Program-made: the position numbers and the translations under genes | Origin: Gemmatimonadota bacterium | GTDB taxonomy: Bacteria > Gemmatimonadota > Gemmatimonadetes > Gemmatimonadales > GWC2-71-9 | Assembly (NCBI GenBank): GCA_017889745.1 | Contig: JAGGAG010000002.1 | Coordinates: 1 to 44,858, forward strand | Direction: 5' to 3' | DNA: 44,858 nucleotides | Notes under the pieces: generated by a model | Told to the model about the DNA's origin: nothing | Database searches by the model: none | What the model saw: the letters and a program-made list of their open reading frames with translations, nothing else | Shown here: positions 1-44,858 of the stretch, piece after piece | Position numbering within the stretch: position 1 is the first letter of the stretch | How the letters are laid out: each line of letters opens with the position of its first letter

Positions 1-94
1 AGGGTGGGACAGGGCGTGACCGTCTCACGTTCATCTCACATTCACTTCACGACGATGCGGCTATCCACCCGGAGAATCGAGCGGGGAGGCGGCG

Positions 95-553
95 ATGGTG
101 AGGGACTGCATACTGGTTCTGGTCCTCACGGTCTGCGTGGCCGGTGCAGCGACGGCGCAGGCCGGCCCCGTTCACTACCGCAGCGGTCTTGTGACGTACG
201 TCCAGAAGGAAAGGGAGATCAGCCTGTCGCTGGTGCCGGGCGGCACCTTCGACGTCGATTCCGTCAGACACGGTCCGGGGGCCACCCTCGCCTATGCGCC
301 GGGGGGGGAGCGCGGAGCGACGCCGACCTTCTACCTCCACTTCTGGACCAGCGGAGGCAGCCCGTTCATCGGTGCACTCGAAGTACGTGGCGGACAGGGA
401 GGGAACGCCTATTTCGACGCTGCCGAGAGCAGGTGTACGCTGGTGATTACCCGGCTCGACGCTCAGGTGGTGGAAGGATCGGGCGCCTGCACGGGGCCGT
501 TCGAAGGGGGCGGAGCGCCGATCGCAACCTTTCGGTTCGCCGCACGGCAATAG
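95..553 (+). CDS. hypothetical secreted protein
   Basis: ATG at 95 preceded by GGGGAGG at 84-90. N-terminal signal peptide MVRDCILVLVLTVCVAGAATAQA. GC-rich third codon positions. No family recognised. Confidence 0.6.
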   Translation: MVRDCILVLVLTVCVAGAATAQAGPVHYRSGLVTYVQKEREISLSLVPGGTFDVDSVRHGPGATLAYAPGGERGATPTFYLHFWTSGGSPFIGALEVRGGQGGNAYFDAAESRCTLVITRLDAQVVEGSGACTGPFEGGGAPIATFRFAARQ

Positions 554-555
554 CC

Positions 556-580
556 GTGGCGGAGGAGATGCCTCCGCCAC
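556..580. terminator. perfect 10-bp hairpin between convergent genes, possibly a bidirectional terminator
   Basis: GTGGCGGAGG (556-565), loop agatg, CCTCCGCCAC (571-580). It lies between the stop at 553 (+) and the stop at 609 (-). No clear U-tract. Confidence 0.5.
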
Positions 581-608
581 GACCGGGAGGTGCCCAGCGG
601 AATCCCGC

Positions 609-1997
609 TTAGAATACGAGCCAGACGAACAGGAAGAGTGAGTTGTTGCCGGAGGCATTCCTACCCGATCCGTCGTAGTCGGTCGTGCCCCCGTTGAAGT
701 CGCCGTAGGCGGTGTACTGCAAGCCGACCCGCGTGTTCTCCCAGGGATTGAAGTCCAATTCAGCGATGAAGCCGGTGGTCTTCGGACTGCCGTTGGCACT
801 ACCGTCCACCGGATTGGCGGGGTAGAGCGCCGGGTCGGTGGATCCTGTGGTCTGGAAGTATCCCGCGGTCACTCCGAGCCACTGGATGGGATAGTAGCTG
901 ACATTGAACCGCACCGTTGACAGGCTGTTGCTTGCGGCGGTGGCTCCCCCGGAGGCAACCGCCGCATCAAGGGTCTGGTCTTCGTGGATCCAGCTGGTTC
1001 GCGCCACCACGTTTCCACGTCCGGCCTTGGTTTCGAACTGGGCATCGACTCCGATGTCGGTGAAGGCATTGGTGGGACCGGTGAGCGCGTCCGGATAGAC
1101 GCTCGCGTACATCCCGTATGTGCCGATCATCAGGTACTGCTTGCCCCAATCCTTCTGAAGCGCAAGGCGCCAGTAGGGGGCGACTCCACCGATCGCCCCG
1201 CTCGCGATGTCCGGAGCAGCCTGTCCCTGGATCGCCGAGCGATAGACCGAGAACTCAGCGTATACCAGTCCGCCAATCATCGTGTAGGCGCCGAGGCCGA
1301 GGACGTTCTGGGAAAAGGCGCCATCGATTACCGGGCTTGCCATTGGGGCCGGGGCGGCATCCGAGCCGATGAACGGATATCCCCACGCTGGCGTCGAGTT
1401 CCACAGATCCTGCACGGTCGGATTGTTGTTCAAGGTCAGGCCGTAGACGACTTGGGTGCTCCCGCTGGTGTGGTTGGCGTAGCGGAAGTCGAGGTTATCG
1501 ATGCCGACTGACGCTTCAGCGCCGGAATAGGTGAGCTGCGAGAAGAACCCAACCTTGGAGGTGATCTGGCCGGCCAGGAAGACACTGAGTTCCTGCGGCA
1601 GGGAGACAGCGTCGTTCTGGGTGTCGGGTACAGCGTCATTGAGGTTCGTCATCCCCGCCGTCGCCATGGCGGAGAGCAGAGAAAAAGGACTCAGGCTGAG
1701 CTTGCCGCCGTTGGTGCTGTCCTTCTCCGTGATCAGCGTCCTGTCAGTGAGCGTGTACCCGTTCAGCTTGAACTTCCGCCCGAATGGGGTCAGAGCCAGG
1801 AACTGGTAGTGGCAGGCGCTGCAGGCCAAGCCCGTCTGCCGAGCGTAGCTGGGGACGCGCGTCGCCTCGGCGGCGCGCCCCGAGGAGCGGGCAATAACGT
1901 AGGCACGAACCATGTCATCCAACGAATCGGCACGGGCGGGAAGCGGTACGCCAGCCAGCAGGAGGACAACAGCCAGCCAGCTTCGAGAGCGGGACAT
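609..1997 (-). CDS. outer-membrane beta-barrel protein with N-terminal monoheme c motif (Cyc2-like fused cytochrome-porin candidate)
   Basis: ORF 609..2027 trimmed to the ATG at 1997, which has GGAGG 6 nt upstream. Signal peptide MSRSRSWLAVVLLLAGVPLPARA. Single CSACH motif at residues 59-63 (nt 1809-1823), preceded by PSYARQTG. The remaining ~400 aa are Gly/Tyr/Thr/Asn/Ser-rich and barrel-like, ending ...LFLFVWLVF with the C-terminal Phe typical of OM barrels. Confidence 0.7.
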   Translation of the reverse strand: MSRSRSWLAVVLLLAGVPLPARADSLDDMVRAYVIARSSGRAAEATRVPSYARQTGLACSACHYQFLALTPFGRKFKLNGYTLTDRTLITEKDSTNGGKLSLSPFSLLSAMATAGMTNLNDAVPDTQNDAVSLPQELSVFLAGQITSKVGFFSQLTYSGAEASVGIDNLDFRYANHTSGSTQVVYGLTLNNNPTVQDLWNSTPAWGYPFIGSDAAPAPMASPVIDGAFSQNVLGLGAYTMIGGLVYAEFSVYRSAIQGQAAPDIASGAIGGVAPYWRLALQKDWGKQYLMIGTYGMYASVYPDALTGPTNAFTDIGVDAQFETKAGRGNVVARTSWIHEDQTLDAAVASGGATAASNSLSTVRFNVSYYPIQWLGVTAGYFQTTGSTDPALYPANPVDGSANGSPKTTGFIAELDFNPWENTRVGLQYTAYGDFNGGTTDYDGSGRNASGNNSLFLFVWLVF

Positions 1998-2175
1998 GGA
2001 CCACCTCCAAGGGTCATGGTGCCGCAATCCCGCTGCTCCGTCGTGATAATTTGGTGAAGGTGAAAGGAATAGAACTTCAGCTTGTCGGCGGTCCCTGCGG
2101 CCGCGATAGCGTCGCCTTTTTCACGGGACGCCGATACTGTTGACACTTGAACCTGCGAATCGGAGGCATCGTCGC

Positions 2176-2571
2176 ATGACAACCAGGGCGATCGGGCTCG
2201 TCGTTCTCCTCGTCCTGATGGCCCGTCCGGGTCACGCTCAGGGTGCCGACACCGCCGCCAAGGCCGGAGCGGCGCCCGACCCCGCCGTCCTGACGCCGGC
2301 GCTCATCGACCAAGGGCGGAAGATCTTTCACGGGCCGGGCAACTGCTCTGCCTGCCACGGCGACAAGCTCGAGGGTGGTCCGGTCGCTCCATCGCTGCGG
2401 GGTCCGACTTGGCGGCACATCGACGGCAGCTACGACGCAATCATCCACCGGGTCGACGAGGGCATGCCCGGAACGGCCATGGTGGCGCACCCCGGTGGCA
2501 TCAGCGAAACCCAGGTTCTCATGGCGGCCACGTACATCTACGCCGTGAGCCACGGACTGGCCAAGCCCTAG
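2176..2571 (+). CDS. periplasmic class I c-type cytochrome (monoheme)
   Basis: ATG at 2176 with GGAGG at 2162-2166. Signal peptide MTTRAIGLVVLLVLMARPGHAQG. CSACH heme motif in GNCSACHGDKLEGG. A downstream Met-containing segment (EGMPGTAMVAH) could supply the axial ligand. Confidence 0.85.
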   Translation: MTTRAIGLVVLLVLMARPGHAQGADTAAKAGAAPDPAVLTPALIDQGRKIFHGPGNCSACHGDKLEGGPVAPSLRGPTWRHIDGSYDAIIHRVDEGMPGTAMVAHPGGISETQVLMAATYIYAVSHGLAKP

Positions 2572-2999
2572 GCCGCCGCCCCCCGCCCGTAGTACCACCC
2601 TACAACCCCGCCGTACACGAGGTGGCCCGCCAAGCTCCCCAAAACACGGGCGGGGTCCCCGCTCGAAAAAAATCCCGCGCCCACCAGCGGCATGACGACG
2701 AGTTGTGCGCCCAAGAAGACGAGCGCGCCGTACAGCGCTCCCCGCACGGCGGGCGCCCCGGGTAGCCTGTTCGCCACCGCCGCCGCGTAAAACAACGCCA
2801 GCGCGATGCCCACCGTGAAGTGGACGACCCATCCCCCGACGAACCCCACGGGGACGTGGGCCACCGTCGCCGACATGACGGTACTCAGTATCCCGCCCTC
2901 CGCCATCCGTGGAAGGCCGAGCAGCGGCTCGAGGAAGAAGAGTATCGTCATCGCCACGGTGCCGATCACGCCGGCTGCTGCCGCGCGTCTGGCGTTCAT
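2568..2999 (-). CDS. small integral membrane protein, about 4 TM segments, unknown function
   Basis: ORF 2568..3131 trimmed to MNARRAAAAGVIGTVAMTILFF (cat at 2997-2999). Four hydrophobic segments. Its stop overlaps the cytochrome c stop (convergent). Confidence 0.6.
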   Translation of the reverse strand: MNARRAAAAGVIGTVAMTILFFLEPLLGLPRMAEGGILSTVMSATVAHVPVGFVGGWVVHFTVGIALALFYAAAVANRLPGAPAVRGALYGALVFLGAQLVVMPLVGAGFFSSGDPARVLGSLAGHLVYGGVVGWYYGRGAAA

Positions 3000-3160
3000 G
3001 GGATCTCCCGGCGTCAGAGGACGGTCTCGCAAATTACGCAGCGACCAAGATCGAGGGTTCTGCCTCGGCGACTTGTAGTTCTGGGATGGAGGGAGGAACT
3101 CTCTTCGCCAGCCAACGCACGCAACATTCACCCCGCAGGAGTGAGGGTCAAGACAAGAAC

Positions 3161-5995
3161 TCAGGACTTCGCGTCCAGCCAGTTATCACCAGCCCCGACG
3201 TCGGCAACCAGGGGCACCCGCAGCGGCATCACCGATTCCATCTCCAGCTTCACCAATGCCTCCATTACCTCCACCTCGGCCAGCGGCACCTCGAACACCA
3301 GTTCGTCATGTACCTGCAGCAGCATCCGGCTCGAGAGCCGGCGCTCCGCGAGCCGGGTGTGGATCCGGATCATGGCGAGCTTGATGAGGTCGGCGGCCGA
3401 TCCCTGGAGCGGCGAGTTCTGCGCATTGCGCTCGCCGTAGCTCCGCAGGTTGAAGTTCTTCTCGCGCACCTCGGGGATGTAGCGGCGCCGGCCGAGCAGC
3501 GTCTCCACGTAGCCCTGCTCACGGGCCAACTCGACCTGCCGGTCGAGGAAAGTGCGCACGCCGGAGAAACGCTCGAAGTACTGCGCGATGAACTGCTTCG
3601 CCTCGTCCTGCGTGATGCCCAGCTGCTTGCTCAGCGCAAACGGCCCCTGCCCATAGATCGTCGCGAAGTTGATCGTCTTGGCGCGCGCGCGCTGCTCGCC
3701 GCTCACCATCCCGACCGGCACGTTGAAGATCAGCGCGGCCGTCTGCCGGTGGATGTCGCCACCCTGCTGGAACGCCTCGATGAACCCCGGGTCGCCCGAA
3801 AGGTGCGCCATGATGCGCAACTCGATCTGGCTGTAGTCTGCCACCACGAAGCGATTGCCTTGCGCGGGCACGAAGCCGCGCCGGATGGCCTCACCCCGCG
3901 CGGACCGCACGGGGATGTTCTGCAGGTTGGGATCCGACGACGAGAGCCGGCCGGTCGCGGCGCCGGTCTGGTTGAAGCTGGTGTGAATCCGTCCCGTGAG
4001 CGGGTTCACCTCGAGCGGCAGCGTATCGATGTAGGTGGACTTGAGCTTCTGCAGTTCCCGGTAGCTCAGGATGAGTCGCGGCAGGGCGTGCCCCATGTCG
4101 GCCAGCTGCTCCAGCACGTCCGCATCGGTGGAAGGACCGGTCTTGGTCTTCTTGAGCACCGGCAGCTGGTGCTTGTCGAACAGCACCGTCGCGAGCTGCC
4201 TTGGCGAGTTGAGGTTGAGGCTCTCACCCGCCACCTGGGCGATGTCCACCTGGAGCTGCTCCAGGTCGCGCGCCAGCTCATTGGAGAGCCGCTTGAAGAG
4301 CGCCAGGTCGATCTGCACGCCCGCCCATTCCATGTCCACCAGCACCGGCACCAGCGGCATCTCCACGTTCTCGAGCACGCCGCCCATCGGCGTGCCGGCG
4401 AGCGCCGGCGCGAACGCCGCGTGAAGCGCCAGCACCGTCGCGCTGTCGTTGCCGCAGTACGCGGCGGCGGCGGCCACCGGGATCTCGGCGAACGCGATCT
4501 CTCCCTTGCCGCGCCCCGCGACGTCGCCATAAGTCTGCATCGCGCGACCGAGGTATTCGAGCGAGAGCACGTCGATGCCGTAGGAGCGGCGGCCGGAGTC
4601 GAGCAGGAACCCGGCAACCATGGAGTCCCAGGCAACGCCCGCGAGTTCGACGCCCGCGCCGCGCAGCACCTGCCAGTCGTACTTCACGTGATGGCCCGCC
4701 TTCAGCACCGCGGGATCGGTGAGCAGCGCCACCAGCGGCAGGCACGCGGGGTCGGACAGCGGCGGAAGGTTCTTCACCGGGGCGGGTGCGGCGAGTTCGC
4801 CTCCCTGCGGGCGGTGCCCGAAGGGGAAGTACCATACGTCGGTCGGGCTCGCCGCCAGCGACAGGCCGATCAGTTCCGCGCCGCGCGGGGAGCGAGAGTC
4901 GGTCTCGGTGTCGAGCGCTACGAGCGGCGCCTCGCGGAGCCGCGCCACGATGACGGGCAGGAGGCCCGGATCGTCGATCACCGGCACCACAGGGGCCGCC
5001 GACGCCGCCACCGCGGCGGCGGGCGCTGGCGCGGCCGTGGTCTCCGCGGGCGGCGAGGCGGCAGCCACGAGCGCGCCTTCCGCCGGGGTGCTCTCCGGGC
5101 CCACGAGCTTCTTCACCAGGGTGAAGAACTCGAGGTCCGTCAGCAGCCGCGTCAGCGCCGCCTGGTCGGTGGGCCGGGGACGCAGCTCCTGCACCCCGAC
5201 GCTCACCGGAACGTCGAGGTGGATCGACACCAGCTCGCGGGAGAGCCTCGCGTTGTCGGCGTTCGCGAGCAGCGCCTCGCGCGCGCGCTTCGGCTCCACC
5301 CTCTCCGCATTCGCCAGGATCGCGTCGAGGCTGCCGTACTCGGCGAGGAGCTTCTGCGCCCCCTTCTCGCCGATGCCCTTGACCCCCGGAATGTTGTCGG
5401 AGCTGTCGCCCACCAGCGCCAGGAAGTCGATCACCTGCCCCGGCGGAACCCCGAGCCGCTCGCTCGCGTTGGACTCGTCCACCCATAGCTCTTCCACCGC
5501 CGCCGGCCCGCCCCGGCCGGGATTGAGCAGCACCACGCCCGGCCCGATCAGCTGGTAGAAGTCCTTGTCGCCGGACACGATCACCGCCTGCATCCCCGCC
5601 GCCGCTGCACGTGTCGCCAGCGTCCCGATCACGTCGTCGGCCTCGTACCCCGCCACCTCGACCAGCGGCACCCCGAGGGCATGCAACAGCAGGTCGATGC
5701 GCTCGCACGCGCGGTCGAAGTCGGCCTGCAGCTCGGCGTCGAGCTTCTGCCGGGTGGACTTGTAGGCGGGGAATTTCGCCGTGCGGAAGGAGTCGCCCGC
5801 GTCGTTGATCCACGCGAGGTAGTCGGGCTTGTGCTTCTCCCTGAGCCGGAGCAGGAAATTCACCACGCCCCACGCCGCCGAGGTGTTCTCTCCCTGCGCG
5901 GTGCGGAGCGGGCGCGAAATGAGTGCGAAGAACGCGCGATAGATCAGCGCGTACCCGTCGATCAGGAAGAGTCGCGGGGTGGCGGGCTCCATCAC
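3161..5995 (-). CDS. polA: DNA polymerase I
   Basis: 944 aa. 5'-3' exonuclease N-terminus (LIDGYALIYRAFFA). Pol domain motifs DYSQIELRIMAHLSGD and QVHDELVFE. The start is GTG at 5995 or the adjacent ATG at 5992. Confidence 0.97.
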   Translation of the reverse strand: MMEPATPRLFLIDGYALIYRAFFALISRPLRTAQGENTSAAWGVVNFLLRLREKHKPDYLAWINDAGDSFRTAKFPAYKSTRQKLDAELQADFDRACERIDLLLHALGVPLVEVAGYEADDVIGTLATRAAAAGMQAVIVSGDKDFYQLIGPGVVLLNPGRGGPAAVEELWVDESNASERLGVPPGQVIDFLALVGDSSDNIPGVKGIGEKGAQKLLAEYGSLDAILANAERVEPKRAREALLANADNARLSRELVSIHLDVPVSVGVQELRPRPTDQAALTRLLTDLEFFTLVKKLVGPESTPAEGALVAAASPPAETTAAPAPAAAVAASAAPVVPVIDDPGLLPVIVARLREAPLVALDTETDSRSPRGAELIGLSLAASPTDVWYFPFGHRPQGGELAAPAPVKNLPPLSDPACLPLVALLTDPAVLKAGHHVKYDWQVLRGAGVELAGVAWDSMVAGFLLDSGRRSYGIDVLSLEYLGRAMQTYGDVAGRGKGEIAFAEIPVAAAAAYCGNDSATVLALHAAFAPALAGTPMGGVLENVEMPLVPVLVDMEWAGVQIDLALFKRLSNELARDLEQLQVDIAQVAGESLNLNSPRQLATVLFDKHQLPVLKKTKTGPSTDADVLEQLADMGHALPRLILSYRELQKLKSTYIDTLPLEVNPLTGRIHTSFNQTGAATGRLSSSDPNLQNIPVRSARGEAIRRGFVPAQGNRFVVADYSQIELRIMAHLSGDPGFIEAFQQGGDIHRQTAALIFNVPVGMVSGEQRARAKTINFATIYGQGPFALSKQLGITQDEAKQFIAQYFERFSGVRTFLDRQVELAREQGYVETLLGRRRYIPEVREKNFNLRSYGERNAQNSPLQGSAADLIKLAMIRIHTRLAERRLSSRMLLQVHDELVFEVPLAEVEVMEALVKLEMESVMPLRVPLVADVGAGDNWLDAKS

Positions 5996-7329
5996 CGTCC
6001 GAGCCGTGACGCCACGCGCTCGAACTCCGAGCGGGATTCCGGGGTCAGGCGATATCGGTTGAACCCCGAGTCGTCCCGGAAGTAGAGCGTGAGCCGCACG
6101 CTCTGGTAGGTCCAGCGGATCACGCGCGTCTGCGTCAACCCGTTGGTGTCGAACACGTTATCCGGCTCGCCCAGGCGGATGTAGACCTCGCCGCGCTCCG
6201 TGCGCCAGCCCGGCACGCCCTCGTCCGTGAATTGTTGCGCCGCCACCGCCACCCGGCCGAAATAGGCGTTGAGTGCCTCGTTCTCGGGCGTCCCTGGATT
6301 CGGGTCCGTCTCCTTCCAGAACGTGAGCCACGCCGCCGGCCGCTGGTCCGGCTCCGCATGCTTGAGCCGGTCCACCTCCTCCGAGTGACCGAACCACTTC
6401 AGCATGCTGATCATCTCGTCGAAGTTCGTCACCAGCCATGCCGCCGAGAACGACACGACCGCCGAGACGCCCTTCTGGTCGGGGCCGCTCCCCACCACCA
6501 GCCGCAACTCGCCCAGCGCCATGCTGTCGGGCCGGAGCTTGATGAACTGGCTCTCGACCGGCAGCCCGCCGCGGAAGATGAGGGAGTCGCTGTACACCAG
6601 GCTGTCGGTGGCGGTACGCACCTCGAAGGGCACGGCGGTGCGGCCGGCATAGCCGTAGCCCTCGAGGTAGGCCAGCAGCGTGTCCCCGCCGAACGCCACC
6701 GCGCCGCGCGGGTTGAGCACGATCCGGAGGGACTGCTCCAGCCGCTCGCGACCCGTCACCTGATAGGCAAGGATCGGGGCCGAGGTCGTTGCCGTCCCCA
6801 GCGGCGACACGACCAGCGGGAGGTCGGCCTTGTTCACCGTGCCCGATTGCAGGTCGCGAATGGTTACCGTCAGCCCGTACGTGCCGGGCAGCAGCCGGAA
6901 GAACTTCTGGAACAGCACGCTTTCATCGGAGCGCCCGGTTTCCTGGAAGGTGTCCACCCGCACCGTTTCTTCCTGTCCGCCACTCACCGCGCGGCCGGTC
7001 GACGGCTGGAACACCGCGTCGACCCGGTAACGCGCGACGTACGCGTTGTTGTCCTTCTGGAACGAGAGCGCGCGGTTCTCGAGCGAGAGCCCGAGGATCA
7101 CGAGCACGGTGTCGCCCGCGCCCTTTACCTGGGCCACCGACCCGGTAAACGGCAGCGGCTCACCCGCCGAGAGGCGGCCCAGCTTCTGGAAGAGCACCTG
7201 CTGGTTGAGCAGCGCCGTGAACCCCTCGCTCGGCGCCTTGGCGTCCTCGGTACCCACGCGCTTCCACCCCCCGCATGCCGCGAGGACGCTCAGGGACACC
7301 GCGGTCACCAGCCCTCTGTACCGTTGCAT
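5992..7329 (-). CDS. GWxTD domain-containing lipoprotein
   Basis: ORF trimmed to MQRYRGLVTAVSLSVLAACGG (lipobox-like). C-terminal GWRTERGEVYIRLGEPD matches the GWxTD signature. Its stop overlaps the polA start. Confidence 0.75.
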   Translation of the reverse strand: MQRYRGLVTAVSLSVLAACGGWKRVGTEDAKAPSEGFTALLNQQVLFQKLGRLSAGEPLPFTGSVAQVKGAGDTVLVILGLSLENRALSFQKDNNAYVARYRVDAVFQPSTGRAVSGGQEETVRVDTFQETGRSDESVLFQKFFRLLPGTYGLTVTIRDLQSGTVNKADLPLVVSPLGTATTSAPILAYQVTGRERLEQSLRIVLNPRGAVAFGGDTLLAYLEGYGYAGRTAVPFEVRTATDSLVYSDSLIFRGGLPVESQFIKLRPDSMALGELRLVVGSGPDQKGVSAVVSFSAAWLVTNFDEMISMLKWFGHSEEVDRLKHAEPDQRPAAWLTFWKETDPNPGTPENEALNAYFGRVAVAAQQFTDEGVPGWRTERGEVYIRLGEPDNVFDTNGLTQTRVIRWTYQSVRLTLYFRDDSGFNRYRLTPESRSEFERVASRLGR

Positions 7330-7458
7330 GCGACTCCTCGGGGGCGACCCAATCCCGCTGGACGGGCCATCGCGCGTCATGATCCGGGACCCTGACCTGC
7401 GTCAGGGAACTCCGGGAAAGCTTGCTGGCTCGGCGAGGGCGCGCTAGCTTCGCCGTCC

Positions 7459-8349
7459 ATGACCTCCGACAGCCTGCAGGGGCGCACCATCAACGGATAT
7501 CGCCTCCTCAAGCAGATGGGCGAGGGAGGCACCGCACTCGTGTACCGCGCCGAGCATCCCGACCGCGGGACGACGGCCGTCAAGGTACTCCGACATCGCC
7601 TCGCCGAGGACCCCGTGGCCGTGAAGCGCTTCCTGAGCGAGGCGGATCTCGGCAAGCGGGTCAGCCACCCCAACATCGTCAAGACCTACGATTACGGGCA
7701 GGCCGAAGGCCTGTATTACCTGGCGCTCGAGTGGGTTGAAGGCGAGCCCCTGGCCAACTTCGCCACGCGATCAGGCCCGCTCGCCCCCACCGTCGTCGCC
7801 ACCATCGTGGAGCAGATCGGCGGGGCCCTGGCCGCGGCGCACAAGGGGCGCATCATTCACCGCGACCTCAAGCCGGCGAACATCATGTTCGACCCGGCCA
7901 CCCAGCGTGCCACCCTGCTCGACTTCGGCATCGCGCGCGACACCGAGAGTAATCCTGACGAGCGGCTCACCCGTGCGGGTTTCTTCGTGGGGACCCTCCA
8001 GTACGTCGCCCCGGAGACGCTGAGCGGCGCCCTGGTGAACGAGCAGGCCGACGTCTACAGCCTCGCCACCATTGCGTACTACCTGCTGACCGGTGAGCAC
8101 CCCTTCAATGGCAAGAACCCCCGGGAGCTCTTCCAGCAGCTCCTGACCCAGAACCCGGTTCCCCTCAGCCAGGCGACCAAGGGTCTCAAGTTCCCGCCGG
8201 CCGTCGAGGCCGCCGTCATGCAGGGGCTGATGCGGGACCTGTCGCAGCGCACCAAGACGGTGGACGAATTCGCCGCCGCGTTCTGCACCGCCGTGCGGTC
8301 TACCGAAGACCCCAAGGGCGGCTTCCTGAAGAAGCTCTTCGGGCGATGA
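7459..8349 (+). CDS. Hanks-type Ser/Thr protein kinase, soluble, kinase domain only
   Basis: GEGGTALVY glycine loop, AVK lysine, HRDLKPANIM catalytic loop, DFGIARD, APE. 296 aa with no TM segment. Confidence 0.9.
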   Translation: MTSDSLQGRTINGYRLLKQMGEGGTALVYRAEHPDRGTTAVKVLRHRLAEDPVAVKRFLSEADLGKRVSHPNIVKTYDYGQAEGLYYLALEWVEGEPLANFATRSGPLAPTVVATIVEQIGGALAAAHKGRIIHRDLKPANIMFDPATQRATLLDFGIARDTESNPDERLTRAGFFVGTLQYVAPETLSGALVNEQADVYSLATIAYYLLTGEHPFNGKNPRELFQQLLTQNPVPLSQATKGLKFPPAVEAAVMQGLMRDLSQRTKTVDEFAAAFCTAVRSTEDPKGGFLKKLFGR

Positions 8350-8900
8350 GCGACCAGGCGGCACTGGAGCGGCTCCTCAAGGAGCGCTCGGTGCGGTTTG
8401 GGGACTTCCTCCTCGCCTCGGGGCAGCGCTCCAGCTACTACATCGATTGCCGCCTTACGACCATGTCCGCCCAGGGCATGGTGCTCATCGGCCGGCTCGG
8501 CTTGCGCGCCATCCGGGAGGCGGGCTGGGCCCCCGACGCCATCGGAGGGCTCACCATGGGGGCTGACCCGGTGGCCTACGCCGTGGCCGCCGCCAGCGCG
8601 GCCGCACCGCCGGTCATCGACGCCTTCAGCGTACGCAAGGAAGCCAAGGTGCACGGCACGGGGCGCTCGATCGAGGGCAACTTCCGCGAGGGCGCCAGGG
8701 TCGTGGTGGTGGAAGACGTGATCACGTCGGGCGGCTCAGCGGAGAAGGCCATCAACGCCATTCGTGAGGCCGGTGGAACGGTGCTTGGCGTGCTGGCGGT
8801 GGTAGACCGGCAGCAGGGCGGTCTGGCGCACCTTCAGCGTGCAGGACATGAGGTTGTAGTCCTGACTACCACTAGCGGCCTCGGCATCCCAGCCGCCTGA
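8346..8900 (+). CDS. pyrE: orotate phosphoribosyltransferase
   Basis: 184 aa. N-terminus VRFGDFLLASGQRSSYYIDC. PRPP-binding loop VVVVEDVITSGGS. ATGA overlap with the kinase stop. Confidence 0.9.
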   Translation: MSDQAALERLLKERSVRFGDFLLASGQRSSYYIDCRLTTMSAQGMVLIGRLGLRAIREAGWAPDAIGGLTMGADPVAYAVAAASAAAPPVIDAFSVRKEAKVHGTGRSIEGNFREGARVVVVEDVITSGGSAEKAINAIREAGGTVLGVLAVVDRQQGGLAHLQRAGHEVVVLTTTSGLGIPAA

Positions 8901-8937
8901 CTAGCGCGCCGACTCACCGGCCACGGCCTGACCACGC

Positions 8938-9486
8938 ATGCCATCTACGGGGTTCGTCCTCGGACCCATCGTTCTGCTCACCGTGCTGAGCAGCTCCTGC
9001 ACGCCGAGGCCGGACCAGTCATCAGGAACCGATGAATCCGGCTCGCAGGCTGGAGCCGCCGGGCTGGCCGATTCCGCGCTCCGGAATGCGGAATACCGCA
9101 TCGAGTTCGGCTCGGTGAAACGAGTACGGCTCGTCAATGGCCGATTCGACGATCCGGAAAATCACGTGTCCGCCATTCTCCTTCAGTCGCTGCCGGGCGA
9201 TCTCGATGGGGACGCGGCCGAGGACGCGGTGGTATTGATCGGAAGCAGCGGGAGCGCGAGCGGCTCATTCACGCACATGGTGCCCGTGCTCAACCGCAGA
9301 AGGGTGCAGACTGGCGCCGCGACCCTCCTTGGCGACAGGATCCAGCTTCAGGCCATCTCACTCGGAGACCGCACCGTCGTGATCGAGATGCTTACCCAGG
9401 GCCCGAAGGACCCGATGTGCTGTCCCACGCTGCATGTGCGGCAGAGCTACCGCCTGCAGGGCGACAGCCTCGCAATCCTGCCATGA
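8938..9486 (+). CDS. hypothetical lipoprotein
   Basis: Signal and lipobox-like LLTVLSSSC. No family recognised. Confidence 0.6.
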   Translation: MPSTGFVLGPIVLLTVLSSSCTPRPDQSSGTDESGSQAGAAGLADSALRNAEYRIEFGSVKRVRLVNGRFDDPENHVSAILLQSLPGDLDGDAAEDAVVLIGSSGSASGSFTHMVPVLNRRRVQTGAATLLGDRIQLQAISLGDRTVVIEMLTQGPKDPMCCPTLHVRQSYRLQGDSLAILP

Positions 9487-9902
9487 GCTGGCATCCGTTC
9501 CACTTCGCCTTCTACGTGAAGGACCTCGCCTCCACCCGCCGCTTCTACGTCGGGCTGCTTGGCTGCAGGGAAGGGCGCAGCACCGACGCGTGGGTGGATT
9601 TCGATTTCTTCGGCAGCCAGCTCTCCGCGCATGTCGCGGCGGATGTGCCCCAGCCGCGCTGGACGGGCCAGGTGGATGGGATCACCGTCCCCATGCCGCA
9701 CTTCGGCTGCATCATTCCCTGGGACGACTTCCAGAAGCTGGCCGCGCGCCTCGAGCAGGCCGGCGTCACCTTCATCATCTCCCCGCGGATCCGCTACGCG
9801 GGCCAGCCTGGCGAACAGTCCACGATGTTCCTCCAGGATGAGAGCGGCAACGCCATCGAGATGAAGGCCTTTCGGCACCCGGAACACGTCTTCACGGCGT
9901 GA
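9483..9902 (+). CDS. VOC (glyoxalase/bleomycin-resistance/dioxygenase fold) family protein
   Basis: ORF 9417..9902 trimmed to the ATG at 9483 (ATGA overlap with the upstream stop). MSWHPFHFAFYVKDLASTRRFYVGLLGC is typical of VOC N-termini. Confidence 0.75.
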   Translation: MSWHPFHFAFYVKDLASTRRFYVGLLGCREGRSTDAWVDFDFFGSQLSAHVAADVPQPRWTGQVDGITVPMPHFGCIIPWDDFQKLAARLEQAGVTFIISPRIRYAGQPGEQSTMFLQDESGNAIEMKAFRHPEHVFTA

Positions 9903-11062
9903 CGCGCACCGCCGACGTCGTGATTGTCGGCGCCGGCGTCATGGGCGCCGCTGTCGCCTGGCACCTGACCACGCTCGGCTGCCGTTCCGTGATCCTTCTC
10001 GACCACGCCCCGGGGCCCGGCACCGGCAGCACCGGGCGCGCCACCGGCGGCTTCCGCACCCAATTCGCCTCGGCCATCAACGTCCGCCTGTCGCTCCTGG
10101 CGCGCGAGAAACTCCGGCGCTTCCACTACGAGACCGGAGGCGACTCCGGCTACCAGCCGGTGGGCTATCTCTTCCTCGCCGCCGACCAGGCCCAGCTCGC
10201 CACGCTGCGCGAGGCCCTCGCGGTGCAGCGCGCCGCCGGACTCACCGAATCGGCGCTGGTATCGGCCGATGACATCGCGCGCATCAATCCCTCGATCGTG
10301 CTCGACGGCATTGCCGGCGGCACCTTTGGCGCCACCGATGGCTACATCCGGCCCCTCGGCATCATGCGGGGCTACCTCGATGCCGCGTTGCGCGAAGGCG
10401 TGCAGGTGGAGTACAACGCCAACCCGATCCAGTTCGAGCTCGCCGGCGATCGCATCGCGTCGGTGACCACTCCGCGCGGCCGCATCGCCGCGGGTCACGT
10501 CGTCAATGCCACCGGCGCCTGGGCCGCCGACGTCGCACGGCTGGCGGGGATCGACCTCCCGGTGACACCGGTGCGCCGGCAGGTGGCGCTCACCGTGCCC
10601 ACCACCGCGTTGCCACCGTCCACGCCAATGACGATCTTCGCGGAAGACGGATTCCATTTCCGCGTGCGCGATGGCCGTGTGCTCCTGCTCTGGCCCACCG
10701 ACACCGCCGGCGCGGATCGGTACGACACGACTTTCGACGCGCGCTGGCTGGACGGCGTCGTGTCCCGCGCGCACCAGCGCGTGCCCGCGCTGCGCGCGGT
10801 GCCGGTCGATCGTGCCGGGAGCTGGTGCGGGCTGTACGAAATGTCGCCCGATCACCACGCTATTCTCGGCGCGGCACCGGGCCTCGACAATTTCTGGCTG
10901 ATTAATGGCTCGTCGGGGCACGGCGTCATGCACGCGCCCGCGCTGGGCCAACTGCTGGCGGAGATGATCGTCACCGGCGGCAGCGTGTCGCTCGATGCGC
11001 ATGCGCTGCGACCCACCCGGTTCCTCGAGGGCGCGCCGAACCCGGCGCCCGTCCTCCTCTAA
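9899..11062 (+). CDS. FAD-dependent oxidoreductase (DAO / sarcosine-oxidase-beta-like)
   Basis: GTG start overlapping the upstream stop. Dinucleotide-binding motif VVIVGAGVMGAAVA. 387 aa with the overall pattern of the DAO family. Confidence 0.85.
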   Translation: MTRTADVVIVGAGVMGAAVAWHLTTLGCRSVILLDHAPGPGTGSTGRATGGFRTQFASAINVRLSLLAREKLRRFHYETGGDSGYQPVGYLFLAADQAQLATLREALAVQRAAGLTESALVSADDIARINPSIVLDGIAGGTFGATDGYIRPLGIMRGYLDAALREGVQVEYNANPIQFELAGDRIASVTTPRGRIAAGHVVNATGAWAADVARLAGIDLPVTPVRRQVALTVPTTALPPSTPMTIFAEDGFHFRVRDGRVLLLWPTDTAGADRYDTTFDARWLDGVVSRAHQRVPALRAVPVDRAGSWCGLYEMSPDHHAILGAAPGLDNFWLINGSSGHGVMHAPALGQLLAEMIVTGGSVSLDAHALRPTRFLEGAPNPAPVLL

Positions 11063-11081
11063 GACGGAGACCGATACGAGC

Positions 11082-11465
11082 ATGCGCCATGTTCACACAC
11101 CCGACGCGCCGCGGCCCGCCGGGCACTACTCCCAGGCCATCGTCCACAGCGGGGTGGTTTATGTGGCGGGCCAGCTGCCCCTCGATCCCACCTGGCCCGA
11201 TGCGCCGCACGGCACGGTGGAAGAGCAGACGCGTCGCGTGCTCCGCAACGTGGAGGCGATCCTGCGAGCGGCGGGCAGCGATCTTGACCACCTGCTCACG
11301 GTGACCGTCTACCTCACCGACGTGGCCCACTGGCCGAGCGTCAACGCGGCATACGCCGAGGTGCTCGGCTCGCACCGGCCGGCCCGCACCGTCGTACCGG
11401 TAGCGGCGCTGCACCACGGTTACCTGGTGGAGATGACGGCAACGGCGGCGGTAAAGGCCGATTGA
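11082..11465 (+). CDS. RidA/YjgF family reactive-intermediate deaminase
   Basis: ORF trimmed to the ATG at 11082. PAGHYSQAIVHSGVVYVAGQLPLDP and a C-terminus ...LVEMTATA, typical of the YjgF/UK114 family. Confidence 0.85.
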   Translation: MRHVHTPDAPRPAGHYSQAIVHSGVVYVAGQLPLDPTWPDAPHGTVEEQTRRVLRNVEAILRAAGSDLDHLLTVTVYLTDVAHWPSVNAAYAEVLGSHRPARTVVPVAALHHGYLVEMTATAAVKAD

Positions 11466-11539
11466 CCGCGCGTCACCTTCGCTGAACCTCGCGTCCCGGC
11501 GCACGCGTAGGGGAGGGACCTCCCACTTCCAAGGCTCTC

Positions 11540-12052
11540 ATGCGCCGTGCGCTCGGCATTGCCGTCTTCCTGCCGCTGTTCACCTCGTTCAGCCATGCCC
11601 AGCAGCCCGCGCGCGCCTCGTGCGCCGGCGCGGAGCATCGGCAGTTCGATTTCTGGGCTGGTGACTGGGAGGTGACCGACAGCGCCGGCCGTACGGTGTA
11701 CGGCACCAACCGCGTGAACCGGGAGGAGGGCGGCTGCCTCATCCACGAGAACTGGACCGGCAGCCGCGGCGGGACCGGGCAGAGCCTCAACTTCTTCGAC
11801 CCCATGCAGCAGCAGTGGGAGCAGGTGTGGGTGGGAAGCGATGGCCTGGTCCTGCAGATCACCGGCGGCCTTCGCAGCACCAGTATGGTGCTCGAGGGCG
11901 AGGCCCTGGGGCCGGGTGGGGCGAAAGTGAAGCAGCGCGCCGCGTGGACGCCGCAGCCAGATGGCCGGGTGCGCCAGTTCTGGGAGCAGTCGGTCGATGG
12001 CGGGACCACCTGGACTGTAGCATTCGACGGCTGGTACCGGCGCAAGCCGTGA
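11540..12052 (+). CDS. hypothetical secreted protein
   Basis: Signal peptide MRRALGIAVFLPLFTSFSHAQQ. 170 aa with a coding-like composition. No family recognised with confidence. Confidence 0.6.
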   Translation: MRRALGIAVFLPLFTSFSHAQQPARASCAGAEHRQFDFWAGDWEVTDSAGRTVYGTNRVNREEGGCLIHENWTGSRGGTGQSLNFFDPMQQQWEQVWVGSDGLVLQITGGLRSTSMVLEGEALGPGGAKVKQRAAWTPQPDGRVRQFWEQSVDGGTTWTVAFDGWYRRKP

Positions 12053-12094
12053 GCACCGGCCGTGCAGCAAAGGGGCACCGGCTCGTCACCCCCG

Positions 12095-12970
12095 TCAGAC
12101 CCGAAGGACATGTGTGCTGCCGGCCCGCTGCAGCGGGTGAAACCGCTCCCAAACGGCGGCGTAGGGTGCAATAAGGAGCGTTACAAATCGTTCCACCGCC
12201 ACCGGAAATGGGAAGCGATGCCTGAACTCGGTTGAGGTGATGCCGAGCAGCGACCGTACGTGGCGGCCGAACGACTGGGGCGAGGAATATTCCAGCCGGT
12301 ACGCCACATCGGCGATCGACAGGCCGGCGTCCTCGAAGAGCTGCGCGGCATGCAGCAGCCGGATGGCGGCGAGATAGCTCTTGGGACTTGGCAGGTCGGC
12401 GCGGGCGAACCGCGACATGAGGGTGCTGGGCCGCACGCCGAGGCGCCTGGAGAGGTTGCGCACCGTGGGCGTGTCGGGGGCGAGGCGGATCATCGCCTCC
12501 AGGAAGATCCGCGTGTCGGGTGTCACGTCGGCGAGAGCCGCCAGCACCGGCCCCTGGATGCGGGCCACGGAACGGGTCACCGGCTGGGTCAGCAGTTCAC
12601 GCAGGTGCGCCCAGCCCGTTGGGGCTGTAACGTCGATGACGCGCTTGACGCCACTGGCGCCGAGCAGGAGCAGGGTCTCGGTGGCACGGGGACCGTGCTG
12701 GGATACGAGGGCCACCGTGGGCACGCTCGGAAATTCGCGGATCAGGTGCGCGACGCCATCCACCTGCTCCGGCCCGCACTGCTGCACCGACAGCAGCACG
12801 GCATCCACCGGACGCTCCCGCACGATGCGGATGGCGTCGGAAATCGACTCCCGGTGGAGGATGGCGAAGCAGCCCGTGCCTGCTGCATCGACACGGGAGC
12901 GCTCGGCGGGGGCAAGAATGGCGGCGACCGTGGGAGAGCCCGCGGCGCTCGTTGGCGCGGCAGCAAGCAT
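12095..12970 (-). CDS. AraC-family transcriptional regulator with degenerate N-terminal receiver-like domain
   Basis: C-terminal AraC HTH (LSIADVAYRLEYSSPQSFGRHVRSLLGITSTEFR). The N-terminal ~120 aa has a CheY-like layout, but ILAPAE replaces the acidic pair and DAVLLSV has Ser where the phospho-Asp is expected. Confidence 0.8.
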   Translation of the reverse strand: MLAAAPTSAAGSPTVAAILAPAERSRVDAAGTGCFAILHRESISDAIRIVRERPVDAVLLSVQQCGPEQVDGVAHLIREFPSVPTVALVSQHGPRATETLLLLGASGVKRVIDVTAPTGWAHLRELLTQPVTRSVARIQGPVLAALADVTPDTRIFLEAMIRLAPDTPTVRNLSRRLGVRPSTLMSRFARADLPSPKSYLAAIRLLHAAQLFEDAGLSIADVAYRLEYSSPQSFGRHVRSLLGITSTEFRHRFPFPVAVERFVTLLIAPYAAVWERFHPLQRAGSTHVLRV

Positions 12971-13150
12971 GATGACCCTGGCTGTGAATTGGGGCGGCGA
13001 TAGTGGTCCGCGCCACTCAACCGGGAGTCAAACGGCACGGGGAGCCGCGGGTCGCAGTGACCGCGCAACCTCCCGCGGGGTTCGGGCGTCCAAGGAGTAT
13101 GGAAACCCCAACCGGTCCTGCACCGTGAGGGGCTTTCTCGCCATTCCCCA

Positions 13151-16100
13151 ATGAACGTGGAGCCGCGGATGAGTGATCCCATCGGGCCCGACCTGCGCCA
13201 GCGCCTCCAGCAAGCCCTGGGGACGCAGTACCATCTCGAACGCGAGCTGGGGCGCGGCGGCATGGGAGTCGTGTTCGAGGCCCGCGACAGTACTCTCGAC
13301 CGCCGCGTGGCCATCAAGGTGGTGCACCCCTCGCTGACCCATCACGACGGGATCGTGCGCCGGTTCCTGGCCGAAGCCCGCATGATCGCGAAGTTCCGTC
13401 ACCCCGGCATCGTGGCAGTGCACGCGGCCGGCGAGGCCGACGGCCTGCTCTACTACGTCATGGACCGGGTCGAGGGCGAAACGCTGCGCGACCGCTTGCG
13501 TCGCGAGCCACGACTCAGCGTGGATGACGCGCGGCGCATCACCGCCGACGTGGCCATGGCGCTCGACGCCGCCGCGCGCGCCGGCCTGGTGCATCGCGAC
13601 GTGAAGCCCGAGAACATCCTCATCGATCATGCCTCGGGCCGGCCCATGCTGGTCGACTTCGGCATCGCCCGGGCCATGGCCGCGGAAGCCGAGGGCGACG
13701 AGCCCACAACCGGACGCGGCGTGGCCCTGGGCACCCCGGCGTACATGAGCCCGGAACAGGCGGCCGGCGAAGACGTGGACGCGCGCAGCGACCTCTATTC
13801 GCTCGGCATCGTCGCCTACGAGATGCTCACCGGTGCGCCACCCTTCACCGGGTCGCATCGCGTCGTCATCTCGCGCCACCTCACCGACCGACCCACGCCG
13901 GTCGAGAAGGCGCGGCCCGACAGTCCCGCCGCACTCTCCGGTGCGGTCATGCGCGCACTCGAGAAGCATCCCGACGAGCGGTGGCAGACCGGCGAGGCGT
14001 TGTACTCGGCGCTGAGTGGCGAGGGCGGCGTCGCCCCGCGCCGCGCGCGGAAGCGGCGCATCGCCGTCCTCGCCGGCGCGACCCTCCTGCTGGTGGGTGC
14101 CGTGGCGGTGAGGGCGATGAACCACGACGGCCCGCCGCGCGGCGTCAACCCGCGGCAGTCGATTCTAGTGCTTCCCTTCGCCAACGTCAGGGCCGATTCC
14201 ACCGGCGAGTGGCTGCGCGACGGGAGCGTCAACATGCTCTCGCTTGCGCTCGGGCAGTGGAATGACCTTCAGGTGATCGGCCCCGAGCGGGTTCATGACC
14301 TGATGGAGGCGGCCCGCCTTCGTGACGACGGCGCCGTCGGGCTCGCCGAGGCGCGGCGCCTGGCGCGCAAGGCGGGCGTGTGGACCGTGGTGCTCGGTGA
14401 ATTCGACCGCAGCGGTGACACCCTGCGTCTCGCCGCGCGGGTCATCGACGTGGCCTCCGGCAGGCAGGTGGACCTGGCCCGCGTCGAAGCGCCCGCCGAC
14501 GACGAAGTGCGCCCGCTGTTCGACCAGCTCGCGGCACAGCTGCTGGACATCTCCGGCGCGCCCCAGGGCGAGCGGGTCGGGCTGGCCCAGGCCACCACTC
14601 GCTCGGTCGAGGCATACCGTGCCTATCTCGCGGGCGATGGTGCGCTCAACCACTGGAACCTGCCCGCCGCCGAGGCTTCGCTCCGCAAGGCGATCGCCGC
14701 GGACTCGACGTTCGGGCTCGCGTACTACAAGCTCTCGGTGACCCGCGGCTGGAGGTACGGCGCCGAGGACTCGGTCGGCGCCAATGCCATCGCGCGGGCC
14801 GAGCTCTATGCCAGCCAGCTGCCGGTGCGCGAGCAGACGATGATCCATGCCTACCGCACCTTCATCCAGGGCGCGAATGCCGACGCGCGCCGGCTCTACG
14901 AGGAGCTGCTGGCCAAGAACCCCGGCGACCCCGACGCCTGGTACGGCCTCGGTGATGCCTGGTTCCACGACGACAAACAACCGCTGCCGATGCGGTTCAC
15001 GGCCTCGATGCGCGCCTTCAAGCGCGCGCTGGCCCTCGATCCCGGCTACGCGCTCGCCTTCGAGCACGTGAACTTCATCCTCGGGCGCGCCTCGCGGCCG
15101 AACCCGCAATGGGTGCTCCTTCCCGGCGACTCGATTGCCTTCGTCTATGGCGACAAGGAGCGGCGCGCCGTCGACACTGCGGCCACGGCCCTGGCGGTGA
15201 AGCGGGCGCGCGGCGAGGCGATCCGGCTTGCGCGCGACTGGGCCACCCTGCAGCCCGCCACGGCCAAGGCACATGAGGCGTTGCTCGCGGCCTTGATCGC
15301 GGCGCAGGACTACGACGGTGCCGGCAATGAGGTGGCGCGCTTCCGGGCCGTGATCCCGACGCACCCCGAGCTGCCGTTCGACGACGCTCGCATTCGGTTT
15401 GCCTCGGGCGATGCGCCGCGCGCCGCCCGCCAGCTGGGCGTATCGATCGATTCGCTCACCCCCGAGGACCTGCGGTCGATCTCGGGCGCCACCGACGCGG
15501 CCGAACGGCTCACCATCGCAGCCAACGTGCTCGCCTACCAGGGCAACGTCGGCCAGGCGGCAAAGCTCATCGACCTCGCCAATCGCGTGCGCTTCGGCGA
15601 TCCCGTCCCGGGCACGCCGGAGGCGAACGAACGGGATGCGTGGAACTGGCGGATGCAGGGGGAGCTCTACGCCGCGGTCGGCGTTCCCACCGCCGGCATG
15701 CGGCGCATCTGGCAGAGTGCAGCCGAGGCGAGCCGCTCCGTGCCTCCCGAGAAGCGCGCCAAGCTGCTTGCCGCCGGCGGCGCCGCGGCGGTGGGCCTCC
15801 TCACGTCGGCCACTCCGGATGAATCCGCCGTCACGGAGATGCAGGCCATGGGCGGCGCGGTGCCGGCCAAGGAAGTGCGGGCGCTCATGGCCCTCGAGCA
15901 CAACGACCAGGCCGCTGCGAGGAAGGCGCTGGCCGAGCCCGACTCGATGACGATGTCGATGAAGGGCCCGTCCTACCTCGTGTTCCGCCGGCCGCTCGCA
16001 GCCCAGGCGTACTACCTCCTCGGCGACTACGAGCATGCGCTCAAGCTGCTCGAGGGATTCGACGGCCCCGAGCTCTACGCCGACCAGTTCGACATGCGCT

Positions 16101-16282
16101 GGGGGATCGTCGGGCGTGTGCGCCTCCTCCGCGGTGCCGTCCTCGAGAAGCTCGGCCGCCCCGACGACGCCCGCGAGCAGTACCGGCTGGCACTGGCACA
16201 GTGGACCCAGGCCGACCCTGACTTGCAGGTGTTTGTGCAGGAGGCGCAGCAGAAGCTGGCGCAGCTGCAGGAACGGAGTTGA
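13151..16282 (+). CDS. membrane Ser/Thr protein kinase with large extracytoplasmic/TPR-like C-terminal region
   Basis: GRGGMGVVFEA, AIK, HRDVKPENIL, DFGIARA, SPE. One TM segment (IAVLAGATLLLVGAVAV). About 700 aa of helical-repeat-rich C-terminus. An alternative ATG lies at 13169. Confidence 0.9.
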   Translation: MNVEPRMSDPIGPDLRQRLQQALGTQYHLERELGRGGMGVVFEARDSTLDRRVAIKVVHPSLTHHDGIVRRFLAEARMIAKFRHPGIVAVHAAGEADGLLYYVMDRVEGETLRDRLRREPRLSVDDARRITADVAMALDAAARAGLVHRDVKPENILIDHASGRPMLVDFGIARAMAAEAEGDEPTTGRGVALGTPAYMSPEQAAGEDVDARSDLYSLGIVAYEMLTGAPPFTGSHRVVISRHLTDRPTPVEKARPDSPAALSGAVMRALEKHPDERWQTGEALYSALSGEGGVAPRRARKRRIAVLAGATLLLVGAVAVRAMNHDGPPRGVNPRQSILVLPFANVRADSTGEWLRDGSVNMLSLALGQWNDLQVIGPERVHDLMEAARLRDDGAVGLAEARRLARKAGVWTVVLGEFDRSGDTLRLAARVIDVASGRQVDLARVEAPADDEVRPLFDQLAAQLLDISGAPQGERVGLAQATTRSVEAYRAYLAGDGALNHWNLPAAEASLRKAIAADSTFGLAYYKLSVTRGWRYGAEDSVGANAIARAELYASQLPVREQTMIHAYRTFIQGANADARRLYEELLAKNPGDPDAWYGLGDAWFHDDKQPLPMRFTASMRAFKRALALDPGYALAFEHVNFILGRASRPNPQWVLLPGDSIAFVYGDKERRAVDTAATALAVKRARGEAIRLARDWATLQPATAKAHEALLAALIAAQDYDGAGNEVARFRAVIPTHPELPFDDARIRFASGDAPRAARQLGVSIDSLTPEDLRSISGATDAAERLTIAANVLAYQGNVGQAAKLIDLANRVRFGDPVPGTPEANERDAWNWRMQGELYAAVGVPTAGMRRIWQSAAEASRSVPPEKRAKLLAAGGAAAVGLLTSATPDESAVTEMQAMGGAVPAKEVRALMALEHNDQAAARKALAEPDSMTMSMKGPSYLVFRRPLAAQAYYLLGDYEHALKLLEGFDGPELYADQFDMRWGIVGRVRLLRGAVLEKLGRPDDAREQYRLALAQWTQADPDLQVFVQEAQQKLAQLQERS

Positions 16283-16283
16283 G

Positions 16284-16350
16284 AACGACGTCAACGGTGA
16301 ACGGTAAACGGGGCTCCCGTTCACTGTTTACCGCTTACCGTTTACTGTTG
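16284..16350. repeat. heptad-repeat palindrome (GTRAACR)n, copy 1
   Basis: Left arm ...GTCAACG GTGAACG GTAAACG GGG, loop ct, right arm CCCGTTCAC TGTTTAC CGCTTAC CGTTTAC TG. It starts 2 nt after the kinase stop and ends 4 nt before rnpB. Confidence 0.85.
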
Positions 16351-16354
16351 TGAT

Positions 16355-16753
16355 GGGTCGGACGTGATGGTCGCGGGTGCTTCGGCACTCGAGGAAAGTC
16401 CGAGCTCCATCGGGTAGACTGCCAGGTAACGCCTGGGCGCCGCAAGGCGACGGACAGGGCAACAGAAAGCAAACCGCCCGGCGCAAGCGCAAGCGAGTGA
16501 CGGGTAAGGGTGAAATGGTGGGGTAAGAGCCCACCGCGCTGCCGGCAACGGGAGCGGCACGGTAACCCCCAGTCGGAGCAAGGCCAAATAAGCGGCGAGG
16601 TGTGACCCACACCGCCCCCCGTCCGGTCCCCTCGGGGATTCGGGCGGTAGCCGCGGGTAGGCTGCTCGAGGCGACCGGCGACGATCGTCCCAGACAGATG
16701 ACCATCCCCAGGGCTCACGCCAGGGGAACAGAACTCGGCTTACGGTCCGACCC
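16355..16753 (+). ncRNA. rnpB: RNase P RNA, bacterial type A
   Basis: GAGGAAAGTCCG at 16391-16402. GGGTGAAATGGTGGGGTAAGAGCCCACC block near 16508. ACAGAACTCGGCTTAC at 16728-16743. P1 pairing of GGGTCGGAC (16355-16363) with GTCCGACCC (16745-16753). Ends are approximate to +/-5 nt. Confidence 0.93.
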
Positions 16754-16755
16754 AC

Positions 16756-16797
16756 GGCCGCCTCCGGCACTCGTTGCCGGAGGCGGCCGTCCTTTGT
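16756..16797 (+). terminator. intrinsic terminator after rnpB
   Basis: Perfect 14-bp stem GGCCGCCTCCGGCA (16756-16769) / TGCCGGAGGCGGCC (16775-16788) with loop ctcgt, followed by GTCCTTTGT. Confidence 0.65.
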
Positions 16798-16878
16798 GAC
16801 CCACGACCCGTCGCGCTTCCCCGCATACCCGGGGGTGGCTAGAATTTCCCCCGTGATGCGCGTTCGCGGAGCAGCGGC

Positions 16879-17112
16879 ATGGCGTCATCGTATCGACCCC
16901 AGGGCGGCGATAAGCCGTATCCACCGCACTGGGAGCAGGTTGCAGAGATCCGCGTCCTCCGGGCCCCCGTTTCCGACTGGGACAGGCTCTCGGTCTGGGG
17001 TGCGGACATGCGGAAGCGCGGCTGGCGGCTGCTCCAGGTCAACAGCGACAGCGGCCAGATCGTGGCGGTATTCGGGAAGTCCCGGCAGGGACGAGCCCAC
17101 GACGTTCCCTGA
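16879..17112 (+). CDS. small hypothetical protein (77 aa)
   Basis: ATG start and about 80 percent G/C at third positions by eye. Non-shadow-like composition (W, K, D, E, Q). TAGAAT at 16839-16844 could be a -10. The overlapping antisense ORF 16839..17528 looks like a shadow. Confidence 0.45.
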   Translation: MASSYRPQGGDKPYPPHWEQVAEIRVLRAPVSDWDRLSVWGADMRKRGWRLLQVNSDSGQIVAVFGKSRQGRAHDVP

Positions 17113-17153
17113 GTGCTCCCCGGGCGGGGCGCGCTCCTTTCTTCGAGGATGAC

Positions 17154-17939
17154 ATGCAGGCTCGCATACTGATGGCCGGCGCCCTGTTCTCCGGCGCCCT
17201 GATGCTCCCCGCTCCCCCCACTGCCAGTATCACCGCCCGGTACAAGGTGGCGCAGCGGATCCAGCAGGACGTGGACGCGACCGCCCTGGGCGGCGGCAAG
17301 CAGGGCTTCGTAGTCAAGACCACGAGCTACGTGCTGCTCACGCTTACCGACACCGCTGGCGGACGCAGCGTGAAGGTGCTCGTCGACTCGATCCACGGCG
17401 ACTCGCTGCCGCCCGGTGCGCCGGCCGACATGCTGACCAAGGCCACCGGCGTCACGATTACCGGCTTCGTGGACCCGAAAGGCAAGCTGAGCAACGTGAA
17501 GGCCAGCAGCGAGGCCGGCGGGCTGCAATTGAGCAGCCTTGTGCAGCAGCTCCTGCCGCCCCTTCGCTCGCCCCTCAAGGTGGGCGATGCCTGGACCGAC
17601 ACCACCGAGACCTCGAACGGCGTCGCGTCGGGCACCATGACCACGCGCACCGTGACCAACTTCAAGGTGACCGGCACCGAGGCTCGCGGCGCGGTCAAGG
17701 CGAGCAAGGTCGATGGCGCGTTCAGCTCCTCGATCGCGGGGTCGCAGGAAACCCCGGGCGGGTCGGCCGACATCGAGGGCACCGGCACCGGCACATCGAG
17801 CTACTTCGTCGCACCCGACGGCAAGCTGCTCGGCGGCACCTCGAACACCACCAGCAACCTGAACGTCACCCTCGCGGCGCAGGGCGCCACACTGCCGCTG
17901 GTGCTCAGTCAGTCCGTGGAAATCACGCCGCTCCCCTGA
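17154..17939 (+). CDS. secreted hypothetical protein, Thr/Ser/Gly-rich (paralog A)
   Basis: ATG at 17154 with GAGGA at 17145-17149. Signal peptide. Shares the segment GDAWTDTTETS...VTG with the next gene. Confidence 0.7.
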   Translation: MQARILMAGALFSGALMLPAPPTASITARYKVAQRIQQDVDATALGGGKQGFVVKTTSYVLLTLTDTAGGRSVKVLVDSIHGDSLPPGAPADMLTKATGVTITGFVDPKGKLSNVKASSEAGGLQLSSLVQQLLPPLRSPLKVGDAWTDTTETSNGVASGTMTTRTVTNFKVTGTEARGAVKASKVDGAFSSSIAGSQETPGGSADIEGTGTGTSSYFVAPDGKLLGGTSNTTSNLNVTLAAQGATLPLVLSQSVEITPLP

Positions 17940-17944
17940 CCTTC

Positions 17945-18817
17945 ATGCGGCGCAGGGTACTCCTTGCCGCGTGGCTCGCAGCGATCGCCTGCGGGCCATC
18001 CGGTACGGGTGGGACAAAGCAACCGGCGCCCGCGCCCGCCAAGCCCGCGGCGCCAGCCCCCAACCAGCCTTCCGGCGCCGCAGGCGCTGCTGTCACGCTG
18101 GCGCGCTATGCTTCGAGCGACGCGCGCTACGCCATCGACCGCGCTGACACAATCAGCTTCCAATATCCCAACGGCCTCCAGACGCAGGTGGTCGAGCGCA
18201 GCATGTGGATCCGGCTGATCATCGGTCCGGGCGCGGCCACGGCACCGATCAACATCACGCTCGACTCGATTCGCGTGGGTACCGTTCCCCGCGATTCGCT
18301 CATTTCCGCCGACGGGCTGCGCTGGACCGGCACCTTGGAGGATGGCGTACGGCTCGGCACCCTCATACCATCGTCGCATCACGCTCTGGCGGAACAGCTC
18401 GTGGGCAATGCCTTCCGCGACCTGATCGCCACGCTACCACCGGGCGGAGCGCGGGCGGGCGCCGGCTGGACCGACACGACGTCGACCACGGAGCAGGTGG
18501 CGGGCAGCGAGGTGCCTGTAACGGTGATCCGCGCCGCTCGCGCAACGGGACGGATCGGGACGCCGGCAACGGTTCTGCTCGAGAGTTCCTCGTCGGTGAC
18601 TGGAGGCGGCAAGAGCCAGCGTTTCGGCGAGGAGATCGGCATCACGCTGAGTGGCACGCGCACGCGCGCACACCACGTGTCGATCGCCGGCCAGGTCCTG
18701 GAGGCCGAGGGACGCGACTCGCTCGCCATCTCGTTCGACCTGCCGTCGGTGGGCCAGACCGTACCGGCCACCCAGCGCGGGCGTCTCAGCATCCAGCGGA
18801 TCCAGGGTCCCCGCTGA
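17945..18817 (+). CDS. hypothetical lipoprotein (paralog B)
   Basis: MRRRVLLAAWLAAIACG lipobox, then a Pro/Ala linker. GAGWTDTTSTT...ATG is colinear with paralog A. Confidence 0.7.
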   Translation: MRRRVLLAAWLAAIACGPSGTGGTKQPAPAPAKPAAPAPNQPSGAAGAAVTLARYASSDARYAIDRADTISFQYPNGLQTQVVERSMWIRLIIGPGAATAPINITLDSIRVGTVPRDSLISADGLRWTGTLEDGVRLGTLIPSSHHALAEQLVGNAFRDLIATLPPGGARAGAGWTDTTSTTEQVAGSEVPVTVIRAARATGRIGTPATVLLESSSSVTGGGKSQRFGEEIGITLSGTRTRAHHVSIAGQVLEAEGRDSLAISFDLPSVGQTVPATQRGRLSIQRIQGPR

Positions 18818-18822
18818 GCGCC

Positions 18823-19677
18823 ATGGCCACCAATCGCCGACGCTGGCGCTGGTGGTGGCTGCTGGTTCCTCCCTGCCTCTTCGTCGCGTGGCTCTTCGCC
18901 GTCTGGCCCCCGCCCTCGTGGTACCGCGCGCACTTTCCCGGCAACACCGCCTTCATGCAGATGCGGGGCAACATCGGCCGCTACCGACCAGTGCCCCTCG
19001 ACTCCATCGCGCCCACGATGGCGGTGGCCGCCATGACCGGCGAGGACGCGAAGTTCTGGGAGCACGACGGCATCGACTATGAGGCGATCCGGAAGGCGCT
19101 GGGCTATCGCCGCGCCGATTTCGACTGGCAGGACCCGCGCGATCGCGCAGCGATGTGGAAGGCCCTCGGCCGTGCATGGGAGCGTCGTGAAGCGCTGCGA
19201 GGCGCCAGCACGATCACGCAGCAGCTCGCCAAGAATCTCTACCTCTCGCCCTCGCGAAACCCGCTACGCAAGGTGAAGGAGGCCATCACCGCCTGGCGGC
19301 TGGAGCGCGTCCTGGGCAAGCGACGCATCCTCGAGCTGTACCTCAACGTCGCCGAAATGGGGACGGGCATCTGGGGCGCGCAGGCGGCGAGCGAAGCCTA
19401 CTTCCGGAAGCCCGCGGCGCGGCTCACGCGCAGCGAGGCCGCCGCCCTCGCCGGGCTCCTCCCCTTCCCGCTGCGTTCCAACCCCGCGCTCAAGCCTGGC
19501 CGCATGCGCTGGCGCCAGCGCCTCATCCTCCGCCGCATGGCGGGCGAGTCCCTCGAGATCCCCCGGACAGATGCCGAGATCCCGGCCCAGGCCGACGCCG
19601 ACACCGCGCCCGCGGAGCCCGACACCGCGCCCGCGGGGCCCGACACCACGTCCGCAGCGCCCGACACGTCGCACTGA
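18823..19677 (+). CDS. mtgA: monofunctional peptidoglycan glycosyltransferase (GT51)
   Basis: ORF 18205..19677 trimmed to MATNRRRWRWWWLLVPPCLFVAW (ATG at 18823). GT51 motifs EDAKFWEHDGID and GASTITQQLAKNLYLS. The C-terminal tail has PDTAPA-like repeats. Confidence 0.85.
   Translation: MATNRRRWRWWWLLVPPCLFVAWLFAVWPPPSWYRAHFPGNTAFMQMRGNIGRYRPVPLDSIAPTMAVAAMTGEDAKFWEHDGIDYEAIRKALGYRRADFDWQDPRDRAAMWKALGRAWERREALRGASTITQQLAKNLYLSPSRNPLRKVKEAITAWRLERVLGKRRILELYLNVAEMGTGIWGAQAASEAYFRKPAARLTRSEAAALAGLLPFPLRSNPALKPGRMRWRQRLILRRMAGESLEIPRTDAEIPAQADADTAPAEPDTAPAGPDTTSAAPDTSH
19597..19668 (+). repeat. 21-bp tandem repeat, about 3.4 units, inside the mtgA 3' end
   Basis: Units: gccgacaccgcgcccgcggag (19597-19617), cccgacaccgcgcccgcgggg (19618-19638), cccgacaccacgtccgcagcg (19639-19659), partial cccgacacg (19660-19668). 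They encode DTAPAEP / DTAPAGP / DTTSAAP. Confidence 0.85.
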
Positions 19678-19767
19678 CCCAGAAACCGCCGGGTTGCCGG
19701 CGGCGTCATCCGCGCGACGTCGGGGTGGCCCGCCGGCCGTGACGGACCACACGGAGGGCATTCTCAG

Positions 19768-20120
19768 ATGCGGACCGGGATGATCGTGTTGGCCCTCGGC
19801 ACACTCATGGCGTCGGCCGCTGAGGCCCAGTCCCGCTGGGTCGCGTCGCTACAAGGCGGCTACAGCGCCAGCACATCAACCGCGGCGAGCTTTCCGGGAG
19901 GCGGCTCGATCGGCCTCAGTGGTTTTCTCGGCTATGACGTGTCGTATCAGCTCAGCGCCCTCGGCGCGAGCCTGGGTGGCGGTATGGACTGGTCCCGGGA
20001 AACGGCCGCTGGTCGCTCGGCGGCGCGCTTCGGATGCATGGGTTGATTGGCATCAGCGATGGCGAGGGGTACCAGGACCTGTTCGTGACACTCCTGGCGG
20101 GCGTGGGGTACCGTTGGTGA
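19768..20120 (+). pseudogene. decayed tandem paralog of the downstream OM beta-barrel gene (internal deletion plus frameshift)
   Basis: The N-terminus MRTGMIVLALGTLMASAAEAQSRWVASLQGGYSASTSTAASFPGGG parallels the start of 20259..20915. The frame breaks between about 19996 and 20007. A second frame continues RWSLGGALRMHGLIGISDGEGYQDLFVTLLAGVGYRW* (stop 20118-20120), matching the C-terminus of the intact copy. About 100 residues of the middle are absent. Confidence 0.7.
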
Positions 20121-20258
20121 TCCCCAATACGATGTGCCGCCAGGGCCAGCCTGCCCGTCCAGAGGCGGGAACCGGTCGGGTACCGGTGGCGTTTTGATCG
20201 CGAACAGGACGAGCAGCCCACCGGGCCGCTCCAGGTAACCACAGGAGACACGCACCCG

Positions 20259-20915
20259 ATGCGGACCAGGATCCTGATGCTGGCCCTTGGCACTCTCATG
20301 ACATCGACCGCGCAGGCGCAATCTCGCTGGTTCGCGTCGGTGCAGGGTGGCTACAGCGTGAGCACGTCCACTGCCGAGAGCTTCCCCGGCGGCGGGGCAT
20401 TCGGCTCGAGTGCGTTCATCGGGGCGCAGCTGAGCCCCCTGTTCACCCTGGGCGCCGAGGGCGGATTCTACGGGGTGGAGAACACCGCCACCGAAACCAG
20501 CGTCGACTGCCCGCCGCCCTCGGTGCCGGGGTCACTGGGCTGCACCGAGACCGACCGCGCGGAACTTGACTGGATCCAGCTGGGCGGCACGCTCCGCGTG
20601 GGCCCGAACGAAGGCAGCGTCAGGCCCTATGGCGCGCTCGGTGTGGCGGTCTATTTCGGGCAACGTGACACGGAGAGCACCATCACTGACGGGTCCACCG
20701 GCACCGTGTACCCCGGCTTTCCACTCAGCAGCAACGTAGACCGGACGGCGGTCGGCGCGAGCTTCGGCGGCGGGCTTGACTGGGTACCAAGGAACAGCTC
20801 CTGGAGTGTCGGGATCTCGGCGCGGCTGCATGCCCTCACCGGCGGCGACGAGAACGGCGAATACGGCGGGGATACGTTCGTGACGGTGCTGGCAGGGGTG
20901 GGGTATCGCTGGTAA
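20259..20915 (+). CDS. small outer-membrane beta-barrel protein
   Basis: Signal peptide MRTRILMLALGTLMTSTAQAQ. Gly/Ser/Thr-rich alternating pattern. Ends ...VLAGVGYRW with an aromatic C-terminus. Confidence 0.75.
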   Translation: MRTRILMLALGTLMTSTAQAQSRWFASVQGGYSVSTSTAESFPGGGAFGSSAFIGAQLSPLFTLGAEGGFYGVENTATETSVDCPPPSVPGSLGCTETDRAELDWIQLGGTLRVGPNEGSVRPYGALGVAVYFGQRDTESTITDGSTGTVYPGFPLSSNVDRTAVGASFGGGLDWVPRNSSWSVGISARLHALTGGDENGEYGGDTFVTVLAGVGYRW

Positions 20916-20918
20916 GGC

Positions 20919-20996
20919 GTGAACAGCAAACGGTGAACGGTGAACGGTGAACGGTGAACGGGAACAGACACCCCATTTACCGTTCACCGTTTACGC
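20919..20996. repeat. heptad-repeat palindrome (GTRAACR)n, copy 2, asymmetric
   Basis: GTGAACA GCAAACG, then four perfect tandem GTGAACG, then GG aacagacacccc ATTTAC CGTTCAC CGTTTAC GC. It fills the gap between convergent stops at 20915 (+) and 21000 (-). Confidence 0.85.
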
Positions 20997-20999
20997 AGC

Positions 21000-22112
21000 T
21001 CAGTCGACCAGCCTCAACGGCATCACCAGCGCCAGGAAGCTCGCCGGATCATCCCAGCCCACCGGCTCGCAAGTGGCGGCGCGCTCGGGCGCCTTGAAGG
21101 TCATCCGCACCTCGTCGGTGGGGATGTACTTGAGCACCTCGAGCATATAGGCGGCGTTGAAGCCGATCTCCAGCGTGTCCCCCTCGTACGTAACCGTGAC
21201 CTCCTCCTGGGCTTCGCCCAGGTCGGGGGTCTGCACCGACAGCTTGCAGGAACCGTTGGCGAAGGCCATCCGGATCCGGTGCGTCTGGTCGCTGGCCACG
21301 ATGCTCATGCGCCGGAGCGCCGAGGTGATGGCACCCTTGTCGGCGGTCATCACCTTGTCGTTCTCGCGCGGGATGACCTGCTCGTAGTTCGGGTACGGCC
21401 CCTCGATCAGCCGGGTAAAGACCTGGGTCGTGGGCGACCGGAACCCGAGATGATTCTCGCTCCGCGCCACCTCGATCTCGTCCTCGGCGGAGAACAGCTT
21501 CCTGATCTGCTCCAGTGCCTTGGGCGGCACGATCAGGTCGGCCTGGGCCCCGCCCGTCGTCGCAGTGGGAACGTCCATCCTGGCCAGCCTGTGGCCGTTC
21601 GTGGCCACCATCCGCATGCGGTCGGGACGCAGCTCCCAGAGCACGCCGTTCAGGATCGGACGGCTTTCCTCGGTGCTGGCCGCGAAGGCCACGTGGGTGA
21701 TGAGCTTCTGAAGGTTGCCGGCGGTCGCCTTCCAGCCGCCATCGAACTTGACCGCCGGAAAAGCCGGGAACTCATCCTTCGGCAGGCCCAGGAGCCGGAA
21801 CTTCGACCGGCCGCATTCGATGGTAACCCGCTGCTCACCCGACGCAGTGATCCTGATCGACGCATTGGGCAGCTCGCGCACGATCTCGGCGAGTTTCCTC
21901 GCTGGAACGGTGATCGACCCTTCCTGGTCGACCGATGCCGGCACGATGGTGCTGACAGCGATGTCGAGATCCGTTCCCGACAGCCTGACACCATCGTGGA
22001 TGGCCTCCACCAGGATGTTCGAGAGCACCGGCAGCGTGGTCTTGGTGGGGACACTGCCCGCCACAGCCTGCAGGCCTTCCTGGAACTGCTCGCGAGTGAT
22101 CGTGAACTTCAT
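21000..22112 (-). CDS. dnaN: DNA polymerase III beta sliding clamp
   Basis: ORF trimmed to MKFTITREQFQEGLQAVAGSVPTKTTLPVLSNILVEA (cat at 22110-22112, GAGGGG upstream). 370 aa. Lies directly downstream of dnaA. Confidence 0.97.
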   Translation of the reverse strand: MKFTITREQFQEGLQAVAGSVPTKTTLPVLSNILVEAIHDGVRLSGTDLDIAVSTIVPASVDQEGSITVPARKLAEIVRELPNASIRITASGEQRVTIECGRSKFRLLGLPKDEFPAFPAVKFDGGWKATAGNLQKLITHVAFAASTEESRPILNGVLWELRPDRMRMVATNGHRLARMDVPTATTGGAQADLIVPPKALEQIRKLFSAEDEIEVARSENHLGFRSPTTQVFTRLIEGPYPNYEQVIPRENDKVMTADKGAITSALRRMSIVASDQTHRIRMAFANGSCKLSVQTPDLGEAQEEVTVTYEGDTLEIGFNAAYMLEVLKYIPTDEVRMTFKAPERAATCEPVGWDDPASFLALVMPLRLVD

Positions 22113-22152
22113 TGCGCCCCTCATGCGTTCCGGAGAAGTACCTACCAGAACC

Positions 22153-22182
22153 TGTATATAAGAATGTAGCAGTAGTAGTAGA
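22153..22182. other. AT-rich island in the dnaA-dnaN spacer (candidate DNA-unwinding element or dnaN promoter)
   Basis: tgtatataagaatgtagcagtagtagtaga is strikingly AT-rich for this DNA and contains gta/gca trinucleotide repeats. Confidence 0.35.
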
Positions 22183-22433
22183 GGGTATGGAGATGTTGAG
22201 GAACCCTCTGATCTCCTCACCCCGGTACGACTTGCCTCACCCGCTTCGGTCAGTCTCGTTGTGGGGCATGCGGACATCTCGCCGCGTCAGCAACATCTCT
22301 TGCCGCTATTCAAGACTTTCAACGAACAACCAGTCAACATCGGGATAACCGTCCGGAAAAACTCCCGAGCCATCGTTTGCTCGCACGTGATCGATTCATG
22401 GTGATCGAGCGGTGCGACGACTGCGACACCAAT

Positions 22434-23822
22434 TTACGTCTGCGGCTGCAGCTCCATACGCGCGAGCTCCACCTTTTCGCGGAACCCGCGATCTCGCGAC
22501 ATCAACCGAGCCACCTTGTCGACACTGTGAATGACAGTGCTGTGATCCCTGCCACCGAATGCCTGGCCGATCTCGACCAGCTGCATCTGCAGGAGGTCGC
22601 GAGCGAGGAACATCGCGATCTGCCGCGGAACAGTGAGCGTCTTGATCCGTGCCTTGGACCGCAGCCCTTCCGGCGTGACACCCCAGCGACGGGCAACGAC
22701 CTCCTGCACCTTGTTGATGGTGGGGAGGGCCTTGGTGGGTGCTCCGGTGTCGTCGGACGGCCGGATGCGGTCGGCCAGTGCCTCACGGGCCAGTTCGATC
22801 GAGACTTCCTTGTGCTTGAGCGACGCATACAGGAGGAGCTTGATGATGCATCCCTCCAACTCGCGCACGTTCGACCGGACGTGCTCAGCGATGAACCGGA
22901 GCACGTCGTCCGGGATCGCCATTTCCAGGTGATCCTGCTCCGCCTTCTTCCGCAGGATCGCGATCCGGTGCTCCAGGTCGGGCTGGCCGATGTCCGCCAC
23001 CATGCCCCACTCGAACCGGCTCACCAATCGGGCCTCGAGCCCCGGCAGCTCCTTCGGCGGCCGGTCGGAGGTCAGCACGATCTGCTTGTTGGCCTCGTAC
23101 AGCGCGTTGAAGGTGTGAAAGAACTCCTCCTGCGTCATTTCCTTGCCTTCGAGGAAATGCACGTCGTCCACGAGGAAGAGGTCGACATCCGCCCGGTAGC
23201 GCCGGCGGAACTCCGGCATGGTCCGGCTGTGGATGCTCTCGATGACTTCGTTGATGAACTGCTCCGCGCCCACGTACAGCACGCGCGTATCGGGCAGGCG
23301 CCCGATCACGGTGTGTGCAATCGCCTGCATGAGGTGCGTCTTTCCGAGTCCCGTCGCACCGTAAATGAAGAGCGGATTGTACGTCTTGCCGGGTGATTCA
23401 CTGACGGCATGAGCTGCGGCTGCGGCGAGTTCGTTGGACTTGCCGATGACGAACGTCTCGAAGGTGTAGCGCTCGTTGAGCGGCTGGGCGCTTGGATTGA
23501 CCTTGGCGGCAGGCGCAGCGGCGCTCGGCGGCGGCGCCACGAAGAGGTCCATCTGCGGGCGCTTGGTGCGCTCTTCCTGCACCTTGAAGACCACGCTAAC
23601 TGGTTGGCCTGCGGCCTTTTCGGCCAGGCGCGACAACACGGCCGCGTGCTTCGACTCGTTCCACTGCACCGCGAACTGGTCAGGTGCGCCCACGATCAGC
23701 GTTCCGTTCTCAAGTGAGATCGGCGCGGCTGGTTCCAGCCACGTGCGGATCGTCTGTTCAGAAAGCTCCCGGAGCGCATCGTCGAGCAAGCGCGTCCAGA
23801 GATCTTTCGCGGAAAGTTGCAT
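22434..23822 (-). CDS. dnaA: chromosomal replication initiator DnaA
   Basis: ORF trimmed to MQLSAKDLWTRLLDDAL (cat at 23820-23822). Walker A IYGATGLGKTHLMQAI. C-terminal DNA-binding domain (RQIAMFLARDLL...IGQAFGGRDHSTVIHS). Confidence 0.97.
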   Translation of the reverse strand: MQLSAKDLWTRLLDDALRELSEQTIRTWLEPAAPISLENGTLIVGAPDQFAVQWNESKHAAVLSRLAEKAAGQPVSVVFKVQEERTKRPQMDLFVAPPPSAAAPAAKVNPSAQPLNERYTFETFVIGKSNELAAAAAHAVSESPGKTYNPLFIYGATGLGKTHLMQAIAHTVIGRLPDTRVLYVGAEQFINEVIESIHSRTMPEFRRRYRADVDLFLVDDVHFLEGKEMTQEEFFHTFNALYEANKQIVLTSDRPPKELPGLEARLVSRFEWGMVADIGQPDLEHRIAILRKKAEQDHLEMAIPDDVLRFIAEHVRSNVRELEGCIIKLLLYASLKHKEVSIELAREALADRIRPSDDTGAPTKALPTINKVQEVVARRWGVTPEGLRSKARIKTLTVPRQIAMFLARDLLQMQLVEIGQAFGGRDHSTVIHSVDKVARLMSRDRGFREKVELARMELQPQT

Positions 23823-23867
23823 CGAAATCCAGGCTACAGCGGCGGAGGGACGATCCAAGGGCGCGAG

Positions 23868-23896
23868 ATATTACGGGTCGCGTGTGGATAAGTCAA
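23868..23896 (-). promoter_or_regulatory. candidate sigma70 promoter of dnaA
   Basis: The minus strand reads TTGACT (plus 23891-23896), a 17-nt spacer, then TAATAT (plus 23868-23873), about 45 nt upstream of the dnaA ATG. Confidence 0.55.
23883..23891 (-). promoter_or_regulatory. perfect DnaA box TTATCCACA
   Basis: Plus strand tgtggataa at 23883-23891. It overlaps the last base of the -35 and the spacer of the candidate dnaA promoter. Confidence 0.75.
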
Positions 23897-23898
23897 CC

Positions 23899-23928
23899 TT
23901 GACCCTGACGTGGTGGCGCGGCTAGGTT
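23899..23928 (+). promoter_or_regulatory. candidate sigma70 promoter of rpmH-rnpA-yidD-yidC
   Basis: TTGACC (23899-23904), an 18-nt spacer, then TAGGTT (23923-23928), about 30 nt upstream of rpmH. Confidence 0.4.
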
Positions 23929-23957
23929 GTCGGGCTCATTGGAGGACTGTTAATCGT

Positions 23958-24119
23958 ATGATGCCGACATATCGTCCGCGCAACAAGAAGCGCATTGCCA
24001 AGCATGGTTTTCGTGCCCGCATGGCCGACCGCTGGGGCCGGGAAGTCCTGTCCCGCCGGCGGAAGAAGGGGCGGAAGCGGCTTACCGTCTCCCTCCCGTC
24101 GAAGCACGGACGGGCCTGA
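23958..24119 (+). CDS. rpmH: 50S ribosomal protein L34
   Basis: [50 protein letters not shown] at 23941-23946. The start is ATG 23958 or 23961. It carries a short C-terminal tail (SLPSKHGRA). Confidence 0.93.
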
Positions 24120-24151
24120 CCACCAGAGAGGGCTTTCCGCGGTCGCGCCGC

Positions 24152-24469
24152 TTGGCGCGTGCAGCCGACATCCGGCGGTGCCTGGCCAAGGGTCGGCGCC
24201 GCCGGTCCGCGTTTCTCGACCTGATCTGGATTGACAATGCACTGGGCCATCCGCGCATGGGATTGATCGTTCCCCGATTCCAGGCGACTGCGGTGGCCCG
24301 CAATCGTCTCAGGCGACGGCTCAAGGAAGTGTGGCGTCGCGAGGTGCAGCCGGTTCAGCCGGCGTTCGATCTCCTGGTACGGGCCCGTCGCGAGGCCTAC
24401 AGCGCGTCGTACGATGCATTGCGCGCCGAGATCCTGGGGTGGCGGGACGCCACGTGCCCCGCCCGGTGA
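24152..24469 (+). CDS. rnpA: RNase P protein component
   Basis: Basic protein directly after rpmH with the RNR-like segment ARNRLRRRLKE. The TTG start at 24152 is the first ATG/GTG/TTG in frame. In-frame upstream codons read FPRSRRL, so the true N-terminus may lie slightly upstream. Confidence 0.85.
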   Translation: MARAADIRRCLAKGRRRRSAFLDLIWIDNALGHPRMGLIVPRFQATAVARNRLRRRLKEVWRREVQPVQPAFDLLVRARREAYSASYDALRAEILGWRDATCPAR

Positions 24470-24472
24470 ATC

Positions 24473-24700
24473 ATGGACCTGCGTCTCCTTCCGCGCCGTT
24501 TGCTCATGGCGGCGGTGCGTGCATACCAGCTGGTGCTCTCCCCGCTGCTACCTCCGAGTTGCCGCTTCACCCCGTCGTGCTCGGCGTACGCTCACGAGGC
24601 GCTCATGCGGCACGGCGCCGCGCGCGGCTCCTGGCTCGCCGCGCGACGGCTGGCACGCTGTCATCCCTGGAATCCGGGCGGCTACGACCCGGTTCCGTGA
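24473..24700 (+). CDS. yidD: membrane protein insertion efficiency factor YidD
   Basis: [31 protein letters not shown]...[14 protein letters not shown]. Confidence 0.93.
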
Positions 24701-24727
24701 ATTCAAGAAAGGCTCGAATCGCGAGTC

Positions 24728-26458
24728 ATGGATAGACGCACGCTGTGGGCGGTCCTGCTGATGATGGCGATCTTCTTCGCGCCCACGTTCTTCATGAAGA
24801 AGCCGGCCCGGCCTGTCACGCCGCCCGTTCCCCAGGCGAGCGATACGGCTCCGGGTGCCGCGGCGGCTACGGCGGCACCCGTGGTGCCGGCGTCCCCTGC
24901 AGTCGGCGGGGTGGCATCGGCCGGGGCAACCGGTCCCGCTGACACCATCACCGTCACCACACCGCTGGCGCGCTATGGGGTCAGCACCCGCGGCGGCGTG
25001 CTGACGTCGCTGGAGCTCGAGCACTACAAGTCCACTGCGCCCGCCACCAAGGGCACCCCTGCCGAACTGGTGCGCCCGGGCTCGCCGCTGCTCGGGCTCG
25101 TGGTCGTCACCGGTGCGGACACGCTGCACCTCGATCAGTGGGACTTCCGGGCCGACCCGGCCAGCCTCAACGTTACCGGCGAGCCGGCATCGCTGACGCT
25201 TACGTCGGACCAGGCGGGACACTCGGTGCGGATCCGGTACACCTTCTCGCCTACCGACTATCAGGTGGGTGTGTCGGGCTCCGTTACCGGCATCGGCGCC
25301 GCGGGCGGCCAGCTGGTGCTGGGGCTGGGTACCGGGCTCGCGAACACCGAGGCCGATTCGGTCGAGAATTTCCGCGCGGCGGCGCTCGTTACCTACGGCG
25401 GCAGCGCCGAGCGACACGACTTGGCGAAACTCACGGCGGGCGAGACGGTGACGTTCAGCGGGCCCTATGCGTGGACCGCGCTCAAGTCGAAGTACTTCGT
25501 CAGCGCGGTGCTGGCGTTCGATTCGACCGGCGGACGCCTGAGTGGCGTCACCGCGACTCCCGCCCCGGCCGCCGGCAAGCACCCCACGGCGGCGGCAACC
25601 CAGGTGCGCATGCCGATCGCCACCTCGGGCGAGTTCTCCTACACGCTCTACGCCGGGCCGATGGAGTACGACCGGCTCAAGCGCATCGGCCACGACTTCG
25701 ACGACGTGAATCCGTACGGGCTGCCGGGTTTCCGCACGCTGATCCGGTTCTTTGCGGCGCCGGTGCGGTGGCTGCTCGTGTGGATGCATGATTCGCTGCA
25801 CCTGGGCTACGGCTTCGTGCTGATTGCCTTTGGCCTGCTGGTCCGCCTGCTGCTGTGGCCGCTCAACCAGAAGGCCATGCGCGCCAATACCGCGCTTCAG
25901 GCGCTGCAGCCGCAGCTGCAGAGGATCCAGGAGCAGTACAAGCAGGACCCGCCGCAGCTGCAGAAGGAGATGTTCCGGCTCTACAAGGAGAATGGGGTCA
26001 ACCCGCTGGGCGGCTGCTGGCCCATGCTCCTGCCGATGCCGGTGCTCTTCGCACTCTTCTTCGTGCTGGGCAACTCGATCGAACTGCGCGGGGTGCCGTT
26101 CCTCTGGTTTCCCGACCTGGCGCGGCCGGATCCGTACTTCATCATCCCGATCCTGAGCGGCATCTCGATGTTCGGGCTGACCAAGGTCGGGCAGATGGGC
26201 ATCCAGCACACGGCGCAGACGAAGATGCAGGCGCAGATGATGACCTACATGATGCCGGTCATGATCACCATCTTCGGCTTCAACTTCGCGTCGGGGCTCA
26301 ACCTGTACTGGACGGTGAGCAACCTGGCCAGCATTCCGCAGCAGTGGCTGATCGCGCGGGAGCGGATGAAGCTGCAGAAGGCGGAGGTGAAGGCGTTCGT
26401 CGAGGTGAAGACGAAGCCCGATGACAGCGTGACGCGGAGCGGCAAGAAGAAGCGCTAG
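24728..26458 (+). CDS. yidC: membrane protein insertase YidC
   Basis: 576 aa. N-terminal TM, large periplasmic domain, conserved C-terminal core (LLLWPLNQKAMRANTALQALQPQLQRIQEQYK...GCWPMLLPMPVLFALF), basic tail. Confidence 0.96.
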   Translation: MDRRTLWAVLLMMAIFFAPTFFMKKPARPVTPPVPQASDTAPGAAAATAAPVVPASPAVGGVASAGATGPADTITVTTPLARYGVSTRGGVLTSLELEHYKSTAPATKGTPAELVRPGSPLLGLVVVTGADTLHLDQWDFRADPASLNVTGEPASLTLTSDQAGHSVRIRYTFSPTDYQVGVSGSVTGIGAAGGQLVLGLGTGLANTEADSVENFRAAALVTYGGSAERHDLAKLTAGETVTFSGPYAWTALKSKYFVSAVLAFDSTGGRLSGVTATPAPAAGKHPTAAATQVRMPIATSGEFSYTLYAGPMEYDRLKRIGHDFDDVNPYGLPGFRTLIRFFAAPVRWLLVWMHDSLHLGYGFVLIAFGLLVRLLLWPLNQKAMRANTALQALQPQLQRIQEQYKQDPPQLQKEMFRLYKENGVNPLGGCWPMLLPMPVLFALFFVLGNSIELRGVPFLWFPDLARPDPYFIIPILSGISMFGLTKVGQMGIQHTAQTKMQAQMMTYMMPVMITIFGFNFASGLNLYWTVSNLASIPQQWLIARERMKLQKAEVKAFVEVKTKPDDSVTRSGKKKR

Positions 26459-26464
26459 GCGGGT

Positions 26465-26665
26465 CTATCGCTTGTGGGAGCCGTCGCAGAAGGGGCGGGT
26501 CTTCGAGAGCCCGCAGCCGCAGAGCTTCACCTGGCCCGGGTGCTTGGCCGGCGGCGGCTCGATCGGGTCACCGGCGTTGTCGAAGATGAGAACCGGCCCC
26601 TCGACGATGATGGGGCCGGAGGGCTTCCAGGTGATTCGTATCGGTGTGTCTGGCGAGTCTGACAT
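26465..26665 (-). CDS. CDGSH iron-sulfur domain-containing protein
   Basis: 66 aa ending CGCGLSKTRPFCDGSHKR (CDGSH 2Fe-2S signature). Confidence 0.85.
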   Translation of the reverse strand: MSDSPDTPIRITWKPSGPIIVEGPVLIFDNAGDPIEPPPAKHPGQVKLCGCGLSKTRPFCDGSHKR

Positions 26666-26673
26666 TGGGGCAA

Positions 26674-26742
26674 CGTAAACAGTGAACGGTGAACGGTAAA
26701 CGGGACTGGTTCCCGTTCACTGTTCACCGTTTACGGTTTACG
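26674..26742. repeat. heptad-repeat palindrome (GTRAACR)n, copy 3, 4+4 heptads
   Basis: CGTAAAC AGTGAAC GGTGAAC GGTAAAC GGGA ctggt TCCCGTTCAC TGTTCAC CGTTTAC GGTTTACG. The right arm contains the stop of 26738..27682. The left arm ends 8 nt before the CDGSH start. Confidence 0.88.
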
Positions 26743-27682
26743 CTGTTCTGACTCCCCCCGCCCTCTCCTCCGCCTCCCTCGCCTCATCCGCTCCCGCCAG
26801 CAGCGCCGCTGCGATGCCGCGCTCCCCCACCAGCGCCTCCGTGAGCCGGTAACCCATGTAGTACCCGGCCCGCTCGGGGATCACGCGGCCGGCCACCAGG
26901 CGTGCCGCCGGGCTCATGCCTCCCGAGAGATACCGCAGCCTGAGCCCGAGCCCCGCCCGGTCGATGTCGGGCGCCGCGGCGCGCCGCAGGAAGGCCTCCA
27001 GCTCGCGCAGCCGTACGTATAACCGGCGCGGATAGCCGAAGTAGTCGGACGCGCGGAACCCCGGTGCCACCGCCTGTGCCGCGTGTACCGCCAGGCCCTC
27101 GTTGACCAGCAATTCCCGCAGGGTGGCCCGGCTGCCTACTTCCCAGAAGTCGTAGTAGCCCCGCGATTCGCGCACGATGCGACTGATGTCGCTGCGGCTT
27201 CCGGCCGCGGTGTAGCGGACGGTGTGCGCCAGCTCATGCCCGATCCAGAGCGGCAGCAGCTCGGGGCCCAGCCCCAGCCCGTAGGTCTCGGGATTGACCC
27301 GCCCGGTGAAGTGCTCCAGGCAGATGAACGCCACACCCCGTCCGTCGACGACCAGCTCGCCGGCGTTCGCGGCGCCCATCCCCACCATCAGCACCACGTC
27401 GGTCGGCTGCTGGATGCCCAGGACGTCCACCGCGCGCGTGATGGCTTCCTCGGCGAGGCGCTCGAGGTCGACCGACTCGATCAGCGCGTAGAGGTCGCGC
27501 CGGTCGGCCCGGAGCGCCGCCTGGATCACCTCGACCGATGGCGGACTGTCGGGATCGAGGACGTAGTTACGCCAGTAGGCGTCGAGGAGCGGACGATGTG
27601 CGGAGTGGAAGGATCGGTAGGCGGCCTCGCTGTCCGGCGCGTTGATCAGCGCGAGAAATTCCGGCACGAGGTTGATGAGCAC
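26738..27682 (-). CDS. putative Zn-dependent protease (DUF2268-like, HExxH)
   Basis: 314 aa. WIGHELAHTVRY metalloprotease motif. GTG start at 27682. The overall pattern resembles DUF2268 predicted proteases; this assignment is from memory. Confidence 0.7.
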   Translation of the reverse strand: MLINLVPEFLALINAPDSEAAYRSFHSAHRPLLDAYWRNYVLDPDSPPSVEVIQAALRADRRDLYALIESVDLERLAEEAITRAVDVLGIQQPTDVVLMVGMGAANAGELVVDGRGVAFICLEHFTGRVNPETYGLGLGPELLPLWIGHELAHTVRYTAAGSRSDISRIVRESRGYYDFWEVGSRATLRELLVNEGLAVHAAQAVAPGFRASDYFGYPRRLYVRLRELEAFLRRAAAPDIDRAGLGLRLRYLSGGMSPAARLVAGRVIPERAGYYMGYRLTEALVGERGIAAALLAGADEAREAEERAGGVRTA

Positions 27683-27695
27683 CAGACAGAATAAG

Positions 27696-27769
27696 GCGTG
27701 AACGGTAAACGGTAAAGTGTGAACTGGAGTTAACGGCCCAGTTCACCTTTCACTGTTCACCGTTCACGC
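27696..27769. repeat. heptad-repeat palindrome (GTRAACR)n, copy 4, 4+4 heptads
   Basis: GCGTGAAC GGTAAAC GGTAAAG TGTGAAC TGG agttaacgg CCAGTTCAC CTTTCAC TGTTCAC CGTTCACGC. It lies between the rhomboid stop (27777) and the start of 26738..27682. Confidence 0.88.
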
Positions 27770-27776
27770 TCTTCAG

Positions 27777-28634
27777 CTAGTGCAGCTGCTGCCGCTTCTG
27801 CTTTGCGATGTCGTCCAGGAAGCGCCGCTCGTCGGGCGTCAGGCTCGCCAGCCCCTCGGCGCTGATCTTGTCGAGCACCCGGTCCATTTCACGGGCCACC
27901 GGATCGGCATCGCCGCTGCGCGATGGAGCCGCCGCGGTAGCGGCCGCCGCCGCCACGCGGCGGGGCCGCTCGGCCTCCGCGGCGCCGGGCTGCACCATGA
28001 CCGGGCGCTGCACCTGCCGCCGGGGAGCGCTGCTCTCGGGGCCGAACGACTGCAGCCGGAAGAACAGGTAGCCGAAGAGGGCTCCGCCCAGGTGCGCCTC
28101 ATACGCGACGTTGGATCCGCCCCGCAGGAACGGCAGCGCCATGATCGCGTTGAAGCCCACCAGCAGGATGGCGAAGGTGCGCGCCTTCATCGGGATGGGG
28201 ATCGGAATGACGATCATCTCGGCGTCGGGCCAGAGGATCGCCAGGGCCACGGCCAGCCCGAGCACGCTTCCCGATGCGCCGACGAACGGCGCCACCGCAG
28301 CAAACCTGGAAAGGAGCAGCGCGAAGAAAGCCGCGCCTACGCCGCAGTAGATGTAGTAGAGGAGGAACTTCTCGCCGCCGAGGCGCTGTTCCACGGCCGA
28401 TCCCAGCATCCAGAGGCCGAGCGAGTTGGCCAGGAGGTGGAGCAGGCCGGCGTGGACGAACATGTACGTCACGAACGTCCATGGCCGGCTGAGCGCGTTG
28501 GCGGGATCGAAGGCGAGCGCCCGGAACGCCCCCTCGGAAGTGAAGACGGTCTCCAGCAGCAACAGCACCACCGCGTTTGCGATGATGAGCCGTGTTACCC
28601 ACGGAGTCATCCGGGGATGCGAGATCGCCTGCAT
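27777..28634 (-). CDS. rhomboid family intramembrane serine protease with cytoplasmic C-terminal extension
   Basis: Catalytic GASGSVLGL and HLGGALFGYLF. Six TM-like segments. About 90-aa hydrophilic tail ending DERRFLDDIAKQKRQQLH. Confidence 0.88.
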   Translation of the reverse strand: MQAISHPRMTPWVTRLIIANAVVLLLLETVFTSEGAFRALAFDPANALSRPWTFVTYMFVHAGLLHLLANSLGLWMLGSAVEQRLGGEKFLLYYIYCGVGAAFFALLLSRFAAVAPFVGASGSVLGLAVALAILWPDAEMIVIPIPIPMKARTFAILLVGFNAIMALPFLRGGSNVAYEAHLGGALFGYLFFRLQSFGPESSAPRRQVQRPVMVQPGAAEAERPRRVAAAAATAAAPSRSGDADPVAREMDRVLDKISAEGLASLTPDERRFLDDIAKQKRQQLH

Positions 28635-28649
28635 GCCTGCCCCGCCTCT

Positions 28650-29663
28650 CTACCTGGGCTTCCTGCTGCCGATCGCCGACCGGCAGATCCGATCACACAG
28701 TTCAGGGAATCCGATTCCCACCGCGCGCGCCGACTGCGGGAGCAGGCTCGTCGCGGTCATGCCGGGAAGGGTATTCACCTCTAAACAGCAGGCCTCTCCC
28801 GAAGGTGTCAAGCGAAAGTCCACCCGGGAGTACCCGCCGAGCTTGAGCGCCCTGTGCGCCGCGACCCCCAGCCGCCCGCATTCGGCCGCCACGTCGGCTG
28901 GCAGGTCGGCCGGGAAGATCTCCTCCGACATGCCGGGCGTGTACTTGCACTCATAATCGAAAATCTCGTGCCGGGGAATGATCTCGCCCACCGCGAGGGC
29001 CACCCCGTCCAGAATGCCGACAGTCAGCTCGCGCCCCGGCACGAAGGCCTCGATCATGACCTCGTCGTCGTGCCTCCGGGCCTCCTCGATGGCCGGTGCC
29101 AGCTTGCCCGGGGAGCGGACCACCGACAGGCCAACCGTCGACCCCTGCTTGGAGGGCTTCACTACCACCGGCCATCCGAGGCGCGTTTCCACCTCGTGCA
29201 CCGTGGCCGGCGCCATCAGCCACTCGGCGGTGGGGATCCCCGCGTCCCGGAACAGCCGCTTGGAAATGTCCTTGTCCATCGCCATCGCGCTCCCTATGGG
29301 ACCGCTCCCCGTATAGGGTACCCCGATCATGCTGAGGATGGTCTGCAGGGTGCCGTCCTCACCGTGGCCGCCATGCAGTGCCAGGAAGAGCACCTCCGCG
29401 TCGCGTACCGCGGCGAGGTTGGCGAGCCCGCTCAACAGGAGTCCGTGCTCCAGGGTCTCGAGCTGCGCCACGGACGGAGGCGCAACCCCGACCGACGCGG
29501 GCAGGAGCTGGGCCTCATCGGCCTCCGGGACGAAGCCCCGGGCAGTGTCCACGACGGCCACCTGGTGTCCAATACTTCGCAGGGCCGCAATGACTTGCAC
29601 GGCCGATGCGAGTGCAACATCACGCTCGGCGGACGTGCCGCCGGTGAGGACTGTGATCCGCAT
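28650..29663 (-). CDS. ddl: D-alanine--D-alanine ligase
   Basis: MRITVLTGGTSAERDVALASA..., LHGGHGEDGTLQTILSMIGVPYTGSG, ATP-grasp C-terminus (EVNTLPGMT). Confidence 0.93.
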   Translation of the reverse strand: MRITVLTGGTSAERDVALASAVQVIAALRSIGHQVAVVDTARGFVPEADEAQLLPASVGVAPPSVAQLETLEHGLLLSGLANLAAVRDAEVLFLALHGGHGEDGTLQTILSMIGVPYTGSGPIGSAMAMDKDISKRLFRDAGIPTAEWLMAPATVHEVETRLGWPVVVKPSKQGSTVGLSVVRSPGKLAPAIEEARRHDDEVMIEAFVPGRELTVGILDGVALAVGEIIPRHEIFDYECKYTPGMSEEIFPADLPADVAAECGRLGVAAHRALKLGGYSRVDFRLTPSGEACCLEVNTLPGMTATSLLPQSARAVGIGFPELCDRICRSAIGSRKPR

Positions 29664-29711
29664 GTGAGGCGGGGCTCCTGAGAGGGCGGCAGGGGGCCTG
29701 CCACCCGCTGT

Positions 29712-31109
29712 TCATCGCGTCCCGATCAACTGCTGCAGTACATCATACCTGCTTACGATCCCGATGAGCGTGCCGTCCTTCCGCACCAGGGCCGCAGGAT
29801 TCTCCCGGGTGAGCATCGGTGCCAACCGGTCGGTGGGGAAGGTGTGCTCCACCACCGGGAAGGGCGGGTCCATCACCTCGCGGACCGGGCGATCGAGCAC
29901 CGACGGCTGTGCCAGCGCGCGCGTCATGAGCGCTGATTCCACCAGTCCGCCCACCGGCTCGCCATTTTCGATCACCGGGATCTGGCTCACTTCCCAGCTG
30001 CTCATCAGGTTGAGCGCCTGCCGCACCGCCGCCGCGGGCGCCACCTGTACCAGCGCGGGCGCGCTGGTGGGCCGGCGCTGCTGCAGCAGCTGCTCCACCG
30101 TGGCCTGGGGACGGTCCAGCAACTGGTTCTCCTGCATCCAGTCGTCGTTGAACACCTTGGAGAGGTAGCGCTCGCCGGTGTCGCACAGGATGGTTACGAC
30201 GTACGCGTCGGGATCATCGAGTTCGCGCGCCACGTCGAGCGCCAGCGCCACGTTGAGCCCGGCCGATCCGCCGACGAGGATGCCCTCCTCCCGGGCGAGG
30301 CGGCGGGCCATCATCATCGAGACCCGGTCGGACGCCTGCCGCCACTCGTCGATGGTGTCGAACCAGATCGTGCTCGAGACCTTGTCGCCGCCGATCCCCT
30401 CCACCTTGTAGGGCGCGCCCGCGCCCTCGGCCATGACACCGGTACGGGCGTATCCCGTAACGAGCGAGCCGATCGGGTCGCCGGCGATGACGCGGATCTT
30501 CGGGTTCTTCTCCTTGAGGTACTTCCCCGCGCCGCTCACGGTGCCGCCGGTGCCGGCGCCGGCCAGGAAGTGCGTCACCCTGCCGCCGCTCTGTTGCCAG
30601 ATCTCCGGGCCAGTGGTCTGGTAGTGCGCCTCGGGATTGACCGGGTTGAAGTGCTGGTTGGCGAGGATGGCCCCGGGCGTGTCATGGACGATCTGCTTCG
30701 CCTTCATGATGTAGTTGTCCGGATGGTCGGGCGGCACCGCGGTGGGCGTCACCACCACCTCGGCGCCGTAGGCGCGCAGCAGGCGCACCTTTTCCTGGGA
30801 CATCTTGTCGGGCAGCGTGAAGATGCAGCGATAGCCCTTGATCGCAGCCGCCATGGCAAGGCCGACGCCGGTGTTGCCGCTCGTACCCTCCACGATCACA
30901 CCGCCCGCCTTGAGCTCACCACGCTCCTCGGCGGCCTCGATCATCGCGAGGCCGATGCGGTCCTTCACCGACCCGCCCGGATTGGCGTACTCCGCCTTGC
31001 CGTAGATCGGTGTCCGCAGGCCGGCACCGATCCGGCCCAGCCGGATCAGCGGGGTCCATCCGATGGTGTCGAGCACGGTGTCGTACGGCGTGAGGTGCTG
31101 CGCGGTCAT
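29712..31109 (-). CDS. cystathionine beta-synthase (PLP domain plus tandem CBS pair)
   Basis: The lower part of the 1036-aa ORF, from MTAQHLTPYDTVLDTIGWTPLIRL (cat at 31107-31109). KAEYANPGGSVKDR with the PLP lysine, GTSGNTGVGLA. A C-terminal CBS-domain pair. Confidence 0.88.
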   Translation of the reverse strand: MTAQHLTPYDTVLDTIGWTPLIRLGRIGAGLRTPIYGKAEYANPGGSVKDRIGLAMIEAAEERGELKAGGVIVEGTSGNTGVGLAMAAAIKGYRCIFTLPDKMSQEKVRLLRAYGAEVVVTPTAVPPDHPDNYIMKAKQIVHDTPGAILANQHFNPVNPEAHYQTTGPEIWQQSGGRVTHFLAGAGTGGTVSGAGKYLKEKNPKIRVIAGDPIGSLVTGYARTGVMAEGAGAPYKVEGIGGDKVSSTIWFDTIDEWRQASDRVSMMMARRLAREEGILVGGSAGLNVALALDVARELDDPDAYVVTILCDTGERYLSKVFNDDWMQENQLLDRPQATVEQLLQQRRPTSAPALVQVAPAAAVRQALNLMSSWEVSQIPVIENGEPVGGLVESALMTRALAQPSVLDRPVREVMDPPFPVVEHTFPTDRLAPMLTRENPAALVRKDGTLIGIVSRYDVLQQLIGTR

Positions 31110-31510
31110 GGGGTGACTCCACGGCCCTGCGGTGTGCGGAAGTAGATCGGCTGAAGGAACGCCATGGCGACCTTGGCGCCATCGCGTTCCGCCGGGGCAT
31201 AGCGAAGCGAAGGCACCGCCTGAATTGCGGCGCTGTCGAGCGCCGGGTAACCGCTCGATTCGGCGACCCTGGTCGAGTCCCGCACCAGGGCGCCGCTGCT
31301 GTCTACCACCAGCCGCAGGAGCACGGTGCCCTCGATGCCCTGGGCGGCCAGCGCCGGGGGATAGTCCACCGGCGAATTGGGGTTGAGCGCCACCGGCGGC
31401 AGCTCGTTGGCCCGGGGCGCCTCGACGGGGCGCGACGGCAGGCTCACGGTGCCGTCTCCCTTGCCGGAGCAGGCGGCAAGGAGGGCAAGCAGGATCAGTC
31501 GGCGGCGCAT
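31106..31510 (-). CDS. TonB C-terminal domain lipoprotein
   Basis: MRRRLILLALLAACSG lipobox. PVDYPPALAAQGIEGTVLLRLVVDSSG...GYPALDSAAIQAV is typical of the TonB C-terminal fold. There is no N-terminal TM anchor or long Pro-rich rod. ATGA overlap with the CBS-domain enzyme gene. Confidence 0.75.
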   Translation of the reverse strand: MRRRLILLALLAACSGKGDGTVSLPSRPVEAPRANELPPVALNPNSPVDYPPALAAQGIEGTVLLRLVVDSSGALVRDSTRVAESSGYPALDSAAIQAVPSLRYAPAERDGAKVAMAFLQPIYFRTPQGRGVTP

Positions 31511-31550
31511 GGGGACAAGTTAGCCACGAGGGCGGGGAGGCGCCCCTACA

Positions 31551-34052
31551 TTGGTCCCGGTGGAAACGCGCCTTCCAATAGAACTCGTCCTCGACGACCT
31601 GCGGGCCGCACTCGCGGCGGGTGCCAGTGTGGTGCTGCAGGCCCCGCCCGGGGCCGGCAAGACCACCCGTGTGCCGCTCGCCCTGCTGGAGGCGGCATGG
31701 CTTGGTGGTCGCAACATTGTCATGCTGGAGCCGCGGCGGGTCGCGGCCCGGGCGGCGGCGCGGTACATGGCGCGGTCGCTTGGCGAGGAGGCAGGCGGCA
31801 GCGTCGGGTACCGTACCCGGCTGGACACGCGGGTGGGCCCGCGCACCCGGATCGAGGTGGTCACCGAGGGCATCCTCACCCGCATGATCCGCGCTGACCC
31901 GGCGCTCGAAGGATACGGCCTGGTCGTCTTCGACGAATTCCACGAACGAAGCCTCCACGCCGACCTGGGCCTGGCACTCGCGCTCGAGACCCAGTCGATC
32001 CTGCGGCCCGAGCTCCGCCTCCTCGTCATGTCGGCCACGCTCGACGGGCAGCGCGTGAGCCGCCTGCTGGGTGACGCGCCGGTGGTGACCAGTGTCGGCC
32101 GGAGCTATCCGGTCGAGATGCGCTACGCCTCGGGCCCGGCCGAGGGGCGAATGGAGGGGCGCGTGGCCCGCGCCGTCGGCGACGTGCTGGCGCGTGATGC
32201 CGGCGACGTGCTGGTGTTTCTGCCTGGAGCGGGGGAGATCCGGCGGGTTGAGGAAATGCTCACCGGTGGCGAGGCTGTCATCGTGCCGCTGCATGGCAAC
32301 CTCACGCCGGAGCAGCAGGACCGGGCGCTCAGGCCGGACGAGAGGGGACGCCGCAAGGTCATCCTGGCCACGTCCATCGCCGAGACGAGCCTCACGATCG
32401 ATGGCGTGCGGGTGGTGGTGGACTGCGGCCTGTCGCGCGTGCCGCGCTTCTCGGCGCGCACCGGGATGACCCGGCTGGAAACGGTGCGCGTGTCGCGAGC
32501 CAGCGCCGACCAGCGAGCGGGCCGCGCTGGTCGGCAGGCACCGGGCGTTTGCCAGCGCCTCTGGAGCGAGCCGGAGCAGGCCGGGCTGGTGCCGTTCCAC
32601 GACCCCGAGATCATGGACGCCGACCTGGCACCACTGGCGCTCACCCTGGCCGTGGCCGGGATGGAGGCGTCGGCGCTGCGATGGCTCGACCCGCCGCCCG
32701 CGGCGCACCTCTCTCAGGCAAGGCAGCTGCTGCAGGATCTTGATGCGGTAGATGGCGAGGGGCGCATCACGCCGCACGGAAGGGAGCTCGCGGCGCTGGG
32801 CCTGCATCCGCGGCTCGGTCATATGATCATCGCGTCACGCGCGCTCAAGGCCACGCCGCTCGCCACCGACATCGCGGCGCTGGTGGAGGAGCGGGACATC
32901 CTGCGCGCCGAGGGCGGTCCGGCCGATCCCGACATGCGCATCCGGCTCGACCTGCTGGCGCAACGGAACACGCCCCCGTTCGCCCACGGCGCGCGCGTCG
33001 CCCGCGAGGCGGTGGAGCGCATCCGCACTCATGCACGGGTGCTGCGGCGGCAGCTCGGTGTGCACGACGCCGCCTCGAACAGCGGCGATGCGGGGTTGCT
33101 GCTGGCACTCGCCTTTCCCGATCGCATCGCGCAGCGCCGCGCCGGCACCGCGCGCTTCCTGCTGCGGAATGGACGCGGCGCGGTGCTCGCGGTGCCGCAC
33201 GCCCTGGCCGACGCCGAGTTCATCGTGGCCACGGACCTCGACGATCGCGGCGCGGAGAGCCGGATCTTCCTCGCGGCGCCGGTGACGCGCGAGGAGATCG
33301 AGGAACACCTCGCTTCGCAGATCGTGGTGCAGGTGGAGGTGGCGTGGAGTGCCGACGCGGCGCGGGTCGAGGCGCGCCGCACCCGCCGGCTCGGGGCCAT
33401 CGTGCTGGGCGAGGGCACGGTGCGTGATCCCGACCCGGCGGCGGTGGCCCACGCATTCAAGACCGGGCTCGGGCGCGCGGGACTCGCGGCGATTCCCTGG
33501 AGCGAGGGATTCCGGCGGCTGCGCGAGCGGCTCGCGTTCCTTCATCAGAATGACGGCGCGTCGTGGCCCGACGTGTCGGATGCGGTACTGCTCGACCGCC
33601 TCGAGGGCTGGCTTGCGCCCCATGCATCGCGGCTGCGCGGCCTCGCGGACCTCGGCAAGATCGACTTCACCGCGCTGCAGCTGGCCGATCTCTCCTGGCA
33701 GCAGCGGCAGGCACTCGACGTGGACGCGCCGACGCACCTCGAGGTGCCGAGCGGGTCGCGACTTCCCATCGACTACGGCGATCCGGAATCACCGGTGCTG
33801 GCGGTGCGTCTGCAGGAGATGTTCGGTCTGGCGGAAACACCGAGGATCGCGCGCGGACGCGTGCCCCTCACGCTGCACCTGCTCTCGCCGGCGCACCGGC
33901 CGGTGCAGGTAACCCGCGACCTCGCGGGATTCTGGCGTTCGAGCTATCACGACGTGCGCAAGGACCTGCGCGGACGCTACCCGAAACATGTGTGGCCCGA
34001 GGATCCGCTCACCGAAGCACCGACGCGAAGGGCCAAGCCCGGGAAGCGGTAG
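31551..34052 (+). CDS. hrpB: ATP-dependent RNA helicase HrpB (DEAH box)
   Basis: 833 aa. APPGAGKTT Walker A, DEFHER motif II, ATSIAETSLTI, HrpB-type C-terminal domain. TTG start at 31551 with GGGGAGG at 31534-31540. Confidence 0.92.
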   Translation: MVPVETRLPIELVLDDLRAALAAGASVVLQAPPGAGKTTRVPLALLEAAWLGGRNIVMLEPRRVAARAAARYMARSLGEEAGGSVGYRTRLDTRVGPRTRIEVVTEGILTRMIRADPALEGYGLVVFDEFHERSLHADLGLALALETQSILRPELRLLVMSATLDGQRVSRLLGDAPVVTSVGRSYPVEMRYASGPAEGRMEGRVARAVGDVLARDAGDVLVFLPGAGEIRRVEEMLTGGEAVIVPLHGNLTPEQQDRALRPDERGRRKVILATSIAETSLTIDGVRVVVDCGLSRVPRFSARTGMTRLETVRVSRASADQRAGRAGRQAPGVCQRLWSEPEQAGLVPFHDPEIMDADLAPLALTLAVAGMEASALRWLDPPPAAHLSQARQLLQDLDAVDGEGRITPHGRELAALGLHPRLGHMIIASRALKATPLATDIAALVEERDILRAEGGPADPDMRIRLDLLAQRNTPPFAHGARVAREAVERIRTHARVLRRQLGVHDAASNSGDAGLLLALAFPDRIAQRRAGTARFLLRNGRGAVLAVPHALADAEFIVATDLDDRGAESRIFLAAPVTREEIEEHLASQIVVQVEVAWSADAARVEARRTRRLGAIVLGEGTVRDPDPAAVAHAFKTGLGRAGLAAIPWSEGFRRLRERLAFLHQNDGASWPDVSDAVLLDRLEGWLAPHASRLRGLADLGKIDFTALQLADLSWQQRQALDVDAPTHLEVPSGSRLPIDYGDPESPVLAVRLQEMFGLAETPRIARGRVPLTLHLLSPAHRPVQVTRDLAGFWRSSYHDVRKDLRGRYPKHVWPEDPLTEAPTRRAKPGKR

Positions 34053-34139
34053 TGTCCCCTGCATCGTCCCTGCGGGTGGGCACGTTAGGCGTGCCAAAGC
34101 CTCTGCAGTATCCGGATACACACATCACAATTCTGCCCG

Positions 34140-34181
34140 CCACATCGAGTTGCGCGCTTCGCGGCGCGAATGTGGTTTTCG
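34140..34181 (+). terminator. candidate intrinsic terminator downstream of hrpB
   Basis: CCACAT...ATGTGG outer stem enclosing a 5-bp GC stem (CGCGC/GCGCG), followed by TTTTC at 34176-34180. Confidence 0.35.
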
Positions 34182-34259
34182 GCAAGGTTCCTGCTATTGC
34201 CGCGCTCAAACCATCCAAGATTGGAGCGCGGGGCGCGCGAGTGCCTCGTAACACAGGGC

Positions 34260-34619
34260 ATGAGAGCGAACCGTACTCTTCCGATAGGCAGCACCACGTG
34301 GCGGGTGCTCGCCGCGTTCGATTTCGACAATCAGGACTTGAACGGCCGGGCCGCCCTGGTCGAGGGCGCGACGCTGCTGCTGCTGCGCCCCGACACGCTG
34401 CTCGAGGCGATCCCGCTGGCGGAACTGCAACTCGTCGGAGACGCCGACCCGATCGCGAATTCCGATCCCGCGGTGTTCCGGGCCCAGCTCACGCTGCGCG
34501 ACGGCCGCACCCTCGCGCTCACGGGAGAACTGGCCGATCTGGACCTGCTGGTGCGCTGGGTGGGCTACCTGCAGGAGCGGCAGCGGAAGGGCCGCGCGAC
34601 GGGAACCAGGAAATACTGA
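34260..34619 (+). CDS. hypothetical protein (119 aa)
   Basis: ORF 34170..34619 trimmed to the ATG at 34260, because the earlier ATG lies inside the hairpin. High GC3 coding pattern. No family recognised. Confidence 0.5.
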   Translation: MRANRTLPIGSTTWRVLAAFDFDNQDLNGRAALVEGATLLLLRPDTLLEAIPLAELQLVGDADPIANSDPAVFRAQLTLRDGRTLALTGELADLDLLVRWVGYLQERQRKGRATGTRKY

Positions 34620-34648
34620 CGGGGAAGCGGTAAGCGGTGAGCGAGGAA

Positions 34649-37219
34649 TCAGGTTCCGCGCGCACGCCGCTGAAGTTCGGCCAGCCGGTTGAGCGCTTCC
34701 AGCGGCGTGAGCACGTCGAGGTTGAGGTCCCGCAGAGCCTCCAGCGCCGGGTGCGGCGCTGACTCGGCGAAGAGCGCGAGCTGACCTGGATCGGGCGCCG
34801 CCTCCGGCGCGCCCGGCACCACTCGATGCTCGCGCTCGAGCCGCACCAGCACTTCGCGCGCGCGCCGTACCACGGCATCGGGCAGTCCCGCCAGCTGGGC
34901 CACGTGCACACCATAGGACCGATCGGTACCGCCGGGCTCAAGCCGATGAAGGAACACGACGCGGTCGCCGGTTTCGCGCACGGCGACGTTCATGTTCCGG
35001 GCGTGTGCCAGGCGCTCGGGCAGCTGCATGAGCTCGTGATAGTGCGTGGCGAACATCGTCTTGCACCCCACGAGGTCGTGCAGGTGTTCGGTGACCGCCC
35101 AGGCGATCGCGACGCCGTCGTAGGTGGACGTGCCGCGGCCGATCTCGTCCAGCAGCACCAGGCTCCGTGGGGTGGCGCTGTGGAGAATGGCGCTGGTCTC
35201 GCTCATCTCCACCATGAAGGTCGACTGGCCCCGCGCGAGGTTGTCGCTTGCGCCCACCCGCGTGAAGAGGCGGTCCACCACGCCCACGTGCGCCGATGCC
35301 GCCGGCACGAAGCCGCCCAGCTGCGCCAGCACCACCACCAGTCCGATCTGCCGCAGGATGGTGCTCTTGCCTGCCATGTTGGGCCCCGTCACCAGCAGCA
35401 CCCGCTCGCTTTCGCTGAAGGTCACGTCGTTGGGCATGAACTGCTCGCGCGGCATGAGCCGCTCGATCACCGGGTGCCGTGAGGCGCGGAGTACCAGGCC
35501 GTAGCCATCGTCGAGCGTGGGCCGCACGTACTGGTTGGCCTCCGCCACCTGCGCCAGCCCGGCCCACACGTCGAGCCGCGCCAGCACCCGCGATGTGCGC
35601 TGCACCCGGGTAATCGCGGCGCCGACGAGGCTGCGCAGCTGGACGAACAGCTCGGCTTCCCGCGTCGCCATCCGCTCTTCCGCTCCCAGCACCTTCGCCT
35701 CGTATTCCTTGAGCTCGGGCGTCACATACCGCTCCGCGCCCGCGAGGGTCTGCCGCCGGTCGTAGTCGGCGGGAACCCGGTCGCGGTGCGCGTTGGTGAC
35801 CTCGAGGTAGTAGCCGAACACCCGGTTGAAGCCCACCTTGAGCGACGTGATGCCGGTGCGCTCGCGCTCGCGCTGCTGCAGTGACGCGATGTACTGCCGG
35901 CCGCCGTCGCGCAGCTCGCGCAGCTCGTCGAGCTCCGCGTCGCAGCCCGCCTGGATCACGCCCCCCTCGGCGAGCGTGGCCGGCGGACGCTCCGTCAGCG
36001 CGCGTGCCAGCGCGTCGGCCACGTCGCGCAGCAGGTCGAGCTCATCAAGCGCGGTGGTGAGCGCGGTGCTCCCGCGCTCCGCTCCCCCGGCCAGCGCGGT
36101 GAGCGCCTCGAGCACATCGGGCAGCCGGAGGAAGGAATCCCGGAGGGCGCCGAGTTCGCGCGGCGCCGCACGACCGGCGGCGGCGCGGCCGGCCAGCCGC
36201 TCGAGGTCACGCACGCCGTCGAGGGCCTCGCGGATGCGGGTGCGGCCGCGGCCGTCGCGCAGGCAGGCGTCGACGGCGTCGAGCCGGGCCTCGATCGCCG
36301 CCACGTCGCGGAGCGGCGAGAGCACCCACTGGCGGAGCAGCCGTCCACCCATCGGCGTGAGCGTGCGGTCGATCGTTTCCAGCAGCGTGGCGTTCCGGGT
36401 ACCGGCCACGAGGGGCTCGACCAGCTCCAGGTTGCGCCGGGTCATCTCGTCGAGCCAGAGGTGCGCATTGCTGTGGCGCACGGCGGGGCGCGCCAGGTGC
36501 GGCACGCCGCCGGGCTGGAGTTCGGTGAGGTAGCGGAGCAGCGCGCCCGCCGCGCCCAGGGGCGCCGCGTCCGCAGCGCCGATGCCGAGGCCGTCGAGCG
36601 ACGCGAGCGAGAAGCGCCGGGCAAGTTCCTCCCGCGCGAGCGCGGCGTCGAACTCCCACCGCTCCCGCGCCGTGCGGAGCGCGCGGTCGGTGGCCGTCCA
36701 CGATGCATCCGATGGAACGACCACTTCCGATGGGCCGTAGCGCTCCAGCGCGTCGGCCAGGCCGTCGGCGGGCACCCGCTCCAGCACGAACTCACCGGTG
36801 GAGAGATCGATCGCCGCGAGGCCGCCCTCGCACACCGCGACCATCCAGTTGTTGCGCGCGCCGGGAAGCCATCCCTCCTGCAGCATTGCGCCCGGCGTCA
36901 CCGTCTCCACCACCTCGCGGCGCACGATGCCCTTGGCGAGCTTCGGGTCCTCCACCTGCTCGCAGATCGCGACGCGATGCCCGGCGCCGATCAGCTGGCG
37001 AAGGTACTCGGCGGCGGCCTTCACCGGCACGCCGGCGAGCGGCACGCCGTCACCGCGCGCCGTGAGCGTGATGCCAAGCACCCGCGCGCCCAGCTCGGCG
37101 TCGTCGAAGAACATCTCGTAGAAGTCGCCCATCCTGAAGAACAGAATCGCATCGCGGTGCCGCGCCTTGATCTCGCGGTACTGCAGCATGAGCGGAGTGT
37201 CGTCGGTCGACTTGCTCAT
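34649..37219 (-). CDS. mutS: DNA mismatch repair protein MutS
   Basis: 856 aa. N-terminal mismatch-binding domain (TPLMLQYREIKARHRDAILFFRMGDFYEMF). Walker A GPNMAGKSTILRQ. DEIGRGTSTYDG. Confidence 0.97.
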   Translation of the reverse strand: MSKSTDDTPLMLQYREIKARHRDAILFFRMGDFYEMFFDDAELGARVLGITLTARGDGVPLAGVPVKAAAEYLRQLIGAGHRVAICEQVEDPKLAKGIVRREVVETVTPGAMLQEGWLPGARNNWMVAVCEGGLAAIDLSTGEFVLERVPADGLADALERYGPSEVVVPSDASWTATDRALRTARERWEFDAALAREELARRFSLASLDGLGIGAADAAPLGAAGALLRYLTELQPGGVPHLARPAVRHSNAHLWLDEMTRRNLELVEPLVAGTRNATLLETIDRTLTPMGGRLLRQWVLSPLRDVAAIEARLDAVDACLRDGRGRTRIREALDGVRDLERLAGRAAAGRAAPRELGALRDSFLRLPDVLEALTALAGGAERGSTALTTALDELDLLRDVADALARALTERPPATLAEGGVIQAGCDAELDELRELRDGGRQYIASLQQRERERTGITSLKVGFNRVFGYYLEVTNAHRDRVPADYDRRQTLAGAERYVTPELKEYEAKVLGAEERMATREAELFVQLRSLVGAAITRVQRTSRVLARLDVWAGLAQVAEANQYVRPTLDDGYGLVLRASRHPVIERLMPREQFMPNDVTFSESERVLLVTGPNMAGKSTILRQIGLVVVLAQLGGFVPAASAHVGVVDRLFTRVGASDNLARGQSTFMVEMSETSAILHSATPRSLVLLDEIGRGTSTYDGVAIAWAVTEHLHDLVGCKTMFATHYHELMQLPERLAHARNMNVAVRETGDRVVFLHRLEPGGTDRSYGVHVAQLAGLPDAVVRRAREVLVRLEREHRVVPGAPEAAPDPGQLALFAESAPHPALEALRDLNLDVLTPLEALNRLAELQRRARGT

Positions 37220-38202
37220 GGAGCCACCACGAAGGGAGCGCCGCCCAGCTTCGCCTTCACCCTGGCCGCGGCAGCCGTCGCCTCGGTACGCGTGGCATAC
37301 TCACCGAGCCGCACCTTGTAGAAGCCACCTTCCTTCACGATGAGGCCCTTGAAGCCGGCCTTCTTCGCCCGGTCGAGCATCTCGTCGGCGGCTTCCTGCG
37401 AGTTGGCGGCGACGATCTGCACGCGGTACGCGGCGGGCACCGGGGGCCCGGCCGCTGGGGGTGCTGGTGGCGTGGCGACAGGCGCCGGCACCACCGGGGG
37501 AGGCACGACCGCGGCCGGAGCGGGCCGGAGCGCCGTGTCGGTCGGGGGCGCCGCCGGCGTGGCGGCCGCCTGCGGACGCACCGCGGTGTCGGGGGCGGGA
37601 GGTCGCGCTGGAGCCGCACTCGCGGTTGAGGTTGCGGCGGGCGACGGAGCTGCTGAGGGTGTGCCAACGCACTTGCGGTTCAGCGCCGCGAGCTCGGCGC
37701 GGGTCGACGCGTCGTCTCCCGCCCGCGCCAGGCCCTCGCTCACCCACTGGCACGCGGCGCGGGGATCGTTCACGTCGAAGCCGGCGCGCGCGCCCCAGAG
37801 CGCGGCAACGGCATAGAGCGTGGAGGTGCCGTGGTCAGTGCGGAACTTCTCCAGCGTGCGCCCGGCCGCCGCGGGATCGCCGTTGGCGTAGTCGAGCTGC
37901 GCCAGCGCGATCATCGCCGGCTCGGCCCAGGGTGAGAATGGGTACTCCACGATCACGCGCTGGAGCTTCTGCCGCACCTCCTCGGCCGTGGGCGCCACGA
38001 GCGCCGAGCTGTAGAGGATGCCCGGAAAGAGGCTGTCGGTCGGGACGGTGGACTGCTCCATCCGCTGGAGCGTGGCGCGCGCCGAGTCGATGCGGCCGTC
38101 CTGGGCCAGGCGGAGCGCGGCGGTGAGCGGGGATACCTGCTGCGCGGCGGCGCGGCACGGCGGCACGGCGGCAAGCAGCAGCAAGGCCATCAGGCGCTTC
38201 AT
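37216..38202 (-). CDS. SPOR domain-containing periplasmic protein with helical-repeat N-domain and Pro/Ala linker
   Basis: ORF trimmed to MKRLMALLLLAAVPPCRAAAQ (cat at 38200-38202). C-terminal SPOR fold (YRVQIVAANSQEAADEMLDRAKKAGFKGLIVKEGGFYKVRLGEY). ATGA overlaps at both ends. Confidence 0.8.
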   Translation of the reverse strand: MKRLMALLLLAAVPPCRAAAQQVSPLTAALRLAQDGRIDSARATLQRMEQSTVPTDSLFPGILYSSALVAPTAEEVRQKLQRVIVEYPFSPWAEPAMIALAQLDYANGDPAAAGRTLEKFRTDHGTSTLYAVAALWGARAGFDVNDPRAACQWVSEGLARAGDDASTRAELAALNRKCVGTPSAAPSPAATSTASAAPARPPAPDTAVRPQAAATPAAPPTDTALRPAPAAVVPPPVVPAPVATPPAPPAAGPPVPAAYRVQIVAANSQEAADEMLDRAKKAGFKGLIVKEGGFYKVRLGEYATRTEATAAAARVKAKLGGAPFVVAP

Positions 38203-39257
38203 GCGACCCGCTCCGCCCGCGAGATCCCGAGCCGCATGACCAGTTCGCCAAGCAGTGCCTGTTCGTCGGTCAGCGTGGTGCTCTTGAGCGCCTGGTCGGT
38301 AGCCAGCGTGGCGCGGATGGCCGCACTGAGGCGCGCCGCCGGCCAGCGCTCCGACCATCGCGCCCAGCGCGCCGCTTCGGCCTTCCACTCCGGGAGCCCG
38401 AACGGCCGCGAGGCGAGCAACGACCGGAAGATCGCCGCCTCGAGCGCGCCGGCCCGCGTTCCCTTGTCGCGATGCGCCCGCGCCAGGGCCACGCCTGAGA
38501 GCGTGGTGCCGAGCAGACTCACCAGCTTTACGCCGGAGATCCCCGACTGGTCGAGCACCGGGCGCAGCAGCGTGAGCGCCCGTCCCGTCGCATCATCGAG
38601 CACGGCGTCACGCCAGTCGTACATCGTCTCGCCATGCCGCACGCCCACCAGGTCGCCTACCAGTTCGCGCGTCAGCGGCGTGCCCGGCGCCAGCGAGGCG
38701 AGCTTCGCCAGCTCGGCGTCGAGCGTGGTGAGGTCGCTTCCCACGGCATGCAGCAGGTGCCTGGCGGCGTCGGGCTCCAACGAAATGCCGAGCTGCTCTG
38801 ACCGGTGCGACAGCCAGCGCAGCACTCGCTCCGGCGGCAGCGCGGCGCAGAGCACCGTCGTTGCGAGCTTCGCGTACTCGGTCTCGGGGTCGGGCGCCGA
38901 ACCGCCCTGCACCAGCACCAGCACCGTTTCTGCGGCGGGTTTCGCCAGGTAGCGCAGCAGTTCCGCTCGTCCCCGCGCTTTCTTCTGCCATCCCTCCACG
39001 TCGCGCAGCACCACCACCCGCCGGTCGGCCATCATCGGCAGCGTGTTGAGGAGCGTGGACAGCTCTTCGGGATCGAGCGAGGTGGCGGTGCGCTGGTCGA
39101 AGTTGAAGTCACGCAGGGAGGGATCAAGCACCCGGTCCGAGATCTCGCGGACCAGGTCGGCCTTGAGAAGGTCTTCCGCGCCCACCAGGTAGTACACCGG
39201 GGCGATGTCGCCCTTCTTGAGGGCGCGGATGGTGGCGTCAAAGGTCTGTTCGGGCAC
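38199..39257 (-). CDS. holA: DNA polymerase III delta subunit
   Basis: 352 aa. N-terminus ...APVYYLVGAEDLLKADLV. Size and layout are typical of HolA. GTG start. Confidence 0.78.
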   Translation of the reverse strand: MPEQTFDATIRALKKGDIAPVYYLVGAEDLLKADLVREISDRVLDPSLRDFNFDQRTATSLDPEELSTLLNTLPMMADRRVVVLRDVEGWQKKARGRAELLRYLAKPAAETVLVLVQGGSAPDPETEYAKLATTVLCAALPPERVLRWLSHRSEQLGISLEPDAARHLLHAVGSDLTTLDAELAKLASLAPGTPLTRELVGDLVGVRHGETMYDWRDAVLDDATGRALTLLRPVLDQSGISGVKLVSLLGTTLSGVALARAHRDKGTRAGALEAAIFRSLLASRPFGLPEWKAEAARWARWSERWPAARLSAAIRATLATDQALKSTTLTDEQALLGELVMRLGISRAERVA

Positions 39258-39282
39258 GCCCCATCCTATTTCCGGAGGGGGG

Positions 39283-39311
39283 TAAACAGAAGGGGCGGAA
39301 ATACCGCCCCC
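39283..39311 (-). terminator. intrinsic terminator after the ECF sigma gene
   Basis: The minus strand reads GGGGCGG tattt CCGCCCC followed by TTCTGTTTA. Stem arms are at plus 39292-39298 and 39304-39310. Confidence 0.6.
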
Positions 39312-39315
39312 GGCC

Positions 39316-39963
39316 TCAGTCCAGGTAAGGCGCGATCATCTCCGCAAATCCGGCCCGGGCGCGGTTGAGGCGGCTCTTGACCGTCCCGAGGTTGCACTGC
39401 GTAACAGCCGCGATCTCCTCATAGCTCTTCCCCTGCAACTCGCGCAGCACGAATACCTCGCGATGGTGCGGTGACAGGCGTTCGACCGTCGCTTCCACCA
39501 GCTCCTTGAGATGGCGGTTGGCGAACATGTCGTCAGGCCGGCTGCCCGCGTCCTCGAACTGCAGCGGACGCTGGTCCTCGTCGTCCCGCACGCGTGCCGA
39601 CTGGTAGTACACGAGGGGGCTGCGACTGCGGTTGCGCAATTCGTTCTTGGCCAGGTTGGACGCGATGGTGTACGCCCAGGTCGAGAACTTCTTGCTCGAG
39701 TCGAACCGGTGCAGATGACGATGGATCCGGATGAATGCTTCCTGGACGAGGTCCTCGGCGCGCTCGCGATCCCCGATCATCCGGTAGATGAAGCCGAGCA
39801 GGCGCGACCGATAGAACTTGAGGATCTCACCGAACGCGCGCTCGTCGCCCGCAAGGTGCCGGGCGATGAGCGCGTTGGTGTCGAGGTTCTGCCGTTCCTG
39901 CGCGGGCGATCCGGTCCAGCGTGCCGGTCGCGCGGCGGGTACTGGAGCTGTAGCTGCCGTCAT
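39316..39963 (-). CDS. ECF-type RNA polymerase sigma factor
   Basis: Region 2 (EDLVQEAFIRIHRHLHRFD...FSTWAYTIASN) and region 4 (SYEEIAAVTQCNLGTVKSRLNRAR). About 35-aa N-terminal extension. No anti-sigma gene adjacent. Confidence 0.9.
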   Translation of the reverse strand: MTAATAPVPAARPARWTGSPAQERQNLDTNALIARHLAGDERAFGEILKFYRSRLLGFIYRMIGDRERAEDLVQEAFIRIHRHLHRFDSSKKFSTWAYTIASNLAKNELRNRSRSPLVYYQSARVRDDEDQRPLQFEDAGSRPDDMFANRHLKELVEATVERLSPHHREVFVLRELQGKSYEEIAAVTQCNLGTVKSRLNRARAGFAEMIAPYLD

Positions 39964-39995
39964 TCAAGCCTCTGGTGTCTAGTCTTGGCGAGCAA

Positions 39996-40024
39996 AACAT
40001 AAGACGCCGAGGCCTAATGTTCAA
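39996..40024 (-). promoter_or_regulatory. candidate promoter of the ECF sigma gene, with an A/T-rich upstream tract
   Basis: The minus strand reads AATGTTTTTTATTAAAAGC TTGAAC (plus 40019-40024), a 17-nt spacer, then TATGTT (plus 39996-40001). AGAGG lies 5 nt before the ATG. The same bases also fit an ECF-like GAAC...GTCT pattern, so the sigma specificity is ambiguous. Confidence 0.45.
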
Positions 40025-40563
40025 GCTTTTAATAAAAAACATTGAACAAACATCAAGGCGACAAGGGTCTTGGCATCCCGGACCTGCCCTTGCCTGATCC
40101 GCCGCCCGACCTCCGACCAGTGGACTTCATGGACCTCCATGAACTCGTCCGGCTCACGGGCGGTGGGAACGGAGCTAAGATTGTGGGCCACGAAGAGATG
40201 GATCAGTTCGTCGGTGAACCCCGGCGTGGTAAGGATGGGCACCAGGGGGATGACCCGGCCGGCGGTCATTCCTGCTTCCTCGCGCAGTTCGCGCCGGGCA
40301 CAGCTCTCGGGTGCCTCGCCGGGCTCCAGCCGTCCCGCCGGAATCTCCCACAGGTAACCGTCGGCTGCGTGACGGAACTGGCGCAGCATCAGCACCCGCG
40401 GATCGGGAGCATCGTGCGGGTCGAGGAACGGCACCACGGCCGCCGCCCCGGGGTGGCGTATCATTTCGAGGTGGCCGATACTGCCATCCGGGAACTTCAC
40501 GGTATCGACATCGAGGTCGATGATCCGCCCGGAATACTTTCGCTCGGTGGTGATCCTGGTCAT
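40021..40563 (-). CDS. NUDIX hydrolase (ADP-ribose pyrophosphatase-like)
   Basis: Nudix box GRLEPGEAPESCARRELREEAGM. 180 aa. The last 10 codons are unusually AT-rich. Confidence 0.88.
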   Translation of the reverse strand: MTRITTERKYSGRIIDLDVDTVKFPDGSIGHLEMIRHPGAAAVVPFLDPHDAPDPRVLMLRQFRHAADGYLWEIPAGRLEPGEAPESCARRELREEAGMTAGRVIPLVPILTTPGFTDELIHLFVAHNLSSVPTAREPDEFMEVHEVHWSEVGRRIRQGQVRDAKTLVALMFVQCFLLKA

Positions 40564-40597
40564 GGCTGCTCCTCGTTGGCCGCGTGAATTCTAGCCC

Positions 40598-43357
40598 GTG
40601 ACCGCAACGGACCCGGTTCCCGAGGCCGTTCCGGCACCTCGGATGGTGCTCTGGCCGCTCGTCGTCGTGGCCGTGCTCCTCGCGGGGGCCGCTGCCTGGC
40701 ATGCCCAGGCGGTCGACGTGAACCTCCGGGGCGCGGCGCGTCTGGCCGTCGTGCTCGCCCCGGGCGCCATCGCCCTGCTCTGGTCACTGGTGGCGTACGC
40801 GCTCGCATTCCGGCCGCCATTCCCGCAGGTCCCCGCGCGCTGGTGGCTCGTTGCGCTGGCTGGCCTGTGCCAGGCGCTGGGGTTCGTCATCTTCGCCTTC
40901 CGGGACCAGACCCCGAACATCCGGCTTCCCGGCCCTGCCGCCGAGGCGGTGAGCCTGGCGATGCAGCTCTGCTTCATCGTGGTGCAGCCGCTGGTCATCG
41001 TCGGCCTGGCGGCATTCCCCTCCACCGAACTGGGCCGCCTCGCGCGCCGTCGCTACCTCCTCGACGCGACGATCATCGCGCTGAGCGGCGCGCTCGTGCT
41101 GTGGGCGGTATCGAGCCAGCGCGCGGCCCTGGTGGGTAGCGACCGACCCTCGGTGCTGCAGGTGGTCTACGCTGTGGGCGACCTGCTGGTGCTCTTCACG
41201 CTCGCCACGCATCTCTTCCGGCTTTCTCCCCGCCTTCCCCTCTGGCAGGGCCTGGCGCTGCTCACGCTGGGCGCCGGGCTGCTCCTGCTCACCAACAGCT
41301 GGGTGCCAAACCAGCCTGCCGCGGCGTCGCTGCGCGGCGCCATGCCGCACGAGCGAACCTTCTACGCCGAGCTCGTGATCGTCGCGGGGCTGGCGTACCT
41401 GTGGGTGTGTGCCGGCGCACAGGGTCCGCCCTCGACCGCCGAGCGGCGCGCCACCGGGGTTGGGCTGGTGTCCTTCGGGGCGCTGGCCGCGGGCTACGTG
41501 CTCCTCGCCGTGGTGGCGAGCCGGAGCGAGTCGAGGCTCGTCATCGGCCTCACCATCGGCGCCGCGGTGCTCACCGCGGTGGTAGTGCTGCGCCAGATCG
41601 TCACGGTGCGCGAGAACCTCAATCACGAGGCCCAGCGCACCCGCCGCAGCGTGGAGGAACGGTTCGAGTCGCTGGTCGCCAACGCGTCAGAAGCAATCGT
41701 GGTGGTGGACCGGGACGGCACCGTGCTGTACTCCAGCCCCTCGGTGCATCGCCTGCTCGGCCTGGTGCCCGAAGACGTCATCGGGCGGCCGTTCGATTCG
41801 CTTCTGCATCCCGACGAATCGGTGTCCGCGCGGACGTTCCTGCACGAGCTGCTCGGCCGCCCCTGGGGCAGCACGGTGCGCTCCTGGCGACTGCGCCGCG
41901 CCGACGGCGGGTGGGCCTGGGGTGAGACGACGGCGACCAACCTGCTCGCCGATCCCAACGTGCGCGGCATCGTCCTCAACACGCGCGACATTACCGAGCG
42001 GCGCGAACTGGAACAGCGCCTCACGCACCAGGCGATGCACGACGGGCTCACCGGGCTGGCCAACCGCGTGCTCCTGCGAAGTCGCCTGGAGCAGGCGCTG
42101 CGCCGCCCCCGGCCGGGCGCCCTGCCGCCGGCGCTGCTCTTCCTCGACCTCGACGGGTTCAAGGGTGTCAACGACACCTTCGGCCACGCGCAGGGCGATG
42201 CGCTGCTCATCGCGGCGGCCACGCGGCTTCGCGAACAGGTGGGAGCGCAGGACGTCGTGGCCCGCCTGGGCGGCGACGAGTTCGCCGTGCTGCTCGAGTC
42301 GCCGCGCGACCGGCAGGCGGTGCTCGACATCGCCCAGCGCATCACCTCCGCGCTCAAGGTGCCGTTCCGGGTGTTCGGCCGCGAAACCGCCGGGTCGGCG
42401 AGCCTCGGCATCGCGATCGCGGAGCCGATCGATTCCGCCGGCGACGTGCTGCGCCATGCCGATGTGGCGATGTACCTCGCCAAGGCGAACGGGCGTGGCC
42501 GCTATGAACTGTTCGAGCCGCGCATGCTCGAGTCGGTGGTGGGACGGCTGGGCCTGCAGTCCGACCTGCGCCGGGCACTCGATGATCCCGAGAGCCGCGA
42601 GTTCCTCCTCGACTACCAGCCGATCATGGAGCTGGCGACCCAGCGGGTGGTGGGCGTCGAGGCGCTGATCCGCTGGGATCATCCGGTACAGGGGCGCATC
42701 ACGCCGGCGGTTTTCGTGCCCCTGGCCGAGGAGACCGGGCTCATCATTCCGCTTGGGCGCCGCGCCCTGCACCTGGCGTGCAGCGACTCAGCGCCGTGGG
42801 TGCGCGAGTACCCCGGCATGCACGTGACGGTGAACCTCTCCGCGCGGCAGTTGCCCGACCCGGCGCTCGCGTCGGAGGTCTCCGACGCTCTCGCGAGGTC
42901 GGGCCTGCCGCCCGCATCGCTGGTGCTCGAGCTCACCGAGAGCGCCATCATGCAGCAGCCCGAGCGCTCGGCCCAGGTGTTCCGGGAACTGCGCGGGCTC
43001 GGGGTGCGGCTGGCGATCGACGACTTCGGCACCGGCTACTCGTCGTTGAGCTACCTGCAGCAGCTGCCGGCCGCGATCCTCAAGATCGACCGCTCGTTCC
43101 TCACCTCGCTCGACCAGGGGCCCAACGGGGCCACGCTGGTGCGCGGCATCATCGGCCTCGCGAACGGGCTCGGGCTGATCACCGTGGCCGAGGGCATCGA
43201 GACCGAGGAACAGGCGACAATCCTCCGCGCGCTCGGCTGCAGCTGCGGGCAGGGACTGCTGTTCTCGCCGCCGCTGCCCGCATCCGAGGTGAGCCACTGG
43301 CTCGACGATGCCGCGGTGATCAGTGCGTCTGGAGGAGCTCGCGTACTCGGCCGGTAG
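40598..43357 (+). CDS. membrane sensor PAS-GGDEF-EAL protein
   Basis: About 300 aa N-terminal multi-TM region, then a PAS-like segment (EAIVVVDRDGTVLYSSPS...). GGDEF (RLGGDEFAVLL). EAL (GVEALIRW, DDFGTGYSSL). GTG start at 40598, with an alternative ATG at 40643. Confidence 0.9.
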   Translation: MTATDPVPEAVPAPRMVLWPLVVVAVLLAGAAAWHAQAVDVNLRGAARLAVVLAPGAIALLWSLVAYALAFRPPFPQVPARWWLVALAGLCQALGFVIFAFRDQTPNIRLPGPAAEAVSLAMQLCFIVVQPLVIVGLAAFPSTELGRLARRRYLLDATIIALSGALVLWAVSSQRAALVGSDRPSVLQVVYAVGDLLVLFTLATHLFRLSPRLPLWQGLALLTLGAGLLLLTNSWVPNQPAAASLRGAMPHERTFYAELVIVAGLAYLWVCAGAQGPPSTAERRATGVGLVSFGALAAGYVLLAVVASRSESRLVIGLTIGAAVLTAVVVLRQIVTVRENLNHEAQRTRRSVEERFESLVANASEAIVVVDRDGTVLYSSPSVHRLLGLVPEDVIGRPFDSLLHPDESVSARTFLHELLGRPWGSTVRSWRLRRADGGWAWGETTATNLLADPNVRGIVLNTRDITERRELEQRLTHQAMHDGLTGLANRVLLRSRLEQALRRPRPGALPPALLFLDLDGFKGVNDTFGHAQGDALLIAAATRLREQVGAQDVVARLGGDEFAVLLESPRDRQAVLDIAQRITSALKVPFRVFGRETAGSASLGIAIAEPIDSAGDVLRHADVAMYLAKANGRGRYELFEPRMLESVVGRLGLQSDLRRALDDPESREFLLDYQPIMELATQRVVGVEALIRWDHPVQGRITPAVFVPLAEETGLIIPLGRRALHLACSDSAPWVREYPGMHVTVNLSARQLPDPALASEVSDALARSGLPPASLVLELTESAIMQQPERSAQVFRELRGLGVRLAIDDFGTGYSSLSYLQQLPAAILKIDRSFLTSLDQGPNGATLVRGIIGLANGLGLITVAEGIETEEQATILRALGCSCGQGLLFSPPLPASEVSHWLDDAAVISASGGARVLGR

Positions 43358-43391
43358 CATTCTCAACCCTCAACCCGCGCCCCTGGACCTC

Positions 43392-44123
43392 ATGGACAAC
43401 GACGACATCCTCCGCGGAACGCTGCTCTCGCGCCGCGAGATCCTCGCCATCATGGGCGCCAGTGGCGCGGTGTTCTTCCTTGGCGGCCCCGTCCCGGGCC
43501 TGGCCGACGCCGGTGCCGGCCGCATCCCCGGTTGCGTGGTGCGGCCGGAGATGACCGAGGGGCCCTACTTCGTCGACGAGAAGCTCAACCGCTCGGACAT
43601 CAGGAGCGATCCGTCCGACGGAGCGCTGAGCACCGGCGCGCTGCTGGCCCTCACCTTCAACATTTCGCGGCTGACGAAGTCCTGCGCCCCGCTGCCGGGG
43701 GCGATCGTGGACGTGTGGCAGTGTGATGCGGCGGGCGTGTACTCCGACGTGAAGGATCCGCTGTTCGACACGCTGGGAAGGAAATTCCTGCGGGGCTACC
43801 AGGTCACCGATGGCAATGGCATGGCGAAGTTCATCACCGTCTATCCGGGCTGGTATCCGTCGCGCACCGTGCACATCCATTTCAAGGTGCGCTCACCCGT
43901 CTCGGCCACGTCGGCGTACGAATTCACCTCACAACTGTTCTTCGACGACCGGTTCACCGACACGGTCTTCACTCGTCCGCCCTACGCACGCAGGGGTATC
44001 CGCAAGGTGCTCAACTCAGGGGACCGGATCTATCAGCAGGGGGGGTCGCAACTGGTGCTGGCAGTGCGGGAGGCGGGCGAGGGGTACGAGGCGACGTTCG
44101 ATGTTGCGCTGCAGGGCGTTTAG
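43392..44123 (+). CDS. Tat-exported intradiol ring-cleavage dioxygenase family protein
   Basis: ORF trimmed to the ATG at 43392. Twin-arginine signal SRREILAIMGASGAVFF. VDVWQCDAAGVYS and YPGWYPSRTVHIHFKV are typical of the family. Confidence 0.8.
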   Translation: MDNDDILRGTLLSRREILAIMGASGAVFFLGGPVPGLADAGAGRIPGCVVRPEMTEGPYFVDEKLNRSDIRSDPSDGALSTGALLALTFNISRLTKSCAPLPGAIVDVWQCDAAGVYSDVKDPLFDTLGRKFLRGYQVTDGNGMAKFITVYPGWYPSRTVHIHFKVRSPVSATSAYEFTSQLFFDDRFTDTVFTRPPYARRGIRKVLNSGDRIYQQGGSQLVLAVREAGEGYEATFDVALQGV

Positions 44124-44719
44124 AAGAGGCTTCGCACCCAGGCTGCCGGCACCTTCCACGACTCGGCCATGAGGTACTCCAGCTCGCGCCGCGGGTTCTC
44201 CGAGATGGGACTGGTGGTGGTGGGCGAGAGAAAGGCCGTAATGCCGGTGCGGCGGGCTTCGGCGCGCAGCCGCGCCATGTGGAACGGGTCGCTCACCAGG
44301 ATCACCGTATTCACCTTCGCCTTCCTGGCCCAGGCGGCCACCGCCGTCATCGACTCGCCCGTGGAGCGCCCCTCCGCCTCGAGCACCACGGCCGCGGCCG
44401 GCACGCCGCGCGCCGTGAGGTAGCGCTTGCCCACCTTCGCTTCACTCTCCACGTCACCCCGTCCCACACCGCCCGTCACCACGATGCGCGGTGCGAGATC
44501 GGCGCGATAGAGCGTGAGTGCGTGGTCGAGCCGTGCCTGCAGCACCGGTGACGGCCGCCCGTTGTACTGGGCTGCGCCCAGCACCACGATCGCGTCGGCC
44601 GGCCGGCGCTCGTCTACCGTGGCGGTGGTGAGCACCACGACGAACGCCGCGACGAGAGCTGCCGCGGCGAGCAGCGCCAGGCCGAGCAGCGCGCGGGCCG
44701 AGCAGCGAATGAGTTTCAT
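44120..44719 (-). CDS. YdcF/DUF218 family membrane-anchored protein
   Basis: N-terminal TM. AIVVLGAAQYNGRPSPVLQARLDHALTLYR...IVVTGG...ILVSDPFHMAR is typical of DUF218. Confidence 0.8.
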   Translation of the reverse strand: MKLIRCSARALLGLALLAAAALVAAFVVVLTTATVDERRPADAIVVLGAAQYNGRPSPVLQARLDHALTLYRADLAPRIVVTGGVGRGDVESEAKVGKRYLTARGVPAAAVVLEAEGRSTGESMTAVAAWARKAKVNTVILVSDPFHMARLRAEARRTGITAFLSPTTTSPISENPRRELEYLMAESWKVPAAWVRSLF

Positions 44720-44743
44720 GCTGGCGAAGGAACGGGGGCCGGC

Positions 44744-44858
44744 TCAGAGCGCGTAGGTGTCACCCTGCTCCGGAACGTGGACCTCGCGCACTCCCTCGTC
44801 CCGCAGGAGGTTGGCCATGGCGCCGAGCGCCGGGGCCTCGCCGTGCACCACGAACGCC
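44744..44858 (-). CDS. C-terminal fragment of an MBL-fold/beta-CASP-like hydrolase (partial, runs off the window)
   Basis: The minus strand reads ...AFVVHGEAPALGAMANLLRDEGVREVHVPEQGDTYAL*. This resembles the C-terminal tail of MBL-fold RNA-metabolising hydrolases. Only 38 codons are visible. Confidence 0.5.
   Translation of the reverse strand, partial: AFVVHGEAPALGAMANLLRDEGVREVHVPEQGDTYAL

Follow-up and report, generated by a model that had tools for sequence, protein, structure and literature searches.

A Gemmatimonadales bacterium carries, in the window (the whole stretch of 44,858 nucleotides analysed here), a gene for a 462-aa protein that is almost certainly a member of the Cyc2 family, the single-heme pore proteins of the outer membrane with which iron-oxidising bacteria oxidise dissolved iron. 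The best explanation of the locus, to which a probability of roughly 0.6 is given, is that this protein is a fused monoheme cytochrome-porin of the Cyc2 type, working by the proposed mechanism in which electrons are taken from Fe2+ and handed to a periplasmic cytochrome c. Fe(II) oxidation by this protein in vivo is, as a separate claim, rated a little short of an even chance. The gene adds another member to a known family and is to be regarded as a sound annotation, not a discovery. The preliminary description of this DNA spoke of an unappreciated module, which is overstated, since Cyc2 homologs in Gemmatimonadota and in many other heterotrophic phyla had already been reported from FeGenie surveys (PMC11316326; PMC9769843). 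The features of the locus are collected in Table 1.

Table 1. Features of the cyc2-like locus, in window coordinates.
Feature	Coordinates	Strand	Basis
cyc2-like gene, 462-aa fused monoheme cytochrome-porin	609..1997	-	ORF and translation, Cyc2 homology, HMM, AF2
Putative signal peptide, residues 1-23 (MSRSRSWLAVVLLLAGVPLPARA), then DS	1929..1997	-	Read directly from sequence
Predicted 16-strand beta-barrel, residues 108-461, C-terminal aromatic F462	615..1676	-	DSSP on AF2 model
Conserved loop between strands 5 and 6, residues 186-210, G.TLNNNPTVQDLWNSTPAWGYPF	1368..1442	-	Conservation
L67-A-L69, position of the family P-x-L motif after the heme site, Leu for Pro	1788..1796	-	Comparison with family
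Putative heme c attachment site C59-S-A-C-H63 (CSACH)	1809..1823	-	Sole CXXCH, invariant columns
Cyc2 signature P49-S-Y-A-R-Q-T55, three residues before heme site	1833..1853	-	Match to canonical Cyc2
Divergent intergenic region, 178 bp	1998..2175	.	Sequence
Monoheme class I cytochrome c, 131 aa, putative signal peptide, candidate periplasmic redox partner	2176..2571	+	Pfam
DUF6789 integral membrane protein, 143 aa, conserved neighbour	2568..2999	-	Pfam PF20587

The gene and its product

The ORF opens at an ATG with a GGAGG sequence 8-12 nt upstream, while a TTG at 2027 provides an alternative start that would give a product of 472 aa. An identical 462-aa sequence is present in a public protein collection (P0001). 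The N-terminus, read by eye, has the basic n-region, hydrophobic core and A-R-A ahead of D24 of a Sec-type signal peptide. As this putative peptide contains no cysteine, the protein is not expected to be a lipoprotein. Confidence of the AF2 model is low over this segment. The length of the protein lies above the minimum set by Keffer et al. 2021 (at least 365 aa, with most members reaching 400 aa or more), and the signal peptide demanded of a Cyc2 protein is likewise found (MSRSRSWLAVVLLLAGVPLPARA/DS). The preliminary description had given the ORF, its signal peptide, the C-terminus ...VWLVF and the single CXXCH, and each of these was located in the sequence as described.

Homology to canonical Cyc2

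Reference sequences were taken from rus operons, which were fetched from a genome collection with rusticyanin as the bait, itself verified as identical to PDB 1CUR. The operon at locus L002 reads cyc2-cyc1-cup-coxBAC-rus and encodes a rusticyanin 100% identical to PDB 1CUR. The window protein aligns with the cyc2 products of six rus-operon loci at 27-34% identity over residues 42-462, and with those of Acidithiobacillus at 28-34%. The corresponding phmmer E values run from 7e-35 to 7e-56, and from 5e-45 to 7e-56 for the four closest, Acidithiobacillus-type loci (Z = 1.84e9 in both cases). With blastp, E values of 1e-47 to 3e-65 were obtained against the same six proteins, where E <=1e-5 to a reference Cyc2 is the threshold. 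An HMM built from the 6 canonical Cyc2 sequences matches the protein end to end with 212.5 bits, and the next-best ORF of the window scores 5 bits. The Cyc2-like identity that was first suggested from the heme motif and the length is thus supported by homology over the heme segment and the whole barrel, by the predicted structure and by the conservation of the CXXCH.

Pairwise identity to canonical Cyc2 is 35% over 427 trimmed columns. Keffer et al. have reported that the Cyc2 clusters share 17-23% identity with one another, and that values of 27-35% are found among the Cyc2 proteins of A. ferrooxidans, Thiomonas, Ferrovum and Dechloromonas (PMC8406198). The window protein therefore stands above the inter-cluster range, and it equals or slightly exceeds the upper end of the second. 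These levels of identity, taken against rus-operon references only, point to the A. ferrooxidans cluster. A match on CP084173, an Acidithiobacillus plasmid, was rejected as a reference. It is not a rus-operon cyc2, and it has the same identity and score as the match on the Acidiphilium cryptum plasmid NC_009469.

The protein is matched at E <=0.001 by at least 6,879 protein clusters (clustered at 90% identity), and none of the best 120 falls below 62% identity. The closest named relatives of this clade are Gemmatimonadales, and the locus represents a large environmental clade. In annotated collections, the closest named relatives are homologs from Burkholderiales (Caballeronia, Ralstonia solanacearum, Paraburkholderia) and Acidiphilium, with 33-43% identity, coverage of approximately 90% and E values down to 3e-92; like the window protein, these are known from sequence. 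Burkholderia and Ralstonia are among the heavily sampled genera in the Cyc2 database of Keffer et al. (PMC8406198). The Caballeronia homolog has the standard PAFARQTG and FPEL motifs, unlike the window protein, and its gene lies on a megaplasmid between a HiPIP gene and a gene for a diheme-type c cytochrome.

The heme site and its flanking motifs

C59 and C62 are the only two cysteines of the protein. Together with H63 they are invariant in an alignment of 147 homologs, and exactly one CXXCH is found in all 253 of the retrieved homologs that have the motif. Across these 253 sequences, the CXXCH and the flanking 30 residues form the most conserved part of the protein. A further 17 retrieved homologs lack the CXXCH and are shorter (244-420 aa); in most of them the aligned part begins only after query residue 100, which suggests fragments truncated at the N-terminus. 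Loss of the CXXCH among orthologs had been named in advance as evidence against the Cyc2 reading, and what is seen is invariance.

The signature region reads ALPSFARQTGWSCAACH in canonical Cyc2 (L002) and RVPSYARQTGLACSACH in the window protein. The register is identical, with PSYARQT-GLA-CSACH here and PSFARQT-GWS-CAACH in the canonical protein, and P49, R53, Q54, T55 and G56 are each at least 90% conserved in the 147 homologs. The published consensus just upstream of the CXXCH is AXPXFAR[Q/K][T/Y] (Keffer et al. 2021; PMC8406198). The window protein agrees with it at six of the seven motif positions, and the literal pattern fails at a conservative F-to-Y change; the signature is judged to be present. 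The block P-x-F/Y-A-R-x-T-G, which the preliminary description had given for Cyc2 proteins, agrees with the published motif apart from this same change. Among close homologs the aromatic residue of the motif is Y in 73 and F in 46, and Y occurs in 23 of 133 representatives of the family.

Four residues after the CXXCH, where the family has P-x-L, the window protein has L-A-L. The variant L-x-L is found in 117 of 119 close homologs, and P-x-L, which canonical Cyc2 also has (YPQL), in 100 of the 133 family representatives. The proline is said to help stabilise the heme (PMC8406198); with leucine in its place, the environment of the heme may therefore differ in this clade. Keffer et al. describe P-x-L as common to other cytochromes, not unique to Cyc2, and do not use it as a screening criterion (PMC8406198). 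As the motif is not unique to Cyc2, L-A-L is read as clade-specific variation and not as a ground for exclusion. In the 147-homolog alignment, no Met or second His that could serve as the sixth heme ligand is conserved family-wide. The traits specific to the clade are the Y or F in the signature, L-x-L, a longer N-terminus and the conserved DUF6789 membrane-protein neighbour.

The barrel and its predicted structure

The AF2 model of the protein (mean pLDDT 92.2, pTM 0.86) shows 16 long strands, preceded by a heme segment that is short and helical. In this way, the barrel-like sequence noticed behind the heme motif proves, at a pLDDT of 92, to be modelled with the strand number anticipated for it. 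The heme segment itself is modelled at pLDDT 90-98, which answers the concern that the CXXCH might lie in a disordered region. DSSP was used to assign the strands, and the best Foldseek matches are the 16-strand porins OmpT, OmpF, Omp32, OprP (2o4v) and OprO (4rjw), with E values of 3e-9 to 7e-7. A 16-strand, OprP/OprO-like porin domain thus follows the heme segment, and OprP and OprO are the same templates that have been reported for Cyc2 (PMC8406198). The resemblance is one of fold: OprP, OprO, OmpF and Omp32 share an identity of only 8-15% with the protein, at TM-scores of 0.40-0.48 (query length), and unlike it they have no heme segment, CXXCH or Cyc2 motif.

The loop between strands 5 and 6 is a second region of strong conservation, with G186, N190, N191, P193, D197, N200, P203 and P208 each conserved in at least 90% of the 147 homologs. 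The same block is found in canonical Cyc2 as VNNTPTAMDLWNTTPDWQAPF. Judged from strand order, this loop would take the position of the pore-constricting loop L3 of the general porins.

The neighbouring cytochrome c and DUF6789 genes

The ORF of the divergent cytochrome c also has a GGAGG upstream of its ATG, and a putative signal peptide was read from its sequence. It contains one CXXCH (CSACH, residues 57-61, nt 2344-2358), and M97, which lies in a G-M-P motif, is the candidate distal Met. It scores 33.1 bits against PF13442 (Cytochrome_CBB3; cut-off 27) and 26.4 bits against PF00034 (Cytochrom_C; cut-off 21.3), so that it carries the Pfam score, the single CXXCH and the distal Met of a class I cytochrome c. 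Its nearest solved relatives in the PDB are CcoP domains and cytochrome c6. An identity with the Leptospirillum "cytochrome 579" of NCBIfam was rejected, as the score is 21.9 bits against a cut-off of 280 and reflects a match to the heme motif only. The preliminary account of this gene, as a divergent, signal-peptide-bearing monoheme class I cytochrome c 178 bp away, holds in every part.

The pairing is also conserved. An ortholog of the cytochrome c divergently adjoins the cyc2-like gene in 8 of the 9 close relatives with enough flanking DNA, and a class I cytochrome c is a neighbour in 21 of all 36 related loci that extend at least 1 kb to either side. The related loci hold 39 class I cytochrome c ORFs within 1.5 kb of the cyc2-like genes and 0 in the remaining 248 kb. 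The linkage is therefore conserved synteny, not coincidence. At cyc2-like genes of 43-53% identity, a homologous cytochrome c gene lies downstream on the same strand, or upstream and co-directional. These varied arrangements indicate that the linkage arose repeatedly or has been maintained.

The DUF6789 gene is convergent with the cytochrome c gene and overlaps it by 4 nt. Its product belongs to DUF6789, with a PF20587 score of 47.9 bits against a cut-off of 27.1. The gene is adjacent in L023, L025, L026, L028, L033, L037 and L038 despite differing outer flanks. Two histidines of this protein are highly conserved, H60 at 97% and H126 at 100%. The AF2 model is a helical bundle (pLDDT 89.5), and a Foldseek search with it returned no PDB match with E <1. 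Distant DUF6789 homologs adjoin thioredoxin-type genes, not cytochromes. It could be speculated that the variant Cyc2, a dedicated cytochrome c and DUF6789 form a three-tier outer-to-inner-membrane conduit in one abundant Gemmatimonadales clade. DUF6789, with its near-invariant membrane-embedded H60 and H126, would then be an unrecognised inner-membrane redox component, such as a small heme-b or metal-binding electron acceptor. This proposal is considered very unlikely.

Beyond these three genes, the window is chromosomal housekeeping DNA, including dnaA, dnaN and yidC. The observation that it holds no terminal oxidase or other iron-oxidation gene was upheld: among the 20 larger genes of the window that were scanned there is no terminal oxidase or other respiratory gene, the window contains no rusticyanin or other iron-oxidation gene, and no carbon-fixation genes are linked to the cyc2-like gene. 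Rfam gave no match, and ARAGORN found no tRNA gene near the locus. The GC3 of the cyc2-like gene is 0.79, compared with 0.92 for polA and 0.82-0.83 for dnaA/dnaN. Lying below polA and near dnaA/dnaN, this value gives no good evidence of recent horizontal transfer.

Proposed mechanism and alternative readings

In the proposed mechanism, the protein would be exported by Sec, and one heme c would be attached at C59/C62 with H63 as an axial ligand. The C-terminal part of approximately 355 residues would form the 16-strand barrel in the outer membrane, with the short N-terminal heme segment at or inside its periplasmic mouth. Dissolved Fe2+ would enter the pore and be oxidised at the heme, as has been proposed for the characterised Cyc2 proteins. 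The 131-aa monoheme protein would serve as the soluble periplasmic cytochrome c that next receives the electron, and would deliver it to a terminal oxidase or some other acceptor whose gene lies elsewhere in the genome. The Fe2+ substrate and the inward direction of electron flow are both putative.

Three members of the Cyc2 family have been tested biochemically, and all three were shown to oxidise Fe(II) (PMC8406198). This precedent weighs against the idea that the window protein is a true Cyc2-family cytochrome-porin that does something besides energy-yielding Fe(II) oxidation, be it surface Fe(II) detoxification, oxidation of Mn(II) or another metal, electron export or redox sensing. That reading is somewhat unlikely, yet several lines of evidence favour it. 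Keffer et al. allow for other functions and hold that homologs distant from the characterised Cyc2 need verification (PMC8406198). In Ca. Manganitrophus, Mn(II) oxidation is hypothesised to begin with a Cyc2 homolog, and the Nitrospira homologs are not assignable to iron or manganese. Of the surveys mentioned above, one found most of its new Cyc2-like sequences in putative heterotrophs (PMC9769843), and the other could not distinguish oxidation from reduction of iron in Gemmatimonadota (PMC11316326). The L-x-L that replaces P-x-L in the clade, and the lack of linked carbon-fixation or oxidase genes, would also suit another function. The canonical Fe(II) oxidase nonetheless shares the conserved pore loop and heme segment, and a single heme in a narrow porin is ill-suited to touching solid acceptors.

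The partnership between the Cyc2-like protein and the cytochrome c may also be questioned. The cytochrome c could form a separate two-gene unit with DUF6789, its proximity to the cyc2-like gene being gene order inherited within one clade. At L111, a DUF6789 gene is divergently paired with a gene for a similar cytochrome c (51% identity over 106 residues), and no cyc2-like gene occurs within 4 kb of them. Conversely, L027 (a close relative, 74% identity) and L040 keep the cyc2-like gene without either neighbour, and part of the synteny could stem from common descent, the close relatives being only 56-79% identical. This reading is nevertheless unlikely. The cytochrome c flanks the distant cyc2-like genes in other arrangements, is found nowhere in the loci beyond 1.5 kb, and the three-gene group is retained in L023, L025, L026 and L028, where the outer flanks are wholly different. 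As for an ordinary diffusion porin with a chance CXXCH and no heme, the barrel does resemble general porins, and searches of Pfam, NCBIfam and PDB sequences returned no match for the protein. The absence from Pfam is uninformative, however, because canonical Cyc2 has no Pfam match either. The CXXCH region is the best-conserved part of the family, and the homology to a proven heme-bearing outer-membrane Fe(II) oxidase is full-length; this explanation is effectively refuted.

Comparison with known systems

The nearest characterised system is the Cyc2 of Acidithiobacillus ferrooxidans, the product of the first rus-operon gene (Cluster 2 in McAllister 2020 and Keffer 2021). Both proteins have one CXXCH, placed after PS[F/Y]ARQTG and before LTPxGRxFKLxG[F/Y]T, followed by a 16-strand barrel with the loop NN.PT..DLWN.TP.W..PF, and both genes adjoin a gene for a c-type cytochrome. 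The window protein differs in having Y for F in the motif, L-x-L for P-x-L and a stretch from signal peptide to motif that is approximately 24 residues longer, and overall it is shorter than the ORFs of ~485-516 aa at canonical loci. The host is a neutral-pH member of the Gemmatimonadales, whereas Acidithiobacillus Cyc2 belongs to an acidophilic iron oxidiser. Unlike in Acidithiobacillus, there is no rus operon in the window (no cyc1, cox genes or rusticyanin), and the place of the downstream diheme Cyc1 is taken by the divergent monoheme cytochrome.

Cyc2PV-1 of Mariprofundus ferrooxydans (Cluster 1) and Cyt572 of Leptospirillum (Cluster 3) have the same published architecture of signal peptide, one heme, motif and 16-strand porin, and both oxidise Fe(II) in vitro (PMC8406198). 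Given the low published identity between clusters, they are expected to be more distant from the window protein than Acidithiobacillus Cyc2 is. The MtrAB, MtoAB and PioAB systems are like Cyc2 in outline, as electrons cross the outer membrane through a heme-enclosing barrel. They consist of two proteins, a 26-strand barrel and a membrane-spanning decaheme cytochrome, and can contact solids, whereas the window protein has one polypeptide, one heme and 16 strands.

Significance

No marker gene for microbial iron oxidation is in wider use than Cyc2, and whether the homologs in organisms not known as iron oxidisers also oxidise iron is a question raised by those who defined the family. If this clade oxidises Fe(II), the Gemmatimonadales would contribute to iron cycling beyond what current models count. 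If the three-tier conduit were real, widespread heterotrophic Gemmatimonadales would gain a supplementary means of oxidising Fe(II) or of otherwise taking up extracellular electrons. For screening, a strict PXFAR pattern filter would exclude the window protein and miss most of the clade. The altered heme-proximal motif is a natural variant through which the effect of P-x-L on heme stability and redox potential may be probed, and co-expression with the cyc2-like gene may be looked for in its two conserved neighbours, the cytochrome c and DUF6789 genes.

The divergent intergenic region

Both promoters presumably lie in the intergenic region, where a scan for the sigma-70 consensus gave no match. 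Of the 11 regions of relatives, 5 contain a phased direct repeat, TTCAY-N6-TTCAY, which lies upstream of the cyc2-like gene at 60-88 nt from its start and has a background frequency of 0.035 per kb per strand. The window itself has only a degenerate repeat of the TTCAY type, at approximately 2054-2074 on the minus strand.

Gene Arrangement and Family Membership

The protein encoded by the cyc2-like gene is a member of the Cyc2 family of cytochrome-porins. The 462-residue open reading frame (ORF) has a TTG ten codons upstream of the ATG as its sole alternative start. Its N-terminus reads as a Sec signal peptide, its C-terminus is ...VWLVF, and the only cysteines are those of the CSACH site. The neighbouring cytochrome c gene is divergent, with 178 bp between the two start codons, and its product exceeds the Pfam cut-offs for Cytochrome_CBB3 and Cytochrom_C, with an N-terminus that again resembles a signal peptide. 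The preliminary description had reported this monoheme pair with the same layout, and the sequence agrees on every count. A protein identical to the 462-residue product is present in a public collection.

Features of the window and of the loci compared with it (L-numbers; coordinates are those of each locus)
Feature	Position	Strand	Remarks
Secreted protein, 152 aa	95-553	+	No family match; convergent with the cyc2-like gene
cyc2-like gene	609-1997	minus	462-aa ORF; ATG with GGAGG upstream
Heme site CSACH	Residues 59-63; nt 1809-1823	minus	Single CXXCH of the protein
Cytochrome c gene	2176-2571	+	131 aa; CSACH at residues 57-61
DUF6789 membrane protein, 143 aa	2568-2999	minus	Conserved neighbour of cytochrome c
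Two Ser/Thr protein kinase genes	7459-8349, 13151-16282	+	One TPR-fused
RNase P RNA, bacterial class A	16354-16758	+	Rfam RF00010, 274.6 bits
dnaN	21000-22277	minus
dnaA	22434-23858	minus
yidC	24728-26458	+
ECF sigma factor	39316-39963
PAS-GGDEF-EAL protein	40598-43357
DUF6789 gene, L023	6983-7420
DUF6789 gene, L025	6934-7407
DUF6789 gene, L026	6960-7394
DUF6789 gene, L028	6987-7418
DUF6789 gene, L111	4001-4462

Canonical Cyc2 references were found in a genome collection using as bait a rusticyanin sequence identical to PDB 1CUR. The Acidithiobacillus ferruginosus locus (L002) encodes a rusticyanin 100% identical to the bait, and its gene order is cyc2, diheme cyc1, cupredoxin-like ORF, coxB, coxA, coxC and rus. 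The window protein is 27-34% identical to the cyc2 product of six rus-type loci over residues 42-462, which is all of it beyond the signal peptide. The phmmer E-values, scaled to a library of 1.84 billion proteins, are 7e-35 to 7e-56 for the six loci and 5e-45 to 7e-56 for the four of Acidithiobacillus type. A hidden Markov model (HMM) of the six canonical sequences scores the window protein at 212.5 bits in a single end-to-end alignment; the second-best ORF of the window reaches 5 bits. The Cyc2 identity first proposed from the gene's architecture is thus supported by homology along the whole protein.

The window protein has no match in Pfam, NCBIfam or a PDB sequence search. As canonical Cyc2 likewise lacks a Pfam match, this absence carries no weight. 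The family is a very large one: in a search limited to 8,000 candidates, 90%-identity protein clusters matching at an E-value of 0.001 or better number at least 6,879. The best 120 of them are each at least 62% identical to the window protein, and wherever these carry a name it is “hypothetical protein”, from Gemmatimonadales. When 1.84 billion cluster representatives were scanned exhaustively, 2,594 reached E ≤ 0.001 and 426 reached ≤ 1e-30.

Over 427 well-aligned columns, the window protein is 35% identical to canonical Cyc2, ranking 26th of 137 in closeness. Published identities are 17-23% between Cyc2 clusters and 27-35% among the Cyc2 proteins of A. ferrooxidans, Thiomonas, Ferrovum, Dechloromonas and GJ-E10 (Keffer et al., PMC8406198). 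By these values the window protein most likely belongs to the A. ferrooxidans cluster, named Cluster 2 by McAllister et al., a provisional placement, the references compared being those of the rus operons.

Heme-Site Motifs and Predicted Structure

Four features mark Cyc2 in Keffer et al. (PMC8406198): a length of at least 365 amino acids, one CXXCH, a 16-strand porin and the upstream motif AXPXFAR[Q/K][T/Y], regarded there as unique to the family. The PXL beyond the heme site is common to other cytochromes too (PMC8406198). The heme-site region of the window protein (RVPSYARQTGLACSACHYQFLALTPFGRKFKLNGYTLT) lies in identical register to that of canonical Cyc2 (ALPSFARQTGWSCAACHTSYPQLTPMGRMFKLLGFTTT), with two deviations. 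In the upstream motif, to which the preliminary description had pointed, Y replaces F. Close homologs are divided at this position (73 Y and 46 F), and the Y also occurs in 23 of 133 wider family representatives. The second deviation is L-A-L for P-x-L: L-x-L is found in 117 of 119 close homologs, and P-x-L is kept in 100 of the 133 wider representatives. A literal motif-pattern filter would reject proteins carrying such clade-specific changes.

The heme site is conserved among orthologs, as the earlier reading required. C59, C62 and H63 are invariant in an alignment of 147 sequences, in which P49, R53, Q54, T55 and G56 are each at least 90% conserved. Every retrieved homolog with a CXXCH has exactly one (253/253). 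A further 17 lack it. These are shorter (244-420 aa), most of them matching the query from beyond residue 100, and look like fragments truncated at the N-terminus. The window protein has approximately 24 extra residues ahead of the motif, following the signal peptide, and the median start of the CXXCH is residue 54 in close homologs versus 43 in the wider family.

The AlphaFold2 model from the 147-sequence alignment (mean pLDDT 92.2, pTM 0.86) bears out the anticipated barrel of about 16 strands. In it, the heme site is surrounded by short helices (residues 44-78, pLDDT 90-98), and sixteen long strands follow within residues 108-461. Foldseek's top PDB matches are the 16-strand porins OmpT, OmpF, Omp32 and BpsOmp38, and also OprP (2o4v) and OprO (4rjw), the templates reported for Cyc2 (PMC8406198); no solved Cyc2 structure is among the matches listed. 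A second block in common with canonical Cyc2 occupies the strand 5-6 loop (NNNPTVQDLWNSTPAWGYPF versus NNTPTAMDLWNTTPDWQAPF). From the strand order, this loop would correspond to the pore-constricting loop L3 of general porins.

Linkage to Cytochrome c and DUF6789

The pairing of cyc2-like and cytochrome c genes is a conserved, family-wide linkage. In four relatives (L023, L025, L026 and L028), a divergent cytochrome c of 131-132 aa adjoins the cyc2-like gene and, in turn, a DUF6789 gene; L027 has neither neighbour. The outer flanks of the long-contig relatives are completely different. The survey was widened by 80 metagenome loci, with counts of adjacency confined to loci having at least 1 kb on both sides. 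Of the close relatives (56% identity or more), 8 of 9 have a cytochrome c ortholog next to the cyc2-like gene; over all loci the figure is 21 of 36. Within 1.5 kb of cyc2-like genes, the loci examined contain 39 class I cytochrome c ORFs, as against none farther away in 248 kb. Thus, the gene pairing first noticed at this one locus recurs across relatives. In distant relatives the cytochrome c is mostly downstream on the same strand, as is Cyc1 in the rus operon.

A Burkholderiales homolog, 43% identical to the window protein, is found on plasmid pSBC1_3 of Caballeronia sp. SBC1, a 734-kb replicon, between genes for a HiPIP and a diheme-type cytochrome c (L001, 4933-7950). The trio resembles the Iro/Cyc2/Cyc1 set of acidophile iron oxidation, although the host is a soil heterotroph. 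Complete rus operons, or copies, occur on the plasmid-annotated records A. ferruginosus pCF3-2 (L002, 51 kb) and A. ferrianus p1MG (L005, 62 kb). A second rusticyanin of A. ferrianus, chromosomal, is more diverged (L016, 80% identity).

DUF6789 genes stand beside cyc2-like/cytochrome c loci, in either orientation, within the close clade only. It is uncertain whether DUF6789 is part of the module, since one locus (L111) has the DUF6789-cytochrome c pair and no cyc2-like gene within 4 kb, and distant DUF6789 genes adjoin thioredoxin-type genes. The protein itself adds to this uncertainty: two of its histidines, H60 and H126, are near-invariant, and its AF2 model is a confident helical bundle with no fold match in the PDB.

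Proposed Mechanism and Alternatives

The mechanism envisaged as most likely, from heme attachment and location to substrate and direction of electron flow, is drawn from homology with Fe(II)-oxidising Cyc2 proteins and from the published Cyc2 model. The window protein would be exported, receive one heme c and insert in the outer membrane as a 16-strand barrel with the heme segment on the periplasmic side. Dissolved Fe2+ would enter the pore and be oxidised there. The periplasmic cytochrome c encoded next door would then take up the electron and pass it on to an oxidase or other acceptor encoded elsewhere.

The same homology is shared by the main rival, a Cyc2-family protein that serves some other purpose, such as electron export, sensing, detoxification or Mn(II) oxidation. 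It is plausible on three grounds: the heterotrophic hosts, the caution that the authors of the family urge over homologs far from characterised Cyc2 (Keffer et al., PMC8406198), and the loss in this clade of the P-x-L proline.

To call the module “unappreciated” would be an overstatement. FeGenie surveys had already reported Cyc2 homologs as “widely annotated” in marine Gemmatimonadota (PMC11316326) and, in metagenome-assembled genomes from hydrothermal chimneys, in 17 phyla including Gemmatimonadota (PMC9769843). The locus is therefore a further member of a known family. Its additions are modest: the clade motif changes, the N-terminal extension, the DUF6789 neighbour, a repeat upstream in relatives and a dedicated monoheme candidate partner, transcribed divergently.

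Upstream Repeat and Wider Window

In 5 of 11 relatives (L025, L026, L032, L033 and L038), the cyc2-like start is preceded, at a distance of 60-88 nt, by a phased direct repeat, TTCAY-N6-TTCAY. It has an 11-bp period, at times a third unit, and a background of 0.035 per kb per strand; the window copy (~2054-2074, minus) is degenerate. It resembles a promoter element or the binding site of a response-regulator-type transcription factor.

The window belongs to the housekeeping part of the chromosome, carrying polA, a GWxTD protein, Ser/Thr kinases, RNase P RNA, dnaN, dnaA, yidC, ddl, mutS and holA. Of the genes scanned, none is respiratory, in agreement with the earlier remark that no terminal oxidase or other iron-oxidation gene is visible. 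The chromosomal replication origin probably lies within or beside the window. The GC content falls to 61% at 22-24 kb, in the dnaN/dnaA/yidC cluster (21000-26458). The 152-aa secreted protein is kept in place in just two relatives, the closest whose DNA extends that far (L028, 66% identity; L030, 58%). The window is also rich in signalling genes, including the kinases, the PAS-GGDEF-EAL protein and the ECF sigma factor.

Follow-up and report, generated by a model that had tools for sequence, protein, structure and literature searches.

GTRAACR elements: REP-like palindromes built from heptads at gene ends in Gemmatimonadales and several other phyla

The REP and REPIN sequences of Enterobacteria and Pseudomonas are short, imperfect, dispersed extragenic palindromes that occupy the ends of genes and the gaps between cistrons within operons. 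REP sequences are lineage-specific, and in a REPIN two of them, inverted, make up a single long hairpin. REP and BIME elements stabilise the upstream mRNA and affect translation when they lie close to a stop codon. Intergenic heptamer repeats, which have been reported phylum by phylum for 35 years with no agreement on their function or origin, include the STRR heptamers long known in cyanobacteria.

Judged by design, the closest described relatives of the elements analysed here are the GGGAATC heptamer repeats of Xanthomonas (GGGGAYT in Nostoc), which are intergenic and most often have four units per array (Rehm et al. 2015, PMC4692102). Between 70 and 75 pairs per genome are in convergent (inverted) orientation and are capable of forming a stem-loop, and the arrays lie within 50 bp of a stop codon or overlap it, prefer gaps between ORFs of the same direction, and are rarer between divergent ORFs and inside genes (PMC4692102). 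Their length and sequence vary between close species, and the G-rich heptad has been read as a G-quadruplex former, which is the published rationale for the four units (PMC4692102). The TAACTGA heptamers of Beggiatoaceae, cyanobacteria and Bacteroidetes occur as intergenic tandem arrays of 2-6 copies, for the most part shortly before start codons, and have been proposed to act in translation initiation (MacGregor 2015, PMC4679880). Nearly all are direct repeats, with one inverted case reported; some copies overlap ORF ends, and distant phyla share the word with no known means of transfer (PMC4679880). Geobacter metallireducens has heptanucleotide families of about 16-49 copies, with arrays of four or five tandem heptamers (GGACCGG; MTYCTGA), and the MTYCTGA family is depicted with its arrays in pairs, one on each strand (Aklujkar et al. 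2009, PMC2700814). Some of these arrays lie inside genes, and they were proposed to be regulator binding sites or regulatory RNAs, neither of which was tested (PMC2700814). Given these precedents in Xanthomonas, Nostoc/Calothrix, Beggiatoaceae and Geobacter, the 7-nt periodicity that a sequence-only reading of the present locus had called unusual is not without precedent.

The window, which is the whole 44,858-nt stretch analysed, is the dnaA-dnaN-yidC-rnpB chromosomal origin region of an uncultured Gemmatimonadales bacterium known only from metagenomes. The genome loci closest to it are from Gemmatimonadales metagenome-assembled genomes, and its yidC-to-rhomboid segment is also found on an identical 5.8-kb JGI contig. 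Four heptad palindromes, E1-E4, were confirmed from the sequence at the coordinates first claimed for them. Each consists of two to six tandem GTRAACR heptads, a loop of 5-15 nt that has GG at its start and CC at its end, and complementary YGTTYAC heptads. The double-heptad pattern GTRAACRGTRAACR, allowing up to 1 mismatch, has 21 matches in the window, as compared with 0.06 expected from shuffles, and all 21 fall within E1-E4; there are 32 single GTRAACR heptads where 9.6 would be expected. With a GC content of 51-54%, the elements form AT-richer islands in a genome of ~68%.

E1 (16284-16350, no strand assigned) lies between a Ser/Thr kinase-TPR gene (13151-16282, plus strand, TGA stop at 16280-16282) and rnpB, the class A RNase P RNA gene (16354-16758, plus strand; Rfam, 274.6 bits). 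It has a left arm at 16290-16310, a loop at 16311-16317 and a right arm at 16318-16345, and is kept at the same site in the relative L101. E2 (20919-20996, no strand assigned) separates the convergent OMP beta-barrel gene (20259-20915, plus strand, TAA stop at 20913-20915) and dnaN (21000-22277, minus strand, stop at 21000-21002), and has six left heptads (20919-20960) and three right heptads (20974-20994). Beyond dnaN are dnaA (22434-23858, minus strand) and rnpA-yidD-yidC (24152-26458, plus strand). E3 (26671-26745, minus strand) is a 4+4 palindrome with arms at 26675-26702 and 26714-26741, located between a DUF2268 gene (26738-27682, minus strand, TAA at 26738-26740, GTG start at 27682) and a CDGSH gene (26465-26665, minus strand, start at 26665). 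E4 (27696-27769, minus strand), the inner heptads of which are degenerate, lies between a rhomboid gene (27777-28634, minus strand, stop at 27777-27779) and the DUF2268 gene, so that E4 and E3 separate three successive minus-strand genes. An inverted-repeat search ranked E3 and E4 as the two strongest palindromes of the whole window. The long imperfect hairpin suggested for each element, of 25-30 bp, was recovered by RNA folding at -31.2 to -50.2 kcal/mol with z from -3.9 to -10.7, the individual values being -31.2 kcal/mol (z -3.9) for E1, about -40 kcal/mol on either strand for E2, -47.7 kcal/mol (z -10.7) on the sense strand for E3, and -50.2 kcal/mol for E4. A fifth, half-sized array of a sister heptad, GTRAGCG (GAAGCGG TAAGCGG TGAGCG, 34622-34643, plus strand), is found in a 29-nt gap between two convergent genes. 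Its right arm is absent, and the same heptad builds full palindromes in the relatives L133, L136 and L142.

All four elements lie near or overlap a stop codon, as had been claimed, and the claim holds after correct strand assignment, with every distance within 8 nt. E1 begins 1-7 nt past the kinase TGA; E2 is separated by 3 nt from the OMP TAA and by 3-5 nt from the opposite-strand dnaN stop; the outermost heptad of E3 contains the DUF2268 TAA on the minus strand; and E4 is 8 nt from the minus-strand rhomboid stop. Position was further surveyed in 100 Gemmatimonadales copies among the matches listed in the genome scan described below, using a simple, crude GC3-based gene caller that reproduces the genes of the window. 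Ten copies are at contig edges and nine were wrongly called inside a gene; the remaining 81, with a called gene on both sides, occupy 52 same-strand, 22 convergent and 7 divergent gaps. The corresponding background for intergenic gaps is 224, 66 and 64 (18% divergent), so that divergent gaps hold roughly half the copies expected (chi-square about 7, 2 d.f., computed from the counts). The apparent inside-gene copies arise because ORF starts were extended to a GTG within a heptad, and copies are essentially all extragenic (4 of 4 in the window and nearly all in the related loci examined). The element-derived pseudo-peptides said to pollute ORF calls are real and are seen among the ORFs of the window.

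The distance from the stop codon to the element has a median of 5 nt in the Gemmatimonadales copies among the matches listed. Moreover, 33 of 96 facing ORFs in that set end at -4, -11 or -18 from the array start, that is, at the TGA or TAA of the first, second or third heptad. As 7 mod 3 is 1, three heptads place stops in all three frames, and the opposite arm supplies the reverse strand in the same way. Stops interrupt all six reading frames in E2, E3 and E4, and five of the six in E1. Copies from Chloroflexota, Burkholderiales and Bacteroidota also obey the stop-proximal rule. In L010, L094 and L095 a copy follows a tRNA gene at a distance of 10-22 nt, in L022 and L085 a copy sits between the tRNA-Arg and tRNA-Pro genes of a tRNA cluster, and the L057 copy is 13 nt upstream of tRNA-Ser. 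The copies located 3' of tRNA genes indicate that the association is with transcript ends, not only with translation stops.

The motif is not confined to the window. A scan of 185,579 species genomes with a two-armed motif found more than 119 loci across several phyla, and about 70 of the matches listed are from Gemmatimonadales or Gemmatimonadota. The others listed include Chloroflexota, Burkholderiales/Betaproteobacteria, Bacteroidota, Verrucomicrobiota, Armatimonadota and Desulfobacteraceae, among others, and the GC content of the listed matches outside Gemmatimonadota ranges from 34 to 73%. Some listed matches come from long-read contigs with lengths of 0.1-3.5 Mb and one from a Chitinophagaceae isolate in culture, and several contigs of one genome can carry copies. 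A handful of matches (e.g. L008, L066 and L108) were rejected as ordinary A/T-flanked terminators that match by chance. Among the 78 Gemmatimonadales copies measured from the matches listed, the commonest build is 4+4 heptads (30 of 78), followed by 4+3 and 3+4, and the median loop is 19 nt. On both sides, the outward flank of these copies is GC followed by four T-rich positions with 43-58% T, as compared with a background of 17%. In Chloroflexota the preferred unit is GTGAACA, and the arrays are longer and less uniform, reaching 14-16 units.

The family had not been recognised from sequence alone, and no name for it was found in Rfam, a literature search or plasmid records. No Rfam family matches the elements; a permissive search yielded nothing but sub-threshold matches to precursor hairpins of eukaryotic miRNAs, and these were rejected as due to the generic hairpin shape. 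The literature search found neither the GTRAACR motif nor a family name, and plasmid records gave no match to the motif. The GTRAACR elements thus form a family of REP-like palindromes, built from heptads, that is unnamed and occurs in several phyla.

Evidence that the hairpin may be formed in RNA was sought at the E4 site, for which seven orthologues were aligned on the sense strand over 29 predicted pairs. Three of the 29 pairs are changed on both sides with pairing kept (GC to AU, GC to CG, and UA to AU), and where only one side is changed, the sense strand has G·U rather than A·C. Across the family, in same-strand contexts, 80 G·U as compared with 52 A·C were counted for the sense strand (p = 0.018). 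Orthologous arms are 92-94% identical (6-8% different), and the loops diverge freely and are often unrecognisable. Covariation at the variable R/Y positions, tested in three ways, was not detected (Fisher p = 0.30, 0.74 and 1.0) and lends the hairpin no support. Because the arms vary independently at these positions, the G·U excess could reflect strand-biased mutation and not selection on RNA; the bias resides in the base frequencies of the arms, A being scarcer in the 5' arm than T is in the 3' arm. Stronger conservation of the 3' arm, hinted at by E1 and E4, was not borne out in six orthologous pairs (11/133 versus 10/161 differences). Both the compensatory changes and the G·U pairs of the sense strand speak for a hairpin formed in RNA.

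The U-tract reported as missing is indeed missing by the standard rule (at least 5 T in 8), which flags none of E1-E4, and the nearest thing to one is the family-wide, 4-nt T-enriched stretch past the flanking GC. The terminator of rnpB, which serves as the terminator reference for this genome, is a perfect 16-bp hairpin (16754-16790, -37.3 kcal/mol) with a tail of only CCTTTGTG; weak tails therefore look normal in this genome, and this one resembles the GC-TKTT flanks of the elements. Orthologous copies lie between rplE and rpsN in L047, L044 and L087, and between secY and adk in L083 and L041, inside the spc ribosomal-protein operon, where a Shine-Dalgarno sequence and a start codon follow 14-23 nt later. 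Given these copies and those within the tRNA cluster, read-through must be possible and the elements are not obligatory full terminators. Of the proposed role in termination or 3'-end protection, the part that stands is that the positional data fit transcript 3' ends; obligatory full termination does not stand.

The sequence-only reading had also argued that the elements could act as combined terminator/promoter insulators. A putative rnpB promoter can be placed in the right arm of E1 on the plus strand (16320-16348), with a -35 box TTCACT at 16320-16325, a 17-nt spacer and a -10 box TACTGT at 16343-16348. The rnpB 5' end at 16354 (Rfam boundary) is about 5-6 nt past this -10 box, and both hexamers are identical in L101; from this arrangement we infer that the rnpB promoter lies within the E1 arm. 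Promoter-like boxes are also found on the minus strand at E3, for CDGSH (-35 TTTACC 26700-26695, N17, -10 TACGTT 26677-26672, then 6 nt and ATG), and at E4, for DUF2268 (-35 TTTACC 27716-27711, N17, -10 TATTCT 27693-27688, then 5 nt and GTG). Most DUF2268 orthologues without the element have TTGCAT-N17-TATCGT-N5-GTG directly upstream, which reads as a sigma-70-type promoter for a leaderless mRNA, and in the clade of the window the E4 arm appears to replace the -35 box of this predicted promoter. Upstream of dnaA there is a TTGACT-17-TAATAT arrangement ending 9 nt before the start. Among the matches listed, TTYACN in an arm followed after 16-18 nt by TAnnnT was found on 19 of 51 start-facing sides and 4 of 72 stop-facing sides (p about 1e-5), an enrichment confounded by composition because the stop-facing sides are coding and GC-rich. 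The L057 copy just upstream of tRNA-Ser is a further case that would suit promoter use. The promoter half of the insulator idea thus gains some support from these counts, but full termination, its other half, is not obligatory.

The reading we favour, to which we give roughly an even chance, is that the elements are REP-like RNA punctuation hairpins, acting as attenuators or 3' stabilisers and sometimes also as promoters. The REP/BIME-type behaviour first suggested for them agrees with their being extragenic palindromes in gene-end positions. The element would be transcribed as the 3' end of the upstream gene, and the TGA or TAA in the GTRAACR heptads, with a frame shift of one base per repeat, would release the ribosome within three heptads, the opposite arm giving the same stops on the other strand. 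The arms would then pair into a hairpin of 25-30 bp, with G·U pairs tolerated, which may attenuate read-through and/or protect the mRNA or tRNA upstream of it against 3' exonucleases. If the following gene requires a promoter of its own, the outward arm (YGTTYAC repeats, TTYACN) would serve as the -35 box, with a -10 box at or just beyond its edge, and many such arm-derived promoters appear to drive leaderless mRNAs. What the sequences show is the anatomy, position and turnover of the elements and signs that pairing is constrained; termination or stabilisation, use as promoters and the way of spreading are inferred. Counting against RNA punctuation are the missing U-tract, the independent variation of the arms at the R/Y positions and a stem of 28-31 bp, which far exceeds what termination needs, and this reading accounts for neither the 7-nt unit nor the usual number of four.

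An alternative, which we consider improbable, is that the elements are mainly selfish, non-autonomous mobile DNA of a REPIN-, MITE- or miniature foldback-like kind, with any host function secondary; gene-end position and built-in stops would then simply make insertions harmless, and an insertion that is tolerated should, on this view, bring stop codons in every frame with it. One observation in its favour is turnover. The orthologous intergenic regions that had been proposed for comparison were surveyed in 80 metagenome loci with DUF2268 orthologues of 67-100% protein identity, and the same site was found to hold a GTRAACR element, a palindrome of a different heptad, an ordinary hairpin or nothing. 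Downstream of DUF2268, relatives that are 93-100% identical in protein have a GTRAACR 4+4 element (L124, L127 and L128), a GTGAGCG 2+2 element (L133), a single leftover heptad (L125 and L126) or an empty site (L129 and L130), so that presence, absence or type differs at one site despite the near-identity of the flanking protein. In more distant relatives the same slot holds palindromes of GTGAGCG, GTGAAGR, GGCTATT, GCTAAAG, GCTRTGR, GAGTCRG or CTCGACY, and in further ones ordinary GC-rich hairpins or nothing. The slot upstream of DUF2268 shows a similar variety, L132 carrying a 4+4 GAGTCNN element there. That the two DUF2268 sites hold a GTRAACR element, another heptad palindrome or a GC-rich hairpin also speaks for a single functional slot, and in this respect for the favoured reading of RNA punctuation. 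On that reading, the GTRAACR family is part of a wider set of 4+4 palindromes with varied words, which would turn over rapidly by some copying or conversion mechanism.

Also in favour of mobile DNA are the coexistence of several heptad 'species' on one contig (L147, with four different words), the occurrence of the same heptad across phyla, and a subfamily with the C-rich loop GGCCCCGCCCnnCACCCC at 11 or more non-orthologous sites in many genomes. Only two pairs among the about 15 copies of this subfamily are orthologous, and 10 of 12 same-strand contexts have the C-rich strand as their sense strand. Its dispersal could be either copying to new sites or gene conversion among dispersed copies, and the shared loops are to that extent weaker evidence for mobility. 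Against selfish DNA, the palindrome extends into the flanks (AAAGC...GCTTT), and since these are palindromic and not directly duplicated, no target-site duplication is visible. A MITE was rejected on similar grounds: the arms could pass as terminal inverted repeats, but there is no direct duplication and no transposase in the flanks. A tblastn search with E. coli RayT against 1.24 Mb of loci, covering only about 8 kb per sampled copy, gave a best E value of 2.2, and the failure to find a RAYT homologue there is a weak negative, as a single-copy gene would probably have escaped so narrow a sample. The search for a mobilising gene beside the elements gave another weak negative, in that no gene family is enriched and the neighbours are ordinary housekeeping genes. 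Viral contigs gave 3 matches only and plasmids none, and orthologous sites retain copies in which the arms are conserved and compensatory changes are seen.

Local replication slippage or template switching, by which the arrays would be largely neutral heptamer microsatellites arising in place like the cyanobacterial STRRs, is quite unlikely. It does fit the dominance of period 7 in a 315-kb sample of DUF2268 loci chosen without regard to repeats, where there are 24 arrays of period 7 as compared with 1 in shuffles, and 11, 5 and 2 arrays of periods 6, 8 and 9, respectively. The many different heptad words, the long variable arrays of 10-16 units in Chloroflexota, Desulfobacteraceae and other copies, and the excess of heptameric repeats known in many bacteria are also in its favour. 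However, slippage predicts a broad spread of array lengths, and the Gemmatimonadales arms among the matches listed are instead tightly centred on four units, 30 of 78 copies being 4+4. Neither would it give homologous loops at unrelated sites, or the same heptad word with the same R/Y wobble positions across phyla. In addition, most heptad words start with GTGA or GTAA and so have a stop codon (TGA or TAA) within the unit.

The arrays might also be DNA sites for a multimeric protein reading a 7-bp register, such as a nucleoid, roadblock terminator or origin-linked factor, and tandem identical units in a fixed number of four would suit an oligomer, as independently varying arms would suit separate binding sites; also in favour, the elements are AT-richer islands of 51-54% GC in a 68% GC genome, a half-site resembles parS (GTGAAACA versus GTGAACA), and all four window copies flank dnaA and dnaN. 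This is very unlikely, because the unrelated heptad words found in the same architecture within one genome would need several matching proteins, which also makes a protein reading one particular 7-bp word unlikely. A 7-bp spacing would moreover put successive sites on different faces of the helix, copies are scattered over many contigs and genomes and not confined to the origin, and it is only the sense strand that shows the G·U bias and the compensatory changes. A parS/ParB or origin-specific site was rejected, there being no TGTTTCACGTGAAACA 16-bp palindrome in the window even at 3 mismatches and copies on many contigs; the GTRAACR heptad lacks one A of parS, and the half-sites are in the opposite order. 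Integron attC sites and LexA boxes share only the AAC/GTT cores and do not fit the housekeeping context or the spacing, and PhoP/SARP-type heptamer direct repeats have a period of 11 bp, not 7.

RNA punctuation also has to be set against the known systems. As compared with intrinsic terminators, the elements similarly place a stable stem-loop just past a stop codon or tRNA 3' end, bidirectional between convergent genes and with a T-enriched flank, but their stem is two to three times longer and only about 52% GC, their T-tract is short and interrupted, and copies occur inside essential operons. Like REP and REPIN sequences, they are short, imperfect, extragenic and dispersed palindromes. Unlike them, the arms are internally periodic, in 7-nt tandem units, the GTAG-type 5' tetranucleotide is missing and the GC flank runs straight into GTRAAC, and the same word is found in several phyla and not in one lineage. 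REP and REPIN sequences can be RAYT-associated; a weak test of about 8 kb per copy showed no RAYT here.

Among the heptamer repeats, those of Geobacter are built of other words and some are intragenic, while TAACTGA shares with GTRAACR the stop codons in the unit and the use of one word across phyla, but its direct repeats near starts differ from the inverted, stop-proximal GTRAACR arrays. A bolder possibility, for which we hold only a low expectation, is that 4x4 heptad palindromes are cross-phylum punctuation cassettes that would block translation in six frames, give the transcript a folded end and start transcription anew in the outward direction, made or copied by a dedicated machinery in 7-nt units, usually four per arm, and that the Xanthomonas, Geobacter and STRR arrays are the same phenomenon with other words. 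In practice, the elements create false ORFs and shift predicted starts and stops in metagenome-assembled genomes of Gemmatimonadales and Chloroflexota, and they probably mark the boundaries of transcripts in a phylum for which hardly any transcript data exist. The closest parallel lies with Xanthomonas, with which the GTRAACR elements share four-unit arrays, inversion, stop proximity and depletion from divergent gaps, although the phylum is different, GGGAATC has no stop codon, and GTRAACR/YGTTYAC has no GGG runs or G-tracts. Hence, quadruplexes cannot explain the shared four-unit design, and the quadruplex explanation is not general. The GTRAACR family therefore offers a clean test case, a Xanthomonas-like four-unit, inverted, stop-proximal design without G-tracts, and suggests testable properties for such repeats, namely stops in every frame, a sense-strand RNA hairpin, and arms that donate a -35 box.

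The intergenic slot upstream of the DUF2268 gene (26738-27682, minus strand) was compared across orthologous loci from related genomes and metagenomes (L-numbers). At seven of these loci (L142, L146, L148, L153, L188, L198 and L201), the slot is filled by arrays and palindromes whose units measure 8 or 9 nt (GAGAGGACG/CCTCTCCGT is one example). Period 7 predominates overall, yet other periods occur. In dozens of relatives among L134-L203, the sequence TTGCAT-N17-TATCGT-N5-GTG is conserved right at the DUF2268 start codon, an arrangement which suggests that leaderless mRNAs would be common in this Gemmatimonadales clade.

The slot located 3' of the DUF2268 gene is also variable. In L153, L186 and L190, it is occupied by a different long palindrome, GTCACCCTGAGCGAAGCGAAGGGG...CCCCTTCGCTTCGCTCAGGGTGAC, that looks like a separate family of dispersed repeats. 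In L127 (1520-1545) and L128 (3934-3960), the heptad palindrome is bordered on its left by a tandem duplication of the final 13 nt of DUF2268, stop codon included (GAACGGCGTAG..., followed by GAACTGCATAA...), and this duplication may be a trace of junction remodelling.

In the window, the stop codons of yidC and the convergent CDGSH gene are only 6 nt apart (26458-26465), and this junction has no hairpin whatever, unlike those neighbouring junctions that include heptad elements. At 34622-34643, three tandem units of GTRAGCG, a sister heptad, fill the 29 nt that separate two convergent genes. The array is solo, with the complementary arm absent, and may represent either a remnant or an element that is newly forming. 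The rnpB terminator (16754-16790) consists of a GC-rich hairpin, perfectly paired over 16 bp, and its tail, CCTTTGTG, is weak; terminators in this genome do not seem to have strong U-tracts as a rule. Two ORFs of 261 aa (17154-17939) and 290 aa (17945-18817), neither with a Pfam match, are located between rnpB and a gene encoding a transglycosylase domain.

The segment at 21000-26458 is the chromosomal origin region, and includes dnaN and dnaA (minus strand) as well as rnpA-yidD-yidC (plus strand). The dnaA promoter is sigma-70-like (TTGACT-17-TAATAT, 23896-23868), ends 9 nt ahead of the dnaA start, and is overlapped by a perfect DnaA box, TTATCCACA, at 23883-23891.

Copies of the GTRAACR palindrome that have a related C-rich loop at mostly non-orthologous sites (L006, L012, L025, L027, L038, L047, L093 and others) have the C-rich strand as the sense strand in 10 of the 12 same-strand contexts. 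Such polarity would be unnecessary for an element with perfect symmetry.
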